Part shown: piece after piece, positions 1 to 64,000 of the stretch | How positions within the stretch are numbered: the stretch's first letter is position 1 | Layout: each line of letters begins with the position of its first letter | Source of the DNA: Candidatus Moanibacter sp. | GTDB lineage: Bacteria > Verrucomicrobiota > Verrucomicrobiia > Opitutales > UBA2987 | DNA: 64,000 bases | Assembly (NCBI GenBank): GCA_965215885.1 | Contig: CBDCEW010000083.1 | Span: 6,117 to 70,116 of the forward strand | Reading direction: 5' to 3' | Notes under the pieces: generated by a model | Databases searched by the model: none | Told to the model about the DNA's origin: nothing | Seen by the model: the letters and a program-made list of their open reading frames with translations, nothing else | Translations under genes and position numbers: made by a program

Positions 1-35
1 CGCGGCAATCCACGGATTTGACGGCCCGAAAACCT

Positions 36-66
36 GGATTGCTTCGTCATTCTTCCTCGCAATGAC
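36..66. repeat. Family-B 31-bp module (GGATTGCTTCGTCATTCTTCCTCGCAATGAC)
   Basis: The same module, in either orientation, recurs at 34305-34335, 34580-34609, 34759-34789, 35031-35061 and 48712-48742. Confidence 0.8.
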
Positions 67-227
67 AGGGTTCGTATCTTTCAGCAACGGATTACGCCGA
101 CGTCGTCATTTTTTCATGGCAAGTCCGATTTGCACCTGGTCCGGAAGCCCAAAGATCTGGGGCTCCAGCGAAACCCCGGCACGCCGCGGTTTCGCTTCGT
201 GGCCCGAAGATTTGTAAAATCTCCGGA

Positions 228-1340
228 CTAACGGACCCCCGAGCGCTGGATCTCCTCGGGTTTACGAAGGGAATACTCGAACGCATCGGCTTCTTTAAGC
301 GGGTGCTTCGCGGCCACCACTTCGTCGATATCCACGCCCAAACCGGGAGTATCGGGCACCGGTAAGGCACCGTCCCGCTGTGGCATTGAACCAGGCGCAA
401 CTTCATGCCGCCACGGCACATCGATAGCGGTGTGCTCCATAAAGATGCAATTGGGGATGCTCGCCATTACATGGATATTCGCCATCTGAACGACGGGCCC
501 TACCGATCCCGCATGAGGCGCCACTTTGACCGCATGGGCCTCCGCCATGGCCGAGAGCTTCTTTAATTCCGTAATACCCCCGAGGCGGGTCGTTTCCGGT
601 TGGACGATGTCAACGAGATTACGCGCGAAAACTTCCGCGAAAGCCCATTTCGTCGCGAACCGTTCACCCACTGCCAGGGGGATCGCCACTTTCTCCGCGA
701 CCTTCGCCAGGGCCTCCAGATTTTCGGGAACGACCGGATCTTCAAAGAAAATGGGCCGATACGGTTCACAAGCGCGACCGAGTTGAATCGCCGCCGCGGG
801 CGTAAATTCTGCATGACAATGGACGCCGATTTCGACTTCGTAGCCAACCGCATCGCGCAGCTTCTTCAGGATACCCACTTCAGGAGGACATTTAAAAGCC
901 TTGTAACCCCTGGCCATCAGGTCCTCCGCAGTAGCCGGCGTGCTGGCATGCCCGTAGACCGGGATCCGGTCACGAATCTTACCCCCCAGCAATTCGTATA
1001 CCGGCACCCCCAACGCTTTTCCCTTGATATCCCAAAGGGCCATATCGATGGCGCTGATCGCACCTCCCCTTACCGCTCCGGTTACGCCATGTCCATGGAG
1101 CACGTCGAACAGTTTCAACCAGAGCCGCTCAATTTCGAACGGGTTCTCACCGATCAGGAAGTGCGTCAGTTCATGGATCGCCTTTTCGACAACAACCGGC
1201 CACCCACTCCCCTCACCGACTCCCGTAATCCCTTCGTCGGTAAACACCTTCACAAAGAGCCAGTTCCTGCCCCGTGGACGTTGGACAATCTCGCCCTTTT
1301 GCGCGCTGACAAGATAAGTTTTGACCCTGGTTATCTTCAT
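228..1340 (-). CDS. Enolase-superfamily enzyme (mandelate racemase/muconate-lactonizing family, sugar-acid dehydratase-like)
   Basis: 370-aa ORF with ATG at 1340-1338. The blocks FVKVFTDEGITGVGEG and AISAIDMALWDIKGKALGVPVYELLGG are typical of the MR/MLE N-terminal and barrel domains. Confidence 0.85.
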   Translation of the reverse strand: MKITRVKTYLVSAQKGEIVQRPRGRNWLFVKVFTDEGITGVGEGSGWPVVVEKAIHELTHFLIGENPFEIERLWLKLFDVLHGHGVTGAVRGGAISAIDMALWDIKGKALGVPVYELLGGKIRDRIPVYGHASTPATAEDLMARGYKAFKCPPEVGILKKLRDAVGYEVEIGVHCHAEFTPAAAIQLGRACEPYRPIFFEDPVVPENLEALAKVAEKVAIPLAVGERFATKWAFAEVFARNLVDIVQPETTRLGGITELKKLSAMAEAHAVKVAPHAGSVGPVVQMANIHVMASIPNCIFMEHTAIDVPWRHEVAPGSMPQRDGALPVPDTPGLGVDIDEVVAAKHPLKEADAFEYSLRKPEEIQRSGVR

Positions 1341-1680
1341 GGAGACAGACTAACCCGAAGATTTCACAGATCTTCGAGTTATAAAGCGAAACCGCACTGT
1401 TAGTTTTCTGAGAATAAGAAGGCTAAAAGGGAAGAACAAACTTCCTCTTCCCGTTTTAAAAATCTACACCGTGACGAATTTCGATCTCTAGGAATCGTAA
1501 ATCTGTCCAATCTAACTCTCTGTAATACATAGCTTTTTGGAGGCGGTTTCGCCGGAGTCGGGAAATCTGTGAGATTTCCCGATTAAGCCCGTCGCTGGTC
1601 GGATGACGAGGACTGATACAGGGGTATCCCTTGCTTTTTTCGTGACGAGTCCCTAAGGTTTGGTTGGATTGATTCCGCAC

Positions 1681-2814
1681 ATGCACGGGAAGCCCCAGCT
1701 CATCATCGACGGCCATCTGGATATGGCGTTCAACGCGCTGTTTTACCGTCGCGACCTCACACAGCCGATCTTGGTTCTGCGGGAACGTGAAGGGATCATT
1801 TCTGAAGAAGGAACGCGCCATCCCGATTCCCTGCACGGCCGCAAGGGTCCGGAACAACTTTACTACACGCCGACAGTCGCTCTACCGGACATGCGGCGAG
1901 GTCGTATCGGGATCATGCTCTCAACGATCATGGCACGCGTGCAGAATCCGAGCGTTGAAACCCACAATTCCGTCCGAACCCAAGCCGTCGCCTATGCTCG
2001 CGGACGCTCCCACCTGGCCTACTACGAGGCCTTGGAAAGGGCCGGCGAGATCACCTATGTCAGGAACCGTGCCGATCTCGATGTGTGCGTCCGAACCTGG
2101 GAGACTGCTCAGGACGATACCCCTGTCGGTTTGGTGCTTACGATGGAAAGCGCGGACCCAATCCTCGGCCCAGACAACCTTGAAGAGTGGTGGAAGGGTG
2201 GCGTGCGTTCGGTTGGTCTTACTCACTTCGGAGCCAACACCTACGGTCACGGTACGGGAACAGAAGGTGGCTTATTTCCACCCGCCTACCCTCTCATGGA
2301 CGCAATGCGGGAAACCGATATAGCCATCGACCTGACTCATGCGGCCGATCTCACATTCTGGCAAATACTCGACTACTGGGATGGGCCGGTGCACGCCAGC
2401 CACTGCAACTGCCGAGCGCTGGTCCCCGGACAGAGACACCTCAGCGACGATATGATTGCGGCCATTACAGAGCGCGGCGGCGTCATCGGGTTGGTCTTCG
2501 CCGAGCAAATGTTGAGTCGCGAGTGGAATTTCAATGATCCCGAGACTCATTATGCGAATGCAACCCAACCAATGAAAGCAGTCCTCGAACATATCGAACA
2601 CATCTCCAAAGTGGCTGGAAACACTGACTGCGTCGCTTTCGGGACCGATCTGGACGGCGGATTCGGCCTCGAACTCTCTCCCACCGATTACAACACCATC
2701 GATGATCTCCAAAAGTTCCTCGATATCATGCGGGACGAAGGATACAGCGAGGAAGAGGTGGCCCGTTTTGCCCACGGCAACCTGCTCAGATTCTTCCGCA
2801 ACATCTGGAGGTAG
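1681..2814 (+). CDS. Membrane-dipeptidase family protein (peptidase M19-like)
   Basis: ORF 1660..2814. ATG 1681 is preferred over TTG 1660 because MHGKPQLIIDGHLD parallels the paralog start MPESPPYLIVDGHLD. Conserved blocks are GLTHFGANTYGHGTGTEGGL, DLTHAAD, HASHCNCRAL and FGTDLDGG. Confidence 0.8.
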   Translation: MHGKPQLIIDGHLDMAFNALFYRRDLTQPILVLREREGIISEEGTRHPDSLHGRKGPEQLYYTPTVALPDMRRGRIGIMLSTIMARVQNPSVETHNSVRTQAVAYARGRSHLAYYEALERAGEITYVRNRADLDVCVRTWETAQDDTPVGLVLTMESADPILGPDNLEEWWKGGVRSVGLTHFGANTYGHGTGTEGGLFPPAYPLMDAMRETDIAIDLTHAADLTFWQILDYWDGPVHASHCNCRALVPGQRHLSDDMIAAITERGGVIGLVFAEQMLSREWNFNDPETHYANATQPMKAVLEHIEHISKVAGNTDCVAFGTDLDGGFGLELSPTDYNTIDDLQKFLDIMRDEGYSEEEVARFAHGNLLRFFRNIWR

Positions 2815-2861
2815 GGGAAAAGCAAATTTTGAGGATTTCACTTCCACAATAAGCGCAGATT

Positions 2862-3097
2862 GAACCACGGATGACACGGATCAACACGGATGACAGGTTA
2901 GTTGGGAAGTACTCAATACGCAGAATGTGTAATGTGTAAAAGAGGTTGGTATTCAATAAATTGCAGTCGACAAGGTTCGCGACGAGGTTACCCAAAGGAA
3001 GTAGAAGTTTCTTTCTGCATTCGCGTCCATCTGCGTGCATTTGCGGTTCTCTTCTTCTTTTTGGTTGCGGCTTGGCTGCGCTAGGTAATCCGTGGTT
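2862..3097 (+). repeat. Family-A composite interspersed repeat, copy A1
   Basis: Termini GAACCACGGAT (2862) and ATCCGTGGTT (3097) are inverted. The right part (2940-3097) matches 55948-56160 and 57930-58173. The left part matches the reverse complement of 55345-55444. Confidence 0.8.
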
Positions 3098-3107
3098 ATA
3101 ACTCCGT

Positions 3108-4205
3108 ATGCCTGAATCCCCGCCCTACCTGATCGTTGACGGCCATCTGGACCTGGGCTTTAGCGCCATCCAGATGAACCGGGATCTGACCACTCCGGCG
3201 GCTACCGTTCGGGTCCATGACAGGGACGCCGTGAGGGAGAAGTTTGGCAGCTGCACAGTCACTTTTCCCGAATTGCGCCGAGGGTGCGTGGGCATCGTAT
3301 TCGGAACCGTGATGTCACGCATCGATCCGATGGATCGTTGGACAGGAACCGGCATGTATCACCAGTCTCAATGCTACAGCGTAGGGACCGGTCATTACGC
3401 CTTCTACAAGGCCATGGAAAGGGAGGGCGTGCTGCGGCTTATCTCCTCTTCCGAGGACCTCGATGCCACCATCGAGGCTTGGCAGCAGCCAGCTGCCGAC
3501 ACCCCGATCGGGCTTGTGCTGACTATGGAGAGCGCCGATCCAATACTCGATCCGGATCATGTGCCTCTCTGGTATGAGCGTGGCCTGCGCATGGTCAGCC
3601 TCTCCCACTACGGGGTGAGCTCCTATTGCCACGGAACCGGGACGGAGGGCGGACTTCTCCCCCGTGGGCGGGATTTGCTGCCAGCTCTACAAGAGGCGGG
3701 TATCATCGTCGATCTGACCCACACCACCGACCAGGCCTTCTGGGAGATCATGGAGGCTTACGACGGTCCGGTCGCCGCCTCTCACCACAATTGCCGCGCG
3801 CTCACGCCCGGACAGCGTCAGTTGACCGACGACATGATCAGGGGAATCATCGAGCGGGACGGAGTGATCGGCGCCGCCTTTGACGCCTGGATGCTGGACC
3901 CAAATTGGAATCGCAAGATTCCGGCAAATCGCCAGGCAACCGAGGCGACATTGGCGACCGTGGTCGATCACATCGAGCATGTCTGTGAGCTCGCCGGTAA
4001 CACCCGGCATTCCGGTATCGGCACCGACCTGGACGGGGGTTACGGTCAGGAGCAGTCACCCAGAGATTTAAACACAATTGCTGACCTGCAAAACCTGGTT
4101 ACCGAAATGCAAAGCCGCGGGTTCAAGGATCTCGAAATTCGTGACATCCTTTCTGGAAACTGGATAAGATTCCTTAAGGAGACGTGGGAGTCCTCGCCTG
4201 ATTAG
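3108..4205 (+). CDS. Membrane-dipeptidase family protein (peptidase M19-like), tandem paralog
   Basis: 365-aa ORF collinear with 1681..2814 (DGHLD, SLSHYGVSSYCHGTGTEGGL, DLTHTTD, ASHHNCRAL, GTDLDGG). Confidence 0.8.
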   Translation: MPESPPYLIVDGHLDLGFSAIQMNRDLTTPAATVRVHDRDAVREKFGSCTVTFPELRRGCVGIVFGTVMSRIDPMDRWTGTGMYHQSQCYSVGTGHYAFYKAMEREGVLRLISSSEDLDATIEAWQQPAADTPIGLVLTMESADPILDPDHVPLWYERGLRMVSLSHYGVSSYCHGTGTEGGLLPRGRDLLPALQEAGIIVDLTHTTDQAFWEIMEAYDGPVAASHHNCRALTPGQRQLTDDMIRGIIERDGVIGAAFDAWMLDPNWNRKIPANRQATEATLATVVDHIEHVCELAGNTRHSGIGTDLDGGYGQEQSPRDLNTIADLQNLVTEMQSRGFKDLEIRDILSGNWIRFLKETWESSPD

Positions 4206-4254
4206 CCCGTATATTGCAGGGTATCGACAGTATCTGTTTAGTGTCTTTGAGGCT

Positions 4255-4440
4255 GCCCCGGTCTTGTGCCGGGGTGGCGCACGGTATTCAGCTACAGGTC
4301 CCGACTGGGACAGCAACCCCCCACCCTGGCCTTCTCCCCCTGCCGCAACGTGCGGCAGGGGGAGAAGGCCAGGGTGGGGTCGGTAGTGGGCCGCATTTTC
4401 CAGCACGGAACCAGCACCACCCCGGCGCGAGGCCGGGGGA
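4255..4440. repeat. Family-G element: inverted CCCCGG..CCGGGG termini around a perfect 29-bp-stem hairpin
   Basis: Left end is GCCCCGGTCTTGTGCCGGGGTG and right end is CACCCCGGCGCGAGGCCGGGGGA. The perfect inverted repeat is 4319-4347 / 4351-4379 with a 3-nt loop. A second family member lies at 45165-45344. Confidence 0.75.
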
Positions 4441-4595
4441 GCCAGCAGCGGAAAGGACTCTAAAACTTACCTGCGCTCACGACATCTTGCGAAATGCTGA
4501 CTATTTCTTTGCCCTAACCCAGTTATTTTCCAAAGATCAAGGGTTAAGGAGCGAATCTGCTCCAACAAGGGCAAACGCAAGAAAAGACCAGGCTA

Positions 4596-5498
4596 ATGAA
4601 AAGAATCTCAATCGGAACATGGGCCTACTCGATCGGCCCTTACGAAGATAAACCGGTGCCCTGGGCTGAGGTTCTCTCGGAATTACAGCGCATGCAGTTC
4701 GATGGCGTAGAACTCGGTGGATTCTCAATTCACCCGAATCCGGATAATATGCCGGAGAAGGAACAGCGTCAGGAATGCAAGAAACAACTGGCAGATCATG
4801 GACTTGCCTGGTCCGGGCTGGCGGCAAATTTATGGGACCAGCAATTAATCAACACTTCGGACACCGGCCCCTACGTCGAATGTTTTCGCAAGAATCTGGA
4901 GTTCTGCGTAGATCTCGAAATTCCGGCGCTGCGTGTAGACACAGTACAGCCGCCAACAATTTTTTCCGAGATTGATGAGGATACCGCGCGGGAGCGCGTG
5001 GTTTCGACGTGGAACCGATGCACGCGCGAAGCCGCCGATAGTGGCGTCTACGTCACATGGGAATTTGAGCCGGGCTTCGCCTTCAACAAGCCTACCGATG
5101 TCATTCGCATCTGCGAAGAGGTCGACGACGACAACTTCGGAGTGCAATTCGACACCTGCCACGCATATATGGTCGCGACGGTTGGTGCGCGCCAGCCGGG
5201 CGAAGTTGAGACACTGCCGGGTGGCGCCCTGGAACTCGCACAGAAATTGCGCGGAAAGATCAACCACATTCATCTTATCGATTCGGACGGAACGCTACAC
5301 CACGATGAGACAAGCACTCACGCGCCCATCGGCGAGGGTTTGATCGATTTCGACGCGATGCTGCCGGCTCTGAATGATCAACCCGGCGTCAAACACGACT
5401 GGTGGACGATCGATCTTTGCTTCTGGTCTGATGCCTGGGAGGTGACCGAACGGTGTAAGAAAGCAGTCGACGAATTGAACGCTAAGCACGGGGGCTAA
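4596..5498 (+). CDS. Sugar phosphate isomerase/epimerase (xylose isomerase-like TIM barrel)
   Basis: 300-aa ORF with patterns typical of the AP_endonuc_2/xylose-isomerase-like fold: [24 protein letters not shown] and HIHLIDSDG. Confidence 0.8.
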
Positions 5499-5533
5499 CG
5501 GCCTTTGTTGTTCGTTCACAGGCTGCTAGAAAC

Positions 5534-6673
5534 ATGACAAAAAGAAGCTTGAACGTCGGATTGATCGGATACGGTTTTATGGGCCGGGCTCACTCGAACG
5601 CATATTGCAAGGTGAATCACTTCTTCGATTTGGAGACTCGCCCTGTTCTCAAAGCGGCCTGCGCGCGCAAACCCGATCAACTGGCGTCATTTGCCGCGCG
5701 CTGGGGTTGGGAATCCACCGAAAGCGATTGGCGCGCACTGGTCGAGCGCGACGACATCGATGTGATCGACATCTGCTCGCCCAACAATACGCACCACGAC
5801 ATTGTTCTGGCAGCTGCGGAGGCAGGAAAGATGATCCTCTGTGAAAAGCCCCTGGCAATGAATGCCGAAGAGGGCGCCGAGATGGTAGCTGCCGTGAAAA
5901 AAGCCGGGGTACCGAACATGGTATGGTTCAACTACCGGCGCGTGCCGGCCGTCGCCTTTGCCAGGCAACTGGTCGAAGAAGAACGCATCGGCCGTTCCTT
6001 CCACTATCGCGCAAAATATCTCCAGGACTGGACCATCGATCCGGACCTACCCCAGGGCGGCGCCACGCTCTGGCGCTTGGACGCCGAAGTCGCCGGTTCG
6101 GGGGTGACCGGTGACCTTCTGGCACATTCCATCGATACAGCGACCTGGTTGAACGGACCCATTGAATCAGTCAGCGCTACGACCGAGACCTTCATCAAAG
6201 AACGGGCGCTGCAAGATGAACCGGAGACCACCAAACCCGTGACCATCGATGACGCTTGCCTTTTTCTCGCGCGTTTCGCCAATGGTTCGCTGGCCACTTT
6301 CGAATCGACACGCTACGCCCGCGGCCGAAAGAATCAGAACAGCTTCGAATTGAACGGCGATAGAGGCTCGCTCTTCTTCGACCTCGAAGATGCGCACCAG
6401 CTGAAATACTACGACCACGCCGGCGACGGCCACGTCAACGGTTGGCGCACAATTCTCGTCACCGACTCCGACCATCCCTACATGGACAAATGGTGGGTAC
6501 CCGGCTGCGTGCTCGGCTACGAACACACCTTCATAAACGCCCTTGCCGACTTTCTCACCGGTCTCCAAACCGGCGTCCCGGCTCAACCCGACATCGCCTC
6601 CGCTCAAGCCACCCAGCAAGTCTGCGACACCGTTCTCAAATCCGCTAAAACCGGCGCCTGGGAAAGGGTTTGA
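5534..6673 (+). CDS. Gfo/Idh/MocA family NAD(P)-dependent oxidoreductase
   Basis: 379-aa ORF. It has the N-terminal Rossmann motif [19 protein letters not shown] and the EKPLA motif ([10 protein letters not shown]). Confidence 0.85.
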
Positions 6674-6740
6674 GTTTGGGTCTTATCCAGTCACTTTGAT
6701 AACTTCAGAACTCGCTATCATGCGGGTTGGCGGGCAGGGG

Positions 6741-9044
6741 GCAATCGCAGATACAATTCCCGGCTTTTAAGAGCTAAAGAAAACGGTAGGCTTCATCTTC
6801 GAACCATCAAATTCGAAGAAAAATGGAGAAACCTACCGTCAAAGAAGAGACCTTCTTACAGTGCATCCTTGGAGTGGACAAGGGTAATCCCTCGATCACG
6901 GTCTATCGGGATCTGAGGGAAGGCAAACTGCACGTCTATTACGGGCATGAGCTTTTTGAAGTCGTAGAGGACGATCGGGAGCAAGTTGAATTCAAGCTAT
7001 TGGAGGGGCGCCTCTACAATGCGGGGTTGAAGAAAGGGCGCTTAGAGAAGCAATTTGAGGTTGACCCCAAAACGATGAAGCGGTGGGGGGAGGCGCTTCA
7101 AAGCGGAGATGCCGAGACCTTAGCGCGAGTGCTGGCGGGACGCAGCGCTCATCGCAAATTGACGAGGGAAATCCGGAGTTTTGTGCGGGTGCGCTTCGGG
7201 CAGATCTATGGGGAGAGTCGGTATGGCTACAGCAAGAAGATACGGGGGGAGATCGAGGAGGTGTTCGGAGTTAACCTCAGTGGGGAAACTTTGCGCCCTG
7301 TCTTTAAGGAGCTTAAAGAGGCCCGGGCAAAGGAGGCCGAAGCCGAGAGGGCGCAAAATCGGGAGACTCCCTGGGATTGCCCGGAGGACTCGGGGAGGGA
7401 CGAACAGGAGCAAGAAGCAGAAAATAGCCCCGAAAGCGAAGGGGACAATCGCAAGGGGTCTCCCGATTTTTCGAGGGAGAGCTCCGAAGCGGTGCAATGG
7501 TATCGGCACCTGGGAGTACTTCTGTTCAGTGCCGCGCTCAGAGAAGTCGCTCAGATTGATCGCGAAGAGGGCTGGCTTTTGAAACAATGGGTGGCTTGCG
7601 GGTTGTTGGCCGCGGTCAATATCGAGCAGAGCAAACTGCTCGATCTCGAAGACCTGCAAAAACTCATCGGGCGAGTCCTGTATACCCCCTATCTGCAACG
7701 CCAAAGCCTTAGCGCCCTGGCCGATGAAGGGCTTTTAAGAGAGATCCTCAGAGTGAACGCGAGGGGCCTGAATGCTTCGGATGAAGAGAGCTTTTATTAT
7801 GATCCGCACACCAAACATTACACCGGAATGAGCAAGGTGCTGGCGGGATGGTGTCCGGGTATCCGTCTGGCCGACAAAGCGCTCCACAGCGATTTTATTC
7901 ATACCCTCAAGGGCTATCCGATCTATTTTGCGAGCACTGACAACTATGAGGATATAAGGGAACGGTTTATCCCCAACTGCGAAGCGATGCTCGAGCTGGT
8001 GCAGTTGCCGGCTGATAAGAAGGTGAGCATTTACGTGGACCGGGCGATCGCCGCGGAGTGGTTTTACGAAGCCATCGTGGAGCACCCTCAACTCGAAATC
8101 ATTACCTGGGAAAAAGGTTACAAGGCCAGCGCCCAGCCCCTCCAACGGATCGACGGGCAGTTGCGCCTGCAGCGCGCGCGCAACCATGCCGAAGATCTCC
8201 AGGAGTATCATCTTCGCTATCAGCGGGGCCCCTGGAAGAAAAATCCTCAACTGGTGCAGTGGATCGTGGAGGCGACCAATCCAAAAAATCGAACCATTAC
8301 CGTGAGCATCCTGGCGACCGATCAGCAGGCCCGAAATGAAGAGGTAATCAAAGGGATGTTCAGTCGCTGGATTCAGGAGAATGACTTCAAATACCTCGAT
8401 AAGCACTTTGGGATTAATCAGATCACCTCTTATCGCACCGTCCACTACAAGCGATTAGCCCAACACCTTGAGGACAAGCAGGAGAAAAGCGGTGCCGCCA
8501 AAGCCCTCCTGAAGCAAAAACAGCAATGCACCGAAGAATTGAAAAGACTGCTCCTGGCCGAGCATGCCCACCCGGGCAAAAGCGCCTCAAGGGGCGAAAA
8601 GATCCGTCGACTCGATCAGGCCCTCAAAGCCCTCCAACTCGAACTGGAGCAAATCGACACCGAATGCTCGAGGCTGCAGCGCCTCATTGATGAAAACTAT
8701 GTCCGCCTGGACACCGCTAACAAGTCCCTCATGGATGCCTTGAAAATCTTCGCCCGTAACAGCTTCTACAAGCAGCTCGAACCCTTTAAAGCTCGCTACA
8801 ACAACTATCGTGACGACCACGATCTGTTTCGCAATTTGACTCACAGTGACGGCGTTCTTATAGAGAGGGGCTGTGCGGTCGAAGCGCATTTATTCCCCAC
8901 CGCAACTTATCCCCCTCGGGTGCAGGCGGTGGTGCTTGAGTATCTGCAAACTCTCAATCAGAAGCCCTTACTGATGCCCGACGGTTCAGGCCGAAGAATC
9001 ATCTTCCGACTGGGCAAAAAATCGGGATTTAAACTTGCGATTGC
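6741..9044 (+). mobile_element. Putative IS carrying the 741-aa transposase (boundaries tentative)
   Basis: Imperfect inverted repeat: GCAATCGCAGATACAATTCCC (6741-6761) matches the reverse complement of 9024-9044 (GCAATCGCAAGTTTAAATCCC) at 16/21 positions. No target-site duplication was recognised. Confidence 0.3.
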
Positions 9045-9048
9045 ATAG
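6823..9048 (+). CDS. Large DDE transposase (IS4/IS1634-like signature)
   Basis: 741-aa ORF. Candidate catalytic blocks are FYYDPHTKHYTG, SIYVDRAIAAEWF and FSRWIQENDFKYLDKHFG (an RW-x-IE-x-x-F-K-type motif). It has an acidic low-complexity linker and a long helical C-terminal region. Confidence 0.65.
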   Translation: MEKPTVKEETFLQCILGVDKGNPSITVYRDLREGKLHVYYGHELFEVVEDDREQVEFKLLEGRLYNAGLKKGRLEKQFEVDPKTMKRWGEALQSGDAETLARVLAGRSAHRKLTREIRSFVRVRFGQIYGESRYGYSKKIRGEIEEVFGVNLSGETLRPVFKELKEARAKEAEAERAQNRETPWDCPEDSGRDEQEQEAENSPESEGDNRKGSPDFSRESSEAVQWYRHLGVLLFSAALREVAQIDREEGWLLKQWVACGLLAAVNIEQSKLLDLEDLQKLIGRVLYTPYLQRQSLSALADEGLLREILRVNARGLNASDEESFYYDPHTKHYTGMSKVLAGWCPGIRLADKALHSDFIHTLKGYPIYFASTDNYEDIRERFIPNCEAMLELVQLPADKKVSIYVDRAIAAEWFYEAIVEHPQLEIITWEKGYKASAQPLQRIDGQLRLQRARNHAEDLQEYHLRYQRGPWKKNPQLVQWIVEATNPKNRTITVSILATDQQARNEEVIKGMFSRWIQENDFKYLDKHFGINQITSYRTVHYKRLAQHLEDKQEKSGAAKALLKQKQQCTEELKRLLLAEHAHPGKSASRGEKIRRLDQALKALQLELEQIDTECSRLQRLIDENYVRLDTANKSLMDALKIFARNSFYKQLEPFKARYNNYRDDHDLFRNLTHSDGVLIERGCAVEAHLFPTATYPPRVQAVVLEYLQTLNQKPLLMPDGSGRRIIFRLGKKSGFKLAIA

Positions 9049-9186
9049 TGCCTTTAGAGGGGCAATATAGTGAGGTCTGAACCTCTGTAAATGACTTTGT
9101 AGCGAGTATTTAAATCACAGCGAATTCAGCGACACAGAGCATCACAGAGAAGCACCGAGCATCACGGAGGATGTTACTTAAAAAGG

Positions 9187-9365
9187 GATCGAATTGGTAG
9201 GAGTCGATTTCGCCTGCTCTGACGTTCGGCAGAGTGGGAAACGGTAAGAGAAGCATTTACGAGAGCATTTTCTTTCAATTCGATCTCAGATAACGCTCTC
9301 GTAAATGCTTCTCTAACCGTTACAATCGCGCTCCGCGCGAGGCGAAGTCGACTCCTACCTCGATC
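9187..9365. repeat. 179-bp nested palindrome (foldback element)
   Basis: Outer arms are GATCGAATTGGTAGGAGTCGATTTCGCC (9187-9214) and GGCGAAGTCGACTCCTACCTCGATC (9341-9365). Inner arms are 9238-9266 and 9295-9323 (GAAACGGTAAGAGAAGCATTTACGAGAGC and its complement). Two small side hairpins lie between them. Confidence 0.75.
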
Positions 9366-9512
9366 TATTGTACGTTCATTTTCCTGCTTTCCTGCTTTCC
9401 TTATTCAATCTCAGTGTGCCTCAGTGGTTCTCTGTGCCGCTCTGTGACCCCTCTTTTGAAGTCGGACCATTAATATGTTGTATCGAAAAGTACCCCAAAG
9501 GAGTATTAATCA

Positions 9513-10355
9513 ATGAAAACCGGAATGAACCTGCTGCTCTGGACCCCAGTGGTCACGGAAGAGCATCTTGGGCTGATCGAAGACATCAAGGATTGGGGTT
9601 TCGAAGGAGTGGAGTTTCCCATGTTCGATCCCGACGCCTCCCCATGGGCGAAGCTGGCGGAGAATTTAGATGGGTTGGGTTTGGGCCGCACAGCATGCAC
9701 CATCATGCCAGAAGGCGCTAACCTGATCGGTGAAAGCGTCGAGGAGCGTGAAGCCGGCGTGAGGCACTTGAAGCGCTGTATCGACAGCCTGGCGACGTTG
9801 GGCGGGGAGATTCTCCTTGGCCCATTGCACAGCCCTTGCGGGCGCCTCGTAGGTCGCGGCTCCAACGACGACGAATGGAAATGGTGCGTTGAGGGTCTGC
9901 GAGCCGCCGGTGAACACGCTCAAGGCTCCGGAATTATCCTGGCCCTCGAAGGTCTAAACCGTTTCGAGACCTATATGATCAATTGCCAGGCTGATCTGTC
10001 GCGCATGACCGATGAAATCGGTTTGGACAACGTAGGGCAAATGTATGACACCTTCCATGCCAACATCGAAGAGAAGGATATCGCGGAAGCCATTCGCACC
10101 GGCGGATCGCGCATCCGAACCGTGCACATCTCCGCTAACGACCGCGCCACGCCTGGTGAGGATCACATCGACTGGTCGACGACTTTCGCGACACTCAAGG
10201 AAATCGGTTACGACGGATGGCTGACGATCGAATCGTTTGGCAAAGCTCTGCCCGAAGTGGCCGCGGCAACTTGCATCTGGCGTTCAATGGCGCCGAGCGA
10301 GGAGCATGTCTCCCGCGAAGGATTGAAGATGATTCAATCGTTGTGGAATGATTGA
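9513..10355 (+). CDS. Sugar phosphate isomerase/epimerase, ketose 3-epimerase-like
   Basis: 280-aa ORF with an AAAGGAG RBS at 9497-9503. Supporting blocks are GFEGVEF, LALEGLNRFETY, DTFHANIEE and GWLTIESF. Confidence 0.85.
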   Translation: MKTGMNLLLWTPVVTEEHLGLIEDIKDWGFEGVEFPMFDPDASPWAKLAENLDGLGLGRTACTIMPEGANLIGESVEEREAGVRHLKRCIDSLATLGGEILLGPLHSPCGRLVGRGSNDDEWKWCVEGLRAAGEHAQGSGIILALEGLNRFETYMINCQADLSRMTDEIGLDNVGQMYDTFHANIEEKDIAEAIRTGGSRIRTVHISANDRATPGEDHIDWSTTFATLKEIGYDGWLTIESFGKALPEVAAATCIWRSMAPSEEHVSREGLKMIQSLWND

Positions 10356-10543
10356 CCGTGGTGCCGCCTCGCCGGATTCTGATGAAAAGTTGAAGCGAGG
10401 TCAGAGGTGCTGAACGGAAAACGGTCCAGCTACTAAAATTTCGCATGTCGATGATAGGGGTAGCCGGACCCCGGCAAGCCGGGGTTCGGTCTCGTGCGAA
10501 GGCTTCGTAGAGGAACGCGGGGGCGTTTCTAAGTATCGGCAGC

Positions 10544-11359
10544 TCAAGAATCCCACAGATTCCTCGGCATAAAAAATTCTCGTTCTTTGGCGTCCGCATA
10601 ACCATCCATCGAAACTGCTACGACACCGGGACTGTTGAGTGCCGCTTGCACGATTTCGCGGTTGAATGAATGCACGTACTCGGACTCGAGATACTCCCTA
10701 ACCGGCATCCAGAGGCATTCCTCAATCTCCTGAACTTGAATCGTAATGTCGCGGTTCCGTGGTTTCAGTCGACAGACGAAGTAAATATCGGACTTCGAAT
10801 AACGATACCCGTGCCAGTGACGAAAGCAGACAATCGCGTCGAAGATCGTGTCGATACCAGTCTCTTCGCGAACTTCTCGAATGACACAATCGGCCAGGTG
10901 CTCCTGCGGATGAAGCGCGCCTCCCGGCAGCTTGTATGAGGGTTTCTTACTGCGCCGGTGACGCTCACACACAACGAGTATCTCGTTGCTGTCCGTCAGA
11001 ACGACGCCGCCGGCTCCAATGTAGTGGGTCGCGAAACCTGGAATGAAAGCATCCTCCGCCAGGCGAAGAGTCATCATCAGGTACTTTTCGCCGGTGTGAT
11101 GAAAGTCAAAACCGGCATCTACGCCCACTGGGACTAACTCGGATCGGTTTATCGGCACTTCCAGCCACACGAGAAGGATACCGTCTGCCCTCCACTGCTT
11201 GAGAGAATGATCCAACCGCCGCCGAAATACATCCGGATCAGCCGGCAGTCGATCCCGTTCGATTACGACTCCGTTGAACGGATTCACTGAGTGCTCGAGC
11301 AGCATGCTGTGGCAACTATCCCGAAATAATCCGCGGAGAGCTGGTCGAGCGTTGGACAT
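10544..11359 (-). CDS. NUDIX hydrolase with N-terminal accessory domain
   Basis: 271-aa ORF with the Nudix box GGALHPQEHLADCVIREVREETGID. About 100 aa precede the Nudix fold (FNGVVIE...LLVWLEVP). Confidence 0.85.
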   Translation of the reverse strand: MSNARPALRGLFRDSCHSMLLEHSVNPFNGVVIERDRLPADPDVFRRRLDHSLKQWRADGILLVWLEVPINRSELVPVGVDAGFDFHHTGEKYLMMTLRLAEDAFIPGFATHYIGAGGVVLTDSNEILVVCERHRRSKKPSYKLPGGALHPQEHLADCVIREVREETGIDTIFDAIVCFRHWHGYRYSKSDIYFVCRLKPRNRDITIQVQEIEECLWMPVREYLESEYVHSFNREIVQAALNSPGVVAVSMDGYADAKEREFFMPRNLWDS

Positions 11360-11401
11360 TTCTCCCCGTCACCGTGTCTCGCTCCCTCTTTCCTTTCAAC
11401 G

Positions 11402-12361
11402 CTACCCCCGGTACTCCACCGCCTCGATCTCATTCACCAGCCGAACGGATTTGATGACATCGCGAATGTCCGTAATCGGAAAGCCGCCATTGTGGATACA
11501 GTCGACGAGGTCTCGGTGCATGCGAAGCTCACCGCCATAGGCCAATTTATCCTCCGGGTCATCTCCATCAATCTCCCAAGCCGGAATCGTCCGCGTCTCG
11601 TCGTTCTCCGCGATCACTATCTTATCCGGCAATTGGAGGTAGCACCCCACCCCGACACCGTGCACATCGGCTTCGAGAACCCGCGCACCCGACGCGCGAT
11701 TGGCGACAATCACGCCCGTCGCGTCATTGTCGAACCGCACCAGGGCGACGTAGCTGTTGTAGTGGTCGGAACCGAATTTGTCCCGGTAAGCCGTAACCGC
11801 AGCCAGTTCGCCTCCAGACATGTAGCGCACCAGGTCAACGATGTGACACGCATCGTTCCAAAGCGTGCTGGTGCTCTCAAACGCCTTGTCGCCGAGCAGG
11901 CGCTTGTTAAAAGTCGCGCAAATCTGGGAAACCGCTCCGCTTGCGTTGACAACTCGCATCGCTTCGCGCGTCACTGCCGCATACCTCCGCTGGTGCCCCA
12001 CAAGGCAACACACCTCGTTCGCCACCGCGGCGTCGTGGATCTGCTGCGCTTCAGTGAGGGTTTTCCCCACCGGCTTCTCGATCAGCAGATGCGCACCGGC
12101 ATTCAGGCAATCCAATGCCGGCTGCAGCAGCCACTTCTCGTTCATCACGCAGTAGACGACATCCGGCTCCACCTCCCGAAACATCTGCATATGGTCCGTG
12201 TAGCTACGGGGAATCCCGTATTCATCCACCACAACCTGCATGAATGCTTCGTTCAACTCGCACACCGCCGCCACCTCGATGTCCTCCTTGAGCCGATGGA
12301 CAATCGGGTAATGCGTCCTACGGCTGCGGCTCCCGGCTCCGATAAATGCTGCTTTTAACAT
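11402..12361 (-). CDS. Gfo/Idh/MocA family oxidoreductase
   Basis: 319-aa ORF with N-terminal MLKAAFIGAGSRSRRTHYP and the LIEKPVG motif. Confidence 0.8.
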   Translation of the reverse strand: MLKAAFIGAGSRSRRTHYPIVHRLKEDIEVAAVCELNEAFMQVVVDEYGIPRSYTDHMQMFREVEPDVVYCVMNEKWLLQPALDCLNAGAHLLIEKPVGKTLTEAQQIHDAAVANEVCCLVGHQRRYAAVTREAMRVVNASGAVSQICATFNKRLLGDKAFESTSTLWNDACHIVDLVRYMSGGELAAVTAYRDKFGSDHYNSYVALVRFDNDATGVIVANRASGARVLEADVHGVGVGCYLQLPDKIVIAENDETRTIPAWEIDGDDPEDKLAYGGELRMHRDLVDCIHNGGFPITDIRDVIKSVRLVNEIEAVEYRG

Positions 12362-12921
12362 AATTTCGAAATCTGAATGTTCCTCGATTGCCCAGCGTTA
12401 ACGTACTGGGAAGATCTGAGAAAGAACACTAACGACGGCCGTGAACTTCGTGCAACTCAATTTCGGAGGCAACTGAGCATATGGCTCAAAGATTCTGTGA
12501 AATAGTCCGGTCACCTGACTATTGCCATTTCGAGACCAGCGTAGCTGAGCGTGGCAATCAAGAGAAGGGTAGGTGGGGCCTTCCCTATTCCTGGATCGCC
12601 GCGCCTCCCTTCGGTCGGCTCGCGATGACAGCGCCTCTTGTGTAGCTCTGCGCGAGTGACATCCGTATTGAGTTCCCCTCCTGGGAGGGGCAGGGGTGGG
12701 TTTTTCTCAAGTCTGTTTCTGCCTCCAATAGGGGCTATATTACCGCCCTCGATCGCTGTCTGCCGTGGACATAGTCGAAGGACATGCACTTAAACATCAA
12801 ATCAGACCAACCGGGTGCGATATCAAAACAGGCATATAGATGCTGATTCAAATCTTATTGAATCTCCGTCAAACCTCATATTCTCTGCGCACTAAACTGC
12901 AAAATAGCTTAAGGCACAAAA

Positions 12922-13716
12922 ATGAGTCTGAAATTCGAATACACTGTTTTCACAAAGCCCTGGCGGGATAAATCTCTCGGCGACTTGGGCAGATTCGTAA
13001 AAGACCTCGGCTTCAGTGGGGTTGAATTGCCCGTCCGACCCGGTTTTCAAGTAGAGCCGGAGAACGTCGATCGCGACCTGCCTGAAGCGGCCAGGATACT
13101 GCGCGAGGAAGGCGTTAAGATCGGCACTCTCGCTGGACCGACCGATGAGAAGACGATCGCGGCCTGCGAAGCAGCCGGGGTCCCAATCATCCGAATCTGT
13201 GTAAAACTCGACGCCCAACTTGGATACTTGAAGGAGGAAGCGCGTGTGCAAGAGCTGTTCGACGCTGCTCTACCGACGCTCGACCGGCACAGGGTCGCGA
13301 TTGGAGTACAGAATCACTGCGATTTTCAGGTGAACAATGCCATGGGTATTCTCCATATGATCGAAAAATATGATCCGAAGCATATCTGTGCTGTTCTCGA
13401 CCAGGCGCACTGCGGATTGAACGGTGAGCCGCCCGAATACGCCATCGACATCGTCTGGAAATATCTGCGGGTAATGAATCTCAAGAGCGCCTACTGGTTG
13501 CGAACCAACGGAACCGAGGCAGAATCCGCAACCTGGAAGAACTACTGGACAACCGGAAGGCACGGACTGGCCTACTGGCCACGAGTGGCAGCGGAATTGA
13601 AGAAGCGTAATTTCTCGGGGGATCTCTGTCTGACCGCGGAATACTCAGACCAGGACTCCGTCGACCGGCTCATCGCAGAAGACATCGCCTTCGCGCGCTC
13701 ACTCTTCGACGAGTAG
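12922..13716 (+). CDS. Sugar phosphate isomerase/epimerase (xylose isomerase-like TIM barrel)
   Basis: 264-aa ORF with blocks GFSGVELPVRPG, IGVQNHCDF, VLDQAHCGLNGE and LCLTAEYSD. Confidence 0.8.
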   Translation: MSLKFEYTVFTKPWRDKSLGDLGRFVKDLGFSGVELPVRPGFQVEPENVDRDLPEAARILREEGVKIGTLAGPTDEKTIAACEAAGVPIIRICVKLDAQLGYLKEEARVQELFDAALPTLDRHRVAIGVQNHCDFQVNNAMGILHMIEKYDPKHICAVLDQAHCGLNGEPPEYAIDIVWKYLRVMNLKSAYWLRTNGTEAESATWKNYWTTGRHGLAYWPRVAAELKKRNFSGDLCLTAEYSDQDSVDRLIAEDIAFARSLFDE

Positions 13717-13721
13717 AAATC

Positions 13722-13823
13722 ATGAAACTGTCCCTATCGATACGGGTGGCCGAAGCATTCGGGAATAAGCGAGTCCTGACAGTCCCGGTTGCGGAACTCG
13801 CCGCCATCGCAACCCAAGCATGA
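13722..13823 (+). pseudogene. 5' stump (33 codons) of another TIM-barrel isomerase-like gene
   Basis: MKLSLSIRVAEAFGNKRVLTVPVAELAAIATQA then a stop. It starts 6 nt after the stop of 12922..13716 and reads like the N-terminus of the same family. The rest is missing, and an ISL3 relic follows. Confidence 0.4.
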
Positions 13824-13898
13824 AGATGAACTGAGCACTCCGCGGGAAAAGCGTGGAGGACGAAATCACAATTAATCCTGACTGTGTGTAAGTAGGCG

Positions 13899-14470
13899 AT
13901 GGTGCGTTGGGGGCTCAAACGGCGCGATATGAGCGGGATTGAGGCGATCGGAGTCGATGAGGTGCAGTATCATCGAGGCCATCACTATCTCACCGTGGTC
14001 TACCAGCTTGACGAGGGGCGGCGGCGGCTATTGGGCGTATTCAATAAGCGCAACGTAAAATCGCTCTTGCGTTTTTTCTGGGAATTGGGAGCGCAAAAGA
14101 GCAGCCAGATCCTCTACGTCTGCTCGGATCTGTGGAAGCCTTACCTCAAAGTGATCAAGAAAAAGGCACCCCAGGCGCTGCACATCCTCGATCGCTTCCA
14201 CTTGGTAGCCAACCTGAACAAGGCCCTCAATGAGATTCGTGCTGCGGAAGCCAGGCGATTGCAACGGGACGGCTAATCAACGTGCTGGTCAAAAGCAAAT
14301 ACTGTTTCTTCAAAAATCCGCAAAATCTCACCCCCACCCAACAGATCCGCCTCAAGGAGGTGCTCCAATACGATCTGAAGAGCGTGCGGGCCTATCTACT
14401 AAAGGAGAGCTTTCAGCTCTTGTGGCATTATAAAAGTCCCTACTGGGCCCAATGGTATCAATGGTGCAGA
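13899..14470 (+). pseudogene. ISL3-family transposase relic (both ends missing, frameshift near 14272)
   Basis: ORFs 13899..14276 and 14282..14602 read collinearly as the ISL3 core: GVDEVQYHRGHHYLTVVYQL, VCSDLWKPYLKVI, ILDRFHLVANLN, then NPQNLTPTQQ...AYLLKESFQLLWHY. An in-frame stop lies upstream at 13893. The C-terminal xNGxxEGxN region is absent. Confidence 0.75.
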
Positions 14471-14496
14471 CCCGAATTGCACCAAAATAGGACAAA

Positions 14497-14606
14497 AATC
14501 GCTCGCAAGCGAGCTTCCTACAAATTGCGTAAGTTTTGTAGGAAGGCCGCTTGCGGCCGAATCGGGAACGTCGGTGATCAACGTAACGATTCCCTGAGCT
14601 AATGCC
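14497..14606. repeat. Family-H element, left-truncated copy
   Basis: The core GTAGGAAGGCCGCTTGCGGCCGAATCGGGAACGTCGGTGATCAACGTAACGATTCC matches 48905-48965. The left terminus is missing where it meets the ISL3 relic. Confidence 0.6.
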
Positions 14607-14621
14607 ATCCGGCATAGACTC

Positions 14622-15338
14622 CTATAACCCTGCCGGAACAAGACTGAGTTCGGGAACCCGAGCGCGAGGGTGAAGGTTAGCCACAAAGAGGCAGGCCTCT
14701 GCCACATCCTCGGGCTGCAGCGCCTTGGCCAATACCTCCGGTGGCGTGGGTGTGGGCCGTTTCAGGACGAGCGGTGTGTCGCAAAGACCGGGAAAGATAA
14801 CGGTTGCCCGGATTCCATTTTCACACTCTTCAAGGAATGTTCCGTGGGCCAGACCCGATAGTCCGCTCTTGCTCGCCTGGTAGGAGACACCGGATACATC
14901 CGGCGACAGAACCGCTTTGGTCGAAAGATAGATGATCAGGCCACTCTTTTGCTTTCGCATAGCCGGCAGGACCGCTTTTGTACAATAAAATGCGCCGCTC
15001 AGGTTCGTAGACATCATCATTTCCCACGTTTCGACCGACAAAACCTCAAGGCTCCTATCGGGGATATTTGTCCCCGCGGCGTAGACCATGATATCGACCC
15101 GCCCCAGTTTCTCGAGGGTCCTGGCGAGCAGCCGCTCGACCGATTCGGGGTCGGTCACGTCTGTCGGGCAAACTATCGCGCCATTTCCAATTTCTGTCGC
15201 AGCTTCTTCCAGCTTAGCTTCGCTGCGCGCCGCCAGAACTACCCGCATTCCATTCCGCGCGAAAGCAACTGCTGTCGCACGCCCCATTCCGCTGCTGCTT
15301 CCAACAATGACAGCTACACGATTGTTTTTCGGTTTCAT
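14622..15338 (-). CDS. Short-chain dehydrogenase/reductase (SDR)
   Basis: Contains VAVIVGSSSGMGRATA (TGxxxGxG-type) and the catalytic YQASK. ATG 15338 is preferred over TTG 15359. Confidence 0.85.
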   Translation of the reverse strand: MKPKNNRVAVIVGSSSGMGRATAVAFARNGMRVVLAARSEAKLEEAATEIGNGAIVCPTDVTDPESVERLLARTLEKLGRVDIMVYAAGTNIPDRSLEVLSVETWEMMMSTNLSGAFYCTKAVLPAMRKQKSGLIIYLSTKAVLSPDVSGVSYQASKSGLSGLAHGTFLEECENGIRATVIFPGLCDTPLVLKRPTPTPPEVLAKALQPEDVAEACLFVANLHPRARVPELSLVPAGL

Positions 15339-15498
15339 GTCCACTTCTCTAACCCGCAACGAATCTGCTTCAATTCAATTCGACAGGAGACTCATTACTC
15401 GAGTTCGTAAACACGATAATCACACCGAGAGGGATGGGAGTGCAATTGGGGGTCGCAACTAATACTTCCTCCGAAAAAGTGGTTTACCACGTAGCTTA

Positions 15499-15635
15499 CG
15501 ACAAGGTTCGGGACAAGGTTTGCGACGAGGTTTGAACAGAGGTGATTCCAACTCCTCCTCTGAGGTTTCTCTTCCCGTTACATGGAACCATCCGAAAGGG
15601 AAACCTCATCCCGAACCTTGGCGCGAACCTTGTCG
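15499..15635. repeat. Imperfect 35-bp inverted repeat built from CGACAAGGTT units
   Basis: 15499-15533 matches the reverse complement of 15601-15635 at 30/35. The CGACAAGGTT unit also occurs inside family-A copies. Confidence 0.6.
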
Positions 15636-15758
15636 AACTCACTTCGATTTTAGATCACGATTACGATCACGACAAAAGATCTAACAGACTTCGCACTCTT
15701 ATCGTGAATCTCAACCCTGTAGCCGGACGCCTTTGCGTTCGGTCTTAAGCAACTCCAG

Positions 15759-15819
15759 CCCGCCCAAGGGCGGTCCTACAGCTCTGACACACGGGTGGGT
15801 AGGACCGCCCTTGGGCGGG
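15759..15819. repeat. Perfect 21-bp inverted repeat with 19-nt loop
   Basis: CCCGCCCAAGGGCGGTCCTAC (15759-15779) pairs with GTAGGACCGCCCTTGGGCGGG (15799-15819). Each arm also contains the sub-palindrome CCGCCC..GGGCGG. Confidence 0.85.
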
Positions 15820-16011
15820 ATGAACCAGCACAGTGATTCAATCTAACAACATCCCGCGCAAAGCGGCCCGGCAGATCTGATCAGCGAGGCTTGGGAAGTT
15901 GCTTCCAGGTAGGACGGAGAACTCCTATTCTTATTGACGAAGAAACCGAAAGTGCATCGAAGATAGCAATTAGGAACCACGTAAATTCGATAACAGTAGG
16001 ATTACCAAGAA

Positions 16012-16619
16012 ATGGAAGAACCAAAACTTCGCCTCCTCCTGAAGAGTTCCCTCCGCAAAAAAATCCTCCCTTCCGAAGCGCTCGACAATCTCAAGAGCTT
16101 TGCGGAGGTAGAGGTCAACCCGCATGACCGCGACCTCACCGAAGATGAAGCCGTCGCATCCTTCTCTACGATCCCTTCGTAACGGAAGAGAGTGCGAGGG
16201 ACGCATACGGCGCGGAATTGGTTGACCTTGAAACCATGGCCCGCGAATCCGAAGTAGTCTCCTGCCACGCCCCCAAGCTCGACGCCACGAAGCAGATGTG
16301 GAACGCCACCCATTTCCGGCTCATGCAAGACGACGCCGTATTTATCAACAATTCCCGCGGCGCAAATATTGATGAGGACGCGCCCATCGCTGAACTGCAG
16401 ACCGGCCGCATCTTCGCCTGCATCGACGTCACAGAACCGGAACCGTGCGCACTGGACAGCCCCTTGCGCAGCCTCCCCAACGTCATCCTCACCCCCCACA
16501 TCGCGGGCGCGCAGACCTACCGTGTTGGGGAAATGGCCGCGGAAGAGCTGCGCCGTTACTTCGCCGGCGAGGAACAGCTCTTTCAGGTCAAAAAGGAGAT
16601 GCTCTTTCGGATGGGTTGA
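16012..16619 (+). pseudogene. D-isomer-specific 2-hydroxyacid dehydrogenase relic (internal deletion plus frameshift)
   Basis: N-terminal 56 codons (16012-16182, MEEPKLRLLLK...DLTEDEAVA) end in a stop. Another frame continues LLLYDPFV...VVSCHAPKLDATK...FINNSRGANIDE...DVTEPEP...ILTPHIAG to 16619. The NAD-binding GxGxxG region expected between them is missing. Confidence 0.65.
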
Positions 16620-16622
16620 TAA

Positions 16623-16871
16623 TCACTCGCTTGATTTACCATTACCACCAACCGAAGATATGCCTTTTTCAATCGCAACTACATGAAGACCAGCAACCGT
16701 AACACTGGAATCGTCATCGAACCACACAACTGCTCGAGTGCCTCTCGGATTCAACCCAGCGTGGTCAGAAGTGGGAACGGGGTATCGCCCCCCACTACTT
16801 GTAACTATGGTAAATGCCTCGAAGGGGCTGGCTTCCAAATGCTGGCGAATATCTCCAATCACAACAATCAA
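16623..16871 (-). CDS. Hypothetical small protein
   Basis: 82-aa ORF lying tail-to-tail with the dehydrogenase relic. No recognisable motif. It is kept only because it fills an otherwise empty gap. Confidence 0.35.
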   Translation of the reverse strand: MIVVIGDIRQHLEASPFEAFTIVTSSGGRYPVPTSDHAGLNPRGTRAVVWFDDDSSVTVAGLHVVAIEKGISSVGGNGKSSE

Positions 16872-17158
16872 TAGTGCCTACTTTATCCTGGATTTGCAAA
16901 CTCAAATCCAGGATCCGGTCTTGCCACACTACACTAATCTTGATCCCGTCGAGCGGGGCGAGGAAGAATGACGAAACAATTCAAACGAACTGGAGCGAAA
17001 CCAAATCCTCACTAGAGGCTGATCGAAAAGGGTAATTCATGCACCCTAGTCTCCACTCGACCCCTGTCCCCCAAGAGCACCCAGGTCCGGTTAGTGCCTG
17101 GATAGCCAAGACAGTATTGCTCCAAACAATGAAATGATGAGTGGAGCGACATGATATA

Positions 17159-19006
17159 CTACCAGCGGTAGGTGAAATAGAAAGATACCTGACGCCTTGC
17201 GGCCGGAGTTGCAGGGATTTCTTCGAAACTGCTATTGAACAAATTATCGACCGCCATACTCAGTTCCAGTCCTTCGAACTCAGGGACAAACACAACCAGG
17301 CCGAGTGACGTAAGGGCTGCATTATCCGAGCTGCGCCTCAGTGGATTTTCCTTCTGGGAACGGAATTCGTTATCGATGCGCAATTCGAACCGTTCAAGGA
17401 AGCGATAAACAAATGCCGCGGTAAAGCGGTGCCGAGGAAAGTTCAGAGCATAAAAACTGGCATCAACTTGAGCGCTCCCGTAGTCCTCGCTCTTCCTGAC
17501 GTAAGTATAACCGAGCATCAAACTTAGATTCTTCCAGCTCTTAATGAAGGTTACTTCGCTACCAAACGTATCGATATCCACATTATTAGCGCTGCGCGCG
17601 GAGGTGCTCTCAAAATTGAAGGTCCAATCCAACAACCCACGGTCGAGCCTGTAAAAGAGAGCGACATGGCTCTGCCAATTCGGGCGAAAATAATCAACCC
17701 CTACCTCAAAATTCCTGCTGCGCTCACGAGCCGCATCGGGCTTGCCACGAAAGAGCCCCGCATTGGGGTTGGCGCCAATTGCAGTGTAACCCGACACCTG
17801 GCTGCTATCCGCATATTCGAAATACACGCGCCGCCCGCTGCCGTCTTTGGCTCTCTTAGAAAAGGATAGCGAAGCCATCGGAGACACTCTCGAATCGTCC
17901 CGGTTTGTGTCATCGTAGCTCGCGCCGATTCGCAGAACGAATTCAGCCCCTTCAGCAATTGAACGGCGCCACTCCGGGACCATAGCGATTTTGTAGTAAC
18001 TGCGAGAGCGGAACGGCCCGAATACCAGATTGCTGGACGTGATTTCGTCAGAAACAAACTGTCCGCTGTAATTTAGAGCGAAACCCTCGAACGCCTGCCT
18101 CCCCTGGAAACCAGCAGACCAAACCACAGTTTCATGTTTAAAGGGATTAAACTGTCCCGGAACATAACGGTTGAATTCGTAATCATCCTTGTGCCGCCGG
18201 TAGTAGACCGTAATTTCCAAGTAACTCTCATCAGGGAAATTCGTTCGGTGGTTGACCATATACAGGTTCGTCTGCAAATTCTCCGTCTCGGCTACATTGA
18301 AAGGCGTATACATGTTTGGCCATCCAAAGAACTTCGACTGATACCCGGCGAAGAAGTCAGTCTGTGAATGCTCCCTGAGTAGCTGAATCCTCCCACCAAA
18401 CCGATCGAATTCATAGTCGCCATCAGGACGCGTACCGTCGGACTCCGAACGCGCAAAAGAAAGATCGATTCCTACTGTTTTCCCCTTGTTAAACTCGACA
18501 ACTTCGCCGACATAAACGCGCTGCAGATTTAAGGCGTTGTCCCCGATTCCTACCGCGGCTTCACCACTGCTGTCGATCGCGTTCCATGCGTAATTTATGG
18601 AACCCACCGTCGAATTAAATCCCGCATGCGCATTCTCAATCCCGGTAATGATCCTCGGCACCGAAAGCATCTTTGGATCGATAGGGATCTCGGCAAAATA
18701 GTGCCCCGTCTGCGGATCAAAAAGAGTGGCCGCCCCTACCCTGAATCCGGTGTTCTCAAAAATACCTCCGCGTATACTCACATCGCCCTGTGCCTCAGCC
18801 AGATTCCGGGACTGTATATCGATAAGAGGCTCGTAGCGGAGTTCCGTAACCGCTGTGGCATACGTGCCCGCCGAATCGGGATTAGCTACCCTCGACACCG
18901 TTACTGTTAGCTCCGGTAAAGTCGCGAAAGCCTCCGCATTCAGACCAGGACTCTGTGCAAATCCCGTGACTGGCAAACAGGCTAGTATCAAGAGGTTCCT
19001 CTTCAT
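17159..19006 (-). CDS. TonB-dependent outer-membrane receptor (BtuB-sized)
   Basis: 615 aa with signal peptide MKRNLLILACLPVTGFAQS, a TonB-box-like ELTVTVSR and a plug block DVSIRGG. The beta-barrel has repetitive aromatic ends and the C-terminus is ...YFTYRW. Confidence 0.9.
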   Translation of the reverse strand: MKRNLLILACLPVTGFAQSPGLNAEAFATLPELTVTVSRVANPDSAGTYATAVTELRYEPLIDIQSRNLAEAQGDVSIRGGIFENTGFRVGAATLFDPQTGHYFAEIPIDPKMLSVPRIITGIENAHAGFNSTVGSINYAWNAIDSSGEAAVGIGDNALNLQRVYVGEVVEFNKGKTVGIDLSFARSESDGTRPDGDYEFDRFGGRIQLLREHSQTDFFAGYQSKFFGWPNMYTPFNVAETENLQTNLYMVNHRTNFPDESYLEITVYYRRHKDDYEFNRYVPGQFNPFKHETVVWSAGFQGRQAFEGFALNYSGQFVSDEITSSNLVFGPFRSRSYYKIAMVPEWRRSIAEGAEFVLRIGASYDDTNRDDSRVSPMASLSFSKRAKDGSGRRVYFEYADSSQVSGYTAIGANPNAGLFRGKPDAARERSRNFEVGVDYFRPNWQSHVALFYRLDRGLLDWTFNFESTSARSANNVDIDTFGSEVTFIKSWKNLSLMLGYTYVRKSEDYGSAQVDASFYALNFPRHRFTAAFVYRFLERFELRIDNEFRSQKENPLRRSSDNAALTSLGLVVFVPEFEGLELSMAVDNLFNSSFEEIPATPAARRQVSFYFTYRW

Positions 19007-19013
19007 GTTTTTA

Positions 19014-20934
19014 CTAGACCTTATCCGAAAAGCTACTGATTGGCCGCAAAGAGGCGCAAAAGGCGCAAGAAAAACTTGAGAAAAATCATTTTTGGCTTGA
19101 TAAAAAGTGTCGCAACATGCTAGTGTTTAACAACTTAAGATTAAGAAAGGAGTTAAACATGCCAACATGTGCGACAGAGGAGAACAAAAGCGATAAGACG
19201 CCCCTTAGCAACCTCATTCTGCCGGTTCCAGACACGGATTTCCGTGATTTTCTGGATGAAGTTGAAGAATTGGCCGGGTTCGCGGCGCAAATCATCGAGG
19301 CGATCGAGAAGGATCTGGACGCCCATGCGCGTGAGAAGAAGAAACTTCGATTGGAAGATCGCAGGTTCTTTGAAGGGCGCACAGCGGAGCTGCCGGAGCT
19401 GGACATCGAGGAGGAGAATATTCTGGCTGCTGAATTGAATCTTGGGGCAGGCCGGCCGCGGATGCCGGCTTATGCGGTATACGTGTTCGTGATGATTCGA
19501 GGGTTTCTGGGTTCGTTGACCACGAAACCGGCACGGCGGTTTGTGCGCGAGTCGATGAGCTTGTACGGATTTTTGCAGAGCGGGGGACTGAGAATGCCGG
19601 CGGTGACGACGATTCTGGAGAACGTGAACCTGGTCAGCCATACGACCCGCGAGTTGATCTTTGATAAACAGATTGGGTTTATCCTCCAGGAGCAATGGGA
19701 CGATTTCGGGAAGCTGACGATCGACAGCACCTCGGTGAAAGCAAACAGCTGCTGGCCCACCGATGGGAAGATTCTGAGCGGTCTTTTGATGCGGGCCAAT
19801 CGTTTGGGTCAGAAGTTGCATGTCTTCGGGCTGGAGGATTTTCGCAAGGGATGGGTTGGGCGTTGGCTGGAGGAAATGGACAAGCTGGAGTTTCAGATTT
19901 GTCTGGCCGCGGGCAAACCGAAGTCGAAGGGCAAGCTGAAGAAACACTACCGGCGGTTGCTCAAGCGGGGCCGCAAGGCGGCCGACTCACTAACGGGGGA
20001 ACTGAGCCATCTTGAAGAGGGCCTGTCGATGGATTCACTGCCTCCCACTCGCCGGGAGCTTCTGGAGCGGGCATTGAGCCAGATCAGGGGTGATATTGCC
20101 GACGCCAAGCGGGTTGTTGAGTATGCTCATGATCGGGTGTTTCACGAAAAGAAGCTACCGTCCACACAGAAGGTCCTGAGCCTCTCGGACGGATCGGCGG
20201 CCTACATCAAGAAGGGCAGCCGCAATCCAGTGATCGGGTACAAGCCACAACTGGTTCGCAGCGAAAACGGTTTTGTCACCAGCCTGATCGTACCGCAAGG
20301 CAACGCGGCAGACTCCATTGAGCTGGCGCCGGCCATCGGCGATTCGATCAAGCGCACCGGTGTCATTGCTGAACTGGTCAGCACCGATGACGGATATGCT
20401 TCGGCGAAGGGACGCAAGGAGGTGCTGAGCATGGGGGTAAAGCAGATCAGTATCAGTGGGGCGAAGGGCAAGAAGTTGACCACCCCCGAGGACTGGGAGA
20501 GCGAGGCGTATCGCGAGGCACGCCGCGATCGCTCCGCAGTGGAGTCGCTGATGTTCACGATTAAAGATGGATTTGCCTTTGGCGAACTCGGCCGCCGCGG
20601 CATCGATGCGGTAGGCGATGAACTGCTCGAGAAGGTTCTGGCCTACAACTTCTGCCGCATCATACTGATGAAGAAACGCCGAGGGGAGGAACTGGAACAG
20701 GCAGCCTGAATCTGACCGCTTTGAAGCTCAGAGAAAAAAGCACCACGGGATGAGTATGCCTCCAGACAGCGGCAAATATACGTATTGTGCAGCAAGCCAC
20801 GCCGATGGCCGCTCAATACCTGCTCATCGGCAGCGCCGGCAGCCTAAAACCCGAAACCTGCCAGCCATAGGCTGGTCCGCCCGTGGCGGAGAACCTTAAA
20901 CCGCCCGCTCGAAAGGCTTTTCGAATGGGGTCTA
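19014..20934 (+). mobile_element. IS element with IS5/IS1182-like DDE transposase (ends tentative)
   Basis: CTAGACCTTATCCGAAAAGC (19014-19033) matches the reverse complement of 20916-20934 (TAGACCCCATTCGAAAAGC) at about 14/17 over the core. The element fills the whole gap between the receptor start (19006) and the enolase-family stop (20955). Confidence 0.45.
19159..20709 (+). CDS. DDE transposase (IS5/IS1182-like)
   Basis: ATG 19159 is preceded by AAGGAG (19147-19152). Candidate DDE blocks are LTIDSTSVKAN, VSTDDGYASAKG and RSAVESLMFTIKDGFAFGELGRRG. Confidence 0.8.
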   Translation: MPTCATEENKSDKTPLSNLILPVPDTDFRDFLDEVEELAGFAAQIIEAIEKDLDAHAREKKKLRLEDRRFFEGRTAELPELDIEEENILAAELNLGAGRPRMPAYAVYVFVMIRGFLGSLTTKPARRFVRESMSLYGFLQSGGLRMPAVTTILENVNLVSHTTRELIFDKQIGFILQEQWDDFGKLTIDSTSVKANSCWPTDGKILSGLLMRANRLGQKLHVFGLEDFRKGWVGRWLEEMDKLEFQICLAAGKPKSKGKLKKHYRRLLKRGRKAADSLTGELSHLEEGLSMDSLPPTRRELLERALSQIRGDIADAKRVVEYAHDRVFHEKKLPSTQKVLSLSDGSAAYIKKGSRNPVIGYKPQLVRSENGFVTSLIVPQGNAADSIELAPAIGDSIKRTGVIAELVSTDDGYASAKGRKEVLSMGVKQISISGAKGKKLTTPEDWESEAYREARRDRSAVESLMFTIKDGFAFGELGRRGIDAVGDELLEKVLAYNFCRIILMKKRRGEELEQAA

Positions 20935-20954
20935 TCTAGAGGCTGTTCGGAGGC

Positions 20955-22151
20955 TTACCCATTCAAGTCCGCCCGGTTCCTGGGCGGATGCGCCCGAATC
21001 GCATCCTCGTTCAGGTCCGTTCCCCACCCGGGACCGGAAGGTAAACTCAATTGCCCGTCCTCAATTTCCGGCACCGTTGTCACGATATCATCTTTCCAGG
21101 GCACATCGTCGATATCGATCTCCATGATCCGAAAATTCGGCACCGCAGCGCAAAAATGGGCGCTCATGAGTGTGCTGAGGTGCCCATAGAAATTATGAGG
21201 CGCTACATTGACCTCGTAGGCCTCAGCCATGGCGGCGATTTTTAGCGCCTGCCAGATTCCATTCCAGGGCACATCGATTATAGCCACGTCCATCGCGTAC
21301 TCTTCAAAATACGGTTTGAAGCCTCGCAATCCGTATAATGACTCGCACGACGCCAATGGTGTGCGGACCGCATTCCGAATCAGCCTTAATGACGCAGGAT
21401 CGAAGATGTCGATCTCAAACCATGCAAGACCGAGATCGTCGAGCGCCCGGACCACTTTGAGAAAGCCCTCCGTCTTGAAATTGAAATTCAGGTCGAGGTG
21501 TATCCCTATATCTGGCCCTGTCCCTTCCCGGAATGCGACGAGTTGCGCCCGCAGCGCATCGACGACTGCCTTATCCGCGTTCAGCTCCGGCCAACCCGGC
21601 GTCTTCGCAAAGCCGGGCACATGAAACCTGGACTCGCCTTCGAACACCAAAATGTTCGTTTTCCGCGCCTTAAACCCACGCTCCCCTACTTCTTGCCCCA
21701 AAGCCATGATGTCTTCCAAACCCCGAAGCTGCGGCCGCCCGATGATTGCAGCCTTGTCCTCAGCCATGCTATAGGTGCCACAGTGTGACCAATAAAGTGG
21801 CAGGCGATCCCGGATGGCCCCGCCAAGCAGGTCGCATACTCGTACATCCAACGACCGAGCCTTGATGTCCACCAGAGCATTTTCGATTGCGGCAATCGCC
21901 TGCTGCGTCATGCCTCCGGGCGCCTGCCGGGTTACCGCATACAATTGCAGGCTCAGCCGCTCATGCGCACATGGGTCGCACCCGATGATACGCTCGGCCA
22001 GGCGTTCGATCACACCGGAGAGTCCCGGGCTTCCATAGCACTCGTTGTATTCGGCGATGCCGGTCAGGCCCTCGTCAGTCGTCAGTTTCAGAAACGAAAA
22101 TACCCGCCATCCCGCATCGCAATGCAACGTCTCATAACCGGTAAGCTTCAT
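20955..22151 (-). CDS. Enolase-superfamily enzyme (mandelate racemase/muconate-lactonizing family, sugar-acid dehydratase-like)
   Basis: 398-aa ORF with blocks FLKLTTDEGLTGIAE and AIENALVDIKARSLDVRVCDLLGG. Confidence 0.85.
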   Translation of the reverse strand: MKLTGYETLHCDAGWRVFSFLKLTTDEGLTGIAEYNECYGSPGLSGVIERLAERIIGCDPCAHERLSLQLYAVTRQAPGGMTQQAIAAIENALVDIKARSLDVRVCDLLGGAIRDRLPLYWSHCGTYSMAEDKAAIIGRPQLRGLEDIMALGQEVGERGFKARKTNILVFEGESRFHVPGFAKTPGWPELNADKAVVDALRAQLVAFREGTGPDIGIHLDLNFNFKTEGFLKVVRALDDLGLAWFEIDIFDPASLRLIRNAVRTPLASCESLYGLRGFKPYFEEYAMDVAIIDVPWNGIWQALKIAAMAEAYEVNVAPHNFYGHLSTLMSAHFCAAVPNFRIMEIDIDDVPWKDDIVTTVPEIEDGQLSLPSGPGWGTDLNEDAIRAHPPRNRADLNG

Positions 22152-22642
22152 ACCTGATTTCGCGACTGGCTAACGACTCATGTCAAACTGCAAGAAGGAC
22201 TTCCAGAGAAAAGCCCGACACGTCAAAGTCACAGTTCCAACAATAAACTGCAAGGGCGAAGGGGTTTGCCCTATCCCGCCCCGAGGAATTACACCTCCTA
22301 TTTCAGGGGACCGTAAGATGACACCCCAAAACCCGTAGCCGGACGACTTCGTCGTTCGGTCCATCCCTATTTGACTCCCGGTCGCTACTGGAGAGAGGCG
22401 CAACAATTTCAATCAGACGTTCCTCAACATGGCCACCTTTCAATTCTAGAACACGATGATGATCGCGACAGAATGTCGAACCGATTTCCCCTCTTGAAAG
22501 AATCCGCGGTGTTCTCTGTTTCCTTCTGTTCAATTCTTTTCTCTTTGTAAGAGCTTTCCAGTTCGGTTACGAATAAAGGATTGAGCACCGAAGCGCTCAA
22601 AAAAGATCGACAATTCCCCTTCTTCACCTCTCGAATCGCAAC

Positions 22643-23548
22643 ATGAAAATCCGTCTGGTCACAATCCGATCTGCCTTTTATTCGCCTGTAATCGTTACCG
22701 CGAGGTTGTTTCTAGATCCTGAAAATCTCGAAAGTGAACTGGTCTTTCGCGACGAGGAGCAGTCAAAACCGCCGCCGACTGATGACACCATCGTAATCGA
22801 GCAGATGGCGCCTTCCGCAAGCATGGTTCAATTGTCGAAAGGGAACTCGTCCGTGCCCATCCATATTGCCTCCATCAATACACGCGACGGCTTCTACCTC
22901 GTGACCCGTGAGCCGAGCGAATCTTTCGACTTGAAAGATCTCGAAGGCAGCACATTCGTGCCCGCCAGCTTTGCCGTTCAGCCTGAGGCTTGCCTGCGTT
23001 TCTGTCTGCATCTGCACGGCGTCGATGCCTCAAAGATTACCTTCGTTCGCGGTCTCGACGGCATGGATGCCGCTCAACAGGCGTTTCGAACCGGACAGGG
23101 CGAATATGTCCACTTGCAGGATCCTTTGGCCGAAGAGCTGGTGCACGAAGGGCTCGGCCACAAGGTCGCTTCCGTCGGCCGCCTCTTGGGTCCGATCTCC
23201 TTCAGTACGCTGCAAGTACAGCCTCAGACGATTTCCGATCACGGCGAGTTTCTGGTCACATTTCTGCAGGCCTATCGGAACGCCCTCTCGTGGATGTCCG
23301 ACCAGAGTCCCTCGGAGATTGCTTCCTTCCTGGCCGAACATTTTCCGAATTCCAGCGAATCGGTCGTAGAGGTTGCCATCCAGGGTTACAAAAGCATCGA
23401 AACCTGGCCGCGTTCCCCGATCATTGAACGCTCCCACTATCAGCGAGCCGCGCAGATGTTTACGCAGCAGTCTGATTTAACCGGCGTAACCGAATCTTAT
23501 CCCTACGAAACCTGCTGCAACGATGAATTGGCTCTGCAGGTCTTGTAG
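22643..23548 (+). CDS. Hypothetical protein, possibly type-II periplasmic-binding-protein fold (NMT1/SsuA-like) without signal peptide
   Basis: 301-aa ORF with no competing ORF. The fold assignment is only an impression from the sequence pattern. Confidence 0.5.
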   Translation: MKIRLVTIRSAFYSPVIVTARLFLDPENLESELVFRDEEQSKPPPTDDTIVIEQMAPSASMVQLSKGNSSVPIHIASINTRDGFYLVTREPSESFDLKDLEGSTFVPASFAVQPEACLRFCLHLHGVDASKITFVRGLDGMDAAQQAFRTGQGEYVHLQDPLAEELVHEGLGHKVASVGRLLGPISFSTLQVQPQTISDHGEFLVTFLQAYRNALSWMSDQSPSEIASFLAEHFPNSSESVVEVAIQGYKSIETWPRSPIIERSHYQRAAQMFTQQSDLTGVTESYPYETCCNDELALQVL

Positions 23549-23908
23549 ACTTGAGTCTGTGGTTATTTTCAACGGTGGGAGTCCGTCGAACCTACCGCGG
23601 ATCAAACTGAAGGACACCCTTAATAGCGTTCTCCTCGTCCCGCTCAGCGAGACTACCGGGAAACTACGGCTCTTTGCCCTGGCGAATGTTGTGTCGTCCT
23701 AGGAAGTGATTTTTGGTACACTGTCCCGAAGCCCCGACTTGCTCAATGTCTCCTTCGCGAATCGTAATCCTCAATGAAATTCGACCGGTTCGAGCGAATT
23801 CACTCGAAACTTCCACTGCGCCCGGCTCGTATCGGCCCCTCCCGCAGTCGCCGGGTACCCAGAAATCGGCGACCGTCTCTCACTCAAATCGGTCTCTCAG
23901 CAAACAGC

Positions 23909-25018
23909 TCACTCCCCCTCGAATTCGCGAATCAACTGTTTTAGGTCGTCCGCCGAGATTTCTCGACTCCAGCCTTCCAGCTTTGCCCGTGTTCCTATTT
24001 CATCCATAAGATAAAGCGCTCGCAGCCATTTCTCAGAAACTTCGTTGGTCGCTTCCACTACAGCCTCCAAAGCGTCACTCCCGTAGGTCACGCCATGATA
24101 CGCTGAATAACGATCGCGGATGGAGAGAATTCCCTTCAATATTCCAGCTGGTTCTAGAGGACCTACACGCACTTCGCGAAAGCAATGGATAAGATCGACA
24201 CAAACCTGTCTGCAGTAGGACATCGCCGCTGGGGTTGCACCCGTGATGACTTGGAGGTCACCATTTTCGAGAGCCGGCACAACCAGCGAACCCCTTGTCT
24301 GCGCCTCAATATCGGCTAGATCGGCCAAACTCGGCAAAAATAAGAAAATACCGCCTCTTTGCTGAATCTCCCGTATGAGGGTATCTACTCTTTCCTCCAA
24401 CTGACCCCGATATTTTACGCCAGCAAGAATGCTCGGCCTTCCATATCCAAGCCCCCACGCGCGTTTTCCCGGCATTGACCCTGGCATGCGACTCAGTTCG
24501 CAGACCAGTCCCTCGAGAACCCGTTTGATCTCGCTTCCATTTGAATGGGACAACACGACACTATTCCGGCTCATCCGGGCCGTTGCCTGGAATATCGCTT
24601 CAAAATCCCGATCACGTTCCGGTGCCTGGTCCAGTTGACCCTCCCTCGCGAGAAGAGTCAAATCCCTGCAGAAATGCTCGACTAAAGCTCCCTTTCCTCG
24701 CGGATATTCCTCCACGGGGGCTGCAGCAGTCCCACCATCTCTGTCAACTGCTATCGCCTCTCTTTCAACGCCCGGCATTAGGCTCCCACGATCGGCCGTT
24801 GCCAGTTCAACCAATTCGTCCCCGATTTCTCTAGAACGACCGGGATCAAGGTACTGCGCCCAACGCAAGATCACCCGATCGTCGGGAGGATTCCGCTTCC
24901 CCCGCTCAATATCCGATAGATAGGCCGACGATATCCCACAGGTCGCAGCAAAACGACTCTGCAATACCTGGCCCTCTTTTCTCAATTCACGAAGCCGACT
25001 TCCAAACGTTCCTGCCAT
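23909..25018 (-). CDS. XRE-family HTH fused to a degenerate Clp-type AAA+ (D1-like) module
   Basis: The N-terminus LRELRKEGQVLQSRFAATCGISSAYLSDIERGKRNP is an XRE HTH. Residues from about 115 to 360 are collinear with ClpA/B/C D1 (DLTLLAREGQLD, ILAGVKYRGQLEERV, GDLQVITGATP, LSIRDRYSAYHGVTYGSDALEAVVE). The Walker A position reads SHSNGSEI and the Walker B position reads FLFLPS. Confidence 0.75.
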   Translation of the reverse strand: MAGTFGSRLRELRKEGQVLQSRFAATCGISSAYLSDIERGKRNPPDDRVILRWAQYLDPGRSREIGDELVELATADRGSLMPGVEREAIAVDRDGGTAAAPVEEYPRGKGALVEHFCRDLTLLAREGQLDQAPERDRDFEAIFQATARMSRNSVVLSHSNGSEIKRVLEGLVCELSRMPGSMPGKRAWGLGYGRPSILAGVKYRGQLEERVDTLIREIQQRGGIFLFLPSLADLADIEAQTRGSLVVPALENGDLQVITGATPAAMSYCRQVCVDLIHCFREVRVGPLEPAGILKGILSIRDRYSAYHGVTYGSDALEAVVEATNEVSEKWLRALYLMDEIGTRAKLEGWSREISADDLKQLIREFEGE

Positions 25019-25067
25019 ATCTCTCCTCCCGAGAATATTTTCAAATTGCCTCCATCAATATTAGCAA

Positions 25068-25143
25068 ATAAGCTTATATCTTAGTAAAAGTTAAAGGAAC
25101 TTTTTTCATTATGTCGCATTTAACCCCAAAAATAGTAAGCTTA
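25068..25143. promoter_or_regulatory. Two TAAGCTTA-centred palindromes upstream of the XRE-Clp gene (candidate operators)
   Basis: ATAAGCTTAT at 25068-25077 and TAAGCTTA at 25136-25143 lie in the AT-rich divergent promoter region, 50-125 nt upstream of the start at 25018. Confidence 0.25.
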
Positions 25144-25203
25144 ATAGCTATCTAATAGTAGGACAATCCCCAAAAAACAGGGACAGGCAATCTATTTGCT
25201 TCA

Positions 25204-25268
25204 GGGATTTCCGCGTTCGCAAGAACGTGGTCGCGGAACCCGAATCGACGAGATTTTTGGCAGAATCC
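25204..25268. repeat. Family-E half element
   Basis: CCGCGTTCGCAAGAACGTGGTCGCGGAACCCG...TTTTTGGCAGAATCC parallels the right half of the 59946-60093 element. Confidence 0.5.
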
Positions 25269-25659
25269 TATATTTTCTCCCTTTGAAGTATCTCGTTCAT
25301 TTATGAGATTGATCACTTTCCCTCCCCAAGCATCAAGATCCTCCCGCATCTGTCGGAATTATCTGCACTTCTTCCCAATGAAGGTGCTGCCAGGCTCTCC
25401 GATTCCCTCAGCTTCTCACCGATCAATTGAACGCTCCTCTTTCGCAGTGCGTGAACCATCATCCAGTGATACACAGCACTACGTCCATTAATTCTACATT
25501 CGATGTTAATACAAAACAGAATTAAGTATCATTCCTGGCAAAATAGGATAATAAGCCCTAATTCTTATCGTTTTCGTTTTCGAAAGGAAGATACGACAAT
25601 GCCTGTTTTTACTGATAATCTTGCAACCCTGCGGGATGTGGTGTCCTCTGAGGAACAAA

Positions 25660-26541
25660 ATGAGAAAGCGGGTAAACCGAGCGGTCGAGCTGTTGGAACA
25701 GGATCAGCCTATCTATTACATTGGGTCCCATAGCGGTCATGTGCTGACTCGCGAGCAAGGCAAGGAGGACGCCTCGACCTGGGCGGACTACATCAACGTC
25801 GGGATGGAGCATGGGTCTTTCAATATGGGCGGACTGGACGAGTATATGGCAGGATTGATCGAAGGAGGACCCACACGCAGTGGGCATCGTACTCCGGCGA
25901 TCATCGTGGAAGCGCCGGTGGAGGGTAGGACAAAGGAGATGATTCAATTCAACGCCTGGCAGTTTCGTCAGATTCTGGCCCGGGGCGTCCACGGAATTCT
26001 GCTCTGCCAGGCGGAGTCGCCGGCGGCGGTTCGCACCTTCGTGCAATCCTGCCGCTACCCCATCAACCGCCTCGGAGTGGGAAAGCGATTGGGAATCGGA
26101 ACCCGTGGAGTCGGATCCGAGGGCTCGGCGGCGCCTGTCTGGGGATTGGACCGGGATGAGTACCTCGCTCGGGCGGATCCGTGGCCGCTCAATTCGGATG
26201 GAGAGTTGCTGTTGGGCCTCAAGATCGAATCGGCTGCTGCGATACCTCATATTGAAGATATTCTGGCCGTGCCTGGAATCGGCTTTGCGGAAATGGGGCC
26301 GGGTGATATGAGTCTTTCATTGGGCTATCGGCAGGTTCCACGACCTCTGCCAGAGGAGATGCTCAAAGCTCGCAGCCGGGTATTGGCGGCCTGCAAGGCG
26401 AATGGGGTCGCATTTCTTGAGGGTTCAGATCCAAAGAAGGTCAAGGAGCTTATAAAAGAAGGAGCAATGGTGATCGCCGGTGCGAAGGAAGAAACCGCAA
26501 TTATCGGGCGAGAATTTACATCGCGGCAGATGCCGGTTTGA
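25660..26541 (+). CDS. HpcH/HpaI-family aldolase
   Basis: ORF 25621..26541. ATG 25660 is preceded by AGGA. Supporting blocks are ILARGVHGILLCQAES, CRYP, GLKIESAAAIPHIEDILAVPGIGFAEMGPGDMSLSLG. Confidence 0.8.
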   Translation: MRKRVNRAVELLEQDQPIYYIGSHSGHVLTREQGKEDASTWADYINVGMEHGSFNMGGLDEYMAGLIEGGPTRSGHRTPAIIVEAPVEGRTKEMIQFNAWQFRQILARGVHGILLCQAESPAAVRTFVQSCRYPINRLGVGKRLGIGTRGVGSEGSAAPVWGLDRDEYLARADPWPLNSDGELLLGLKIESAAAIPHIEDILAVPGIGFAEMGPGDMSLSLGYRQVPRPLPEEMLKARSRVLAACKANGVAFLEGSDPKKVKELIKEGAMVIAGAKEETAIIGREFTSRQMPV

Positions 26542-27095
26542 GCAGTAATTCGGAATCTCAATCGCTAATCGAACTGCCAATAGTTTACGAAATCGGGATC
26601 AATAAAATCCTTAATGCGGCTTCTTAACAAGATCCTTAGATCTGATCAATTTTCTCCCGCCAATATTCTGTCCCCACCAACGGTGGGCATCCGAAACAGT
26701 AACTCGATTACTGCCCAACGTTTCGGTTCAAGCTCATCGAGATACTCGTCTACCGAATCAGCTTTGCTCTGTACCATCTGCGTTTCAAAAATGGTTAGGA
26801 CCCAGATTACTTCCGCCAATCACGTTGAGGCGGTGAATTGATCGTTCAAGGAAAAGACTACGGTTGCGAGCACGTTTTCCTAATGCGGCCATCGGGAAGA
26901 AGACCCGTGCGCATCAATGGCGTTTCAGGCAGACCGAGGGATACACTTAAATAATAGGCCTGACCCTGTCTCAACAGATTCGCCTCGACATGCAGCATCC
27001 AATCTACGAACCTCAGAGGAACCCCATGGCGGACGAAAGGAATGAGATAGGCGGACCGATCGACGGCACGCCTCGAGACAAACGCGGGTTCTGAA

Positions 27096-27851
27096 ATGAG
27101 TTCACCCAACAAGGTCGCAATCGTTACAGGAGCCGGATCCGGCATTGGCAAGCGGACATCGCTTGCTCTTCTGCGGGAGGGGTATTCCGTTGTTCTGGCC
27201 GGTCGTCGCGTAGAGGCTTTGGAAATGACAGCTGAGGAGGCGTCAGCCGACTCGCGAGCGCTGGTGGTACCCACGGACGTTACGGATGTTGCCTCCGTTC
27301 GAGCCCTGTTCGCCAAAACAAAGGAGACCTTTGGTCGGCTCGACTTACTCTTTAATAATGCGGGAACCGGGGCGCCGCGAATACTTCTGGAAGACCTGAC
27401 CTACGAGCAATGGAAAGAGGTAGTTGAAACCAACCTGACCGGCACGTTCCTGTGCACCCAAGAAGCGTTCAAGATTATGAAAGATCAGCAACCCAGGGGC
27501 GGGCGTATCATCAACAACGGCTCAGTATCGGCGCACGTGCCACGCGTAAACTCCTCGCCTTATGTGGCCACTAAGCATGCCATAACGGGTCTGACGAAAT
27601 CGACCTCTCTTGATGGACGCAAGTACAATATTGCGTGCGGGCAGATCGATATTGGCAACACGGCGACCGAAATGACCGAACGAATGAAGAAGGGGGTTCC
27701 GCAGGCCAATGGATCTGTAACGGTTGAGCCAAGAATGGATACCGATGATGTGGCACGTGCTGTCATCTATATGGCAAGTCTTCCCCTGGGTGCGAATGTG
27801 CAGTTTATGACCGTCATGGCGACGAAGATGCCCTACATCGGACGAGGTTGA
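27096..27851 (+). CDS. Short-chain dehydrogenase/reductase (SDR)
   Basis: Contains [20 protein letters not shown] and the catalytic YVATKHA. Confidence 0.85.
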
Positions 27852-27915
27852 CCACAACACCGGCTTTTGCATTCGCGTGTGAGACCGGCCCTTCGGCAAG
27901 TTCGAAGCTAGGAAG

Positions 27916-28089
27916 ATGCAGATTACGGTCGGAAGGGATCTCGCCGTTACCCAGAATTATGAGAAGGGAGAGAATACCGATGAGGAAGGAAAAATCCGGA
28001 AAGTTTCAATTCGTGCGACCAACGTATATCGGAAAGAGGACGGAGAGTGGAAAATGATCGGGCATCACACCGATTTGTTGCCGTTTTAG
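27916..28089 (+). pseudogene. Possible SnoaL/DUF4440-like C-terminal remnant (57 codons)
   Basis: MQITVGRDLAVTQNYEKGEN...IRATNVYRKEDGEWKMIGHHTDLLPF reads like the last beta-strands of an NTF2-like protein. An in-frame stop lies at 27880, so only about half a domain is present. Confidence 0.3.
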
Positions 28090-28697
28090 GGAACTAAAGC
28101 CTCGAGCATCCGCTTGAGGGCTAGCATACCGGGATCATCGCGGCCGATTGTCTTCTCCCCGAAAATCCGGGCCCGGCCCACTTTGCAGGGCTGATCTCGA
28201 AATTGGTCCAGGGCTTGATCAACCGCCTTATTGGCCTGTTCGATCATGGCGCCGGGATCGGAGTGTCCGGTTATCGCCTTACCGACCGAATCCAGAGCAT
28301 CGAGGATTGTCTTGTCACCCAGTCGGGCCTGACTTCGCTTCGACATGCCCGCCACCGCCTCGACTACCAGGTCACCCGTTTCACTCCATGCCACCTCCGT
28401 CCGCCCTCTGGTCTTCCTGGCCGCGGCCATAAGACCAGTTGCCAGCAACGTCCCTAGGGTGGATCCGGACACTCGCGTAAAAGCCTGGGCACATTTCATG
28501 AAGGCCATACCCAAATCCTCCGGAAGGTTCGGTAAATCGTCCTTTAATGATCGCGTGCCCCGAACCATCGTTACCCCGAGGTCGCCATCGCCAATAGCGC
28601 CGTCTGCCCGGTTGAGCTCATCGGCCACCGTCTCAATGTGCTCGATGATCTTCCCAAAACCAGTACGCAAGCTCGCCGTAGTAAGCCCTTTGCTCAT
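28086..28697 (-). CDS. dhaL: Dihydroxyacetone kinase, ADP-binding subunit L
   Basis: Contains the DGAIGDGDLGVTM motif. The internal ATG at 28697 forms an ATGA overlap with the dhaK stop. Confidence 0.85.
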   Translation of the reverse strand: MSKGLTTASLRTGFGKIIEHIETVADELNRADGAIGDGDLGVTMVRGTRSLKDDLPNLPEDLGMAFMKCAQAFTRVSGSTLGTLLATGLMAAARKTRGRTEVAWSETGDLVVEAVAGMSKRSQARLGDKTILDALDSVGKAITGHSDPGAMIEQANKAVDQALDQFRDQPCKVGRARIFGEKTIGRDDPGMLALKRMLEALVP

Positions 28698-29698
28698 CAC
28701 ACGACTCTCCAGTGCGGACAATCGCAAGGTGCCTTCAAAAGTTCCTCCAACTCATCGTCCAGCACAATCAGCGAAATCGAGTGGCCCGTCATCTCCATCG
28801 ATGTGCAGTAACGGCCGACCAGCGGTTCGACAATCGAAACCCCCCGATCTCTCAGCTGGGCGGCGACATACCGGTAGACGATATAAAGTTCCTCGAGCGG
28901 AGTCGCACCAAGGCTATTACAGAGGACCGACACACGGTCTCCTCCACTCAAAGCGATGTCGCTCAGGATCATATCGAGCATCTCAGCCGAGATCTCATCG
29001 GCCGAACGCAGCGCGCCCCGGCGGACACCCGGCTCACCGTGTATGCCCATGCCGATTTCCATTTCGTCTTCACCGAGTTCGAAGGTCGGTTTCCCCGCCG
29101 CCGGAACGATACAAGGGGTGAGGGCGACGCCGGCCGTTCTCATCGAGTCGACTGCCTTCCGTGCGACTTCCGCCACTTCATCGAGCGATCCTCCCGCCTT
29201 GGCCTTGGCCCCGGCAACCTTATAGGCGTAGATGATACCGGCGATTCCCCGCCGCTTGTCCCGTTCGTCGGGTCCGCCACTGGCGACATCATCACACCCG
29301 CGCACGGTGCGGGTTTCGATATCCTCCATTTCGAGCATTTCGGCGGCCATATCGAAATTCATATTGTCGCCACTGTAATTGCCGTAGAGGAGCAAGACAC
29401 CCTTGCCCCCGTTGGCTCGCCGGGTAGCCTCCGCCATTTGTTCCACATTAGGTGACGAGAACACGTCCCCGATGGCGCAGGCATCGAGCAACCCATCTCC
29501 CACATAACCGGTGAAGACCGGTAGGTGCCCCGAGCCCCCTCCGGAGACGAGACCCACCTTTCCTTCCACGGGTGAACCCGGACGCACAATTACGCGATTC
29601 TCGGGGCCACAGCGCTCATAATGGGCAGGATGCGCATCACACATCCCTTCGAGCATTTCATCTACATAAGCCAGCGGTTCGTTCAGGATCTTTTTCAT
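28697..29698 (-). CDS. dhaK: Dihydroxyacetone kinase, dihydroxyacetone-binding subunit K
   Basis: 333 aa with MKKILNEPLAYVDEMLEG, GLVSGGGSGHLP and GDVFSSP. Confidence 0.9.
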   Translation of the reverse strand: MKKILNEPLAYVDEMLEGMCDAHPAHYERCGPENRVIVRPGSPVEGKVGLVSGGGSGHLPVFTGYVGDGLLDACAIGDVFSSPNVEQMAEATRRANGGKGVLLLYGNYSGDNMNFDMAAEMLEMEDIETRTVRGCDDVASGGPDERDKRRGIAGIIYAYKVAGAKAKAGGSLDEVAEVARKAVDSMRTAGVALTPCIVPAAGKPTFELGEDEMEIGMGIHGEPGVRRGALRSADEISAEMLDMILSDIALSGGDRVSVLCNSLGATPLEELYIVYRYVAAQLRDRGVSIVEPLVGRYCTSMEMTGHSISLIVLDDELEELLKAPCDCPHWRVV

Positions 29699-30051
29699 AC
29701 TGTTTTGACAAGGTTTGAAATTATCTCGTTATGTATCGAACTTACGTCAGCGACCGGAAAATGGAAAGTAAATTCGAGGCTGCGTGCGAGGCGTGCCACA
29801 GGGCCAACATCTCATCGAATCTCCTGTTTCGTTCTCTGCGACCCACCCATAACCCCTCCCAGGGATCTGTTCGTTTAGAGGCTCGTTTACCGAATTCCCC
29901 TCCTGGTACGTGTTTAGCGTGCTTTTGATTGCTGGCTGCCCCAGGTCTTGTGCCCATCGTTCTGAATTTCGGTTGGCACGCAAATTGCGTGGAGTTCTCT
30001 GGTTAGAGCATGAAGAAAATGGGGAGCAGAGGGAGGGCACTGGAGTCGTTG

Positions 30052-31870
30052 TCAGGAGGCAATCCGATGGGGTTGCGGGTTTAAGGATTGATCCTGGCGA
30101 TTACAGACTTCGAAGAGTTCCTCAAGGAAGTTTTCTTTTCGCAGGAGCTTTTTGGGCAATCGACCCACGGCGAGGGTTTTTCTGTTCGCCCGCCAGTGAC
30201 TGAAGGGGGGTGCTTTCTGTGCAGCCTGGGCAAGCTTTTGGGGCAGATTATCGATACTGCCTAAAACCAGCTCCACATAGCGGGGATTGTGTAAGTTGGC
30301 CAGGAGCATGTATTCTTCGGGGAGCGCTTCAAAGTCGCGCGTCAGATTTTTGCGCCCGTGGGTTTGACGGCGTTTGCGCTTGGAGGTGCGCCAGGTGCCT
30401 TCCAGCTCATTGGTCGTGCGTACGCTGTCTGGATGGGCCGGTGGGGGAAGCAGCCGCTGCCAGTATTTGTCCAGATGAGTGACCACGGTGCGGTAGAGTT
30501 TGGCTTTCGAGGGGTTGGTCAGGGAGGCGCCTTTTTGGCGATATTGGGCACGCAGCAACTGGAGAGCCTCGGTGAGCTCAGCGGCTTGTCCTGCTTGCAA
30601 CAGATAAGGGTCGCTTAAAGGGCAGGGGCCGCTGGCGCTGAGCCAAAGGGCATCGCGCAAAGCGCTGAAAATGCAAAAAGCGTTTTCATAGATAGTAGCG
30701 GCTTCGATGACGAGGGCATCAGCCAGATACTGCTTCAACCCGGTCGAAAGATGAAAGAAGCTTCGCAGAACAGAGCAACTGGCAGGAGCGCGGGCAAGCC
30801 ACTGCTCCAGGGCGGCATGGGCGCGCACGACCCGCCGATGCCAATAAAGCAGGTAAGGATCGAAGGGAAAGCCCTTGGCGGTGACCGTCGCAGGGATAAT
30901 CCAAAATCCACAATTGCAGGGCCATGAGCAGTTCCCGTGCAAGGGTGGGATCGAAGGGCACTGCGAGCGCTTTGGCGGTGAGCAAATCGGCCAGGACGAG
31001 GGCGTGTTTTTCACGGAGGGCGTCACGGAGCTTTGCGGTGATGTGTTTGCGTTGCTCGCGCATGCGCTCCATGAGCTTCAATTGCCGCAAGCGCCCGTTG
31101 AGCATCTGCTGGGGTTTTCGATAAAGCTGTTCGCCCACATTGCGGGCGAAATGATAATGGCAGACGCCATGGGGGGCCTGGAAGGTTTCGCTCTCGCAGG
31201 CCTTGCTGATCTGAGCGCTTAAATCATGATAGACATGGTGGGGTTGGCCAAAAGCCCGGGCCGCCCGGGCAAAACAGCCACTGATCGTTTCGCTCTGTTC
31301 GGAAGGCATTTTCCAGCTGCCCAAAAGGATCCCTTCGTCGGCTTCCTGAACAGCGAAGAAAACCGGCGTCTGCGGTTCCACGGTCCCATCCACCAGCCAG
31401 CGCAGGCAAGGGCGAGCGCTCAGGTAATCTTTAAGCACCGGAGCGGCCGCGGCGTGCAGCCGACCCAGATAAAAAAGAAACTTCTGCTGCATCTCATAGA
31501 GGCTGCTTTGAGCAATCTGCAGCTGCCCCGGGCCCTCGCGCAGTTCCCTGTGCACCTCTTTGAGGGTGGCGCTTTCGCACAAACATCGCTTGCCCACATA
31601 GGCAATCAGATCGTAAGCGTAGCGACTATGCGAGGGCACGATCTGTTCCAGGCGAGCAGAACGGTAGCTGTTGCGGTGGCTCCCTTGCCCCTGCTCGCGC
31701 ACAACTTCCACCGCCTGGAAGCATCCATAGGAGAAACTGACCACCTTGCGGCGCAGGGTCTTGCGCACCTCTGAAGGACCCTCTTCGTCCTCCCGGGCAT
31801 CGAAGCGATAACTCGTTTGCGCAGGCACAGCCCCCACCGTTTGCAGGGCCCGTTCAGCCTCTGCCCGCAA
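30052..31870 (-). pseudogene. DDE transposase split by a 1-nt frameshift near 30890-30900
   Basis: ORFs 30719..31870 and 30052..31026 are collinear halves. The first carries WLVDGTVEP, VYHDLSAQ and VCHYHFARN. The second carries RTTNELEGTWRTSKRKRRQTHG. The frames cross at ...ALQLWILDYP / ATVTAKGFPFDPY. Confidence 0.6.
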
Positions 31871-31871
31871 A

Positions 31872-32588
31872 TCATGTAACAGCTCCGCTACCGCGATCGT
31901 TCCGGTTTTTTTTGAGCGAGTAAAACGCCATCACCCGCTCAATTTGCTCCCCGCTCAGCTCTACTCCCTGCTCTTGCATAAGCTCGACAAGCTCCTTGAC
32001 CCCGGCCTCGGGATGGCCGATACAGGCGACCAGCAAAGCGATCACGACCATCGTTTCGAGCCCTTCGGGAGCTGCCTGCAAAGCGCCCCCGGGGTCCCCT
32101 GCCTGAACTTGTGCCGCTGTTCTTCGCCCTTGCCGCCGCTTTTTCTGTTCGGCCCCGCCCTGTTCCCCGGCCGAGACATACACGCAGTGACGCCCTTCAT
32201 AGTATCGACTCAACCGCTTCTTTCTACAAAGCACGCTTATGGGGTTGTGCACCCGTACCCCAAGGAGGGTCTCCAACTCAGCCACCGTGTAGCCGCAAAG
32301 CGAAGCTCCCACCACCGCCTCCACGGTCTCCTCCAAGGTGCCGTGGCGCGAAAAGCGCCCCTTGCGAAAACGCCACAAACCGGCCCCGTCAAAGCGCGGA
32401 ATGTCTTTCAAGCTCAGGTAGCCACAATTGGCATTGTAACTGGAGTAATGGCCATATTTTTGCAAAGCCCGATAGACCGTTCGCCGCGACACCCTCTGCT
32501 CCTTCATCAGCCTCCACACCGTGCTTACCCGATCCCGCCGTACCGCTTCGACCACCTCCCTCTCTTTACGCGAAAGCTCTTCTTGCAT
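31872..32588 (-). CDS. HTH-domain protein (IS orfA-like)
   Basis: ATG 32588 gives MQEELSRKEREVVEAV...MKEQRVSRRTVYRALQKYG, an HTH-like segment. It lies directly upstream of the split transposase. Confidence 0.5.
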   Translation of the reverse strand: MQEELSRKEREVVEAVRRDRVSTVWRLMKEQRVSRRTVYRALQKYGHYSSYNANCGYLSLKDIPRFDGAGLWRFRKGRFSRHGTLEETVEAVVGASLCGYTVAELETLLGVRVHNPISVLCRKKRLSRYYEGRHCVYVSAGEQGGAEQKKRRQGRRTAAQVQAGDPGGALQAAPEGLETMVVIALLVACIGHPEAGVKELVELMQEQGVELSGEQIERVMAFYSLKKNRNDRGSGAVT

Positions 32589-33042
32589 GCACCGGCACAG
32601 TATGGAAAGGAGGCAAAACTGCAAACTTTACTTTACATACAATGCCAATACCAACTTTCTCCAGCTCCCTTCGCTTCTACTCAATTGCCACCAGAAATCA
32701 ACTCCCCGTTCAAAGCGCTTTTGTAACTGATTAATACTCAACAAGTTTCTAACTGAAAACAAACCTGCAGGAAAAGCTCTCTACCTCTAACGAACCCACA
32801 CACAACAATCGTTGAAACTCCATTCTGGCATACTATGTAATCAATAGAATCTTGCAAGTGCCTGAATAACATTTACTTTGGGTTCTCCAACCCAATTTCG
32901 TAATTATGGGTCTTGTGCCGGGGTGGAGCGCGTTTCTTGCTACACACCGGGTACCTCTACCTCGCTAAGATTCGGACGAGGCGTGGCAACCTTCTCTTGA
33001 CCTGTCTACTTTGCGTAGATTGTTTCCAGTGTGAAAGTCTCA

Positions 33043-34242
33043 ATGGACGCGGTTCTTTATAAAATTCCCGGCGTGGAATGGCAACGGCTAGGCGGTATGT
33101 CCTTGCTGGAGCGCAACCTCAGACTTCTCGACGCGGCCGGCGTAAAGAGAGCGCTTGTCCTGGTCCCTCCAGGTGACCGGGCACCGTCACTTTCGATACC
33201 ACGGCCATTACATCTCGATCGGCATACCTTCAACATCGCCGCGGATGAGAAGGATCTTCTATCTCTCCTACTCGATCTCGGCCGGCACGACCTCGGCACT
33301 TTCCTATTTTACAATGCGAATTTGCTCATCGATCCACGATTGATCGAAACTCTCCGAAACCGCAACGCACCCTGTTTATTGGTTGAAGGTCAGGCGGAAA
33401 GGTCCAATCCAGTATGGCAGGTCGGGCTGTTCGATCCTCAACACCTGGTAGCGTCCGAAGACTTACTCAACATAGCTGATAGGATGGGAACTGATGAAGT
33501 ATCGCATTACGACCCCGAAGTCAGGGGTGATGTTGTGCCCTATTGCGAGAAGATTGACAGTGCGGCTTCGGCCAGGCTCGGCTGGCGCCTTCTCATCAAA
33601 CGCGCCCAGAAAAGGCCCGGCGATTTTATCGAGAAATACGTCCATCCCGAAATTCAGAACTGGACGGTGAAAAGCATATGCAACACGCCCATCACTCCAA
33701 ACCAAATCAGCTTTCTAGTGGTTGTAAGTGCGTCTGCCGCAGCAGTTTTCTTCTACATCGGTTCTTTCTTCCTGGCCTGGTTTGCCGCCTTTGTTGCTAC
33801 CGTTCTGGACGGAGTCGACGGCAAACTCGCGCGAGTGAAGCTGATGACCTCAAAGGTCGGAAAACTTGAACACGTCTTCGACTATTTCTATGAAAATGCA
33901 TGGTACCTATGTCTGGCGGCACATTTAGCGCAGTGGCACGGATTTTTCGCCTGGAAAGTGGGTTTGGCTGTGACGGCATGCGACACGGCAAACAAAATAA
34001 TCGGTGGTCTTTTCGGGAAGTATACCGGCAAGACACTCGATGAGATGTCTCAATTTGACCGTGATTTTCGTCTCATCGGAGGGAGACGGAGCATCTACAT
34101 CTTCATCCTCCTTATCGGCTTCCTCTTCCAAGCGCCCTTTCCGGCATTTCAGGTGGTTCTCCTCTGGGCTGCATTTACCGTCACCGTACAAGCGTGCCGC
34201 GCCGTATACCACGCCCTTGAAACGAACTCGCCGGCAGCCTGA
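33043..34242 (+). CDS. IPCT/DIPPS-architecture protein: degenerate N-terminal nucleotidyltransferase-like domain plus CDP-alcohol phosphotransferase membrane domain
   Basis: ATG 33043. The N-terminal half resembles an NTP-transferase fold (LGGMSLLERNLRLLDAAGVKRALVLV) but lacks the G-x-G-x-R loop. The linker is ITPNQISFL. The membrane half carries LDGVDGKLARVKLMTSKVGKLEHVFDYFYE, a D-G-x2-A-R-x8-G motif. Confidence 0.75.
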   Translation: MDAVLYKIPGVEWQRLGGMSLLERNLRLLDAAGVKRALVLVPPGDRAPSLSIPRPLHLDRHTFNIAADEKDLLSLLLDLGRHDLGTFLFYNANLLIDPRLIETLRNRNAPCLLVEGQAERSNPVWQVGLFDPQHLVASEDLLNIADRMGTDEVSHYDPEVRGDVVPYCEKIDSAASARLGWRLLIKRAQKRPGDFIEKYVHPEIQNWTVKSICNTPITPNQISFLVVVSASAAAVFFYIGSFFLAWFAAFVATVLDGVDGKLARVKLMTSKVGKLEHVFDYFYENAWYLCLAAHLAQWHGFFAWKVGLAVTACDTANKIIGGLFGKYTGKTLDEMSQFDRDFRLIGGRRSIYIFILLIGFLFQAPFPAFQVVLLWAAFTVTVQACRAVYHALETNSPAA

Positions 34243-34304
34243 CGGGCTTCGCTTCCCAGAGATTTCATGCCAACCAACTGGGCGGCATCCCCAATCACCT
34301 GGGT

Positions 34305-35140
34305 GTCATTGCGAGGAGGAACGACGAAGCAATCCACGATTCCGATGTGCCTAAAAACGCTCCTCGGGAAATCGCGAGAAAACGATCACGATTAAGGCGC
34401 AGTGATCGATTCGGCTGAAAATGGCCCACATTCTTTCCCTGCGGTGATCGATCGTTGAAACACGAATTCTCGACCGAACCTCTACTCGATCAGCAGGCAC
34501 GACTCACTGACAAGCACAGTGGGATGGGGCGGAGCCCACAGTGGGAGAAATCCTAAGATTATTCGAAGGCCGAATGCCTGGATTGCTTCGTCATTCTTCC
34601 TCGCAATGATATGTTTTGCGTAGTGCAGCGAGCGGATGAATCATGACTTGGATTTGATCTAAATTAGGTCCGACGGATTTCCGGACTAGAGTCGTGCCGA
34701 ACCGACGATCTACCTAACGGAATTGTCTTGCCCCAAGACCATTAGGCTGGAAATTCGTGTCATTGCGAGAAGGAACGACGAAGCAATCCGCGATTCCGAT
34801 CAGCCGAAATGCTTCTCGGAAAATCGCGAGAAAACGATCATGATTAAGGAGCAGTGATCGATTCGGCTGAATATGGCCCATGTCCTTTCCTTGCGGTGCG
34901 CGATCGTTGAAACACGAATTCTCGACCGAACCTCTATTCGATCAGCAGGCACGACTCACTGACAAGCACAGTGGGATGGGGCGGAGCCCACAGTGGGAGA
35001 AATCTTAAGGCTATTCGTAGGCCGAATGCCTGGATTGCTTCGTCATTCTTCCTCGCAATGACAAGCTTCGTAGAGTGTGGCGAGTGGATGAATCATGACT
35101 TGAATTTGATCCGCCGTAAGTCCGACAGATTCCCAACCCG
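34305..35140. repeat. Tandem duplication (period 454 bp) of a ~385-bp unit whose first ~305 bp are bounded by inverted family-B modules
   Basis: Unit 1 (34305 to about 34690) and unit 2 (34759 to about 35140) align throughout with scattered substitutions. Inverted 31-bp modules lie at 34305-34335/34580-34609 and 34759-34789/35031-35061. Confidence 0.85.
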
Positions 35141-35311
35141 GACATTTCACACACATCGTAGGGAGGCCGCGTAGATTGCTGCGGATCAAGGCCTTTTCGC
35201 AGTCCGGCGGGCGACAGCGTGTTGGAACCCCCTGAGGTCGCCGGACAAGGGAAGGCTTTGAGGCGCAGTGAGATCCGCGGTCGCAGCAGATGGTTTGTGA
35301 AATGTTCGGGC
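35137..35311. repeat. Family-C MITE-like element, copy 1
   Basis: Termini are CCCGGACATTTCACACAC and GTGAAATGTTCGGGC (inverted). It aligns along its length with 49150-49335. Its last base abuts the stop codon of 35311..36039. Confidence 0.8.
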
Positions 35312-36039
35312 TAGAGGCTGCCGTGCATATTTTCCAGCAGGACGTTTTCCGCCTTTCGAATTGCATCGGGATCATCCACGTCTACCCAAAACCGACCACG
35401 AAACTCGGCAGCGTTAGCCCGACCCTCTTCCGCTAGAACGCGCACTCCGCCGCTCAGACTGAAATCGCCTCGCTCGATGATACTCTTATCAAGAGCCTCA
35501 AAAATGGCCGGACTGCACATGAAGATACCGGTATCGAATCCGTTGAAGTCGTCCAACCCTTTACCTATACTCCGTATCTTTCCCCCCTGCACCTTTACCC
35601 GGGTGACATCATCCATATCGACGGTAGAGTTCCGCGTATCCCGATCCACCGCCAGATTGATTTCATCCAAACGCAGAGGCACTTCGATCAACTCTCTCAA
35701 AGTACTGGAATCGAAAATGTGATCGGCCATAAGGAGTAAAAATGGTTCGTCAATATAGGCCTTCGCCTTCAAAACCGAGAGGCCGTTCTCCTTCTCCCAC
35801 TCTTCGTTGTATATTGGGGTGATGGGGACCTCAAGGCGCGCCGAAAGGTCTTCGAGAAACGCCGTTACGAGATCCTTGTTAAATCCTACGACGACGAAAA
35901 ATTCGCCTACTCCGGCATCCATCGCAGAACGGATTACTCGTTCGATGAGAGGAACGCCAAAGACCGGAATAAGGGGTTTGCTGTTACCCCGTAACTGTAA
36001 TCGACTCCCTTTTCCGGCCGCTATGATCAGACACTTCAT
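35311..36039 (-). CDS. NTP-transferase, inositol-1-phosphate cytidylyltransferase-like
   Basis: 242 aa with a canonical MKCLIIAAGKGSRL...SKPL loop. GLSVLKA, LLMADHIF and FWVDVDDPDAIRKAE match the IPCT/LicC-type pattern. Confidence 0.8.
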   Translation of the reverse strand: MKCLIIAAGKGSRLQLRGNSKPLIPVFGVPLIERVIRSAMDAGVGEFFVVVGFNKDLVTAFLEDLSARLEVPITPIYNEEWEKENGLSVLKAKAYIDEPFLLLMADHIFDSSTLRELIEVPLRLDEINLAVDRDTRNSTVDMDDVTRVKVQGGKIRSIGKGLDDFNGFDTGIFMCSPAIFEALDKSIIERGDFSLSGGVRVLAEEGRANAAEFRGRFWVDVDDPDAIRKAENVLLENMHGSL

Positions 36040-37150
36040 TCTTCGAACGACCCTCTTCCATTTCGATGATGAATCGCTCCATCATATGAAATGCCTCGTC
36101 ATCGGTGAATTGCCGAGGCGGATGTTTGCAGAAATACGCTGAAGGCGCGTAGAGAATGCCACCCTTACCGCAATCCAATGCCAGCTTCGCGCATCGGATG
36201 GCGTCAATTGCCACTCCCGCGGAGTTGGGGGAATCTTCCACGGAGAGTCGCACCTCGAGATTCATCGGCACATTGCCGAAAAGAAGCCCTTCCATCCGGA
36301 TAAACGCTACCTTGTTATCCTTCTGCCAGGGGACGTAGTCGCTCGGCCCGATATGGATGCTGTCTTCATCCATTCGACACGCTGTAACAGACTGCACGGC
36401 TTCTGTCTTGGAGATCTTTTTCGATGCTAACCGGCTTCTGCTGAGCATATTTAGAAAATCCGTGTTACCACCCGTGTTAAGCTGATAAGTACGCTCCAGC
36501 TTAACGCCCCGTTTTTTGAACAGGTCCGTCAACGTGCGATGCGCGATGGTTGCGCCCAACTGCGCTTTAATATCGTCGCCAATGATCGGAAGCCCCTTCT
36601 CTTCAAAGCGTTTCGCCCACTCCGGATCACTCGCAATAAAGACCGGCATGTTGTTGATGAAGGCCACATTCGCCTCTAACGCGCACCTGGCATAAAATCG
36701 GGTCGCCTCCTCCGATCCGACGGGTAGATAGTTCAATAGGATCTCCACTCCAGACTCTATGATCGCCTCGACAATCTCATCCTCCGTCAGCTCCGCTTCG
36801 CTTGACAGAACGAATGTCTGCCTCTCCTTGAAATCCTTCATGTGCTCGGCGAACCCGTCTATCAGCTTACCCATCTTTACCTGCACACCGGCTTTCGGTA
36901 AATCACCGCAGAATACAGTGGTGCAATTCGGCGCCTCAAAGATTGCTTCATTGACGTCTTTGCCGACTTTTCGAGCGTCGATGTCGAACGCAGCCACCAC
37001 TTCGATATCACTCGGCTTGTAGTCGCCGAGTTCCGGATGCATCAAGCCGATCGCATTCTCGAGGTTTTCCTCATTATAATAGTGGATTCCTTGAATCAGC
37101 GAACTCGCACAATTTCCGACTCCGACAATCGCAATTTTTATTTTGCTCAT
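35984..37150 (-). CDS. ino1: myo-Inositol-1-phosphate synthase (inositol-3-phosphate synthase)
   Basis: 388 aa with IAIVGVGNCASSLIQGIHYY, LNYLPVGSEEATRFYA, PVFIASDPEWAKRF, GDDIKAQLGATI, NTGGNTDFLNML, SKKISKTEAV and DSPNSAGVAIDAIRCAKLA. It is collinear with bacterial Ino1. The 3' end overlaps the next gene by 56 nt. Confidence 0.9.
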   Translation of the reverse strand: MSKIKIAIVGVGNCASSLIQGIHYYNEENLENAIGLMHPELGDYKPSDIEVVAAFDIDARKVGKDVNEAIFEAPNCTTVFCGDLPKAGVQVKMGKLIDGFAEHMKDFKERQTFVLSSEAELTEDEIVEAIIESGVEILLNYLPVGSEEATRFYARCALEANVAFINNMPVFIASDPEWAKRFEEKGLPIIGDDIKAQLGATIAHRTLTDLFKKRGVKLERTYQLNTGGNTDFLNMLSRSRLASKKISKTEAVQSVTACRMDEDSIHIGPSDYVPWQKDNKVAFIRMEGLLFGNVPMNLEVRLSVEDSPNSAGVAIDAIRCAKLALDCGKGGILYAPSAYFCKHPPRQFTDDEAFHMMERFIIEMEEGRSKNEVSDHSGRKRESITVTG

Positions 37151-37188
37151 ACCTAAATCTTTCCCTTAGCGGCTTTTATGTCAAGAGT

Positions 37189-39807
37189 TCAACGCTTCTT
37201 CCGCAGGAGGTAAAACGCCGGCAGCAAGAGCAGAGTAGTCGCCATCGTGAGGAGAACTCCGAGTGTTAGCAGCTTCCCCATACTTGCCGTTCCCTGATGG
37301 CTCAGGAAAATGAGAGTGCCGAAACTGAAAACCGTAGTAAGAGCGCTGAAAAGGACACCTCTCGCAGTGCTGGTCTTGAGGAAATCAGAATCCGAGTCAG
37401 CCAATTTTCGCATCCTGTGCACCATATGTATTCCATTGTCGACCCCGAGCCCAAGGAGGAGCGGCAACGCGATAATATTAGCGAAGTTGAATGGTATCTG
37501 TAAGAATACGGTAGAGGCTCCCGTGAATAGTCCAGCAACCAACAGGGGAAAGAGAACATAGAGAGAGTCCACAAAGTTTCGCAGGACAATAAAGAGCAAA
37601 ATCGAGATGAGAATTACCGCGCTGACAAAGGCCTGTTTAAACGAGCCGACCACGGCCCGGCCGGATTCGTAGGTAAAAATCGGACCGGAAGTAGCATCCG
37701 GCTCTACCGTTCTAACGTCCCACACAAATTTCTCGAGAGCGTCGTTATCTGAAATATCTTCTTCAGCAAAAACCTGAATACGAATCCCGCCATCTTCGCT
37801 CACCCACCGTTCGAACAGATCGCGCGGCAGATCTTTACGATTGAACGGCTCAGCCAAAAAAGCTTTCTTGAGCGTTCCCAAAGCAAACTGCAAGGTGCCC
37901 GTCAAACTTTTCTCAAGACTTTCCAGCCTCGGCTCACGCATTTCCACATTATTCGATTCGACGGCAGCGATAAAATCCTTCAACTGAACCGCCATCCGGG
38001 AAAGCTGCGCCCGCGCCGCAACTTCAGGGTATTCACTCAGTTTAGCCAGAAAATCTTCGATCTGCTCTATCTGTTCGTCCGAACTGGGCTTCGTCGTCTC
38101 GGGTAAATCGAGCAGAGAGGTTCCGATGATTAAATCCAGATCATCGATCAGGAGCATCTTTTCATCCTGATCCGTCGGCATGAAATCATGGATCGATACC
38201 ACCTTGTCGACCGTTTCCAGTTTCTCCAGGCGTTCGACAGTTTTTCGTGAATTCTCCTCATCATTTGCCAGCACAACTATGGTGGAGGGATGCTTTCCGC
38301 TGTCCCGGATTATGTCCATTATAGCCTCGATCGATTCCGTCTTCTGATCACGCAATTTAATTGGATCGAATTCAAACTTTGCCAGCGGAAGCGAAACTAG
38401 AGAACCAAAGACCAGCACGACGGCACACCATCGAATGAGGCGCGCGTGACGGTAGACGATTGATTTATTCTCAATTGAGGCACCCGCACCCTCGGCAGCC
38501 CCCGATTTCCTGCCTTTTTCGATTTGGAAGAGTCGAATTAACGCCGGTAGAACCGTCAGGCTTATTGCGAGACTGATGAACATACCCGTCCCGGAAATGA
38601 GCCCGAGTTCAGATACACCAGCGTAGGCGGTCGGAATAAATGAGTAAAAACCGATCGCGGTGGAGACCGTACACATCAAAAGCGATGGACCGATATCCAG
38701 GATACTCTCTCGTATCGCCTCTTCTTGGGAAATACCCTCTGCCACCAGCTCCTTGTAGCGCAGACAGAGGTGTATGGCATAATCGACGCCCATACCGATA
38801 TAGAGCACCGCAAAAGCGATGGAGATCAGGTTCAGGTGTCCAACCGCAAGAGTGGCGAATCCCGCCGTCAAAATGATACCCATGATGAGGGATAAGAGAG
38901 TCGCAAACACCATGGGAAGGGAGCGAAGTCCCGTAAACAGACAGAGGCACACCAATACCAGCGATGCGACACCGGCTCGGGTCGAACCCTCCATCAAACC
39001 AACCATCTCTTCGTGTCCCACTGCAGCGCCGCCCGTGGTGCGTACCCGAATACCCCATTTTCGCTCCAATTCCAGTTCATCTCCTATCGCCCCAATCACA
39101 TCGAGGGCTTCCCCCGCGGGAAATAGTCTGCTATAATCAAACCGAGGACGCACGATCACTAGCGTTCGACGATCAATGATATCCGATTCGCTGTCGCCCA
39201 TGACATCCTGCCACGACAACGCAAAGGGCTCTCCATTGAGATTGGCTGTAAGCGCCCGATTGATATTTCCAAATAGCGAATTCAGGTCTATATCGGGATC
39301 GTCATCGAGTAGCTCTACGGCCGTCTCGAGCATTTCAAAAAGCCCGCGTAGAGTCGGATCCTGGTACAGCGAAACCATGGCCGGCTGGGCCCGCGCCAGA
39401 TCGTTAGTCAGGTCTTCAAGTTCCTCGATATCCAGGAAAAGCAACCCGTTTTGCTCCAGAAAATCTCCTCCCCTCGGCAGATAGGTATCGATAAAAATCT
39501 CCTCTTTCTCACCCAACCGGTCCGCCAGAATGCGGGCCGCCTCTTTTGAGTATTCGGGTGTGTCCGCCTCCACCACGACGATGAGCAAACCGATATGCCT
39601 GGGAAAGGCTGCCTTATACTCAGCGTAGATCCGCCTGAATGGCAGATCGGTCGATATCATTTCGTTGGCGTCGGTATTGAAACCTAGATTTCGAACCACG
39701 TAAACCGCGGTTGCAGCAGTGAACAAAAGGCCGGCGATGACAACCCAAAGGGCATAATGATAGACCCCCTTACCGATCCAGGTCAGTGTTCGTGTTATTA
39801 TCCCCAT
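37189..39807 (-). CDS. hpnN: Hopanoid-associated RND/MMPL-type transporter
   Basis: 872 aa with two bundles of about six TM segments, large periplasmic loops and the RND pattern. It lies 4 nt downstream of hpnG in a hopanoid cluster. Confidence 0.85.
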   Translation of the reverse strand: MGIITRTLTWIGKGVYHYALWVVIAGLLFTAATAVYVVRNLGFNTDANEMISTDLPFRRIYAEYKAAFPRHIGLLIVVVEADTPEYSKEAARILADRLGEKEEIFIDTYLPRGGDFLEQNGLLFLDIEELEDLTNDLARAQPAMVSLYQDPTLRGLFEMLETAVELLDDDPDIDLNSLFGNINRALTANLNGEPFALSWQDVMGDSESDIIDRRTLVIVRPRFDYSRLFPAGEALDVIGAIGDELELERKWGIRVRTTGGAAVGHEEMVGLMEGSTRAGVASLVLVCLCLFTGLRSLPMVFATLLSLIMGIILTAGFATLAVGHLNLISIAFAVLYIGMGVDYAIHLCLRYKELVAEGISQEEAIRESILDIGPSLLMCTVSTAIGFYSFIPTAYAGVSELGLISGTGMFISLAISLTVLPALIRLFQIEKGRKSGAAEGAGASIENKSIVYRHARLIRWCAVVLVFGSLVSLPLAKFEFDPIKLRDQKTESIEAIMDIIRDSGKHPSTIVVLANDEENSRKTVERLEKLETVDKVVSIHDFMPTDQDEKMLLIDDLDLIIGTSLLDLPETTKPSSDEQIEQIEDFLAKLSEYPEVAARAQLSRMAVQLKDFIAAVESNNVEMREPRLESLEKSLTGTLQFALGTLKKAFLAEPFNRKDLPRDLFERWVSEDGGIRIQVFAEEDISDNDALEKFVWDVRTVEPDATSGPIFTYESGRAVVGSFKQAFVSAVILISILLFIVLRNFVDSLYVLFPLLVAGLFTGASTVFLQIPFNFANIIALPLLLGLGVDNGIHMVHRMRKLADSDSDFLKTSTARGVLFSALTTVFSFGTLIFLSHQGTASMGKLLTLGVLLTMATTLLLLPAFYLLRKKR

Positions 39808-39811
39808 TGTT

Positions 39812-40537
39812 TCATATACCTAAAAAGAAACTGTCCGACTCCCGCAAATGGTTCGCGACCCGCTTCAAAGTTTTCTCGGCCTCGCCAAACTGCCGGGCGA
39901 GTTTCATCAATGCCGGTAATTCGTAAGGACGAAACATCAATCGCAAAAACACTTTCAGTCTTCTCGCCGTCCCATGAGTTTTATCCATAGAGCTTTGAAC
40001 GCATTGCGGTATTCCTGAATCATATCCATCAGCAACCGCGCAGACGGCAAGAAACGGCTTCTTTCTCCTCTTCGCAACAGCGGCTGCCGGGGCGCTTTCC
40101 ATGTCCACGATATCCGCACCCCACCGCTCCCGCAGCAATCGTTTTCCCGCGGGTTGGGCGACTAGATTATCGCTGTGGATAAGGCACCCTCCATTCGGGG
40201 TAACCGATCCCGATAACCGATCGTAGAGCCGATTCCTCCATTCGGCATCGACCGTGAGCTCGTCCTGACCGTCTCTCATCAACCGCTCGGGCAACACAAG
40301 ATCGCCCGCCTTCAACCGGGGATTGAGGGACGCTGCACATCCCCATTTCATGAGCCCATCGGCTCCTGATTCCACCAGTGCCTCACTCGCCTTGTGCGCA
40401 TTTTCGGGCCCCATTCCGGAACAGAGACATATAATACCGGATTCGATCTCAATCAATTTTCCAGTGCGGCCATTCTCAGGCGTTAAACTTCCCAGCTCTT
40501 CAGGAAGGGCGACAACGATACCAAGCACAGTCTTCAC
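39812..40537 (-). CDS. hpnG: Hopanoid-associated nucleosidase/phosphorylase (PNP_UDP_1 family)
   Basis: 241 aa with LGIVVALPEE, the nucleosidase-type motif IVDMESAPAA and a 4-nt overlap with the shc stop. Confidence 0.75.
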   Translation of the reverse strand: MKTVLGIVVALPEELGSLTPENGRTGKLIEIESGIICLCSGMGPENAHKASEALVESGADGLMKWGCAASLNPRLKAGDLVLPERLMRDGQDELTVDAEWRNRLYDRLSGSVTPNGGCLIHSDNLVAQPAGKRLLRERWGADIVDMESAPAAAVAKRRKKPFLAVCAVADGYDSGIPQCVQSSMDKTHGTARRLKVFLRLMFRPYELPALMKLARQFGEAEKTLKRVANHLRESDSFFLGI

Positions 40538-42513
40538 GCATTCCCATCCCGCTTTTCAATTGTTTGCAACCGTCGATACCGGCTCAAAGCCCACAACGGG
40601 AAGAATTTATCGTACCCGTGATATTTCAGATAGAACACCCTGGGGAAACCCGGAGCCGTAAATCCTTCGTCCTCCCAAAGGCCACCGGCCGACTGTCTTT
40701 CCAGGAGAAAGCGAATTCCCCTTTCTACAGCCGAGGAGTTTACCTCTCCGCCCGCCAACAAACCGAGAACAGCCCAGGCAGTCTGAAAGGAATTACTCTG
40801 CTCGGCCCTTCCCCGTGCTTCCACCATGGTGTATGAGTCATTGCTTTCTCCCCACCCCCCATCTACGCGTTGCCTCTCTTTAAGCCAATCGATCGCCTTG
40901 CGAATTACGGGATCGTTCTTTCCGATTCCAGCCAGTTCAAATGCAATCAATACCGACCACGTGCCGTAGATATAGTTCGTGCCCCAGCGCCCGAACCAGG
41001 AACCATCCTCTTCCTGCTCCTCTCTCAGAAATTTGAGACAGGAATGTAGCACCGGCCGATAGGTTTCCCTTCCACCTTTCATGGCCGACAGAAACATCAG
41101 GCACCGCGCGCTCACGTCACTCGTAGGTGGATCAAGCAAAGCTCCGTGATCCGCAAATGGAATCTCGTTGAGATAGTAATAGCAGTTGTCAGCATCAAAC
41201 GCCGCAAAACCTCCGTTCTTCGATTGCATTCCGGCCAACCATTCCGCCGCCCTCTTCACCGGCTCCTCAAAATGATCCTCCTCGCTTCTCACCATGGCCA
41301 AAGCGGCCACCGCCGTGTCATCGAGATCCGGATAATGCGAGTTCCGAAATTGGAAGGGCCATCCTCCCCCGCGAAGGTTCGGCCGGTATTCGCTCCAGTC
41401 ACCCGGTTGATCGAGAAGCTGCAAACCGACAAGCCATTCCAGGGCACGGTTGACCGAGAGCATCATTTCCGGCTCTCGCCCTTCCAGAAGGGTGAGGCTC
41501 GCCAGCGCCGTATCCCACACCGGAGAAACACACGGCTGGCAGTAGGCTCTCTCCTCCTCGACCACAAGCAGTTTTCTAATCGCCAACCGTGCTGTCACAC
41601 AGTAGGGGTGGTCCGCCGCATAGCCGAGGCAGCGGAGCGCTTCGTAGGCATTGACCATGGCGGGAAATATTGCGCCCAACCCACTATCTCCATTCAGGCG
41701 TTCGACAAACCACTCTTCCGCCTTTTTTAAAGCGTGCCGCCGCAGAGAGCGTGGAATGACAGGTTCAAGAGTGCGCCCTAATTTATCAAAGCCGAGAAAA
41801 AGATAATTGAGGCACGAGCGAACCGGAAAATAGTCCCTCTCTTCTTCAGGCGCCATAGTAAAAAGCTCACGGATGGATATGTTCCTGGGATTTTTTGCTC
41901 TTGGCTTAAGGGTGCAGAGAATAATGAGAGGCACCATAACCGTTCGGGACCAATACGATATTTTGAGAAGGTGAAAGGGAAACCACCGGGGAAGAAGCAC
42001 GATTTCCACTGGGATAAACGGCACCCCTCTCCATGGAATCTGTTCAAATAATGCGAGCGCGATTCGCGTGAAAACGTTGCACCGGGCGGCGCCCCCCATC
42101 GCCAGAACCCTCTCACGCGCAATCGCCATGTGCGGCGCCTCCGGAAAGTCACCGATGAGCTTCAGGGCGAAATAAGCCTTTACGGTGCAGCTCACATTCG
42201 CTTCCCCGCCCGTATATAGTGGCCAACCTCCATCTTCCATCTGACGTTCCCTGATATAAACCCCAATCTTTGCCTCCAAATCTTCATCGATCTCATCCAG
42301 ATAGTGCATCATTAGCACATACTCTGCCGGGATGGTACAGTCGGCCTCCAATTCAAAACACCAGTACCCATCCGGATGTTGCAGCTCCAGCAAAGCGCGC
42401 TGGGCCCTCTCTATCGCCTCACCGATGAGCCCCAGCTGAGGCTCATCTCCCGCTAGTCCCGGCAAGCCGGGATCGGACTTTATGCTTCTTTCGAAGGATT
42501 TATTCGGTTTCAT
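40534..42513 (-). CDS. shc: Squalene-hopene cyclase
   Basis: 659 aa with the DxDDTA catalytic motif (YPDLDDTAVA) and multiple QW repeats (for example QxxDGGWG, QEEDGSWFGRWG, QSAGGLWED). Confidence 0.95.
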   Translation of the reverse strand: MKPNKSFERSIKSDPGLPGLAGDEPQLGLIGEAIERAQRALLELQHPDGYWCFELEADCTIPAEYVLMMHYLDEIDEDLEAKIGVYIRERQMEDGGWPLYTGGEANVSCTVKAYFALKLIGDFPEAPHMAIARERVLAMGGAARCNVFTRIALALFEQIPWRGVPFIPVEIVLLPRWFPFHLLKISYWSRTVMVPLIILCTLKPRAKNPRNISIRELFTMAPEEERDYFPVRSCLNYLFLGFDKLGRTLEPVIPRSLRRHALKKAEEWFVERLNGDSGLGAIFPAMVNAYEALRCLGYAADHPYCVTARLAIRKLLVVEEERAYCQPCVSPVWDTALASLTLLEGREPEMMLSVNRALEWLVGLQLLDQPGDWSEYRPNLRGGGWPFQFRNSHYPDLDDTAVAALAMVRSEEDHFEEPVKRAAEWLAGMQSKNGGFAAFDADNCYYYLNEIPFADHGALLDPPTSDVSARCLMFLSAMKGGRETYRPVLHSCLKFLREEQEEDGSWFGRWGTNYIYGTWSVLIAFELAGIGKNDPVIRKAIDWLKERQRVDGGWGESNDSYTMVEARGRAEQSNSFQTAWAVLGLLAGGEVNSSAVERGIRFLLERQSAGGLWEDEGFTAPGFPRVFYLKYHGYDKFFPLWALSRYRRLQTIEKRDGNA

Positions 42514-42621
42514 TCCGATCCCGGCCTGCCGGGACTAGCAATAAGAAAATGAATCCGCCATCGCCAAGTTCGATTTCAGTTGTCTCTACGAGCCTGTCGG
42601 CAAAGTCCGACTGGCTCCTAG

Positions 42622-43722
42622 CTAGGAATCAGCATGCGGTAACCGCATCCCGGCAAGGTAGAAAAGTGACTTAAGCAAGGTGTCGCTTGTGACCGTAATT
42701 TGGGTAGCAAGAATCGTTGCCTTCACGCTCCTGCGTGAGATCTTTACCTCGTTGCCGTGCGCAAATGCTCGATTCGTATTAATGTTTCGCAAGGTCAGCA
42801 CAGCCATACCGATATTCCAAAGGCAGAATTTCCTGATGCCGGTCTCTCTTTTTGGGACAAGCAAAGTGTAGGTGAGCGCCTTGTTCAGATGCCCATGGGC
42901 GACTCCTATGAGACATTCCAACCCTCTTGAGAAACCTTCACTTCTATGCACGCTCGCCAGATCCCTCAATTCGATACCCTCCCTGGAAAACACATCCCGT
43001 GGTAACCAGCATGCGGATCGTTTCTTATCATCCCAAATGTCCTTTAGTATATTGGTCATCTGTAAACCTTGTCCAAATGACACAGCCAGCTTCATCATTA
43101 CATCACGATTTTTCGCTGTCTCCTCTGAGTAATGGCAGAACAATCTCGTCAGCAATTCCCCGACCACCCCTGCCACGAAATAGCAGTACCGATCCATTTC
43201 CGATAGATCCTGGAGCCCATCTTCGCACCCTTCGCTTTGAAAGTGGGCCATTCCGTTTGCCATTATGCGGATGCAGTTCTCTAGAATTTCTCGCACTTCT
43301 CTATCAAATTCACAGCTGATGCGGATCACCCGGGGAGTCACCTGGATCAGCTCTCGCTCCTCGGGAATAGTCTCTTCCGAAAGGAGCGGAAACAGGTCAT
43401 CGGCAAACGCTTCAGCGCCATCGTTCCCGGCTACTACTCTGACAAATCGCTCACAATAATCCTGCTTTTCTTTCGCTTTTAAGGCCGGTTCGTCTTCGAT
43501 CGTATCGACGATGCGGCATAAGAGATAGGCGTTCGACACGACAAAGCGAAGCTCAGAGGGAAGCTGTGGAATCGTCAGGGCAAAGGTCCGCGATACACCC
43601 TCTAAGAGATGGGCCTGGAATTCCTCATCATTCAAATTGGCCAAGCCGGTCGGGGAAGCTGGGTCTTCAGAAAAGCAAATTCCTCTATCTGCTACCGGGC
43701 CAATCATATCAGGTAACTCCAA
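42622..43722 (-). CDS. sqs: Squalene synthase (farnesyl-diphosphate farnesyltransferase, single-enzyme SQS type)
   Basis: 366 aa. SRTFALTIPQLP, NAYLLCRIVDTIEDEP (DTxED) and GLQMTNILKDIWDDKKRSACWLPRDVF match SQS rather than the HpnC/HpnD pattern. Confidence 0.85.
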   Translation of the reverse strand: MELPDMIGPVADRGICFSEDPASPTGLANLNDEEFQAHLLEGVSRTFALTIPQLPSELRFVVSNAYLLCRIVDTIEDEPALKAKEKQDYCERFVRVVAGNDGAEAFADDLFPLLSEETIPEERELIQVTPRVIRISCEFDREVREILENCIRIMANGMAHFQSEGCEDGLQDLSEMDRYCYFVAGVVGELLTRLFCHYSEETAKNRDVMMKLAVSFGQGLQMTNILKDIWDDKKRSACWLPRDVFSREGIELRDLASVHRSEGFSRGLECLIGVAHGHLNKALTYTLLVPKRETGIRKFCLWNIGMAVLTLRNINTNRAFAHGNEVKISRRSVKATILATQITVTSDTLLKSLFYLAGMRLPHADS

Positions 43723-44066
43723 GGCGACGAGTAATTAAAAACGAGACCATTCACGAATACTGATGTCAAGCCAGGAATCTGTCCGCCCGCATTCGATTTT
43801 CGACTACGCTTATGATTACGATTGCGGATTGATCGGATATCCACTCGAATGTCGTCGTAATCGTAGTCGATCGTCGATTTCAGTCCTCCGAATTTCGTCT
43901 ACGATTATGACCTACGACAAAAGATCGAACACATTCCTCCTTCTCCCATCGTGACTCTCAATCGTGATCTGATGTCGAAGGGCTCTTCCTCATTTTGACA
44001 TTGACCGCTGGAGTGAGACGACCAATCATCAGAGGCACCGTATAAGCAGAATTAAAAAGGAATGCT

Positions 44067-45026
44067 ATGGATGTTGTTTTAGCACAACCACGTGGATTTT
44101 GCGCCGGAGTCGTCCGTGCCATCGAGATTGTTGAATCCGCCTTGGACATTTACGGACCCCCGGTGTATGTCCATCATGAGATTGTCCACAATCAACGTGT
44201 TGTTGAGGATCTCCGGTCTCGAGGAGCCATTTTTACAGATGAACTGGAGGACGTTCCACCGGGAGCGCCCCTGATTTTCAGCGCCCATGGTGTGGCCACA
44301 GCAAAGGTCGAAGAGGCAAAGAGTCGTGGCCTCAATACTATCGATGCGACCTGTCCCCTTGTTACGAAGGTCCACCTCCAGGTCGTTCGCCACGCCCGAC
44401 AGGCACGCGAAGTCATTCTCATCGGTCACGAACGGCATGTTGAGGTAAACGGCACTATCGGCCATTACGACAAGAGTTTTGGCGGCGATATCTATCTCGT
44501 CGAAACTGTCGATGATGTTGCCAAACTCAATGTCAAGAATCCGGAGGACCTCGCTTACGTTACGCAGACCACACTCTCCGTCGACGACACCAAGGATATT
44601 ATCGCGGCTCTCCGGGAGCGCTTTCCCGAAATCGTCGGTCCTCGCAAGGATGATATTTGCTACGCCACCCAGAATCGACAGTTGGCAGTTAAAGAAATGT
44701 CCGATGAGGTTGACACGCTTATCGTGGTCGGCGCACGCAATAGCTCAAATTCCAATCGCTTGCGCGAGGTCGGTGAACACAAGGGCTTGCGAGCCTATCT
44801 CGTACAGGACGCTGAAGATATGGAAGAATCGTGGTTCCAGGACGGTTCCCGCATAGGCGTCACGGCGGGCGCATCGGCCCCAGAGGTATTAGTCCAGGAG
44901 GTCCTTCAAAAACTTCAAGCATTGGGTCACACTGACATCAAACAGATGGAAGCCGAACCTGAGGGAGTCACCTTTCCACTTCCCTCTTCCTTGAGAGGAA
45001 AACTCTCCGAAACCGCGAACGCCTGA
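44067..45026 (+). CDS. ispH: 4-Hydroxy-3-methylbut-2-enyl diphosphate reductase
   Basis: 319 aa with [30 protein letters not shown] and ICYATQNRQ. Confidence 0.95.
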
Positions 45027-45164
45027 GTCGTTTTTCCTGAAACCGTCGATAGATTTAACTTGGTACTTTCCTGTCCCGGTATGCCAGGACAGCGCCGCTA
45101 GCTTTCTTTAGCATCATATACTTTACAGTTCACCTCCGCGGTGCGTGTTTAGGGGTATCGGAAA

Positions 45165-45344
45165 TCCCCCGGCCTCGCGCCGGGGATCATTAGGATTTCG
45201 TGCTAAATGGGGAGATATATATGCCGTTTCCCTGTGCCCCCTGACAGACGCTCGCGTCCGCGAGCGTCTGTCAGGGGGCACAGGAGTACGCACAGTGCTT
45301 GTAGCAACAGAAACCAGCGTCACCCCGGCGCGAGGCCCGGGGGA
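45165..45344. repeat. Family-G element with perfect 26-bp-stem hairpin
   Basis: Inverted termini are TCCCCCGGCCTCGCGCCGGGGA (45165) and CACCCCGGCGCGAGGCCCGGGGGA (45321-45344). The central perfect inverted repeat is 45231-45256 / 45259-45284. Confidence 0.75.
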
Positions 45345-45500
45345 GCATCAAAACGCTAAACAGATACCCTCCTCCGGAGGTGCTATGGGTGGATATTCGG
45401 TCCTCACAAGATCAATCGACCAGACCCTGCTACATTCCGCAGAACCGTGTTTGGCAGCGGATTGCCCAAATTATAGGTAGAATTCAACTAATTCCCGACC

Positions 45501-46664
45501 ATGGAAACGATAAGCCTGCTCCTTGCGGGAAGCGCCTTCATAATTTGGCTGGTCGTTCTCTGCCTGCCTTGGCAAGCGTGGCGAACCAACGAGGTCTTCT
45601 CGGTCGAAGGCGATCACAAGGCACGGAATATCGAGGATGTAACCGTACTCATTCCCGCCCGCAACGAGGAAGCGGTTATTGCGCAGACTATTGATTCGGT
45701 TATCAGTCAAGGCGACGGAATTCATGTCATCCTGATTGATGATCAATCAGACGACCGAACTGCCGGCCTCGCTGAATCTCGTGCCGGGAAGCACCTGACC
45801 ATCATTGACGGAGCTAACCTGCCCGATGGATGGATCGGCAAACTCTGGGCGCTGCAGCAAGCCTATATGCAGGTAAATACACCGTTTACGCTTCTTCTTG
45901 ATGCCGACATCGAACTCGGCGCCGACGTTATTGGCAAGCTGCGCGAGAAGATGAACCACGAAAATCTTCATTTTGTCTCTCTCATGGCCGCTCCCCCCAT
46001 GCAAAGCTTTTGGGAGCAACTTCTGATGCCCGCCTTTGTCTTCTTCTTTAAGCTCCTCTATCCATTCAGTTTGGTGAATTCCAAGACTTCGAGAGTTGCC
46101 GCGGCAGCGGGCGGCTGCGTTCTCGTGAAAACAGAAGTGCTCAAGGATATTGGCGGTTTCGCGTCCATCAGATCCGAACTCATCGACGATTGCGCCCTTG
46201 CTCGGCGCGCCAAATCTATGGGTTATACCATCTGGCTGGGACTCACAAGATCGGTGAGAAGTGCTCGACCCTATCCAAATCTCGGGGAAATCTGGAACAT
46301 GGTAGCGCGCACCGCCTATACTCAGCTACATTATTCTCCTGCCCTGCTGTTGCTCTGCACCGCCCTGATGACGGTCGCTTTTATCGTTCCGCTCATCATG
46401 CTCGCTAACTCCTCCGGGTTCGTTCAACTCCTCGGAGGTGCCGCATTCCTCGGAATGATCGTGTCAAATCTACCGACCCTCAGGTTCTACAGGCGCTCTC
46501 CCCTATGGTCGCTTCTTATGCCCTTGACCGCTTCACTTTATCTCGCCATGACCTGGACTTCGGCCTTACGTTTCTGGGGTGGCAATCGCTCCATCTGGAA
46601 GGGTAGAATCTACCAGAGAGTTGATAGTCAAAATGCAGACCGATCTATCCGGGAGATTTCGTGA
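45501..46664 (+). CDS. hpnB: Hopanoid-associated family-2 glycosyltransferase
   Basis: 387 aa with an N-terminal TM segment, VTVLIPARNEE...ILIDDQSDDRT (GT2 DxD region) and C-terminal TM segments. Its location is in the hpn cluster. Confidence 0.75.
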   Translation: METISLLLAGSAFIIWLVVLCLPWQAWRTNEVFSVEGDHKARNIEDVTVLIPARNEEAVIAQTIDSVISQGDGIHVILIDDQSDDRTAGLAESRAGKHLTIIDGANLPDGWIGKLWALQQAYMQVNTPFTLLLDADIELGADVIGKLREKMNHENLHFVSLMAAPPMQSFWEQLLMPAFVFFFKLLYPFSLVNSKTSRVAAAAGGCVLVKTEVLKDIGGFASIRSELIDDCALARRAKSMGYTIWLGLTRSVRSARPYPNLGEIWNMVARTAYTQLHYSPALLLLCTALMTVAFIVPLIMLANSSGFVQLLGGAAFLGMIVSNLPTLRFYRRSPLWSLLMPLTASLYLAMTWTSALRFWGGNRSIWKGRIYQRVDSQNADRSIREIS

Positions 46665-46695
46665 GATTTACCGATTGAACTAAGCGAATATTTTG

Positions 46696-46934
46696 TGTGT
46701 TTAGCGTGATGGCTTTTGGTCTTAAATTACTTGCAAGTCTATTCGAGCTTCGGGGTCATGTCCTTGAGAAGTGGTTGTTTTTCCGCTTCGCTGAGGGGGT
46801 CAGGCCTTGCAAACCGCCCCTCGCACGCTCCGGGCAATTTGCTAAGGCGGCTGACCCCGAAAAATAACGGCTTCTAAGGCTTGACCCCTTGCTGGAAACG
46901 CCGAATTAATGCAATATCCATCGCGCTAAACACG
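46696..46934. mobile_element. Family-D MITE-like element flanked by a perfect 15-bp direct repeat
   Basis: The TIR TGTGTTTAGCGTGATGG (46696-46712) matches the reverse complement of 46918-46934 (CGTGTTTAGCGCGATGG). The flanking direct repeat TAAGCGAATATTTTG lies at 46681-46695 and 46935-46949. A second copy is at 52487-52726. Confidence 0.8.
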
Positions 46935-46971
46935 TAAGCGAATATTTTGCTTCCTCTAGTCTCATATCCAT

Positions 46972-47661
46972 ATGCGTTTATCTAATACACTCATTCGTCG
47001 ACCGATAACGGGAGCCGGTATCGCTCGCGCCGGTCTTACTCTTTTGCTCATCGCTAACGTCCTTCCGGCATCCCAACCCGAGGCGAGACCCCTACCAGAG
47101 GCCAATCCCGAACCGAATCCCGAGGATGTAATCGACCACCTTCAGTCAGGCCTCATCGAGACGATGAAAGTGGGTCACGAAATCCTCTTCCCGGGACGCT
47201 ACGAGCGGTTGGAACCAATAATTCTGGAGACTCATAAGATTCCTTATCTCGCTCGGCTAACGATCGGCCGACACTGGAGGGAGATTGGCGATGAGGAACG
47301 TGAGCAGTTTCTCGATACATTCAGCAAGTTCATCATCTCCGCTTACGCGTCACGTTTTAAGAAATTCAAAGGCGAACGCTTCGAGCCCGTAAACGAACGC
47401 GAACTTAGGAAAGGAAGAATCCTTCTCGTTACTGACCTCTACAAAGGCAATGGGGATACCCTGCGGTTCAATTACGTCCTGAGTCGATTCGACGACAAGT
47501 GGCAGATTATCAACGTCATCGTAAAAGGTATTAGCGATGTAGCTCTTAAGCGCGCAGAATTTACTTCGATTATTGAGAGAGATGGATTCCCGGCCCTTCT
47601 CAGCCATATCGAAGAAAAAGTCGAAGAAATACGCAAAACACACGAAGAAGAGGGAACTTGA
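46972..47661 (+). CDS. hpnM: MlaC/Ttg2D-family lipid-binding protein (HpnM-like)
   Basis: 229 aa with a signal-like N-terminus. LARLTIGRHWREIGDEEREQFLDTFSKFIISAYASRF is typical of MlaC/Ttg2D. Confidence 0.75.
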   Translation: MRLSNTLIRRPITGAGIARAGLTLLLIANVLPASQPEARPLPEANPEPNPEDVIDHLQSGLIETMKVGHEILFPGRYERLEPIILETHKIPYLARLTIGRHWREIGDEEREQFLDTFSKFIISAYASRFKKFKGERFEPVNERELRKGRILLVTDLYKGNGDTLRFNYVLSRFDDKWQIINVIVKGISDVALKRAEFTSIIERDGFPALLSHIEEKVEEIRKTHEEEGT

Positions 47662-47810
47662 TCCATCCCCAAATCCGGAAATTATTCAGATCTCCTGACA
47701 AACCCTTCCCTAGCGCAGCCGAGCCGCAACCAAGAAAGAAGAAGAGAACCGCAGATGTACGCAAATACCTGCTAGAAAAACATGGTTCCGCGGGATTGTA
47801 ATATAAAGGC

Positions 47811-48635
47811 ATGATGTCCGACAGGCTCTCAGTTCGCACTAAACCCGTTTATCGGAGGCGACGTAAGCTGGTCTACCTCCCCATTCTGGCCGCCTTGCTC
47901 CTTACCGGCTGCGCTACAACGGAACAGATGCGGACGGATCGCGATCCATGGCAAAATCTCAACCGCCCGATCCACAATCTAAACCATGATCTCGATACCG
48001 CGCTCTTACGCCCGGTTGCCAAAGCATACATCAAGAATGTCCCGAAACCTTTGCAGCAGGGAATAGCGAATTTCTTCCATAACCTCGGCGAACCCAATGC
48101 CGCGATTAACGACCTGCTTCAGGGTAAGTCTAAAAGCGCCGTCCGGGTCATTCTTCGTTTCATCATGAATTCCACCCTGGGTATCGGTGGAATTTTCGAT
48201 CCCGCCTCAAAAAATGGCTTGAAGCGTCACAAGGAGGATTTTGGACAAACCCTGGCGGTGTGGGGCTTGGGAGAAGGACCCTACATGGTGCTTCCCATAA
48301 TGGGGCCGACCACTCTCCGTGATATTCCTTCCCGGGTGGTCAGTTCCGCCACCAATCCCTTCACTTACGTCAAGAAGAATAAGATAAGAATTCCTATGGG
48401 AATTGTCGGCACAATCAATAAACGAGCCGAGATTGAAGGCTCCATAAAGGAAGTCGATCAGTCGGCTATGGACCGTTACATTTTTGTGAGGGAAGCCTAC
48501 CGTGATACGCGTCAGTTCAACATCTACGATGGTGACCCGCCTATCGAATTGTTCCTCGGAGACGACATGTTTCTCGACGATGAAGAATTCCTCGATGAGG
48601 ACAATGATTCAGGGAACGAGGCCGCTCCGGAATAA
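47811..48635 (+). CDS. mlaA: MlaA/VacJ-family outer-membrane lipoprotein
   Basis: 274 aa with lipobox LLLTGCAT. DPWQNLNRPIHNLNHDLD, ANFFHNLGEP and LGIGGIFDPA match the VacJ pattern. Confidence 0.85.
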   Translation: MMSDRLSVRTKPVYRRRRKLVYLPILAALLLTGCATTEQMRTDRDPWQNLNRPIHNLNHDLDTALLRPVAKAYIKNVPKPLQQGIANFFHNLGEPNAAINDLLQGKSKSAVRVILRFIMNSTLGIGGIFDPASKNGLKRHKEDFGQTLAVWGLGEGPYMVLPIMGPTTLRDIPSRVVSSATNPFTYVKKNKIRIPMGIVGTINKRAEIEGSIKEVDQSAMDRYIFVREAYRDTRQFNIYDGDPPIELFLGDDMFLDDEEFLDEDNDSGNEAAPE

Positions 48636-48711
48636 ATAGAATAGCGAGCCAAGAGCCTATCGGACCAACCGCAAATCAGGAAACAACTCCTTACAAGTCT
48701 AAATCTGTAAT

Positions 48712-48742
48712 GTCATTGCGAGGAAGAATGACGAAGCAATCC
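48712..48742. repeat. Family-B 31-bp module, solitary copy
   Basis: GTCATTGCGAGGAAGAATGACGAAGCAATCC. Confidence 0.8.
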
Positions 48743-48811
48743 AGAACAGATTTCTAGCCCCCTTTTCGTCAGCAGGTATGCGTGCCGGACTTTGCCGTCA
48801 GGCTCGAATGG

Positions 48812-48976
48812 CACTAACTTAAGGCAAGAATCGCTCGCAACGGTCTTCGTCCTGCTGCGCGAACTGCGCCCAGTCAAGAGCGAGCTTCCTACGACGAACG
48901 TCAGTCTTTGTAAGAAGGCCGCTTGCGGCCGAATCGGGAACTTCGGCGATCACCGTAACGATTCCTTAAGTTAGTG
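48812..48976. repeat. Family-H MITE-like element, full copy
   Basis: A perfect 13-bp TIR: CACTAACTTAAGG (48812-48824) pairs with CCTTAAGTTAGTG (48964-48976). The core is shared with 14497-14606. Confidence 0.65.
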
Positions 48977-49149
48977 GCGTTCCCATCAGGCTCCTGTACA
49001 AAATCGCTGAGCAATTTCCATTGTCAATATAAGTCCTGGTGATTAGCCTCAGGCTGCAGTTGGGCGGCTAAAACCCCATCAAAGTTAGTTGGAGAAGGCT
49101 TTCTTCCAATTCCATTGAGTCCCCGCTCTGCCGCTCGGCAGAGCGACTA

Positions 49150-49335
49150 GCCCGGACATTTCACACACTTCGTAGCGAGACTGCGTAGGTTGCTGCGTAT
49201 CAAAGCCTTTTCGCAGGACGGCGGGCGAAAGTGTGTTGGAACCCCCTGAGGTCGACGTGCAAGGAAAGGCTTTGAGACGCAGTGAGATCCGCGGTCGTAG
49301 TAGAAGGTTTGCGATATGTTCGGGCTATGAATATG
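49150..49335. repeat. Family-C MITE-like element, copy 2
   Basis: GCCCGGACATTTCACACAC ... GCGATATGTTCGGGC. It aligns with 35137-35311. Confidence 0.8.
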
Positions 49336-49421
49336 TCGGTGGACGATCCCCCCGAAATGCACATTCACACCCAAATGACACAATACTTCTGCACATACCG
49401 AAACCCAAAACCGACAGATTC

Positions 49422-49814
49422 CTAAAGGTGGCCTAACTCTTCACTCTCCCGCTTTATCGTCTCTGCCTCTTCTCGACGCTCCGAATCCTTCTTATTCATC
49501 CACGTCTGCCACGATCTCCCATCCGCGGTATCCTTACCCGTGAAAGCGATCGTTCGAATATCGCTGTAGAGTATTTTCAGCGGCTCATCGCTCCCTCTGA
49601 TCAGCATCTCCACGCAGGGAGGAGCACCGGAACTGTTACGGTTGTATAGATAGCCTTCCACCGTTTTCCCATCGTCAAGGCCGATCGTCACATCTCCCCG
49701 GTAATCAAAGGACTCTTCTATCGCTTCGGCCCGCTCCGCTTCATTCCGGGGAACGAACTCCATTCCTTGAAGATCCTTCGAACTTTTGGGAGTCGTCTTT
49801 ACTTCAGAGGGCAT
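49422..49814 (-). CDS. Hypothetical protein translationally coupled to hpnH
   Basis: 130-aa ORF whose ATG (49814-49812) overlaps the hpnH TGA (49816-49814) as ATGA. No family was recognised. Confidence 0.55.
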   Translation of the reverse strand: MPSEVKTTPKSSKDLQGMEFVPRNEAERAEAIEESFDYRGDVTIGLDDGKTVEGYLYNRNSSGAPPCVEMLIRGSDEPLKILYSDIRTIAFTGKDTADGRSWQTWMNKKDSERREEAETIKRESEELGHL

Positions 49815-50851
49815 CAGCTCCCCGACCCGTTGGACCCTCCGAACAGAGCCAGCTTAACGGTGGTGAAAAATCCGCCCAGGGAACCGAAGGTTGCATCGAC
49901 CGCGGAGGCCTCATAGCCACTGTGTACCATACAGTCGGCGCACTTGGGATTGCCGCTCCGATGTCCATAATTGGCCCATTTCGTCTCCTCCATCAGCTCC
50001 TCGAAGGTCCTCGCATAACCGTCCTGCAGAAGATAGCATGGTCTCTGCCAACCGAAGATATTGTAGGTCGGGTTCCCCCACGGCGTGCAATCGAATTCGA
50101 TCTTGCCTTGCAGGAACTCGAGAAAGAGCGGTGAGAGATTGAACCTCCAGGTTCGCTTCGGATTCTCCAGAATTGACCGAAACAGACTCTTCGTGCTCTC
50201 GCGGGCGAGAAAGCTATCCTGATCCGGAGCCTTCTCGTAACTGTATCCGGGCGAGAGCATCATCCCTTCCACCCCAAATTCCATCATCTCATCAAAGAAC
50301 GCCCGCACCCGTTCCGGATCAGCGCCTTGGAACAATGTCATGTTGGTTGTTACCCGGAAGCCCCGCTCAATCGCTTCCTTCATTGCCTTTGTCGCGATCT
50401 CAAACACGCCGTCGCGGCAAACCGCAAAGTCGTGTTCCTCCTCCAGTCCATCAAGGTGGACACTGAATGTCAGGTACTTCGACGGCTTGAAGCGATCCAT
50501 CTTCTTTGACAGGACCAGGGCGTTCGTGCAGAGGTAGATATACTTCCTGCGTTCAACCAGACCCTCCACGATCTCACCGATTTCCGGGTGGAGGAGAGGC
50601 TCACCCCCCGGGAGGCTCACCATGGGAGCCCCGCACTCTTCCACCGCATCAAAACACTGCTCGGGAGACAGCCGCCGATTCAAAATATGCGCGGGGTACT
50701 GGATCTTCCCGCAACCGGCACACGCCAGGTTGCAACGGAAGAGTGGCTCCAGCATCAGCACCAGGGGATAGCGCCTACGCCCCCGCAGCTTCTGCGAAAT
50801 TACATACGACGCCACTGTCCACGCCTGAGAAACTGGAATCATCGCCTGCAT
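49814..50851 (-). CDS. hpnH: Adenosyl-hopene transferase (radical SAM)
   Basis: 345 aa with the CNLACAGC (CX3CX2C) motif near the N-terminus. The C-terminal region has additional Cys ([11 protein letters not shown]) typical of HpnH. Confidence 0.9.
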
Positions 50852-51056
50852 TATCCGATCAGTCGTCCCGCATTTACTTTAGCGGGCAAAATACACCGCA
50901 GTTAAGCGATGTCAACCGCTCTATCGCAACCCGTTCTTGGCACGCCATAGCCCCCAGGGCGACGGCGGCTCGCGCTATTTCGCCACCAATAGACAGGTAC
51001 CCTCATTGGGAAAAAAGAATTGAACAGAAGAAAACAGAGAGAAAGAGGAAAGAATT

Positions 51057-51668
51057 CTCACGCAACGGTCTTCGACCCGCAAGCGGGACTACGCCCTGTC
51101 ATGAAGCCGCAAAGTCGCAAAGGGGAAAGAGGAAGAGAGAACCATTTGAGGTAATACTGCCTGAGGTTTCTGGCAATCCCGTCCTTCCCGATCTCCCTGT
51201 GACCACATCCGTGAGCAATAAATTTCCGAGATCGAATTTCTACAGGAATATTGGGAATACCAGAAAGGGGAAGGGAGCTTTGCTTTCTCCTCGAGCCGGG
51301 ATTGGAGTTTGAATCAATCCGCGGTTTTCTCGAATCCGCGGTAAACCCTCACTCTCCCCATCCGTTGCTGTCCTTTCATCTGCTGCTACACCTCTTCCTT
51401 TCGCGTCTTTTCGCGTCTTTATCGGGCAATCCTGCGGGCACCTCCACTCTCCCCATCCGTTGTACATCCTCCATAGCTTTAGCGTAGGAGGGCCGTCCTT
51501 TTCCCGGCTTGCCGGGACTGCCAAATCTCCCTAGTCGCGTCCATCTGCGTTGTCTGCCGTACGGCAGACCGGTTCTCTCCCTTCCTGTCTTTTCGGCGCC
51601 CTATTTGCGTCTTAGCGGCTTCATGACAGGGCGTAGTCCCGCTTGCGGGTCGAAGACCGTTGCGTGAG
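51057..51668. repeat. Perfect 54-bp inverted repeats enclosing 504 bp
   Basis: 51057-51110 (CTCACGCAACGGTCTTCGACCCGCAAGCGGGACTACGCCCTGTCATGAAGCCGC) is the exact reverse complement of 51615-51668. Imperfect complementarity continues about 45 bp inward. Confidence 0.9.
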
Positions 51669-52196
51669 GCTACTCACACTCTCTCTTCTGGATCCCTGGC
51701 TCGCCACAATTCCGCGAAGCGGGTACGCGGGCACCTCAACTTTCCCCATCCGTTGTACATCCTCCATAGCTCTAGCGTAGGAGGGCCGTCCTTTCATCCG
51801 CTACTACACCTCTTCCTTTCGCGTGCTTAGCCGGCACCTCCATTTTCCCCATTCGTTGCCCTCCTTGGCTCGGCGTAGCATGCGTAGACGGCTCCTTCAT
51901 TCGTTGCTAAACCTCCCCGATTCGAGCCTTTTTCACGTCTTTCGCCCGCTTATTTCACACAATTCAGAAGCGTGGATGGCAAGGCCCGAGCGAAATTCCG
52001 TGCGGGCGCGCACTACTGTGCGTAACCGCGTGGGATTTTCGCGAGAACGCAGCCACGCCGCGCTTGTGGATGTGAGCCTTGGCGCAAACTCGAACGAATA
52101 CAGGCTGTATTTAGCCCCGTAATCGCAACGAATTCTTTTTCATCTACTTAACTCCGTTTGCGCCAAAGCGATGAAATATGCGGGACCGCGGCACCC

Positions 52197-52307
52197 TCAC
52201 CTGTTCAAGAATCGCCCCATCCAAAACATCAGAAAGCCGGCCGTCGTCGAAACCGCTACCGCGATAAAGAAAAATGCAATGACTTTTGCCACAATTATTC
52301 CAACCAT
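52197..52307 (-). CDS. Candidate 36-aa hydrophobic peptide
   Basis: MVGIIVAKVIAFFFIAVAVSTTAGFLMFWMGRFLNR, with GGAAAGGAAG 5 nt upstream of the ATG. It has one predicted TM helix. It is below the ORF-track length cut-off and was found by reading the minus strand. Confidence 0.3.
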   Translation of the reverse strand: MVGIIVAKVIAFFFIAVAVSTTAGFLMFWMGRFLNR

Positions 52308-52486
52308 GATGTCTTCCTTTCCGATCTCGATGCTCAACGCTTGTTCTGGGGTGAATGCGCGCACTTCCTACCCACAAAAATTCCGCAATCTCCGTTTACG
52401 TTGTTGGAGAAGTGATCGCCCCGCTTATTCCGAAAAAATCATTCTGAAATTGCCCACTCAGCGTAGCGGAACGCGGAAGCGTTGTA

Positions 52487-52726
52487 CGTGTTTAGCGCGA
52501 TGGCTTATGGTTTTAAAGTTCTTGCAGATTTATTCGCCGTTCGGGGTCATGACCTTAAGAAGTTGCTGTTTTTCCGCTTCGCTGAGGGGGTCAGGCCTTA
52601 CAAACCGCCCTTCGCAGGCTCAGGGCAATTTGTTAAGGCAGCTGACCCCGAAAAACAGACACTTCTAAGGCTTGACCCCTTGCTTCCAACATCGAACTAA
52701 GGCATTTGCCATCACGCTAAACACGT
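52487..52726. repeat. Family-D MITE-like element, copy 2
   Basis: CGTGTTTAGCGCGATGG ... CCATCACGCTAAACACG. It aligns with 46696-46934 along its length. Flanks show only a degenerate repeat (CGGAAGCGTT / CGGAGCGTT). Confidence 0.75.
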
Positions 52727-53283
52727 ACGGAGCGTTTCGTTTACACAGAAGAATATTTCACAGAAGGGAACAAAGAGAGAAGAAGAGAAAACCCTACAGG
52801 AAAAAACTGAGGAAAGGGAGGAGGGGAAAGAGCGAGGGTCCTCTTTCGGATCACTTAGGCATGAGGGCGCCAGCCCGAATTGCCACCGGTTAATTGTTCG
52901 AAGTTTCCGGGCTCATTACGCCAGATGTTAGCAGCGGATGAAAGCACCGCAACGGATAAGGATCAAGGACTCCCTTCCTATTCCCAATCGCAGTTACTAT
53001 CGCGAAGCCGAGGACCTCACCCTTTCTCCCCCATCCGTTGCAATTCTTTCATCCGCTGCCATTTCTCTTCTCCCCGAATTGGAAAGCGATTCGGCTACAA
53101 TCTTCAACGGTTCCTGCAACTGGACCGCTTTCGGTTCAGCACTCCCTCCGGATAGAGTCCAACCAAACAAGATTTCACAGAAGGGAACGGAGAGAGATGA
53201 TGGAGAAGAGGAGGAAAGAGGGTTGAAAGAATTACGGTAGCCGTTCGAAACTACGTTAAATAGGGCGCCGACAATAATGAAGA

Positions 53284-53547
53284 ATGAACATGGGAAGCAA
53301 TAAACCAATGAAAGAACAGACACCAAGAACGATGATTGAGCTGGCAGATTCCCTGAAATCGGAAACGAGCAAGGGTTGGTGGTCGCAGGAATTGCTGGAG
53401 CAATACTGCGAGCCGCTAAAGGAACTCTCCAATACCGAACTCGTAACCCTCTTTGAGAAAACCGGGATCGCCAATCCGATCGCGATTGAGATGGCCAGGC
53501 GGCTCAGAGGTAAACCGTATGGTCTCGTTGAGCCGGAGCGTGAATGA
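53284..53547 (+). CDS. Hypothetical small protein
   Basis: 87-aa ORF with no clear RBS and no recognised motif. Confidence 0.3.
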   Translation: MNMGSNKPMKEQTPRTMIELADSLKSETSKGWWSQELLEQYCEPLKELSNTELVTLFEKTGIANPIAIEMARRLRGKPYGLVEPERE

Positions 53548-53841
53548 AATCGATGTCGGGTTCATTGTTTAGGCCGAAGTTGGGGATCGTTTGGAGGAAG
53601 GTGAAGCCAAGCCAACGTAGCCAGCGGATGTGGAGGGTGTTGCGTGGGTCGGCGACGTTGTAGAGAAGTGGGAAGTCGCCGCCGTGGAGAGTGTCGACCC
53701 AGTCAGATGAATGGCGGAGGAATTTGTATTTGAGGTCGAGGAGAGCGGGTGAATTGCGGAACTATGCGAATCCGACGAACGAGCCGACAGAAGAGGTCAT
53801 TGTCGACCTTTCGCCCAACCTTTACCAACCGAACCAAGCCC

Positions 53842-54822
53842 CTATCCCTCGCTCGCCTCTCCCGCTAGAAAATCCTTGCCCAGCGCCTGGAAAACGAACT
53901 CCGCGTTGCTCCGGGCGTCCTCAGCTTCGTCTTCTGTATAAGGCCGTTCCGCATAAAATGCAGGGGCCCGCTCCTCTGCGAGGGATGAAGAGATTTCTTG
54001 AATGCGAACCACCGTTTCCGAAGACAGCTTCACGTTCCGCTCCTCGCAGATTTGGTCGAGCAGGGCGGAGGGATCGTGGACTCTGGGATATTCGTAGCCG
54101 TTTTTCTTGATGAACCCCTTTATTGCGAGTTCAACGATCTCATGAGATCGCGGCACAACCAATCGATAGTTTCGCGCACCAAGTGCTGATGACACATCCT
54201 TTTCGAAGATCAGTCGGGCCTCTTCGAATAGAGCGACGGCCGTTTCTTCGCTGTTCATAAAATGACCGCCCCCTTGTGCTTTCCCATTAGGGTTTAAGTC
54301 CCAGTACCACGTGCCGTCTTCGAGAGAGATTCTCTTCGAGCCGAGCTCTTCGAGGCGAATGCACATTTCAGCTTTCAGGTCCGCGAAAAAGCCATTTCGA
54401 TCGAAAAGAACGATTCCATCTTCTAGAATATCGAGAAAGACGTACGGTTTCTCCTCTGACTCGGACTTGCTCAAGATCACTGAGCTTATGTGAGGAAAGG
54501 CAAAGATGTCGCCTTTTACTCCTTCTTCACTCCACCCTGCCAAAAAGCGTTTTCGTAGGCCCACAAAACGATCCCGGAATTCGGTGTGAGAAAGGCAGCT
54601 CTCATCATGGATCAAGAGAAGATCGATATCACTCTCTTCCCTTTCCGATCTTCTCGCCACCGAGCCAAATAGCACGACAGAGACTATGCCGGAGCCAAAT
54701 GACTCAAGGAGCAGCGGAACAAAATCTACCAAGAGCTCTTGGTAGGCTGGATTAATGCCGCTCTCTGACAACACGTCCTTGGCCATTCTGACAGGTTCAG
54801 ATTGCACACTATTCAGATTCAT
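53842..54822 (-). CDS. Fused minimal nucleotidyltransferase (Pol-beta type) and HEPN-like domain protein
   Basis: 326 aa. The N-terminal part has LFGSVARRSEREESDIDLLLI (the GS...DxD NTase motif). The C-terminal helical region of about 130 aa has PRSHEIVELAIKGFI and ERAPAFYAERPYTEDEAEDA, resembling HEPN (KNTase-type architecture). Confidence 0.75.
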   Translation of the reverse strand: MNLNSVQSEPVRMAKDVLSESGINPAYQELLVDFVPLLLESFGSGIVSVVLFGSVARRSEREESDIDLLLIHDESCLSHTEFRDRFVGLRKRFLAGWSEEGVKGDIFAFPHISSVILSKSESEEKPYVFLDILEDGIVLFDRNGFFADLKAEMCIRLEELGSKRISLEDGTWYWDLNPNGKAQGGGHFMNSEETAVALFEEARLIFEKDVSSALGARNYRLVVPRSHEIVELAIKGFIKKNGYEYPRVHDPSALLDQICEERNVKLSSETVVRIQEISSSLAEERAPAFYAERPYTEDEAEDARSNAEFVFQALGKDFLAGEASEG

Positions 54823-55080
54823 TCACCCTCCCGTGAATGTCAAACCGCCGAAAGGACACGTTTTCTCGAAAAAAAATCTCTCACCCGAAAATATAACCTG
54901 TTGCTGTTGAAAGAAAATTGATCCGTTCCTCCGAAGAAAAGCCTCGCCTTGAAAATTTTAATGGACCACAGATTGAATTTTTAATAAGGAAGGAAGGAAA
55001 GCCCTTCGACTACGCTCAGATCAGGCAGGAAATTGCCCATGGACATCCATAAGGCATTGATACTAAACTCGATAGAAGAG

Positions 55081-55444
55081 AGACCACGGATTTCCTAGCG
55101 CAGCAAAGGCGCAACCAAAACAAACGCAGGAATAGAAAAGAAACCACGGATGACACGGATTCCACGGATAGAGATTGCTTTGGAAGGAGGAGAGCAGAAT
55201 TCGCTTTACTCGCGCACGAGAGTGAGGGAACGGGTTAGACAGGAATCGGCAAGAGCCGGCCGGCTTTTGCCGATTCCTGTCTAACCCGTTCAGGTGCGTC
55301 TTCACGCTAAGCGAATTTTGCTCTCTTCCTTCCAATCCCACATCCATTGGCCTGTATAATCCTCTTTTACACATTACACTTTCTGCATATTGAGTACTTC
55401 CCAACTAACCTGTCATCCGTGATGATCCGTGTCATCCGTGGTTC
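55081..55444 (-). repeat. Family-A composite repeat, copy A2, with a nested ~170-bp palindrome
   Basis: The ends are the reverse complement of A1 (…CATCCGTGGTTC at 55444, CCACGGATTTCCTAGCGCAGCAAAGGCGCAACCAAAA at 55083). The core palindrome is 55228-55252 / 55267-55291 (25-bp perfect arms), extending imperfectly from about 55170 to 55340. Confidence 0.75.
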
Positions 55445-55947
55445 TCTTTCTTAGAGATCCTCAATTATCTATCGAATTCAAAACCAATACCTTATGTGTA
55501 TCCGTGGAGAAAAACCTGCTAAAGAAACAAGGTTCTGCCGGATTGTAATACGGATCGACACGGATAAGAAAAACCATCCGAGGCATTGGCAATGTTTCGC
55601 CAAAGCCACGTGTCGGCAAAACGCTAAAAAGAAGGCAACGAGTCGAAGGTTCGCACGTTTCTACAGCCGCCCTTTCCCACAATCTAAATTCCCATCCGTG
55701 CCCATCCGCGAAATCTCGTAGAGTCTGCCGTACGGCAGATCCGCGGTCAAGATGATCCCAATCGACCTCCCTTCGAAAGATGTTTCCTGGTCCCGGCAAG
55801 TCGGGAACACAGGATGAAAAAATCCGCGGTTTTCCCTGGCACGGCGCAGCGGAACGGAGACGGCTCGAATCCGTGGTAAATTCTTCTTCATTCGACTCCG
55901 TATTACAATCCGGCAGAATCTTGTTTTTCTAGCAAGTTTCTGCGTAG

Positions 55948-56160
55948 AAGAGGTTGGTATTCAATAAACTGCAGTCGACAAGGTTTGGGATCCCGCTCAG
56001 CGGGATTCGCGACCCGTCGACGCTCTGCTTTGCCGAGGCATGCAAGGTTACCCAAGGCAAGCAGGAGTTTCCTTCTTCATTCGCGTCCATTCGCGTGCAT
56101 CTGCGGTTCTCTTCCTCTTTTTTGGTTGCGGCTTTGCTGCGCTAGGCAACTCTGTGGTTC
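55948..56160 (+). repeat. Family-A repeat, copy A3 (right part only)
   Basis: AAGAGGTTGGTATTCAATAAACTGCAGTCGACAAGGTT ... TTGGTTGCGGCTTTGCTGCGCTAGG aligns with 2940-3097 and 57930-58173. Confidence 0.75.
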
Positions 56161-56351
56161 CCATGGCACGGCGTAGCGGATCGGAGACGGCTCGGTGAAT
56201 CTCTCCTGCCCTGAGCCCCGTCGAAGGGGTGACCCCTCTTCTCTTATGTCAGCCTTCCAGTCTGCTGGCGATTTCCGTTTGATCTAAAATTCCTATCTAT
56301 TCAATTCTTCTTTACGAAACCGGAAAAACCCTCAATATGAAGCTCTTCCTA

Positions 56352-56425
56352 CGGGGCGTAGCTCAGCCTGGCAGAGCGCTGCGTTCGGGACGCAGAGGTC
56401 GCTGGTTCAAATCCAGTCGCCCCGA
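56352..56425 (+). tRNA. tRNA-Pro (anticodon CGG)
   Basis: Hand-folded cloverleaf. The acceptor stem is CGGGGCG/CGCCCCG, the D stem GCTC/GAGC, the anticodon stem CTGCG/CGCAG with loop TTCGGGA, and the T arm GCTGG-TTCAAAT-CCAGT. The discriminator is A and no CCA is encoded. Confidence 0.9.
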
Positions 56426-56488
56426 TTTCCACAAGCCACCCCTCGGCATTCACTCTCGATGCCTCTAACAGACTCGAACCTAAAGTAG

Positions 56489-57841
56489 ATGTTGAGGAAA
56501 ACGATGGACGCCTTTCTGCATTGCAGAGCATCGCGCGGGAAGGGCCGCAACCCAGGTATTTATCTGCTCATGTTTTCCATCTGCGGCGGGTTGCTTACGC
56601 TTTCTCTCTCCTGCAGTGGGCCGGAACCGGTCCGTAAAGAGAAACAAGAACAAGAGCCCGACACTTCCCTGATCGGCCCGGACCTGCTCGTCAGCCGCCC
56701 GATTGGCAACGCCCTCGTCGGACACCCGATGATTACCGACCTGACAGTCGTCGACCTGGATCAGGATGGGCTCATGGACGTCGTAGTATGCGAAGGGCGG
56801 GCCAGTGTGGTGAGTTGGATACGGCAGGAGTCCCCGGGTGTGTTTGTGGAGAAGGACCTGGAGCGGGACATCACGGGACCGGCACATGTTGAGGCGAGTG
56901 ATATCGATCGGGACGGCGATCTGGACCTGCTCATCGCAGCCATGGGGATCATCACGCCCAACAACGAGAAAATCGGGGCCGTTGTCGTTCTGGAAAATCT
57001 GGGAGCGCAGGAATTCCGAAAACGGGTGCTCCTCGAAAAGGTCTCGCGGGTAACGGACGTGCAGGCAGAGGACCTGGACGGCGATGGCGACTTCGACCTG
57101 GCAGTGGGTCAGTTCGGATACTTTCAGGGAGAGATTCGGTGGATGGAAAACCTGGGTGACTGGCAATTTGAGAGTCATCCTCTGCTCGATCTCTCCGGGA
57201 CTATTCATACCCCCGTAGCAGACATTGACGGGGATCGGGACATCGACATCCTCGCCCTCGTCTCGCAGGAATGGGAGGAGATCTATGTGTTTGATAACAA
57301 TGGCGGTACATTTCAGCAACGAATTATCTATGGTTCGACAAACGAGGATTACGGCAGCAGCGGTATCGCCATCGATGACATCGATGGCGACGGAGATCCC
57401 GACATCGTCTATACCAATGGTGACGCTCTGGACTATTCGACACCGGGCCCGCGACCATGGCACGGCGTGCAATGGCTGGAGAATAACGGTCAGGGCTACT
57501 TTTCATTCCATCGTCTGGGAGACTTTCCCGGCGCCTACAGTCCCACTGCCACGGATCTGGACGGAGATGGTGACCTCGACATTCTCGCGGTTAGCTCATT
57601 CGACGACTGGGGACGAAAGAAAGCATTTTCAATCATCTGCTTCGAACAGGTTAGCCCACGCGAATTTCGCCCTCGCGTGCTGGCTGTAGATCCGCCCCGC
57701 CTGCTCGCTCTCGATGCCGCGGACATGGACGGCGACGGAGAGGTTGAACTCGTAACAGGTAGCTTTCACTCATATCCGCCTTTCGAAAATATGAGCCGGG
57801 TTCTTCTCTGGGACCGAAGAGAAGACACAGAGCACCACTGA
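56489..57841 (+). CDS. Seven-repeat FG-GAP/VCBS beta-propeller lipoprotein
   Basis: 450 aa with a lipobox-like LTLSLSCSG. There are seven D-x-D-x-D-G Ca-binding-type repeats: DLDQDG, DIDRDGD, DLDGDGD, DIDGDRD, DIDGDGD, DLDGDGD, DMDGDGE. Confidence 0.85.
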   Translation: MLRKTMDAFLHCRASRGKGRNPGIYLLMFSICGGLLTLSLSCSGPEPVRKEKQEQEPDTSLIGPDLLVSRPIGNALVGHPMITDLTVVDLDQDGLMDVVVCEGRASVVSWIRQESPGVFVEKDLERDITGPAHVEASDIDRDGDLDLLIAAMGIITPNNEKIGAVVVLENLGAQEFRKRVLLEKVSRVTDVQAEDLDGDGDFDLAVGQFGYFQGEIRWMENLGDWQFESHPLLDLSGTIHTPVADIDGDRDIDILALVSQEWEEIYVFDNNGGTFQQRIIYGSTNEDYGSSGIAIDDIDGDGDPDIVYTNGDALDYSTPGPRPWHGVQWLENNGQGYFSFHRLGDFPGAYSPTATDLDGDGDLDILAVSSFDDWGRKKAFSIICFEQVSPREFRPRVLAVDPPRLLALDAADMDGDGEVELVTGSFHSYPPFENMSRVLLWDRREDTEHH

Positions 57842-57929
57842 GCCGTCTCCGCTGCGTTGCGCCGTGCCATCCGTATTACAATCTTTCAAAACTTAGTTTT
57901 TTGAACACGTTTTTCTTTCATTGAAATAT

Positions 57930-58173
57930 AAGAGGCTGGTATTCAACGTATTGCAATCGACCCGTCGCCGCTTCGCTTCGCCGAGGCAAGCAAGGTTTGG
58001 GACAAGGTTCGCGACCCGTCGACGCTCTGCTTTGCCGAGGCATGCAAGGTTTCCAAGGGAAGTAGGAGTTTCCTTCTGCATTCGCGTCCATCTGCGTGGT
58101 CTGCCGTACGGCAGACCGGTTCTCTTCTTCCTTTTTTTGGTTGCGGCTTCGCTGCGCTAGGAAATCCGCGGTC
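57930..58173 (+). repeat. Family-A repeat, copy A4
   Basis: It aligns with A1 and A3. It carries the extra internal palindrome GTCTGCCGTACGGCAGAC, which is also seen at 51552 and, as a variant with the last base T, at 55724. Confidence 0.75.
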
Positions 58174-58183
58174 ACACAGATTC

Positions 58184-59476
58184 CTAATTACCCTCAGGGA
58201 ACATCTCTTCCGGGTCGGTCATTATCTCCATGCCGCCGTGGTCGCGCACTTCGTCGAGCATCGCCTCAGACACCAGGATTTCGCCCAGCGTGAGCGTGTC
58301 CTTAATTCGAACGATTCGGGCGTCTTGCGGTTTGACCCGTAGCAGCGTCTTAATCGCCAGCCGAACAGCATCTTTTTCGGTCGGCATCACAATCGGAATC
58401 AGCCCCCCATCCAGGTATGCGCTGGTAATGACGTTGGCATAGGTGAAACCGATATCAATGCGATTGAATAACTTTAGGACCACAATCTTCTTCTTTTGGG
58501 TGATGACATCAGCAACGCCGATCCCGCACGCATTCCCGTGAGTCTGATCGCTGAGATCAAGGACCACAATCTTCTTCACGCGAGGCCTTTCGAATCCGAC
58601 CACACCTCGATTATTCCGACCTGTGATGTTGGGGTCGAACCCCGCGCCACTGATTTCCTTGCCCATTCGATCGATTACGAGGACGTCGATATCTTCGAAA
58701 TAGAGGCGGGCCATCAGCTCTTTGGAACGCGCCTGCAATTCGCTTTCGCGCGCCACCAGTCGCTCGGGCGGAATAGCTTCGACGATAGCAGTGTTTTCGT
58801 AGGCATCTTCAACCAGGGCTACCCCGAAAAGAAACGGTATCTGCTGCATGATCAATTCAGCTGCCACCGGCAAAACCTCCGCAAACCGATCCATGCCCTG
58901 GTTATGTATCACGGTGGCGCCGTTGATCTTACCCATGCCGATGACCATCATCTTTACGATACCGCTCTCGATATCGCCCCTGAACGTCGTATGAGGTTTG
59001 ATGCGATTAATGAGAACGACACCATCGGCCTCCCTTGCATTCCTGTCCATGTGCAGTGGCGTGCCGTCGTCCAATTCGGCGACCACGACGGTATCCATCG
59101 TTGCCCGTATCGGGGCCCCGATACGTGCCTCCGTAATACCGTAGTTCGCCAGCACTTCCGTCTGGCCCTCCACGGTGGCCCCTCCATGGCTGCCCATGGC
59201 GGGAAAAACAAACGGTTCCCCCCCGCGGCTCACAATTCCAGACACCAAAGACCCTACGGCTTCCCCAATATTCGCCACACCTCTGCTACCCACACCAATG
59301 GCGATCTTTGCTCCCGGGGATATCTTCGACCCTATATCCGGTGCGTCGAGCTGCTCTCGCACACTCGTGGCGACATCGTCCACGCGATGCGTCTCGAAAA
59401 TCTGGCGCACCTTCGCCATTTTTGGAATCGGTAGATCCAGTCCACCTGCGATATTCACTTGAACGTTCTCGAACAT
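58184..59476 (-). CDS. LarA_N/DUF2088-like domain protein (nickel-pincer isomerase-like family; function uncertain)
   Basis: 430-aa ORF. The blocks KIAIGVGSRGV, FPAMGSHGGATVEGQ, INRIKPHTTFRGDIESGIVKMMVIGMGK and HGNACGIGVAD recall this family from memory. No search was done. Confidence 0.6.
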   Translation of the reverse strand: MFENVQVNIAGGLDLPIPKMAKVRQIFETHRVDDVATSVREQLDAPDIGSKISPGAKIAIGVGSRGVANIGEAVGSLVSGIVSRGGEPFVFPAMGSHGGATVEGQTEVLANYGITEARIGAPIRATMDTVVVAELDDGTPLHMDRNAREADGVVLINRIKPHTTFRGDIESGIVKMMVIGMGKINGATVIHNQGMDRFAEVLPVAAELIMQQIPFLFGVALVEDAYENTAIVEAIPPERLVARESELQARSKELMARLYFEDIDVLVIDRMGKEISGAGFDPNITGRNNRGVVGFERPRVKKIVVLDLSDQTHGNACGIGVADVITQKKKIVVLKLFNRIDIGFTYANVITSAYLDGGLIPIVMPTEKDAVRLAIKTLLRVKPQDARIVRIKDTLTLGEILVSEAMLDEVRDHGGMEIMTDPEEMFPEGN

Positions 59477-59945
59477 GGCTACCCTTTCGTCTTCAAAATC
59501 AACTACCTTATCGTATTTGAAAATAGACGGATTAGAACTTAGAGGGCAATTAATTTTGAGGAATTGAAGAATACTCCCCGTCCTTGCTTGCCGCGGACGA
59601 GGTATCTAACTCTTTCGCCAATAGGTCCGTAACTGCCTTTGCTCATTACGAAGTTGAAACAAACGTCCCCGGAGGGGCCGTTCCACCACTAACAACCTTG
59701 CTACTGGTGGATCGGGCGCTCCGCGCACGATGACAATAGATCAGCGACCCCGCAGCAAACTACGGGGAATTACCAAGTTAAAAATAATAGAGGATTATCA
59801 TTAACAGCCAGATCGCAGAAGAATAGCCAGAACCGACCAACTACCCATATTTCGAGTTACGAAACTTAACTCGACTCGGACGCGGTCAATTCAAGATCCT
59901 GAGAAATCTCCCTTCTCGGGGAAATTGATAATTTCTCGAACTCAC

Positions 59946-60093
59946 AATTGTGATTCGGCTGAAAAATCCCTCGTTCTTGCGACCGCGGCTACAACGTTAC
60001 GTAAGTCGTTGATATATGTAGCCGCGTTCGCAAGAATGGGGTCGCGGGTTCCGCGAGGACGACTTTTACAGCCGAATCGTAAGGGCTGAATTA
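59946..60093. mobile_element. Family-E MITE-like element flanked by a ~104-bp duplication
   Basis: The TIR is GATTCGGCTGAAAAA / TTTTACAGCCGAATC. The core is GTTCTTGCGACCGCGGCTAC...GTAGCCGCGTTCGCAAGAA. Flanking segments 59842-59945 and 60094-60197 are about 85% identical. Confidence 0.75.
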
Positions 60094-60109
60094 TTACCCC
60101 AATTCCGAG

Positions 60110-61135
60110 TTACGAAACGTAATTCAACTCCCGCGCCGTCAATTCAAGATCCTGCGACAACTCCCTAATCGGGGGAATTGATAATTTCTCTAACTCACCG
60201 TGGTAGGCCTTCACTGCATCTCTTGCTGAAATCTCTTCGTCCGCGATCCTCCGCAGGTAGGAAACGAACGACAATGGATGTTCGGCGCTTTTAATCTTGC
60301 GCCCGAAGAGTGCGACGCGGGCCCCAAATCTCTTACCCTCCTCAAGCAACTTGAAGGCATCGTGTGTCGTCCCACTTCCGCCACCGAGAATTCCCACGAT
60401 CAACGCTGGGTCGTAGGCCACGAGTTCCTCCATCCACTTCGGCCCGAAGAACGGGATTTTCAGAAACTCGGGTCGACTGCTCTGCGGCACTCCAGCCAGC
60501 ATACGGCAGATGTGATCATTGACAAAGGCAGGCAGCTCTTCCTCGCTCAAACCGCAGTCGACATTCGGGGCGAACACTTCGAGGAAATATCGAAATCCAT
60601 GATCCACTGCATCTAGACGAAATTCGTTAAATGCCGTCAGCGACGCCAGATCGCTATCCAGATCGTTGTTAAAGGTTACGGAATAAAGCCCCAGATTCAC
60701 TTTCGGCTCACCTGAATCCCCGGCATTGAGTCTCCCAAATTGAGCTTCTTCCAGAATGCAGGTGGAAAAGGGTCGGGAGGGCTGTTCCACGTAGCGCATC
60801 CCACGCCCGCACCAGATATCGGTTGTATCGTTGGCCCGAATGGCAGGTGTAACGGGCGAATTCTCGAAGAGATTCTCCCGGTGGGCCAACTGGTCCATTA
60901 CAGAGACCGACGTCAACATGATATCCAGTTTCTCCTGGCGAATGAGGGCACGGATCTGCTCCCGAAACTCCGTCATGGAGGCGAATTCACGCCCCTCCTC
61001 GGGAGGATATGGCGCACCCGGACTGGGAATTCCCCACGCCATGTCCGCATCCTTCGCATCCGCCAGAATAAACTCCCGGCAGGATTGCGGATCTTCCCGC
61101 AGAGCCGCAAGTTTGGTATCGAGTGTCTTTTTCAT
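60110..61135 (-). CDS. Hypothetical protein, possibly class-I aldolase-type TIM barrel
   Basis: 341-aa ORF. FLKIPFFG, ILGGGSGTT and GARVALFGRKI resemble the Lys and phosphate-binding pattern of DhnA/FbaB-like aldolases. The functional assignment is weak. Confidence 0.6.
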   Translation of the reverse strand: MKKTLDTKLAALREDPQSCREFILADAKDADMAWGIPSPGAPYPPEEGREFASMTEFREQIRALIRQEKLDIMLTSVSVMDQLAHRENLFENSPVTPAIRANDTTDIWCGRGMRYVEQPSRPFSTCILEEAQFGRLNAGDSGEPKVNLGLYSVTFNNDLDSDLASLTAFNEFRLDAVDHGFRYFLEVFAPNVDCGLSEEELPAFVNDHICRMLAGVPQSSRPEFLKIPFFGPKWMEELVAYDPALIVGILGGGSGTTHDAFKLLEEGKRFGARVALFGRKIKSAEHPLSFVSYLRRIADEEISARDAVKAYHGELEKLSIPPIRELSQDLELTARELNYVS

Positions 61136-61302
61136 ATTTTAGCTCGAAATCCTAACAATCTCCAGCGCAAGGCCGGGGGATTCCTGATTCTGTCAATCAG
61201 GTAGGTGATAGCTTCGGGGTCGCCCACTGCTTCATTTTTCTGAATGTTGAGTTTCTTCGGCCGGAAAAACCAATGTTCGTTTGTACCAGCCCACAGTGGT
61301 CT

Positions 61303-62118
61303 CTATGCCCGATCGGCGTAATCTTTTCCCCCATCGAAGACATTGAAGATGTGGTCGGCGCCCCCAATGAGGACGGCTTCGCGGGGCTCACCGGGCGCCG
61401 AATCCAAAAAAGCCGCTTCATATTGAGGTAGAAAGTCCTCGGATCCGCGGATCGAGATGAGGGCTCCCGGATACATTCGCAAACTCGCTATCAGGTCGAC
61501 ACCCCTGAAGCTCTCAAAGAATGAACTCTTCAGTGTGACAGTTTTCCATCCCTCGATCTCATAGGTCGCCTGCCCGTTGGCCATCGCCTCCTTAGCGATC
61601 TCACCCATCCGCCCCTGAAAGAAGTCACGTTCGAAGTCCCCGCTACTCGACCAGAGCGCCATGGATCGAAACCACTCCGGATGCTTTCCCGCAACAAAGA
61701 TGGCGGTGGCCCCGCCAAGGCTCGAACCCATCAAGCCCAGATGAGCACGCGCAATTCCCTCCCTTTTCAGGAGGAAATGGTAGGCCGCCTCCGAATCCTC
61801 AACCCGGGTATGCAATGTCGACTCAATATTCGTTCTCTCGCGATCACCTTCACCGCGAAAATTGATGCGGAATGTTGCGATTCCCGCCTCTGCCAACTCG
61901 AAGGCGAGTCTCTTCTTGAAATCGGCCGGACCGTTCATGTCGTCGGCAAAGCCGTGCAGGAGGAGGACGGCGCGTCCATCCCAATCGTCCTCAGGTTCCA
62001 GCCAGGCGCCTCTCAAGTCCTCACTTATCCGCACCATTTCTTCCCGAATCTCCGCCATGACGCGGTTTGCCACTGCTGAAAGGCCGATTAATAAAAAAAA
62101 CACCAACTTCAAATTCAC
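61303..62118 (-). CDS. Secreted alpha/beta-fold hydrolase
   Basis: 271 aa with signal peptide MNLKLVFFLLIGLSAVANRVMA, LLLHGFADD and the nucleophile elbow GSSLGG. Confidence 0.8.
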   Translation of the reverse strand: MNLKLVFFLLIGLSAVANRVMAEIREEMVRISEDLRGAWLEPEDDWDGRAVLLLHGFADDMNGPADFKKRLAFELAEAGIATFRINFRGEGDRERTNIESTLHTRVEDSEAAYHFLLKREGIARAHLGLMGSSLGGATAIFVAGKHPEWFRSMALWSSSGDFERDFFQGRMGEIAKEAMANGQATYEIEGWKTVTLKSSFFESFRGVDLIASLRMYPGALISIRGSEDFLPQYEAAFLDSAPGEPREAVLIGGADHIFNVFDGGKDYADRA

Positions 62119-62320
62119 CGCATCTATACTACCAGAAGAATCGGTTGCTTTTCAAAGAATTCCTTTCGAGAACTCTGTTGCTCCAATAATCTCCCAGTGA
62201 ATCTCTCCAAAGCGCAGCTTTACTGTTTACCGAACACTGTTCGCCGGTAGCATTATCATTTCCCCAACATACAAAAATTCCATTTTTCATCATTCCATTC
62301 TTTAAATCCGCAATCCAAAC

Positions 62321-62671
62321 ATGACCTATTATCTTGTAAAGCTTATCCTCTCAGCCGGAATCATAGTCGCTGTCTCTGAGACGGCCAAACGGTCCACTCT
62401 AATTGGAGCAATAATCGCTTCGCTGCCCCTCGTTACGATTCTTTCTTTTATCTGGATCTACGTTGAAACGAAAAATATCGAGAAAGTGTCGCAACTTTCA
62501 ATGAGTATATTCTGGCTCGTTATTCCGTCACTCACTTTCCTGCTTATCCTTCCTCAGCTGTTTAAGACGGAGCTCAATTTTTACATATCCCTCGCCCTCT
62601 CATCCACGATAATGATTGGGTTCTATTTTGTGATGATCGCGGGATTGAAGAAACTGGGAGTCTCCCTCTAA
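62321..62671 (+). CDS. Small multi-pass membrane protein (DUF3147-like)
   Basis: 116 aa with four hydrophobic segments. Its stop overlaps the next start (TAATG). Confidence 0.6.
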   Translation: MTYYLVKLILSAGIIVAVSETAKRSTLIGAIIASLPLVTILSFIWIYVETKNIEKVSQLSMSIFWLVIPSLTFLLILPQLFKTELNFYISLALSSTIMIGFYFVMIAGLKKLGVSL

Positions 62672-63372
62672 TGGCACCGATTCGAACCCTGACATTCGAT
62701 CTTTTTGGGACAGTTCTCGACCTAGGCGGGAGCCTGACACCCTATATCCGGGATTATCTCGAAGATAAGAAGTGCGAAATATCACCGGAGAAATTCTGGT
62801 CGAAGTGGCGGGAACGCCAGCGGATTGAGCAGTTTCGAGATACCATGATGATGCTTGGGCACTGTGGATATCTGGAAGCCGCCCGCAGGGCGCTCAAATA
62901 TGTCTTCGCTCAAATCGGTATCCCCGTCACAAACGGAGAGGTCGCTGAGCTCATGGAAACCTGGAGGCAACTCAAACCATTTCCTGAAGTCGAGGAAGCG
63001 CTCAACGGCCTGAAAGAGGAATTTCAACTCGTCGTTCTTTCCAACGGCGAAAGTGACTTCCTCGAATACCTTGTAGAAAATCGCTGTCCGTTCGGATTCG
63101 ACCGGATTATTTCAGTCGATGAAGCCAGCGTCTTCAAACCCCACCCTGCCGTCTACAGGAAGGCGGCTCAATTGCTCAAACGTGAACCCGGCGAATGCCT
63201 TATGGTCTCGGCCCATCCCTTTGACGTCGTTGGAGCCCGTGCCTGTGGTTTCCGCGGCGCTTTCGTCAACCGCTATGGTTTCCCCTATATTGACGATAGA
63301 TTCCTTCCCGATCTGGAAGTGCAGGACTTCTCAGAGTTAGCGCGGGAGTTGATGTCAGTCCTTGATTCTTGA
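62671..63372 (+). CDS. HAD-superfamily hydrolase (haloacid dehalogenase type II-like)
   Basis: 233 aa with LTFDLFGTVLD (motif I), VLSNG (motif II) and VSAHPFDVVGA (motif III/IV region). Confidence 0.8.
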   Translation: MAPIRTLTFDLFGTVLDLGGSLTPYIRDYLEDKKCEISPEKFWSKWRERQRIEQFRDTMMMLGHCGYLEAARRALKYVFAQIGIPVTNGEVAELMETWRQLKPFPEVEEALNGLKEEFQLVVLSNGESDFLEYLVENRCPFGFDRIISVDEASVFKPHPAVYRKAAQLLKREPGECLMVSAHPFDVVGARACGFRGAFVNRYGFPYIDDRFLPDLEVQDFSELARELMSVLDS

Positions 63373-63479
63373 ATCCGGTGAAAAAAACCCACGTTCTTGC
63401 GAACGCGGCTACGGTGCTGCGTAATTCGTTGATGATTGTAGCCGCGTTCGCACGAACGCGGGAATTTTCTAGCAGAATC
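63371..63479. repeat. Family-E MITE-like element, copy 2
   Basis: GAATCCGGTGAAAAA...GTTCTTGCGAACGCGGCTAC...GTAGCCGCGTTCGCACGAA...TTTTCTAGCAGAATC. It begins inside the stop codon of 62671..63372. Confidence 0.7.
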
Positions 63480-63504
63480 GATTGTTAACTCTGCAAGTGC
63501 CTGG

Positions 63505-63777
63505 TGTCGTGTCCCGCAAATACCTTCACACAGGCAGGAGCGATTTTGCGTCTCCAGCAAAGCAGCGCCAAGGGTGCTGTGCCATCGGCACCGCTCCTTG
63601 GGCGCGAATGCCGCTGGGACACAAAAGCGCCCTGTTCTTCACGAATGAGGCGGCATTGAGGGGTTCGCAGCGTTGTGCAGCCGGGGAAAGCCCGACAGGG
63701 CTTCCTCCCGGCTACCCGCCTTGCGCTGCCCCTCAACGGCGCTCTCACCTGTGTAAAGGGATTTGCGGGACACGACA
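63505..63777. repeat. Family-F element: 273 bp with 30-bp terminal inverted repeats
   Basis: TGTCGTGTCCCGCAAATACCTTCACACAGG (63505-63534) matches the reverse complement of 63748-63777 at 28/30. Confidence 0.7.
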
Positions 63778-63833
63778 TTAGAGTGTCTCCCAAATCACTG
63801 GACTAAATCAACGGTTTCGATTCAATCGGCTAT

Positions 63834-64000
63834 ATGAGCAAAGAACTATTCTCTCTGGAAGGTAAAGTGTCCCTCGTCACTGGAGGGGGGCGAGGCATCG
63901 GCGCAGCCATCGCAAAAGGCTTCGCGGAAGCGGGAGCCACCGTGGTATGCGCCGCGCGCACCCAATCTCAACTCGACGAGACCGTGGCCGCGATAGAGTC
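63834..64000 (+). CDS. Short-chain dehydrogenase/reductase (SDR), 5' partial at window end
   Basis: MSKELFSLEGKVSLVTGGGRGIGAAIAKGFAEAGATVVCAAR. It runs off the window. Confidence 0.8.
   Translation, partial: MSKELFSLEGKVSLVTGGGRGIGAAIAKGFAEAGATVVCAARTQSQLDETVAAIE

Follow-up and report, generated by a model that had tools for sequence, protein, structure and literature searches.

Hopanoid and CDP-inositol pathways

Hopanoids are membrane lipids that resemble sterols. Described hopanoid biosynthesis (hpn) clusters combine genes for side-chain tailoring (HpnH, G, O, I, J, K, P and R) with genes for transport (HpnN and HpnM, with HpnL, HpnS and HpnT as candidates), and the adenosylhopane synthase HpnH commits to the C35 extended hopanoids. 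MIPS, IPCT and DIPPS together form the CDP-inositol route to di-myo-inositol phosphate (DIP). To our knowledge, neither MIPS nor IPCT nor a DIPPS-like enzyme is present in any described hpn cluster, and we know of no phosphorylated hopanoid. Two recent surveys of hpn neighbourhoods make no mention of MIPS, IPCT or a DIPPS-like enzyme; one of them records a generic CDP-alcohol phosphatidyltransferase family as a frequent neighbour of shc, unlabelled and uncommented.

A CDP-inositol route has also been proposed in Bacteroidota, as the preliminary description of this locus had noted. Bacteroides vulgatus and Prevotella carry a cluster in which genes for MIPS, an NTP-transferase and a CDP-alcohol phosphotransferase are joined by one for a HAD hydrolase, and an LPG-synthase-like gene lies close by. 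Its proposed products are phosphatidylinositol and inositol-phosphoceramide, formed through CDP-inositol as an intermediate, a route that is as yet unconfirmed (Heaver et al. 2022; PMC9246714). Bacterial phosphatidylinositol-phosphate synthases (PgsA1/PIPS; BT_1523) also build an inositol head group and belong to the same superfamily as the phosphotransferase described below, but they combine CDP-diacylglycerol with inositol phosphate and need no IPCT.

The hopanoid cluster

The window, by which we mean the whole 64-kb stretch of DNA analysed, holds a complete synthesis and export cluster for extended hopanoids, consisting of IspH, SQS, SHC, HpnH, HpnG, HpnB, HpnN, HpnM and MlaA:

37189..39807, minus strand, HpnN, RND-type hopanoid transporter (TIGR03480, 945.1 bits vs cut-off 751.85)
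39812..40537, minus strand, HpnG-like hopanoid-associated phosphorylase (TIGR03468 best match, PNP_UDP_1)
40534..42513, minus strand, squalene-hopene cyclase, shc (TIGR01507, 822.3 bits vs cut-off 431.1)
42452..42539, minus strand, strong hairpin with 26-bp arms (42452-42477 and 42514-42539) across the annotated shc start codon
42622..43722, minus strand, squalene synthase (sqs; eukaryote-type SQS), first of the run (PF00494 SQS_PSY, 184.7 bits)
44067..45026, plus strand, IspH, isoprenoid precursor supply, divergent from sqs (NF002188, 481 bits vs 420; PF02401)
45501..46664, plus strand, HpnB, hopene-associated glycosyltransferase (TIGR03469, 391.9 bits vs cut-off 379.25)
46972..47661, plus strand, HpnM, MlaC-like periplasmic lipid carrier (TIGR03481, 185.2 bits vs 160.1; PF05494)
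47811..48635, plus strand, MlaA-like outer-membrane lipoprotein (PF04333, 235 bits)
49814..50851, minus strand, HpnH, adenosylhopane synthase (TIGR03470, 534.3 bits vs 225; Radical_SAM and DUF3463)

As in canonical hpn clusters, SHC (with both SQHop_cyclase domains in profile searches), HpnH, HpnN, HpnB and HpnM exceed curated cut-offs, and HpnG, IspH and MlaA lie where they usually do. HpnG scores 160.9 bits against TIGR03468, just short of the cut-off of 187.1, and lies between shc and hpnN or hpnA in every close relative. The best NCBIfam match of sqs is the squalene synthase family TIGR01559, under its cut-off, and the gene occupies the same position in relatives L088-L091. The MlaA-like lipoprotein is named 'HpnS' in a 2025-26 preprint (10.1101/2025.07.29.667474).

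Recomputing the open reading frames reproduced the six minus-strand genes of the preliminary description at their coordinates, in the order sqs-shc-hpnG-hpnN-ino1-NTP-transferase and with the same intergenic gaps of 108, -4 (hpnG overlapping shc by 4 nt), 4, 38 and -56 nt; rightwards of sqs the hopanoid cluster continues with IspH, HpnB, HpnM, MlaA and HpnH. The first gap is possibly longer than 108 nt, because the hairpin spans the shc start and the annotated shc exceeds that of relatives by 9-21 codons. The hairpin arms are 96% complementary, the RNA fold has an energy of -103.5 kcal/mol (z = -8.3), and no second copy is found within the 64-kb window.

A proposed CDP-inositol branch within the cluster

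Built into this hopanoid cluster is a putative three-enzyme CDP-inositol branch, an arrangement that recurs in unrelated bacteria. Two of its genes close the minus-strand run, and the third faces them across a gap filled with repeats:

35984..37150, minus strand, myo-inositol-3-phosphate synthase, MIPS/ino1 (PF01658 Inos-1-P_synth, 122.6 bits)
35311..36039, minus strand, stand-alone IPCT-like cytidylyltransferase (NF041135 IPCT half, 149 bits)
34304..35063, no strand assigned, two tandem MITE-like elements of 306 bp each (34304-34609 and 34758-35063)
33043..34242, plus strand, 'E-type' CDP-alcohol phosphotransferase, 399 aa from ATG (PF01066 CDP-OH_P_transf, 29.6 bits)

The ino1 product scores 450 bits against TIGR03450, under the mycothiol-type cut-off, and is 72-81% identical to the MIPS of syntenic loci L005, L006 and L012. 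The NTP-transferase is closest to characterised CTP:inositol-1-phosphate cytidylyltransferases (IPCT), as evidenced by a next-best NCBIfam family at only 93 bits, by the presence of 2XME and 4MND (A. fulgidus IPCT) among the three best matches in the PDB (E 2e-25), and by 56-62% identity to the IPCT domains of the bacterial bifunctional proteins P0225 and P0228; the earlier assignment as IPCT-like is thus upheld. Its gene overlaps ino1 by 56 nt, an overlap found identically in L084, L088 and L090, and is translationally coupled to MIPS.

This specific affinity to IPCTs and bifunctional IPCT domains, together with the coupling to MIPS, speaks against a reversal of roles in which the HpnG product ribosylhopane-1-phosphate would be converted to CDP-ribosylhopane by the NTP-transferase and joined to inositol phosphate by the phosphotransferase, the hopanoid counterpart of the bacterial route from CDP-diacylglycerol to phosphatidylinositol phosphate. 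Such a route would suit the membership of HpnG in the nucleoside phosphorylase family, the activity of the NTP-transferase superfamily on sugar-1-phosphates, and the Desulfobacterota modules described below, in which the NTP-transferases are not specifically IPCT-like and a HAD phosphatase lies alongside. The module is nevertheless widespread without hopanoid genes, and we consider the reversal highly improbable.

The phosphotransferase gene is convergent to the run, as first described, with a 1.07-kb gap (34243-35310) that holds the two MITE-like repeats, and so does not share a transcript with the hopanoid genes. Its earliest possible start is GTG 33031; ATG 33043 is preferred because homologues open with MQAVLF. 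The IPCT/DIPPS architecture previously ascribed to the enzyme stands in part. Against the DIPPS half of NF041135 it scores 58.9 bits, and its AlphaFold2 model (pLDDT 89.4) has as best Foldseek match the A. fulgidus IPCT-DIPPS structure 4MND (over 437 columns) and as second best AF2299 (TM-score 0.77 normalised to the target). The model thus predicts the arrangement of the A. fulgidus enzyme AF0263, a nucleotidyltransferase domain atop a six-helix CDP-alcohol phosphotransferase, and the partner genes MIPS and IPCT are also the same, with CDP-inositol as the likely donor. In contrast to AF0263, the GxGxR...KP nucleotide-binding loop is missing from the N-terminal domain along with some 22 other residues, and IPCT activity would therefore come from the separate gene. 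The catalytic motif, DGVDGKLAR-x8-G-x2-E-x3-D, also departs from the canonical G-x3-D-x3-D in that the third catalytic aspartate is both replaced and shifted; we refer to phosphotransferases with the variant motif G-x2-E-x3-D as 'E-type'. With a degenerate IPCT domain, a variant motif and a score far under the equivalog cut-off of 580 bits, a bona fide IPCT/DIPPS identity was rejected. The enzyme is also far under the PIPS cut-offs (NF045883, 26.7 vs 170; NF052561, 23.1 vs 350).

AF2299 is a CDP-alcohol phosphotransferase with a cytosolic N-terminal domain and no known physiological substrate. Its extramembrane domain and transmembrane core (4O6M/4O6N) resemble those predicted for the window enzyme, but AF2299 is archaeal and has no known tie to isoprenoid cyclase genes. 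Its canonical aspartate motif is shared with the 'D-type' paralogues that lie beside E-type genes in 53 loci. Three E-type homologues (P0089, P0094 and P0114) are fused to an NTP-transferase domain that is intact and shares 40% identity with the window IPCT, and these Rosetta-stone fusions are evidence that E-type enzymes may take a soluble CDP-alcohol donor.

With MIPS, IPCT and a DIPPS-like enzyme the gene set is that of the canonical DIP pathway, and the locus could therefore encode a bacterial version producing a soluble stress solute, placed in the hopanoid operon because both would answer to one and the same stress, whether osmotic, pressure or temperature. For the membrane enzyme, DIPPS scores best both as a family and as a fold, one homologue, in Ca. 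Moanabacter tarae, carries the annotation 'Bifunctional IPC transferase and DIPP synthase', and IPCT/DIPPS genes of cold hadal Thaumarchaeota have been interpreted as genes for osmolytes or piezolytes. We nonetheless regard this as unlikely, given a score one tenth of the equivalog cut-off, the altered aspartate, the separate occurrence of canonical D-type bifunctional enzymes in bacteria, and no evident DIPP phosphatase in the window. Unlike the source of AF0263, E-type organisms are mesophilic bacteria, and the steady partners of the enzyme are a flippase-domain protein, RND/OEP/MlaC exporters and hopanoid genes, needless for a cytoplasmic solute, which argues for a lipid acceptor over a solute.

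Conservation of the linkage

A survey of related loci, in response to the earlier proposal that shc/hpnN-ino1 synteny should be sought there, found it conserved in the closest relatives and, in a second phylum, recurring with the genes ordered differently. In Opitutales-like contigs the series SHC-HpnG-(HpnA)-HpnN-MIPS-IPCT adjoins the E-type gene: L088 and L089 (IPCT 89% identical) have SQS, SHC, HpnG, HpnN, MIPS and IPCT followed by the convergent phosphotransferase, L084, L092 and L012 share that core and add HpnA, L090 has SHC, HpnG, HpnA, MIPS and IPCT, and in L001 and L003 the phosphotransferase adjoins HpnN-HpnG. In at least five distinct relatives, the hopanoid operon itself contains MIPS and IPCT, flanked by hpnN or hpnA on one side and a second DXS copy on the other. 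Absent from the window are the HpnL-like, small radical-SAM and DXS genes found alongside the enzyme in its nearest relatives. Desulfobacterota clusters (L016, L023, L031, L044 and L060) are ordered unlike the window, with HpnK, HpnI and HpnJ, then HpnA, HpnH, in some cases MIPS, HAD and NTP-transferase, and further on the phosphotransferase, HpnL-like, DUF2147, OEP, HpnN-like RND and HpnM-like genes; profile scores reach 532 bits for HpnH, 758 for HpnJ and 331 for HpnK. In L072 and L147, two phosphotransferase paralogues start 2 nt after SHC. Across two phyla, then, the linkage has either been retained or arisen anew, and the gene order differs.

Hallmark hopanoid genes were called by identity thresholds, with curated HMMs as spot checks only. 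Of 79 genome loci, 15 have such genes within 10 kb, as do 7 of the 21 long metagenome loci. Clustering the phosphotransferases at 60% identity leaves hallmark genes in 15 of 44 clusters. Against a generous 5% background, P is ~8e-6. The synteny counts are inflated by shared ancestry, with only two clades left at 45% identity. No hopanoid gene was found within 10 kb in about 80% of homologous loci, including L002, L004, L009 and L087 (Methylomirabilota-type) from the window's own clade, and a non-hopanoid lipid acceptor is for this reason a serious alternative. An ordinary inositol phospholipid could be made by a Kennedy-type reaction of CDP-inositol with diacylglycerol or ceramide, giving phosphatidylinositol or inositol-phosphoceramide, with hopanoid proximity reflecting co-regulation and joint outer-membrane export. 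The same chemistry is that proposed for the Bacteroides and Prevotella cluster, which shares with the window the logic of MIPS, NTP-transferase and CDP-alcohol phosphotransferase (compared by gene set) and with the window's relatives also an LPG-synthase-like membrane protein and a HAD hydrolase. Loci without hopanoid genes keep their HpnL-like, radical-SAM, HAD and NTP-transferase partners, and in cultured Sandaracinobacteroides (L073) the phosphotransferase, MIPS and NTP-transferase are consecutive in a flank without hopanoid genes. Against this stand the placement of MIPS and IPCT within the hopanoid operon of several relatives, the paralogues directly after shc, the maintenance of linkage across two phyla, and a Bacteroides route that is itself unconfirmed. 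That cluster also differs in belonging to hopanoid-free Bacteroidota and in having a HAD gene, which the window lacks, whereas the genes described here form part of a hopanoid operon; both routes are putative. On balance we consider an ordinary inositol phospholipid possible, if rather unlikely.

Proposed pathway

The arrangement suggests a membrane lipid with inositol phosphate that has yet to be described and may be a modified hopanoid. The commonest neighbours of E-type genes are an LPG_synthase_TM/HpnL-like protein with a flippase domain (45 of the 80 genome loci), a small radical-SAM protein and an RND transporter (21 of 80); the first and last of these handle membrane lipids and were counted for a lipid product. 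Our tentatively preferred reading is that MIPS and IPCT supply CDP-inositol, from which phospho-inositol passes to a lipid alcohol, with an extended hopanoid as the leading acceptor. MIPS would convert glucose-6-phosphate to inositol-3-phosphate, and the stand-alone, translationally coupled IPCT would form CDP-inositol from inositol phosphate and CTP. The E-type membrane enzyme, presumably a DIPPS relative that has diverged and whose IPCT-like domain is dead, would then act on the cytoplasmic side of the inner membrane, moving phospho-inositol to the lipid alcohol. While the analysis shows the identities of the genes, the fold, the missing nucleotide loop and the recurring synteny, we infer the CDP-inositol donor, the lipid nature of the acceptor and, within that, a hopanoid, whose polyol side chain (bacteriohopanetetrol or ribosylhopane) would be the likeliest target. 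The resulting phospho-inositol hopanoid may be carried to the outer membrane by HpnN, HpnM and MlaA, before which the HpnL-like flippase-domain protein might act in relatives.

Coupling of the hopanoid locus to a CDP-inositol product, as first suggested, is partly supported. Each computational check put forward with the suggestion favoured it, through the IPCT-like and DIPPS-like enzymes and the conserved synteny, and the support is qualified by a phosphotransferase that is not a bona fide IPCT/DIPPS, is convergent, and has about four fifths of its homologues elsewhere. The novelty of the product agrees with the searchable literature, in which we found no paper joining inositol phosphate to hopanoids and no such lipid or linkage.

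Repeats and mobile DNA

The window holds several transposases and, immediately left of the phosphotransferase gene, an unclassified probable mobile insertion; IS elements also lie inside the cluster in relatives. Together with the MITE-like repeats, these could suggest that inositol and hopanoid genes are functionally unlinked and were brought together by chance rearrangement in a transposon-rich genome. Such an origin is already disfavoured and appears very improbable: gene order and the 56-nt overlap persist across relatives with IPCT 68-89% identical, independent arrangements exist in Desulfobacterota, and the enrichment is well beyond any plausible background. The two MITE-like copies have a spacing of ~454 nt, are 88-92% identical and carry terminal inverted repeats of 30-33 nt. 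Shuffled sequence gave zero matches to the repeat. Solo repeats occur at 36-65, 16958-16983 and 48713-48742.

Hopanoid operon and its extension

Hopanoids, a major class of bacterial membrane lipids, also serve as key biomarkers in geology, and their polar head groups set both membrane behaviour and the molecular fossils left behind. To our knowledge, all known hopanoid tailoring involves adenosine-derived, amino or glucosamine-derived groups. The locus described here is a hopanoid cluster with a putative CDP-inositol branch and a diverged DIPPS-type enzyme, DIPPS being the second half of the bifunctional protein represented by structure 4MND and model NF041135. An ORF listing reproduced the coordinates of the six-gene run in the preliminary description along with its gaps of 108, -4, 4, 38 and -56 nt, and profile searches upheld the names sqs, shc, hpnN and ino1, with shc and HpnN both above their equivalog cut-offs.

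Genes of the run and the convergent phosphotransferase
42622-43722, minus strand: sqs, SQS_PSY
40534-42513, minus strand: shc, TIGR01507 (822.3 bits, cut-off 431.1)
39812-40537, minus strand: hpnG-like, best match TIGR03468 (160.9 bits, below the cut-off of 187.1)
37189-39807, minus strand: hpnN, TIGR03480 (945.1 bits, cut-off 751.85)
35984-37150, minus strand: ino1 (MIPS), Inos-1-P_synth
35311-36039, minus strand: NTP-transferase, IPCT half of the Thermococcales IPCT/DIPPS model NF041135
33043-34242, convergent to the run: E-type phosphotransferase, CDP-OH_P_transf, DIPPS half of NF041135 (58.9 bits)

The hpnG-like gene keeps its place beside shc in relatives. The cluster is bigger than first noted, as to the right of the run lie genes for IspH, HpnB (TIGR03469, 391.9 bits against 379.25), HpnM (TIGR03481, 185.2 against 160.1), an MlaA-like lipoprotein and the adenosylhopane synthase HpnH (TIGR03470, 534.3 against 225; Radical_SAM and DUF3463 domains). 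With these right-hand genes present, the organism is predicted to encode an extended C35 hopanoid route together with export.

A promoter and terminator scan of 32500-44200 gave counts no higher than in shuffles, and placed no minus-strand terminator-like site inside any gap of the operon, which is consistent with an operon and otherwise uninformative. An inverted repeat with 26-bp arms, 96% complementary, occupies 42452-42539. It spans the start codon annotated for shc (42513), and its RNA form has a predicted folding energy of -103.5 kcal/mol (z = -8.3). At 659 aa, the ORF of shc is longer than those of relatives (638-650 aa). Either the real start lies further downstream, which would place the hairpin in the sqs-shc spacer, or the start site is masked by the hairpin. 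An Rfam scan of the region returned no more than two plant-miRNA matches, both below threshold and both due to this hairpin.

The IPCT-like protein and the E-type phosphotransferase

The 242-aa NTP-transferase starts KCLIIAAGKGSRL...SKPL, has an intact AAGxGxRL...KP nucleotide loop and aligns end to end with the A. fulgidus IPCT (CTP:inositol-1-phosphate cytidylyltransferase) 2XME. A PDB search placed 2XME and 4MND at the top (E ~2e-25), followed by unrelated nucleotidyltransferases at 1e-10 or weaker, while NF041135 was the best NCBIfam match by a wide margin (149.3 bits; next family 93). The latter score lies below the equivalog cut-off of 580 bits, which a single-domain bacterial protein is unable to reach because the model describes the Thermococcales two-domain protein. 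Identity is 56–62% to the IPCT domains of the bifunctional homologues P0225 and P0228, in which a canonical CDP-alcohol phosphotransferase is fused, and some relatives in this range are annotated as CDP-inositol inositolphosphotransferases. The first 56 nt of the gene lie within the end of ino1, and an identical overlap is called in three related loci (L084, L088, L090), a context that favours inositol phosphate and CTP as substrates. We conclude that the protein is an IPCT, an activity that we infer, and the profile and PDB matches bear out the IPCT-like label given to it at the outset.

The ATG at 33043 initially chosen as the start of the 399-aa phosphotransferase is also where homologues begin. 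Its AlphaFold2 model (pLDDT 89.4, pTM 0.84) matched the bifunctional IPCT-DIPPS 4MND best in a Foldseek search, over its whole length (437 columns), and then AF2299; the N-terminal domain matched stand-alone nucleotidyltransferases, IPCT among them. The IPCT/DIPPS architecture claimed in the preliminary description is thus real as a two-domain fold, but the likeness does not extend to the nucleotide loop, which is gone, to the motif, which is a variant, or to the NF041135 score (58.9 bits against an equivalog cut-off of 580). Relative to the homologues P0089, P0094 and P0114, the family carries a 12-column deletion exactly at the GxGxR...KP loop and a second deletion of ~22 residues in the N-domain, and Pfam finds no NTP-transferase domain in the protein. 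Judged from its sequence, the N-terminal domain is a pseudo-enzyme remnant. The motif reads DGVDGKLAR-x8-G-x2-E-x3-D as against the canonical D-x2-D-G-x2-A-R-x8-G-x3-D-x3-D, with the glutamate (hence E-type) invariant in the family. Scores for PIPS families are also below cut-off (NF045883, 26.7 against 170; NF052561, 23.1 against 350). An exact look-up of the window's own phosphotransferase gave no database entry. A profile of the E-type family recovered 466 clusters (50% identity) at E <=1e-30 among 1.84 billion representatives.

Conservation of gene order

Gene neighbourhoods around homologues were compared in 80 genome loci, 80 metagenome loci and contigs from the nearest relatives, with neighbouring genes clustered or searched. 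Within the own clade of Opitutales-like contigs the phosphotransferases are 47–60% and the IPCTs 68–89% identical to those of the window, and the association of shc and hpnN with ino1 picked out in the preliminary description is conserved; the E-type homologues of Desulfobacterota (30–35% identical) lie in a conserved supercluster with another gene order.

Gene orders at hopanoid-linked loci
L088/L089: SQS, SHC, HpnG, HpnN, MIPS, IPCT, convergent phosphotransferase, DXS, small radical-SAM, DUF2141, HpnL-like
L084, L092, L012: phosphotransferase; on the opposite strand radical-SAM, DXS, IPCT, MIPS, HpnA, HpnN, HpnG, SHC
L090: HpnM, HpnB, HpnH, IspH / SQS, SHC, HpnG, HpnA, MIPS, IPCT, DXS
L001/L003 (Moanabacter type): phosphotransferase adjoining HpnN-HpnG
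Desulfobacterota supercluster, first half: HpnK, HpnI, HpnJ / HpnA, HpnH, [MIPS], HAD, NTP-transferase
Desulfobacterota supercluster, then: 279-aa protein, aminotransferase, GFO oxidoreductase, phosphotransferase, HpnL-like, DUF2147, OEP, HpnN-like RND, HpnM-like
L033: phosphotransferase, HpnL-like, NTP-transferase, HpnH, HpnJ, HpnB, HpnG, SHC

Curated models score 532 (HpnH), 758 (HpnJ), 331 (HpnK) and 490 bits (HpnA) in the Desulfobacterota clusters, and at two further loci (L072, L147) a pair of phosphotransferase paralogues starts 2 nt after shc. Hallmark hopanoid genes are located no more than 10 kb away in 15 of 79 genome loci; the figure for metagenome loci is 8 of 80, or 7 of 21 when only those of at least 12 kb are counted. 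Hopanoid-linked loci are spread over 15 of 44 enzyme clusters at 60% identity, and at 45% identity each of the two major clades contains some. The binomial P, even for a background of 5%, is ~8e-6, for counts that are phylogenetically non-independent, and chance juxtaposition of the inositol and hopanoid genes is excluded for practical purposes. That the two gene sets are neighbours with no functional link we consider highly improbable, given the recurrence of the association in both clades. Most homologous loci have no hopanoid gene in the flank, Methylomirabilota-type members of the own clade among them (L002, L004, L009, L087).

The E-type module away from hopanoid genes

The E-type gene has a recurrent set of neighbours of its own. 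An LPG_synthase_TM protein is present in 45 of 80 genome loci; tested against the HpnL model, the copy in L012 passes (276 bits against 196) and that in L031 falls below (114 bits). We know of no function given to HpnL ever since it was named. Radical-SAM proteins occur in 32 of the 80 loci, in a cluster that mixes true HpnH with a small non-HpnH family (about 320–350 aa), and are followed in frequency by NTP-transferases (29), GFO-family oxidoreductases (26), class-III aminotransferases and HpnN-like RND transporters (21 each), a Pfam-less 279-aa protein (19), HAD hydrolases (18) and outer-membrane efflux proteins (12). This company suggests that the E-type module, widespread and uncharacterised, may build, flip and export a phospho-cyclitol lipid head group. 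Of 164 loci, 53 have, in addition to the E-type gene, a D-type paralogue with the canonical motif (G-x3-D-x3-D), which suggests a two-transferase system; examples are L012 13230-14495, L072 8590-9894 and L031 18516-19712. The window holds the shortest version of the module, namely MIPS, IPCT and the E-type enzyme, and a search of its 64 kb with module genes found no HpnL, small radical-SAM, DXS, HpnA, HpnJ/K, D-type paralogue, HAD, class-III aminotransferase or 279-aa family member.

The small radical-SAM family (about 315–350 aa) is closely tied to the E-type gene (L087 2506-3474, L012 6588-7631, L088 14714-15661), and in L087 the two genes share 1 nt, at the end of the radical-SAM gene and the start of the E-type gene. 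The family is distinct from HpnH, and its top curated matches are weak, to Tes and MoaA cores.

In the hopanoid clusters of Desulfobacterota, a block of HAD, NTP-transferase, 279-aa protein, class-III aminotransferase and GFO oxidoreductase genes precedes the E-type gene (L016, L019, L023, L031, L044, L050, L060, L120, L129, L159). The 279-aa protein has a faint tubulin-tyrosine-ligase/ATP-grasp match, and the best family of the oxidoreductase is inositol 2-dehydrogenase, a weak match at 73 bits. The gene content fits a block that would make an activated aminocyclitol phosphate head group. Reading the aminotransferase as HpnO and the oxidoreductase as the missing ribosylhopane reductase was rejected as the main interpretation, since both genes accompany the phosphotransferase in hopanoid-free loci (for example L018, L036, L063, L070, L110, L118). 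Also rejected as module members were six neighbour clusters (c10, c13, c14, c18, c19 and c21) that appear housekeeping-like by sequence inspection, resembling acyl-CoA synthetase, NusA, PurN, PurM, GreA and RimP; they are confined to one myxobacterial-type lineage and were therefore taken as lineage synteny.

A cultured alphaproteobacterium, Sandaracinobacteroides sayramensis RS1-74 (L073; NZ_JAKLSQ010000024.1), has the E-type phosphotransferase, MIPS and NTP-transferase genes consecutively on one strand and a D-type paralogue close by. This organism offers a tractable way to find the module product.

Proposed pathway and alternatives

We posit a route in which MIPS would supply inositol-3-phosphate and IPCT would turn it into CDP-inositol, as suggested by the closest characterised relatives of the latter and its coupling to MIPS. 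The E-type enzyme would then take this soluble CDP-alcohol as donor, a role indicated by P0089, P0094 and P0114, E-type proteins in which a fused transferase domain is still intact and shares 40% identity with the IPCT of the window. We give scant credence to a reversed scheme by way of CDP-ribosylhopane. The flippase and exporter partners of the module point to a membrane lipid alcohol as acceptor, and the steps from MIPS up to this acceptor are, taken together, likely. A DIP (di-myo-inositol phosphate) solute pathway would account for the structural match to IPCT-DIPPS, and is improbable beside these membrane partners and the variant motif. In the last step the acceptor lipid would be an extended hopanoid, the sole basis being the recurrent embedding in hpn operons; with this step included we advance the whole chain tentatively, doubt slightly outweighing belief. 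The product would be a phospho-inositol bacteriohopanetetrol, calculated as C41H73O12P with [M-H]- 787.477. The coupling of hopanoid synthesis to a CDP-inositol-derived product put forward in the preliminary description is thus supported in part: the genomic coupling stands through synteny and gene identities, and the CDP-inositol-derived product is putative.

If such a phospho-inositol hopanoid exists it would constitute a new lipid class, one that would probably escape standard extraction and derivatisation procedures. Its existence would also offer a testable function for HpnL, clarify the substrate logic of a branch of CDP-alcohol phosphotransferases that is widespread and uncharacterised, and provide a set of diagnostic genes for use with uncultured members of Verrucomicrobiota and Desulfobacterota. 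A broader reading joins Kennedy-type phospho-inositol hopanoids (phospho-aminocyclitol in Desulfobacterota) to a module in which the E-type enzyme would build the phospho-cyclitol head group and the HpnL-like protein would flip the lipid. We regard this combination as possible and distinctly more doubtful than the chain itself; if true, its product would be the first phosphorylated composite hopanoid.

Comparison with published work

A putative CDP-inositol route in Bacteroidota, as mentioned in the preliminary description, was proposed by Heaver 2022 (PMC9246714), who noted an LPG-synthase-like neighbour. As in that cluster, the window has MIPS, NTP-transferase and CDP-alcohol phosphotransferase genes adjacent (33043-37150); unlike it, the window has no HAD hydrolase, as judged by tblastn with the HAD of related loci and a scan of ORFs. 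A Kennedy-type route to phosphatidylinositol or inositol-phosphoceramide, as proposed (unconfirmed) for Bacteroides vulgatus, would draw on this shared gene content and on the hopanoid-free loci. Against it stands the repeated placement of the module within hpn operons, and we judge it rather unlikely. Were diacylglycerol or ceramide the acceptor, the unconfirmed CDP-inositol route to inositol lipids would reach far past Bacteroidota, and a tight genetic coupling of inositol lipids and hopanoids would recall the eukaryotic partnership of sterols and sphingolipids.

A hopanoid acceptor has no counterpart in the searchable literature, where no paper contained both squalene-hopene cyclase and inositol-1-phosphate synthase and a search on hopanoids and inositol phosphate found nothing relevant, in keeping with the earlier impression that no such lipid had been described. 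A 2025-26 preprint (10.1101/2025.07.29.667474) on genes within 20 ORFs of shc put forward hpnL, hpnM, hpnS (MlaA) and hpnT (DUF2147) as candidates, and the terms inositol and CDP are absent from its text. Its numbering table has, without comment, 'CDP-alcohol phosphatidyltransferase' as its unlabelled family 6, which occurs 1409 times, compared with 3662 entries for SHC; among the rows inspected, those of Burkholderia and Brevibacillus lack family 6. Other frequent unlabelled neighbours there are nucleotidyl-transferase families (535 and 336) and glycerol-1-phosphate dehydrogenase (641). Other head-group activation branches may thus lie near shc in other taxa. In the per-taxon conservation table, the 21 Opitutales and 26 Desulfobacteria genomes score at or close to zero, which means that the preprint hardly sampled the lineages found here. 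A 2025 survey of Alphaproteobacteria listed the functions of hpnA, hpnB, hpnL and hpnM as unknown, with no further candidate genes evident near the clusters.

Repeats, mobile elements and other features of the window

The 1.07-kb gap between the convergent genes holds a ~454-bp tandem duplication with one 306-bp MITE-like element per unit (34304-35063). The elements are edged by 30–33-nt terminal inverted repeats, for which shuffles gave no matches, and solo copies of the terminal repeat lie at 36-65, 16958-16983 and 48713-48742, one of them just past the MlaA-like gene. In L088, the closest relative with a long contig, the convergent genes are just ~250 nt apart, hence the repeats of the window are a recent insertion outside the system. 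The equivalent gap of L088 has just one 70-nt stretch 79% identical to the repeat, no exact match to it occurred in any of the 171 loci compared, and no Rfam family matched the repeat-filled gap.

Three successive minus-strand ORFs at 30052-32726 (250, 383 and 324 aa) belong to no Pfam or NCBIfam family and have only weak matches to transposase-type HTH and ResT/TelK. In the closest relatives this place is taken by DXS, radical-SAM, DUF2141 and HpnL genes. The three ORFs are thus probably a mobile insertion of unclassified type at a break in synteny, and a rearrangement probably shifted those four genes elsewhere. Transposase genes are found at 6823-9048 and 19117-20709 (Transposase_29, DDE_Tnp_1), and in relatives (L088, L081) the hopanoid cluster itself contains insertions of IS110 and Tn5 type; these genomes are rich in mobile elements.

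At 4596-13716 and 28086-29698 the window has a run of genes for GFO/IDH/MocA oxidoreductases and xylose-isomerase-like TIM-barrel proteins, suggesting inositol or sugar catabolism, and, closer to the cluster, a DhaK/DhaL pair of dihydroxyacetone kinase genes. All of these are typical of the gene content of Verrucomicrobiota and Planctomycetota. A single 326-aa ORF at 53842-54822 combines nucleotidyltransferase and HEPN domains in a toxin-antitoxin-like pairing.
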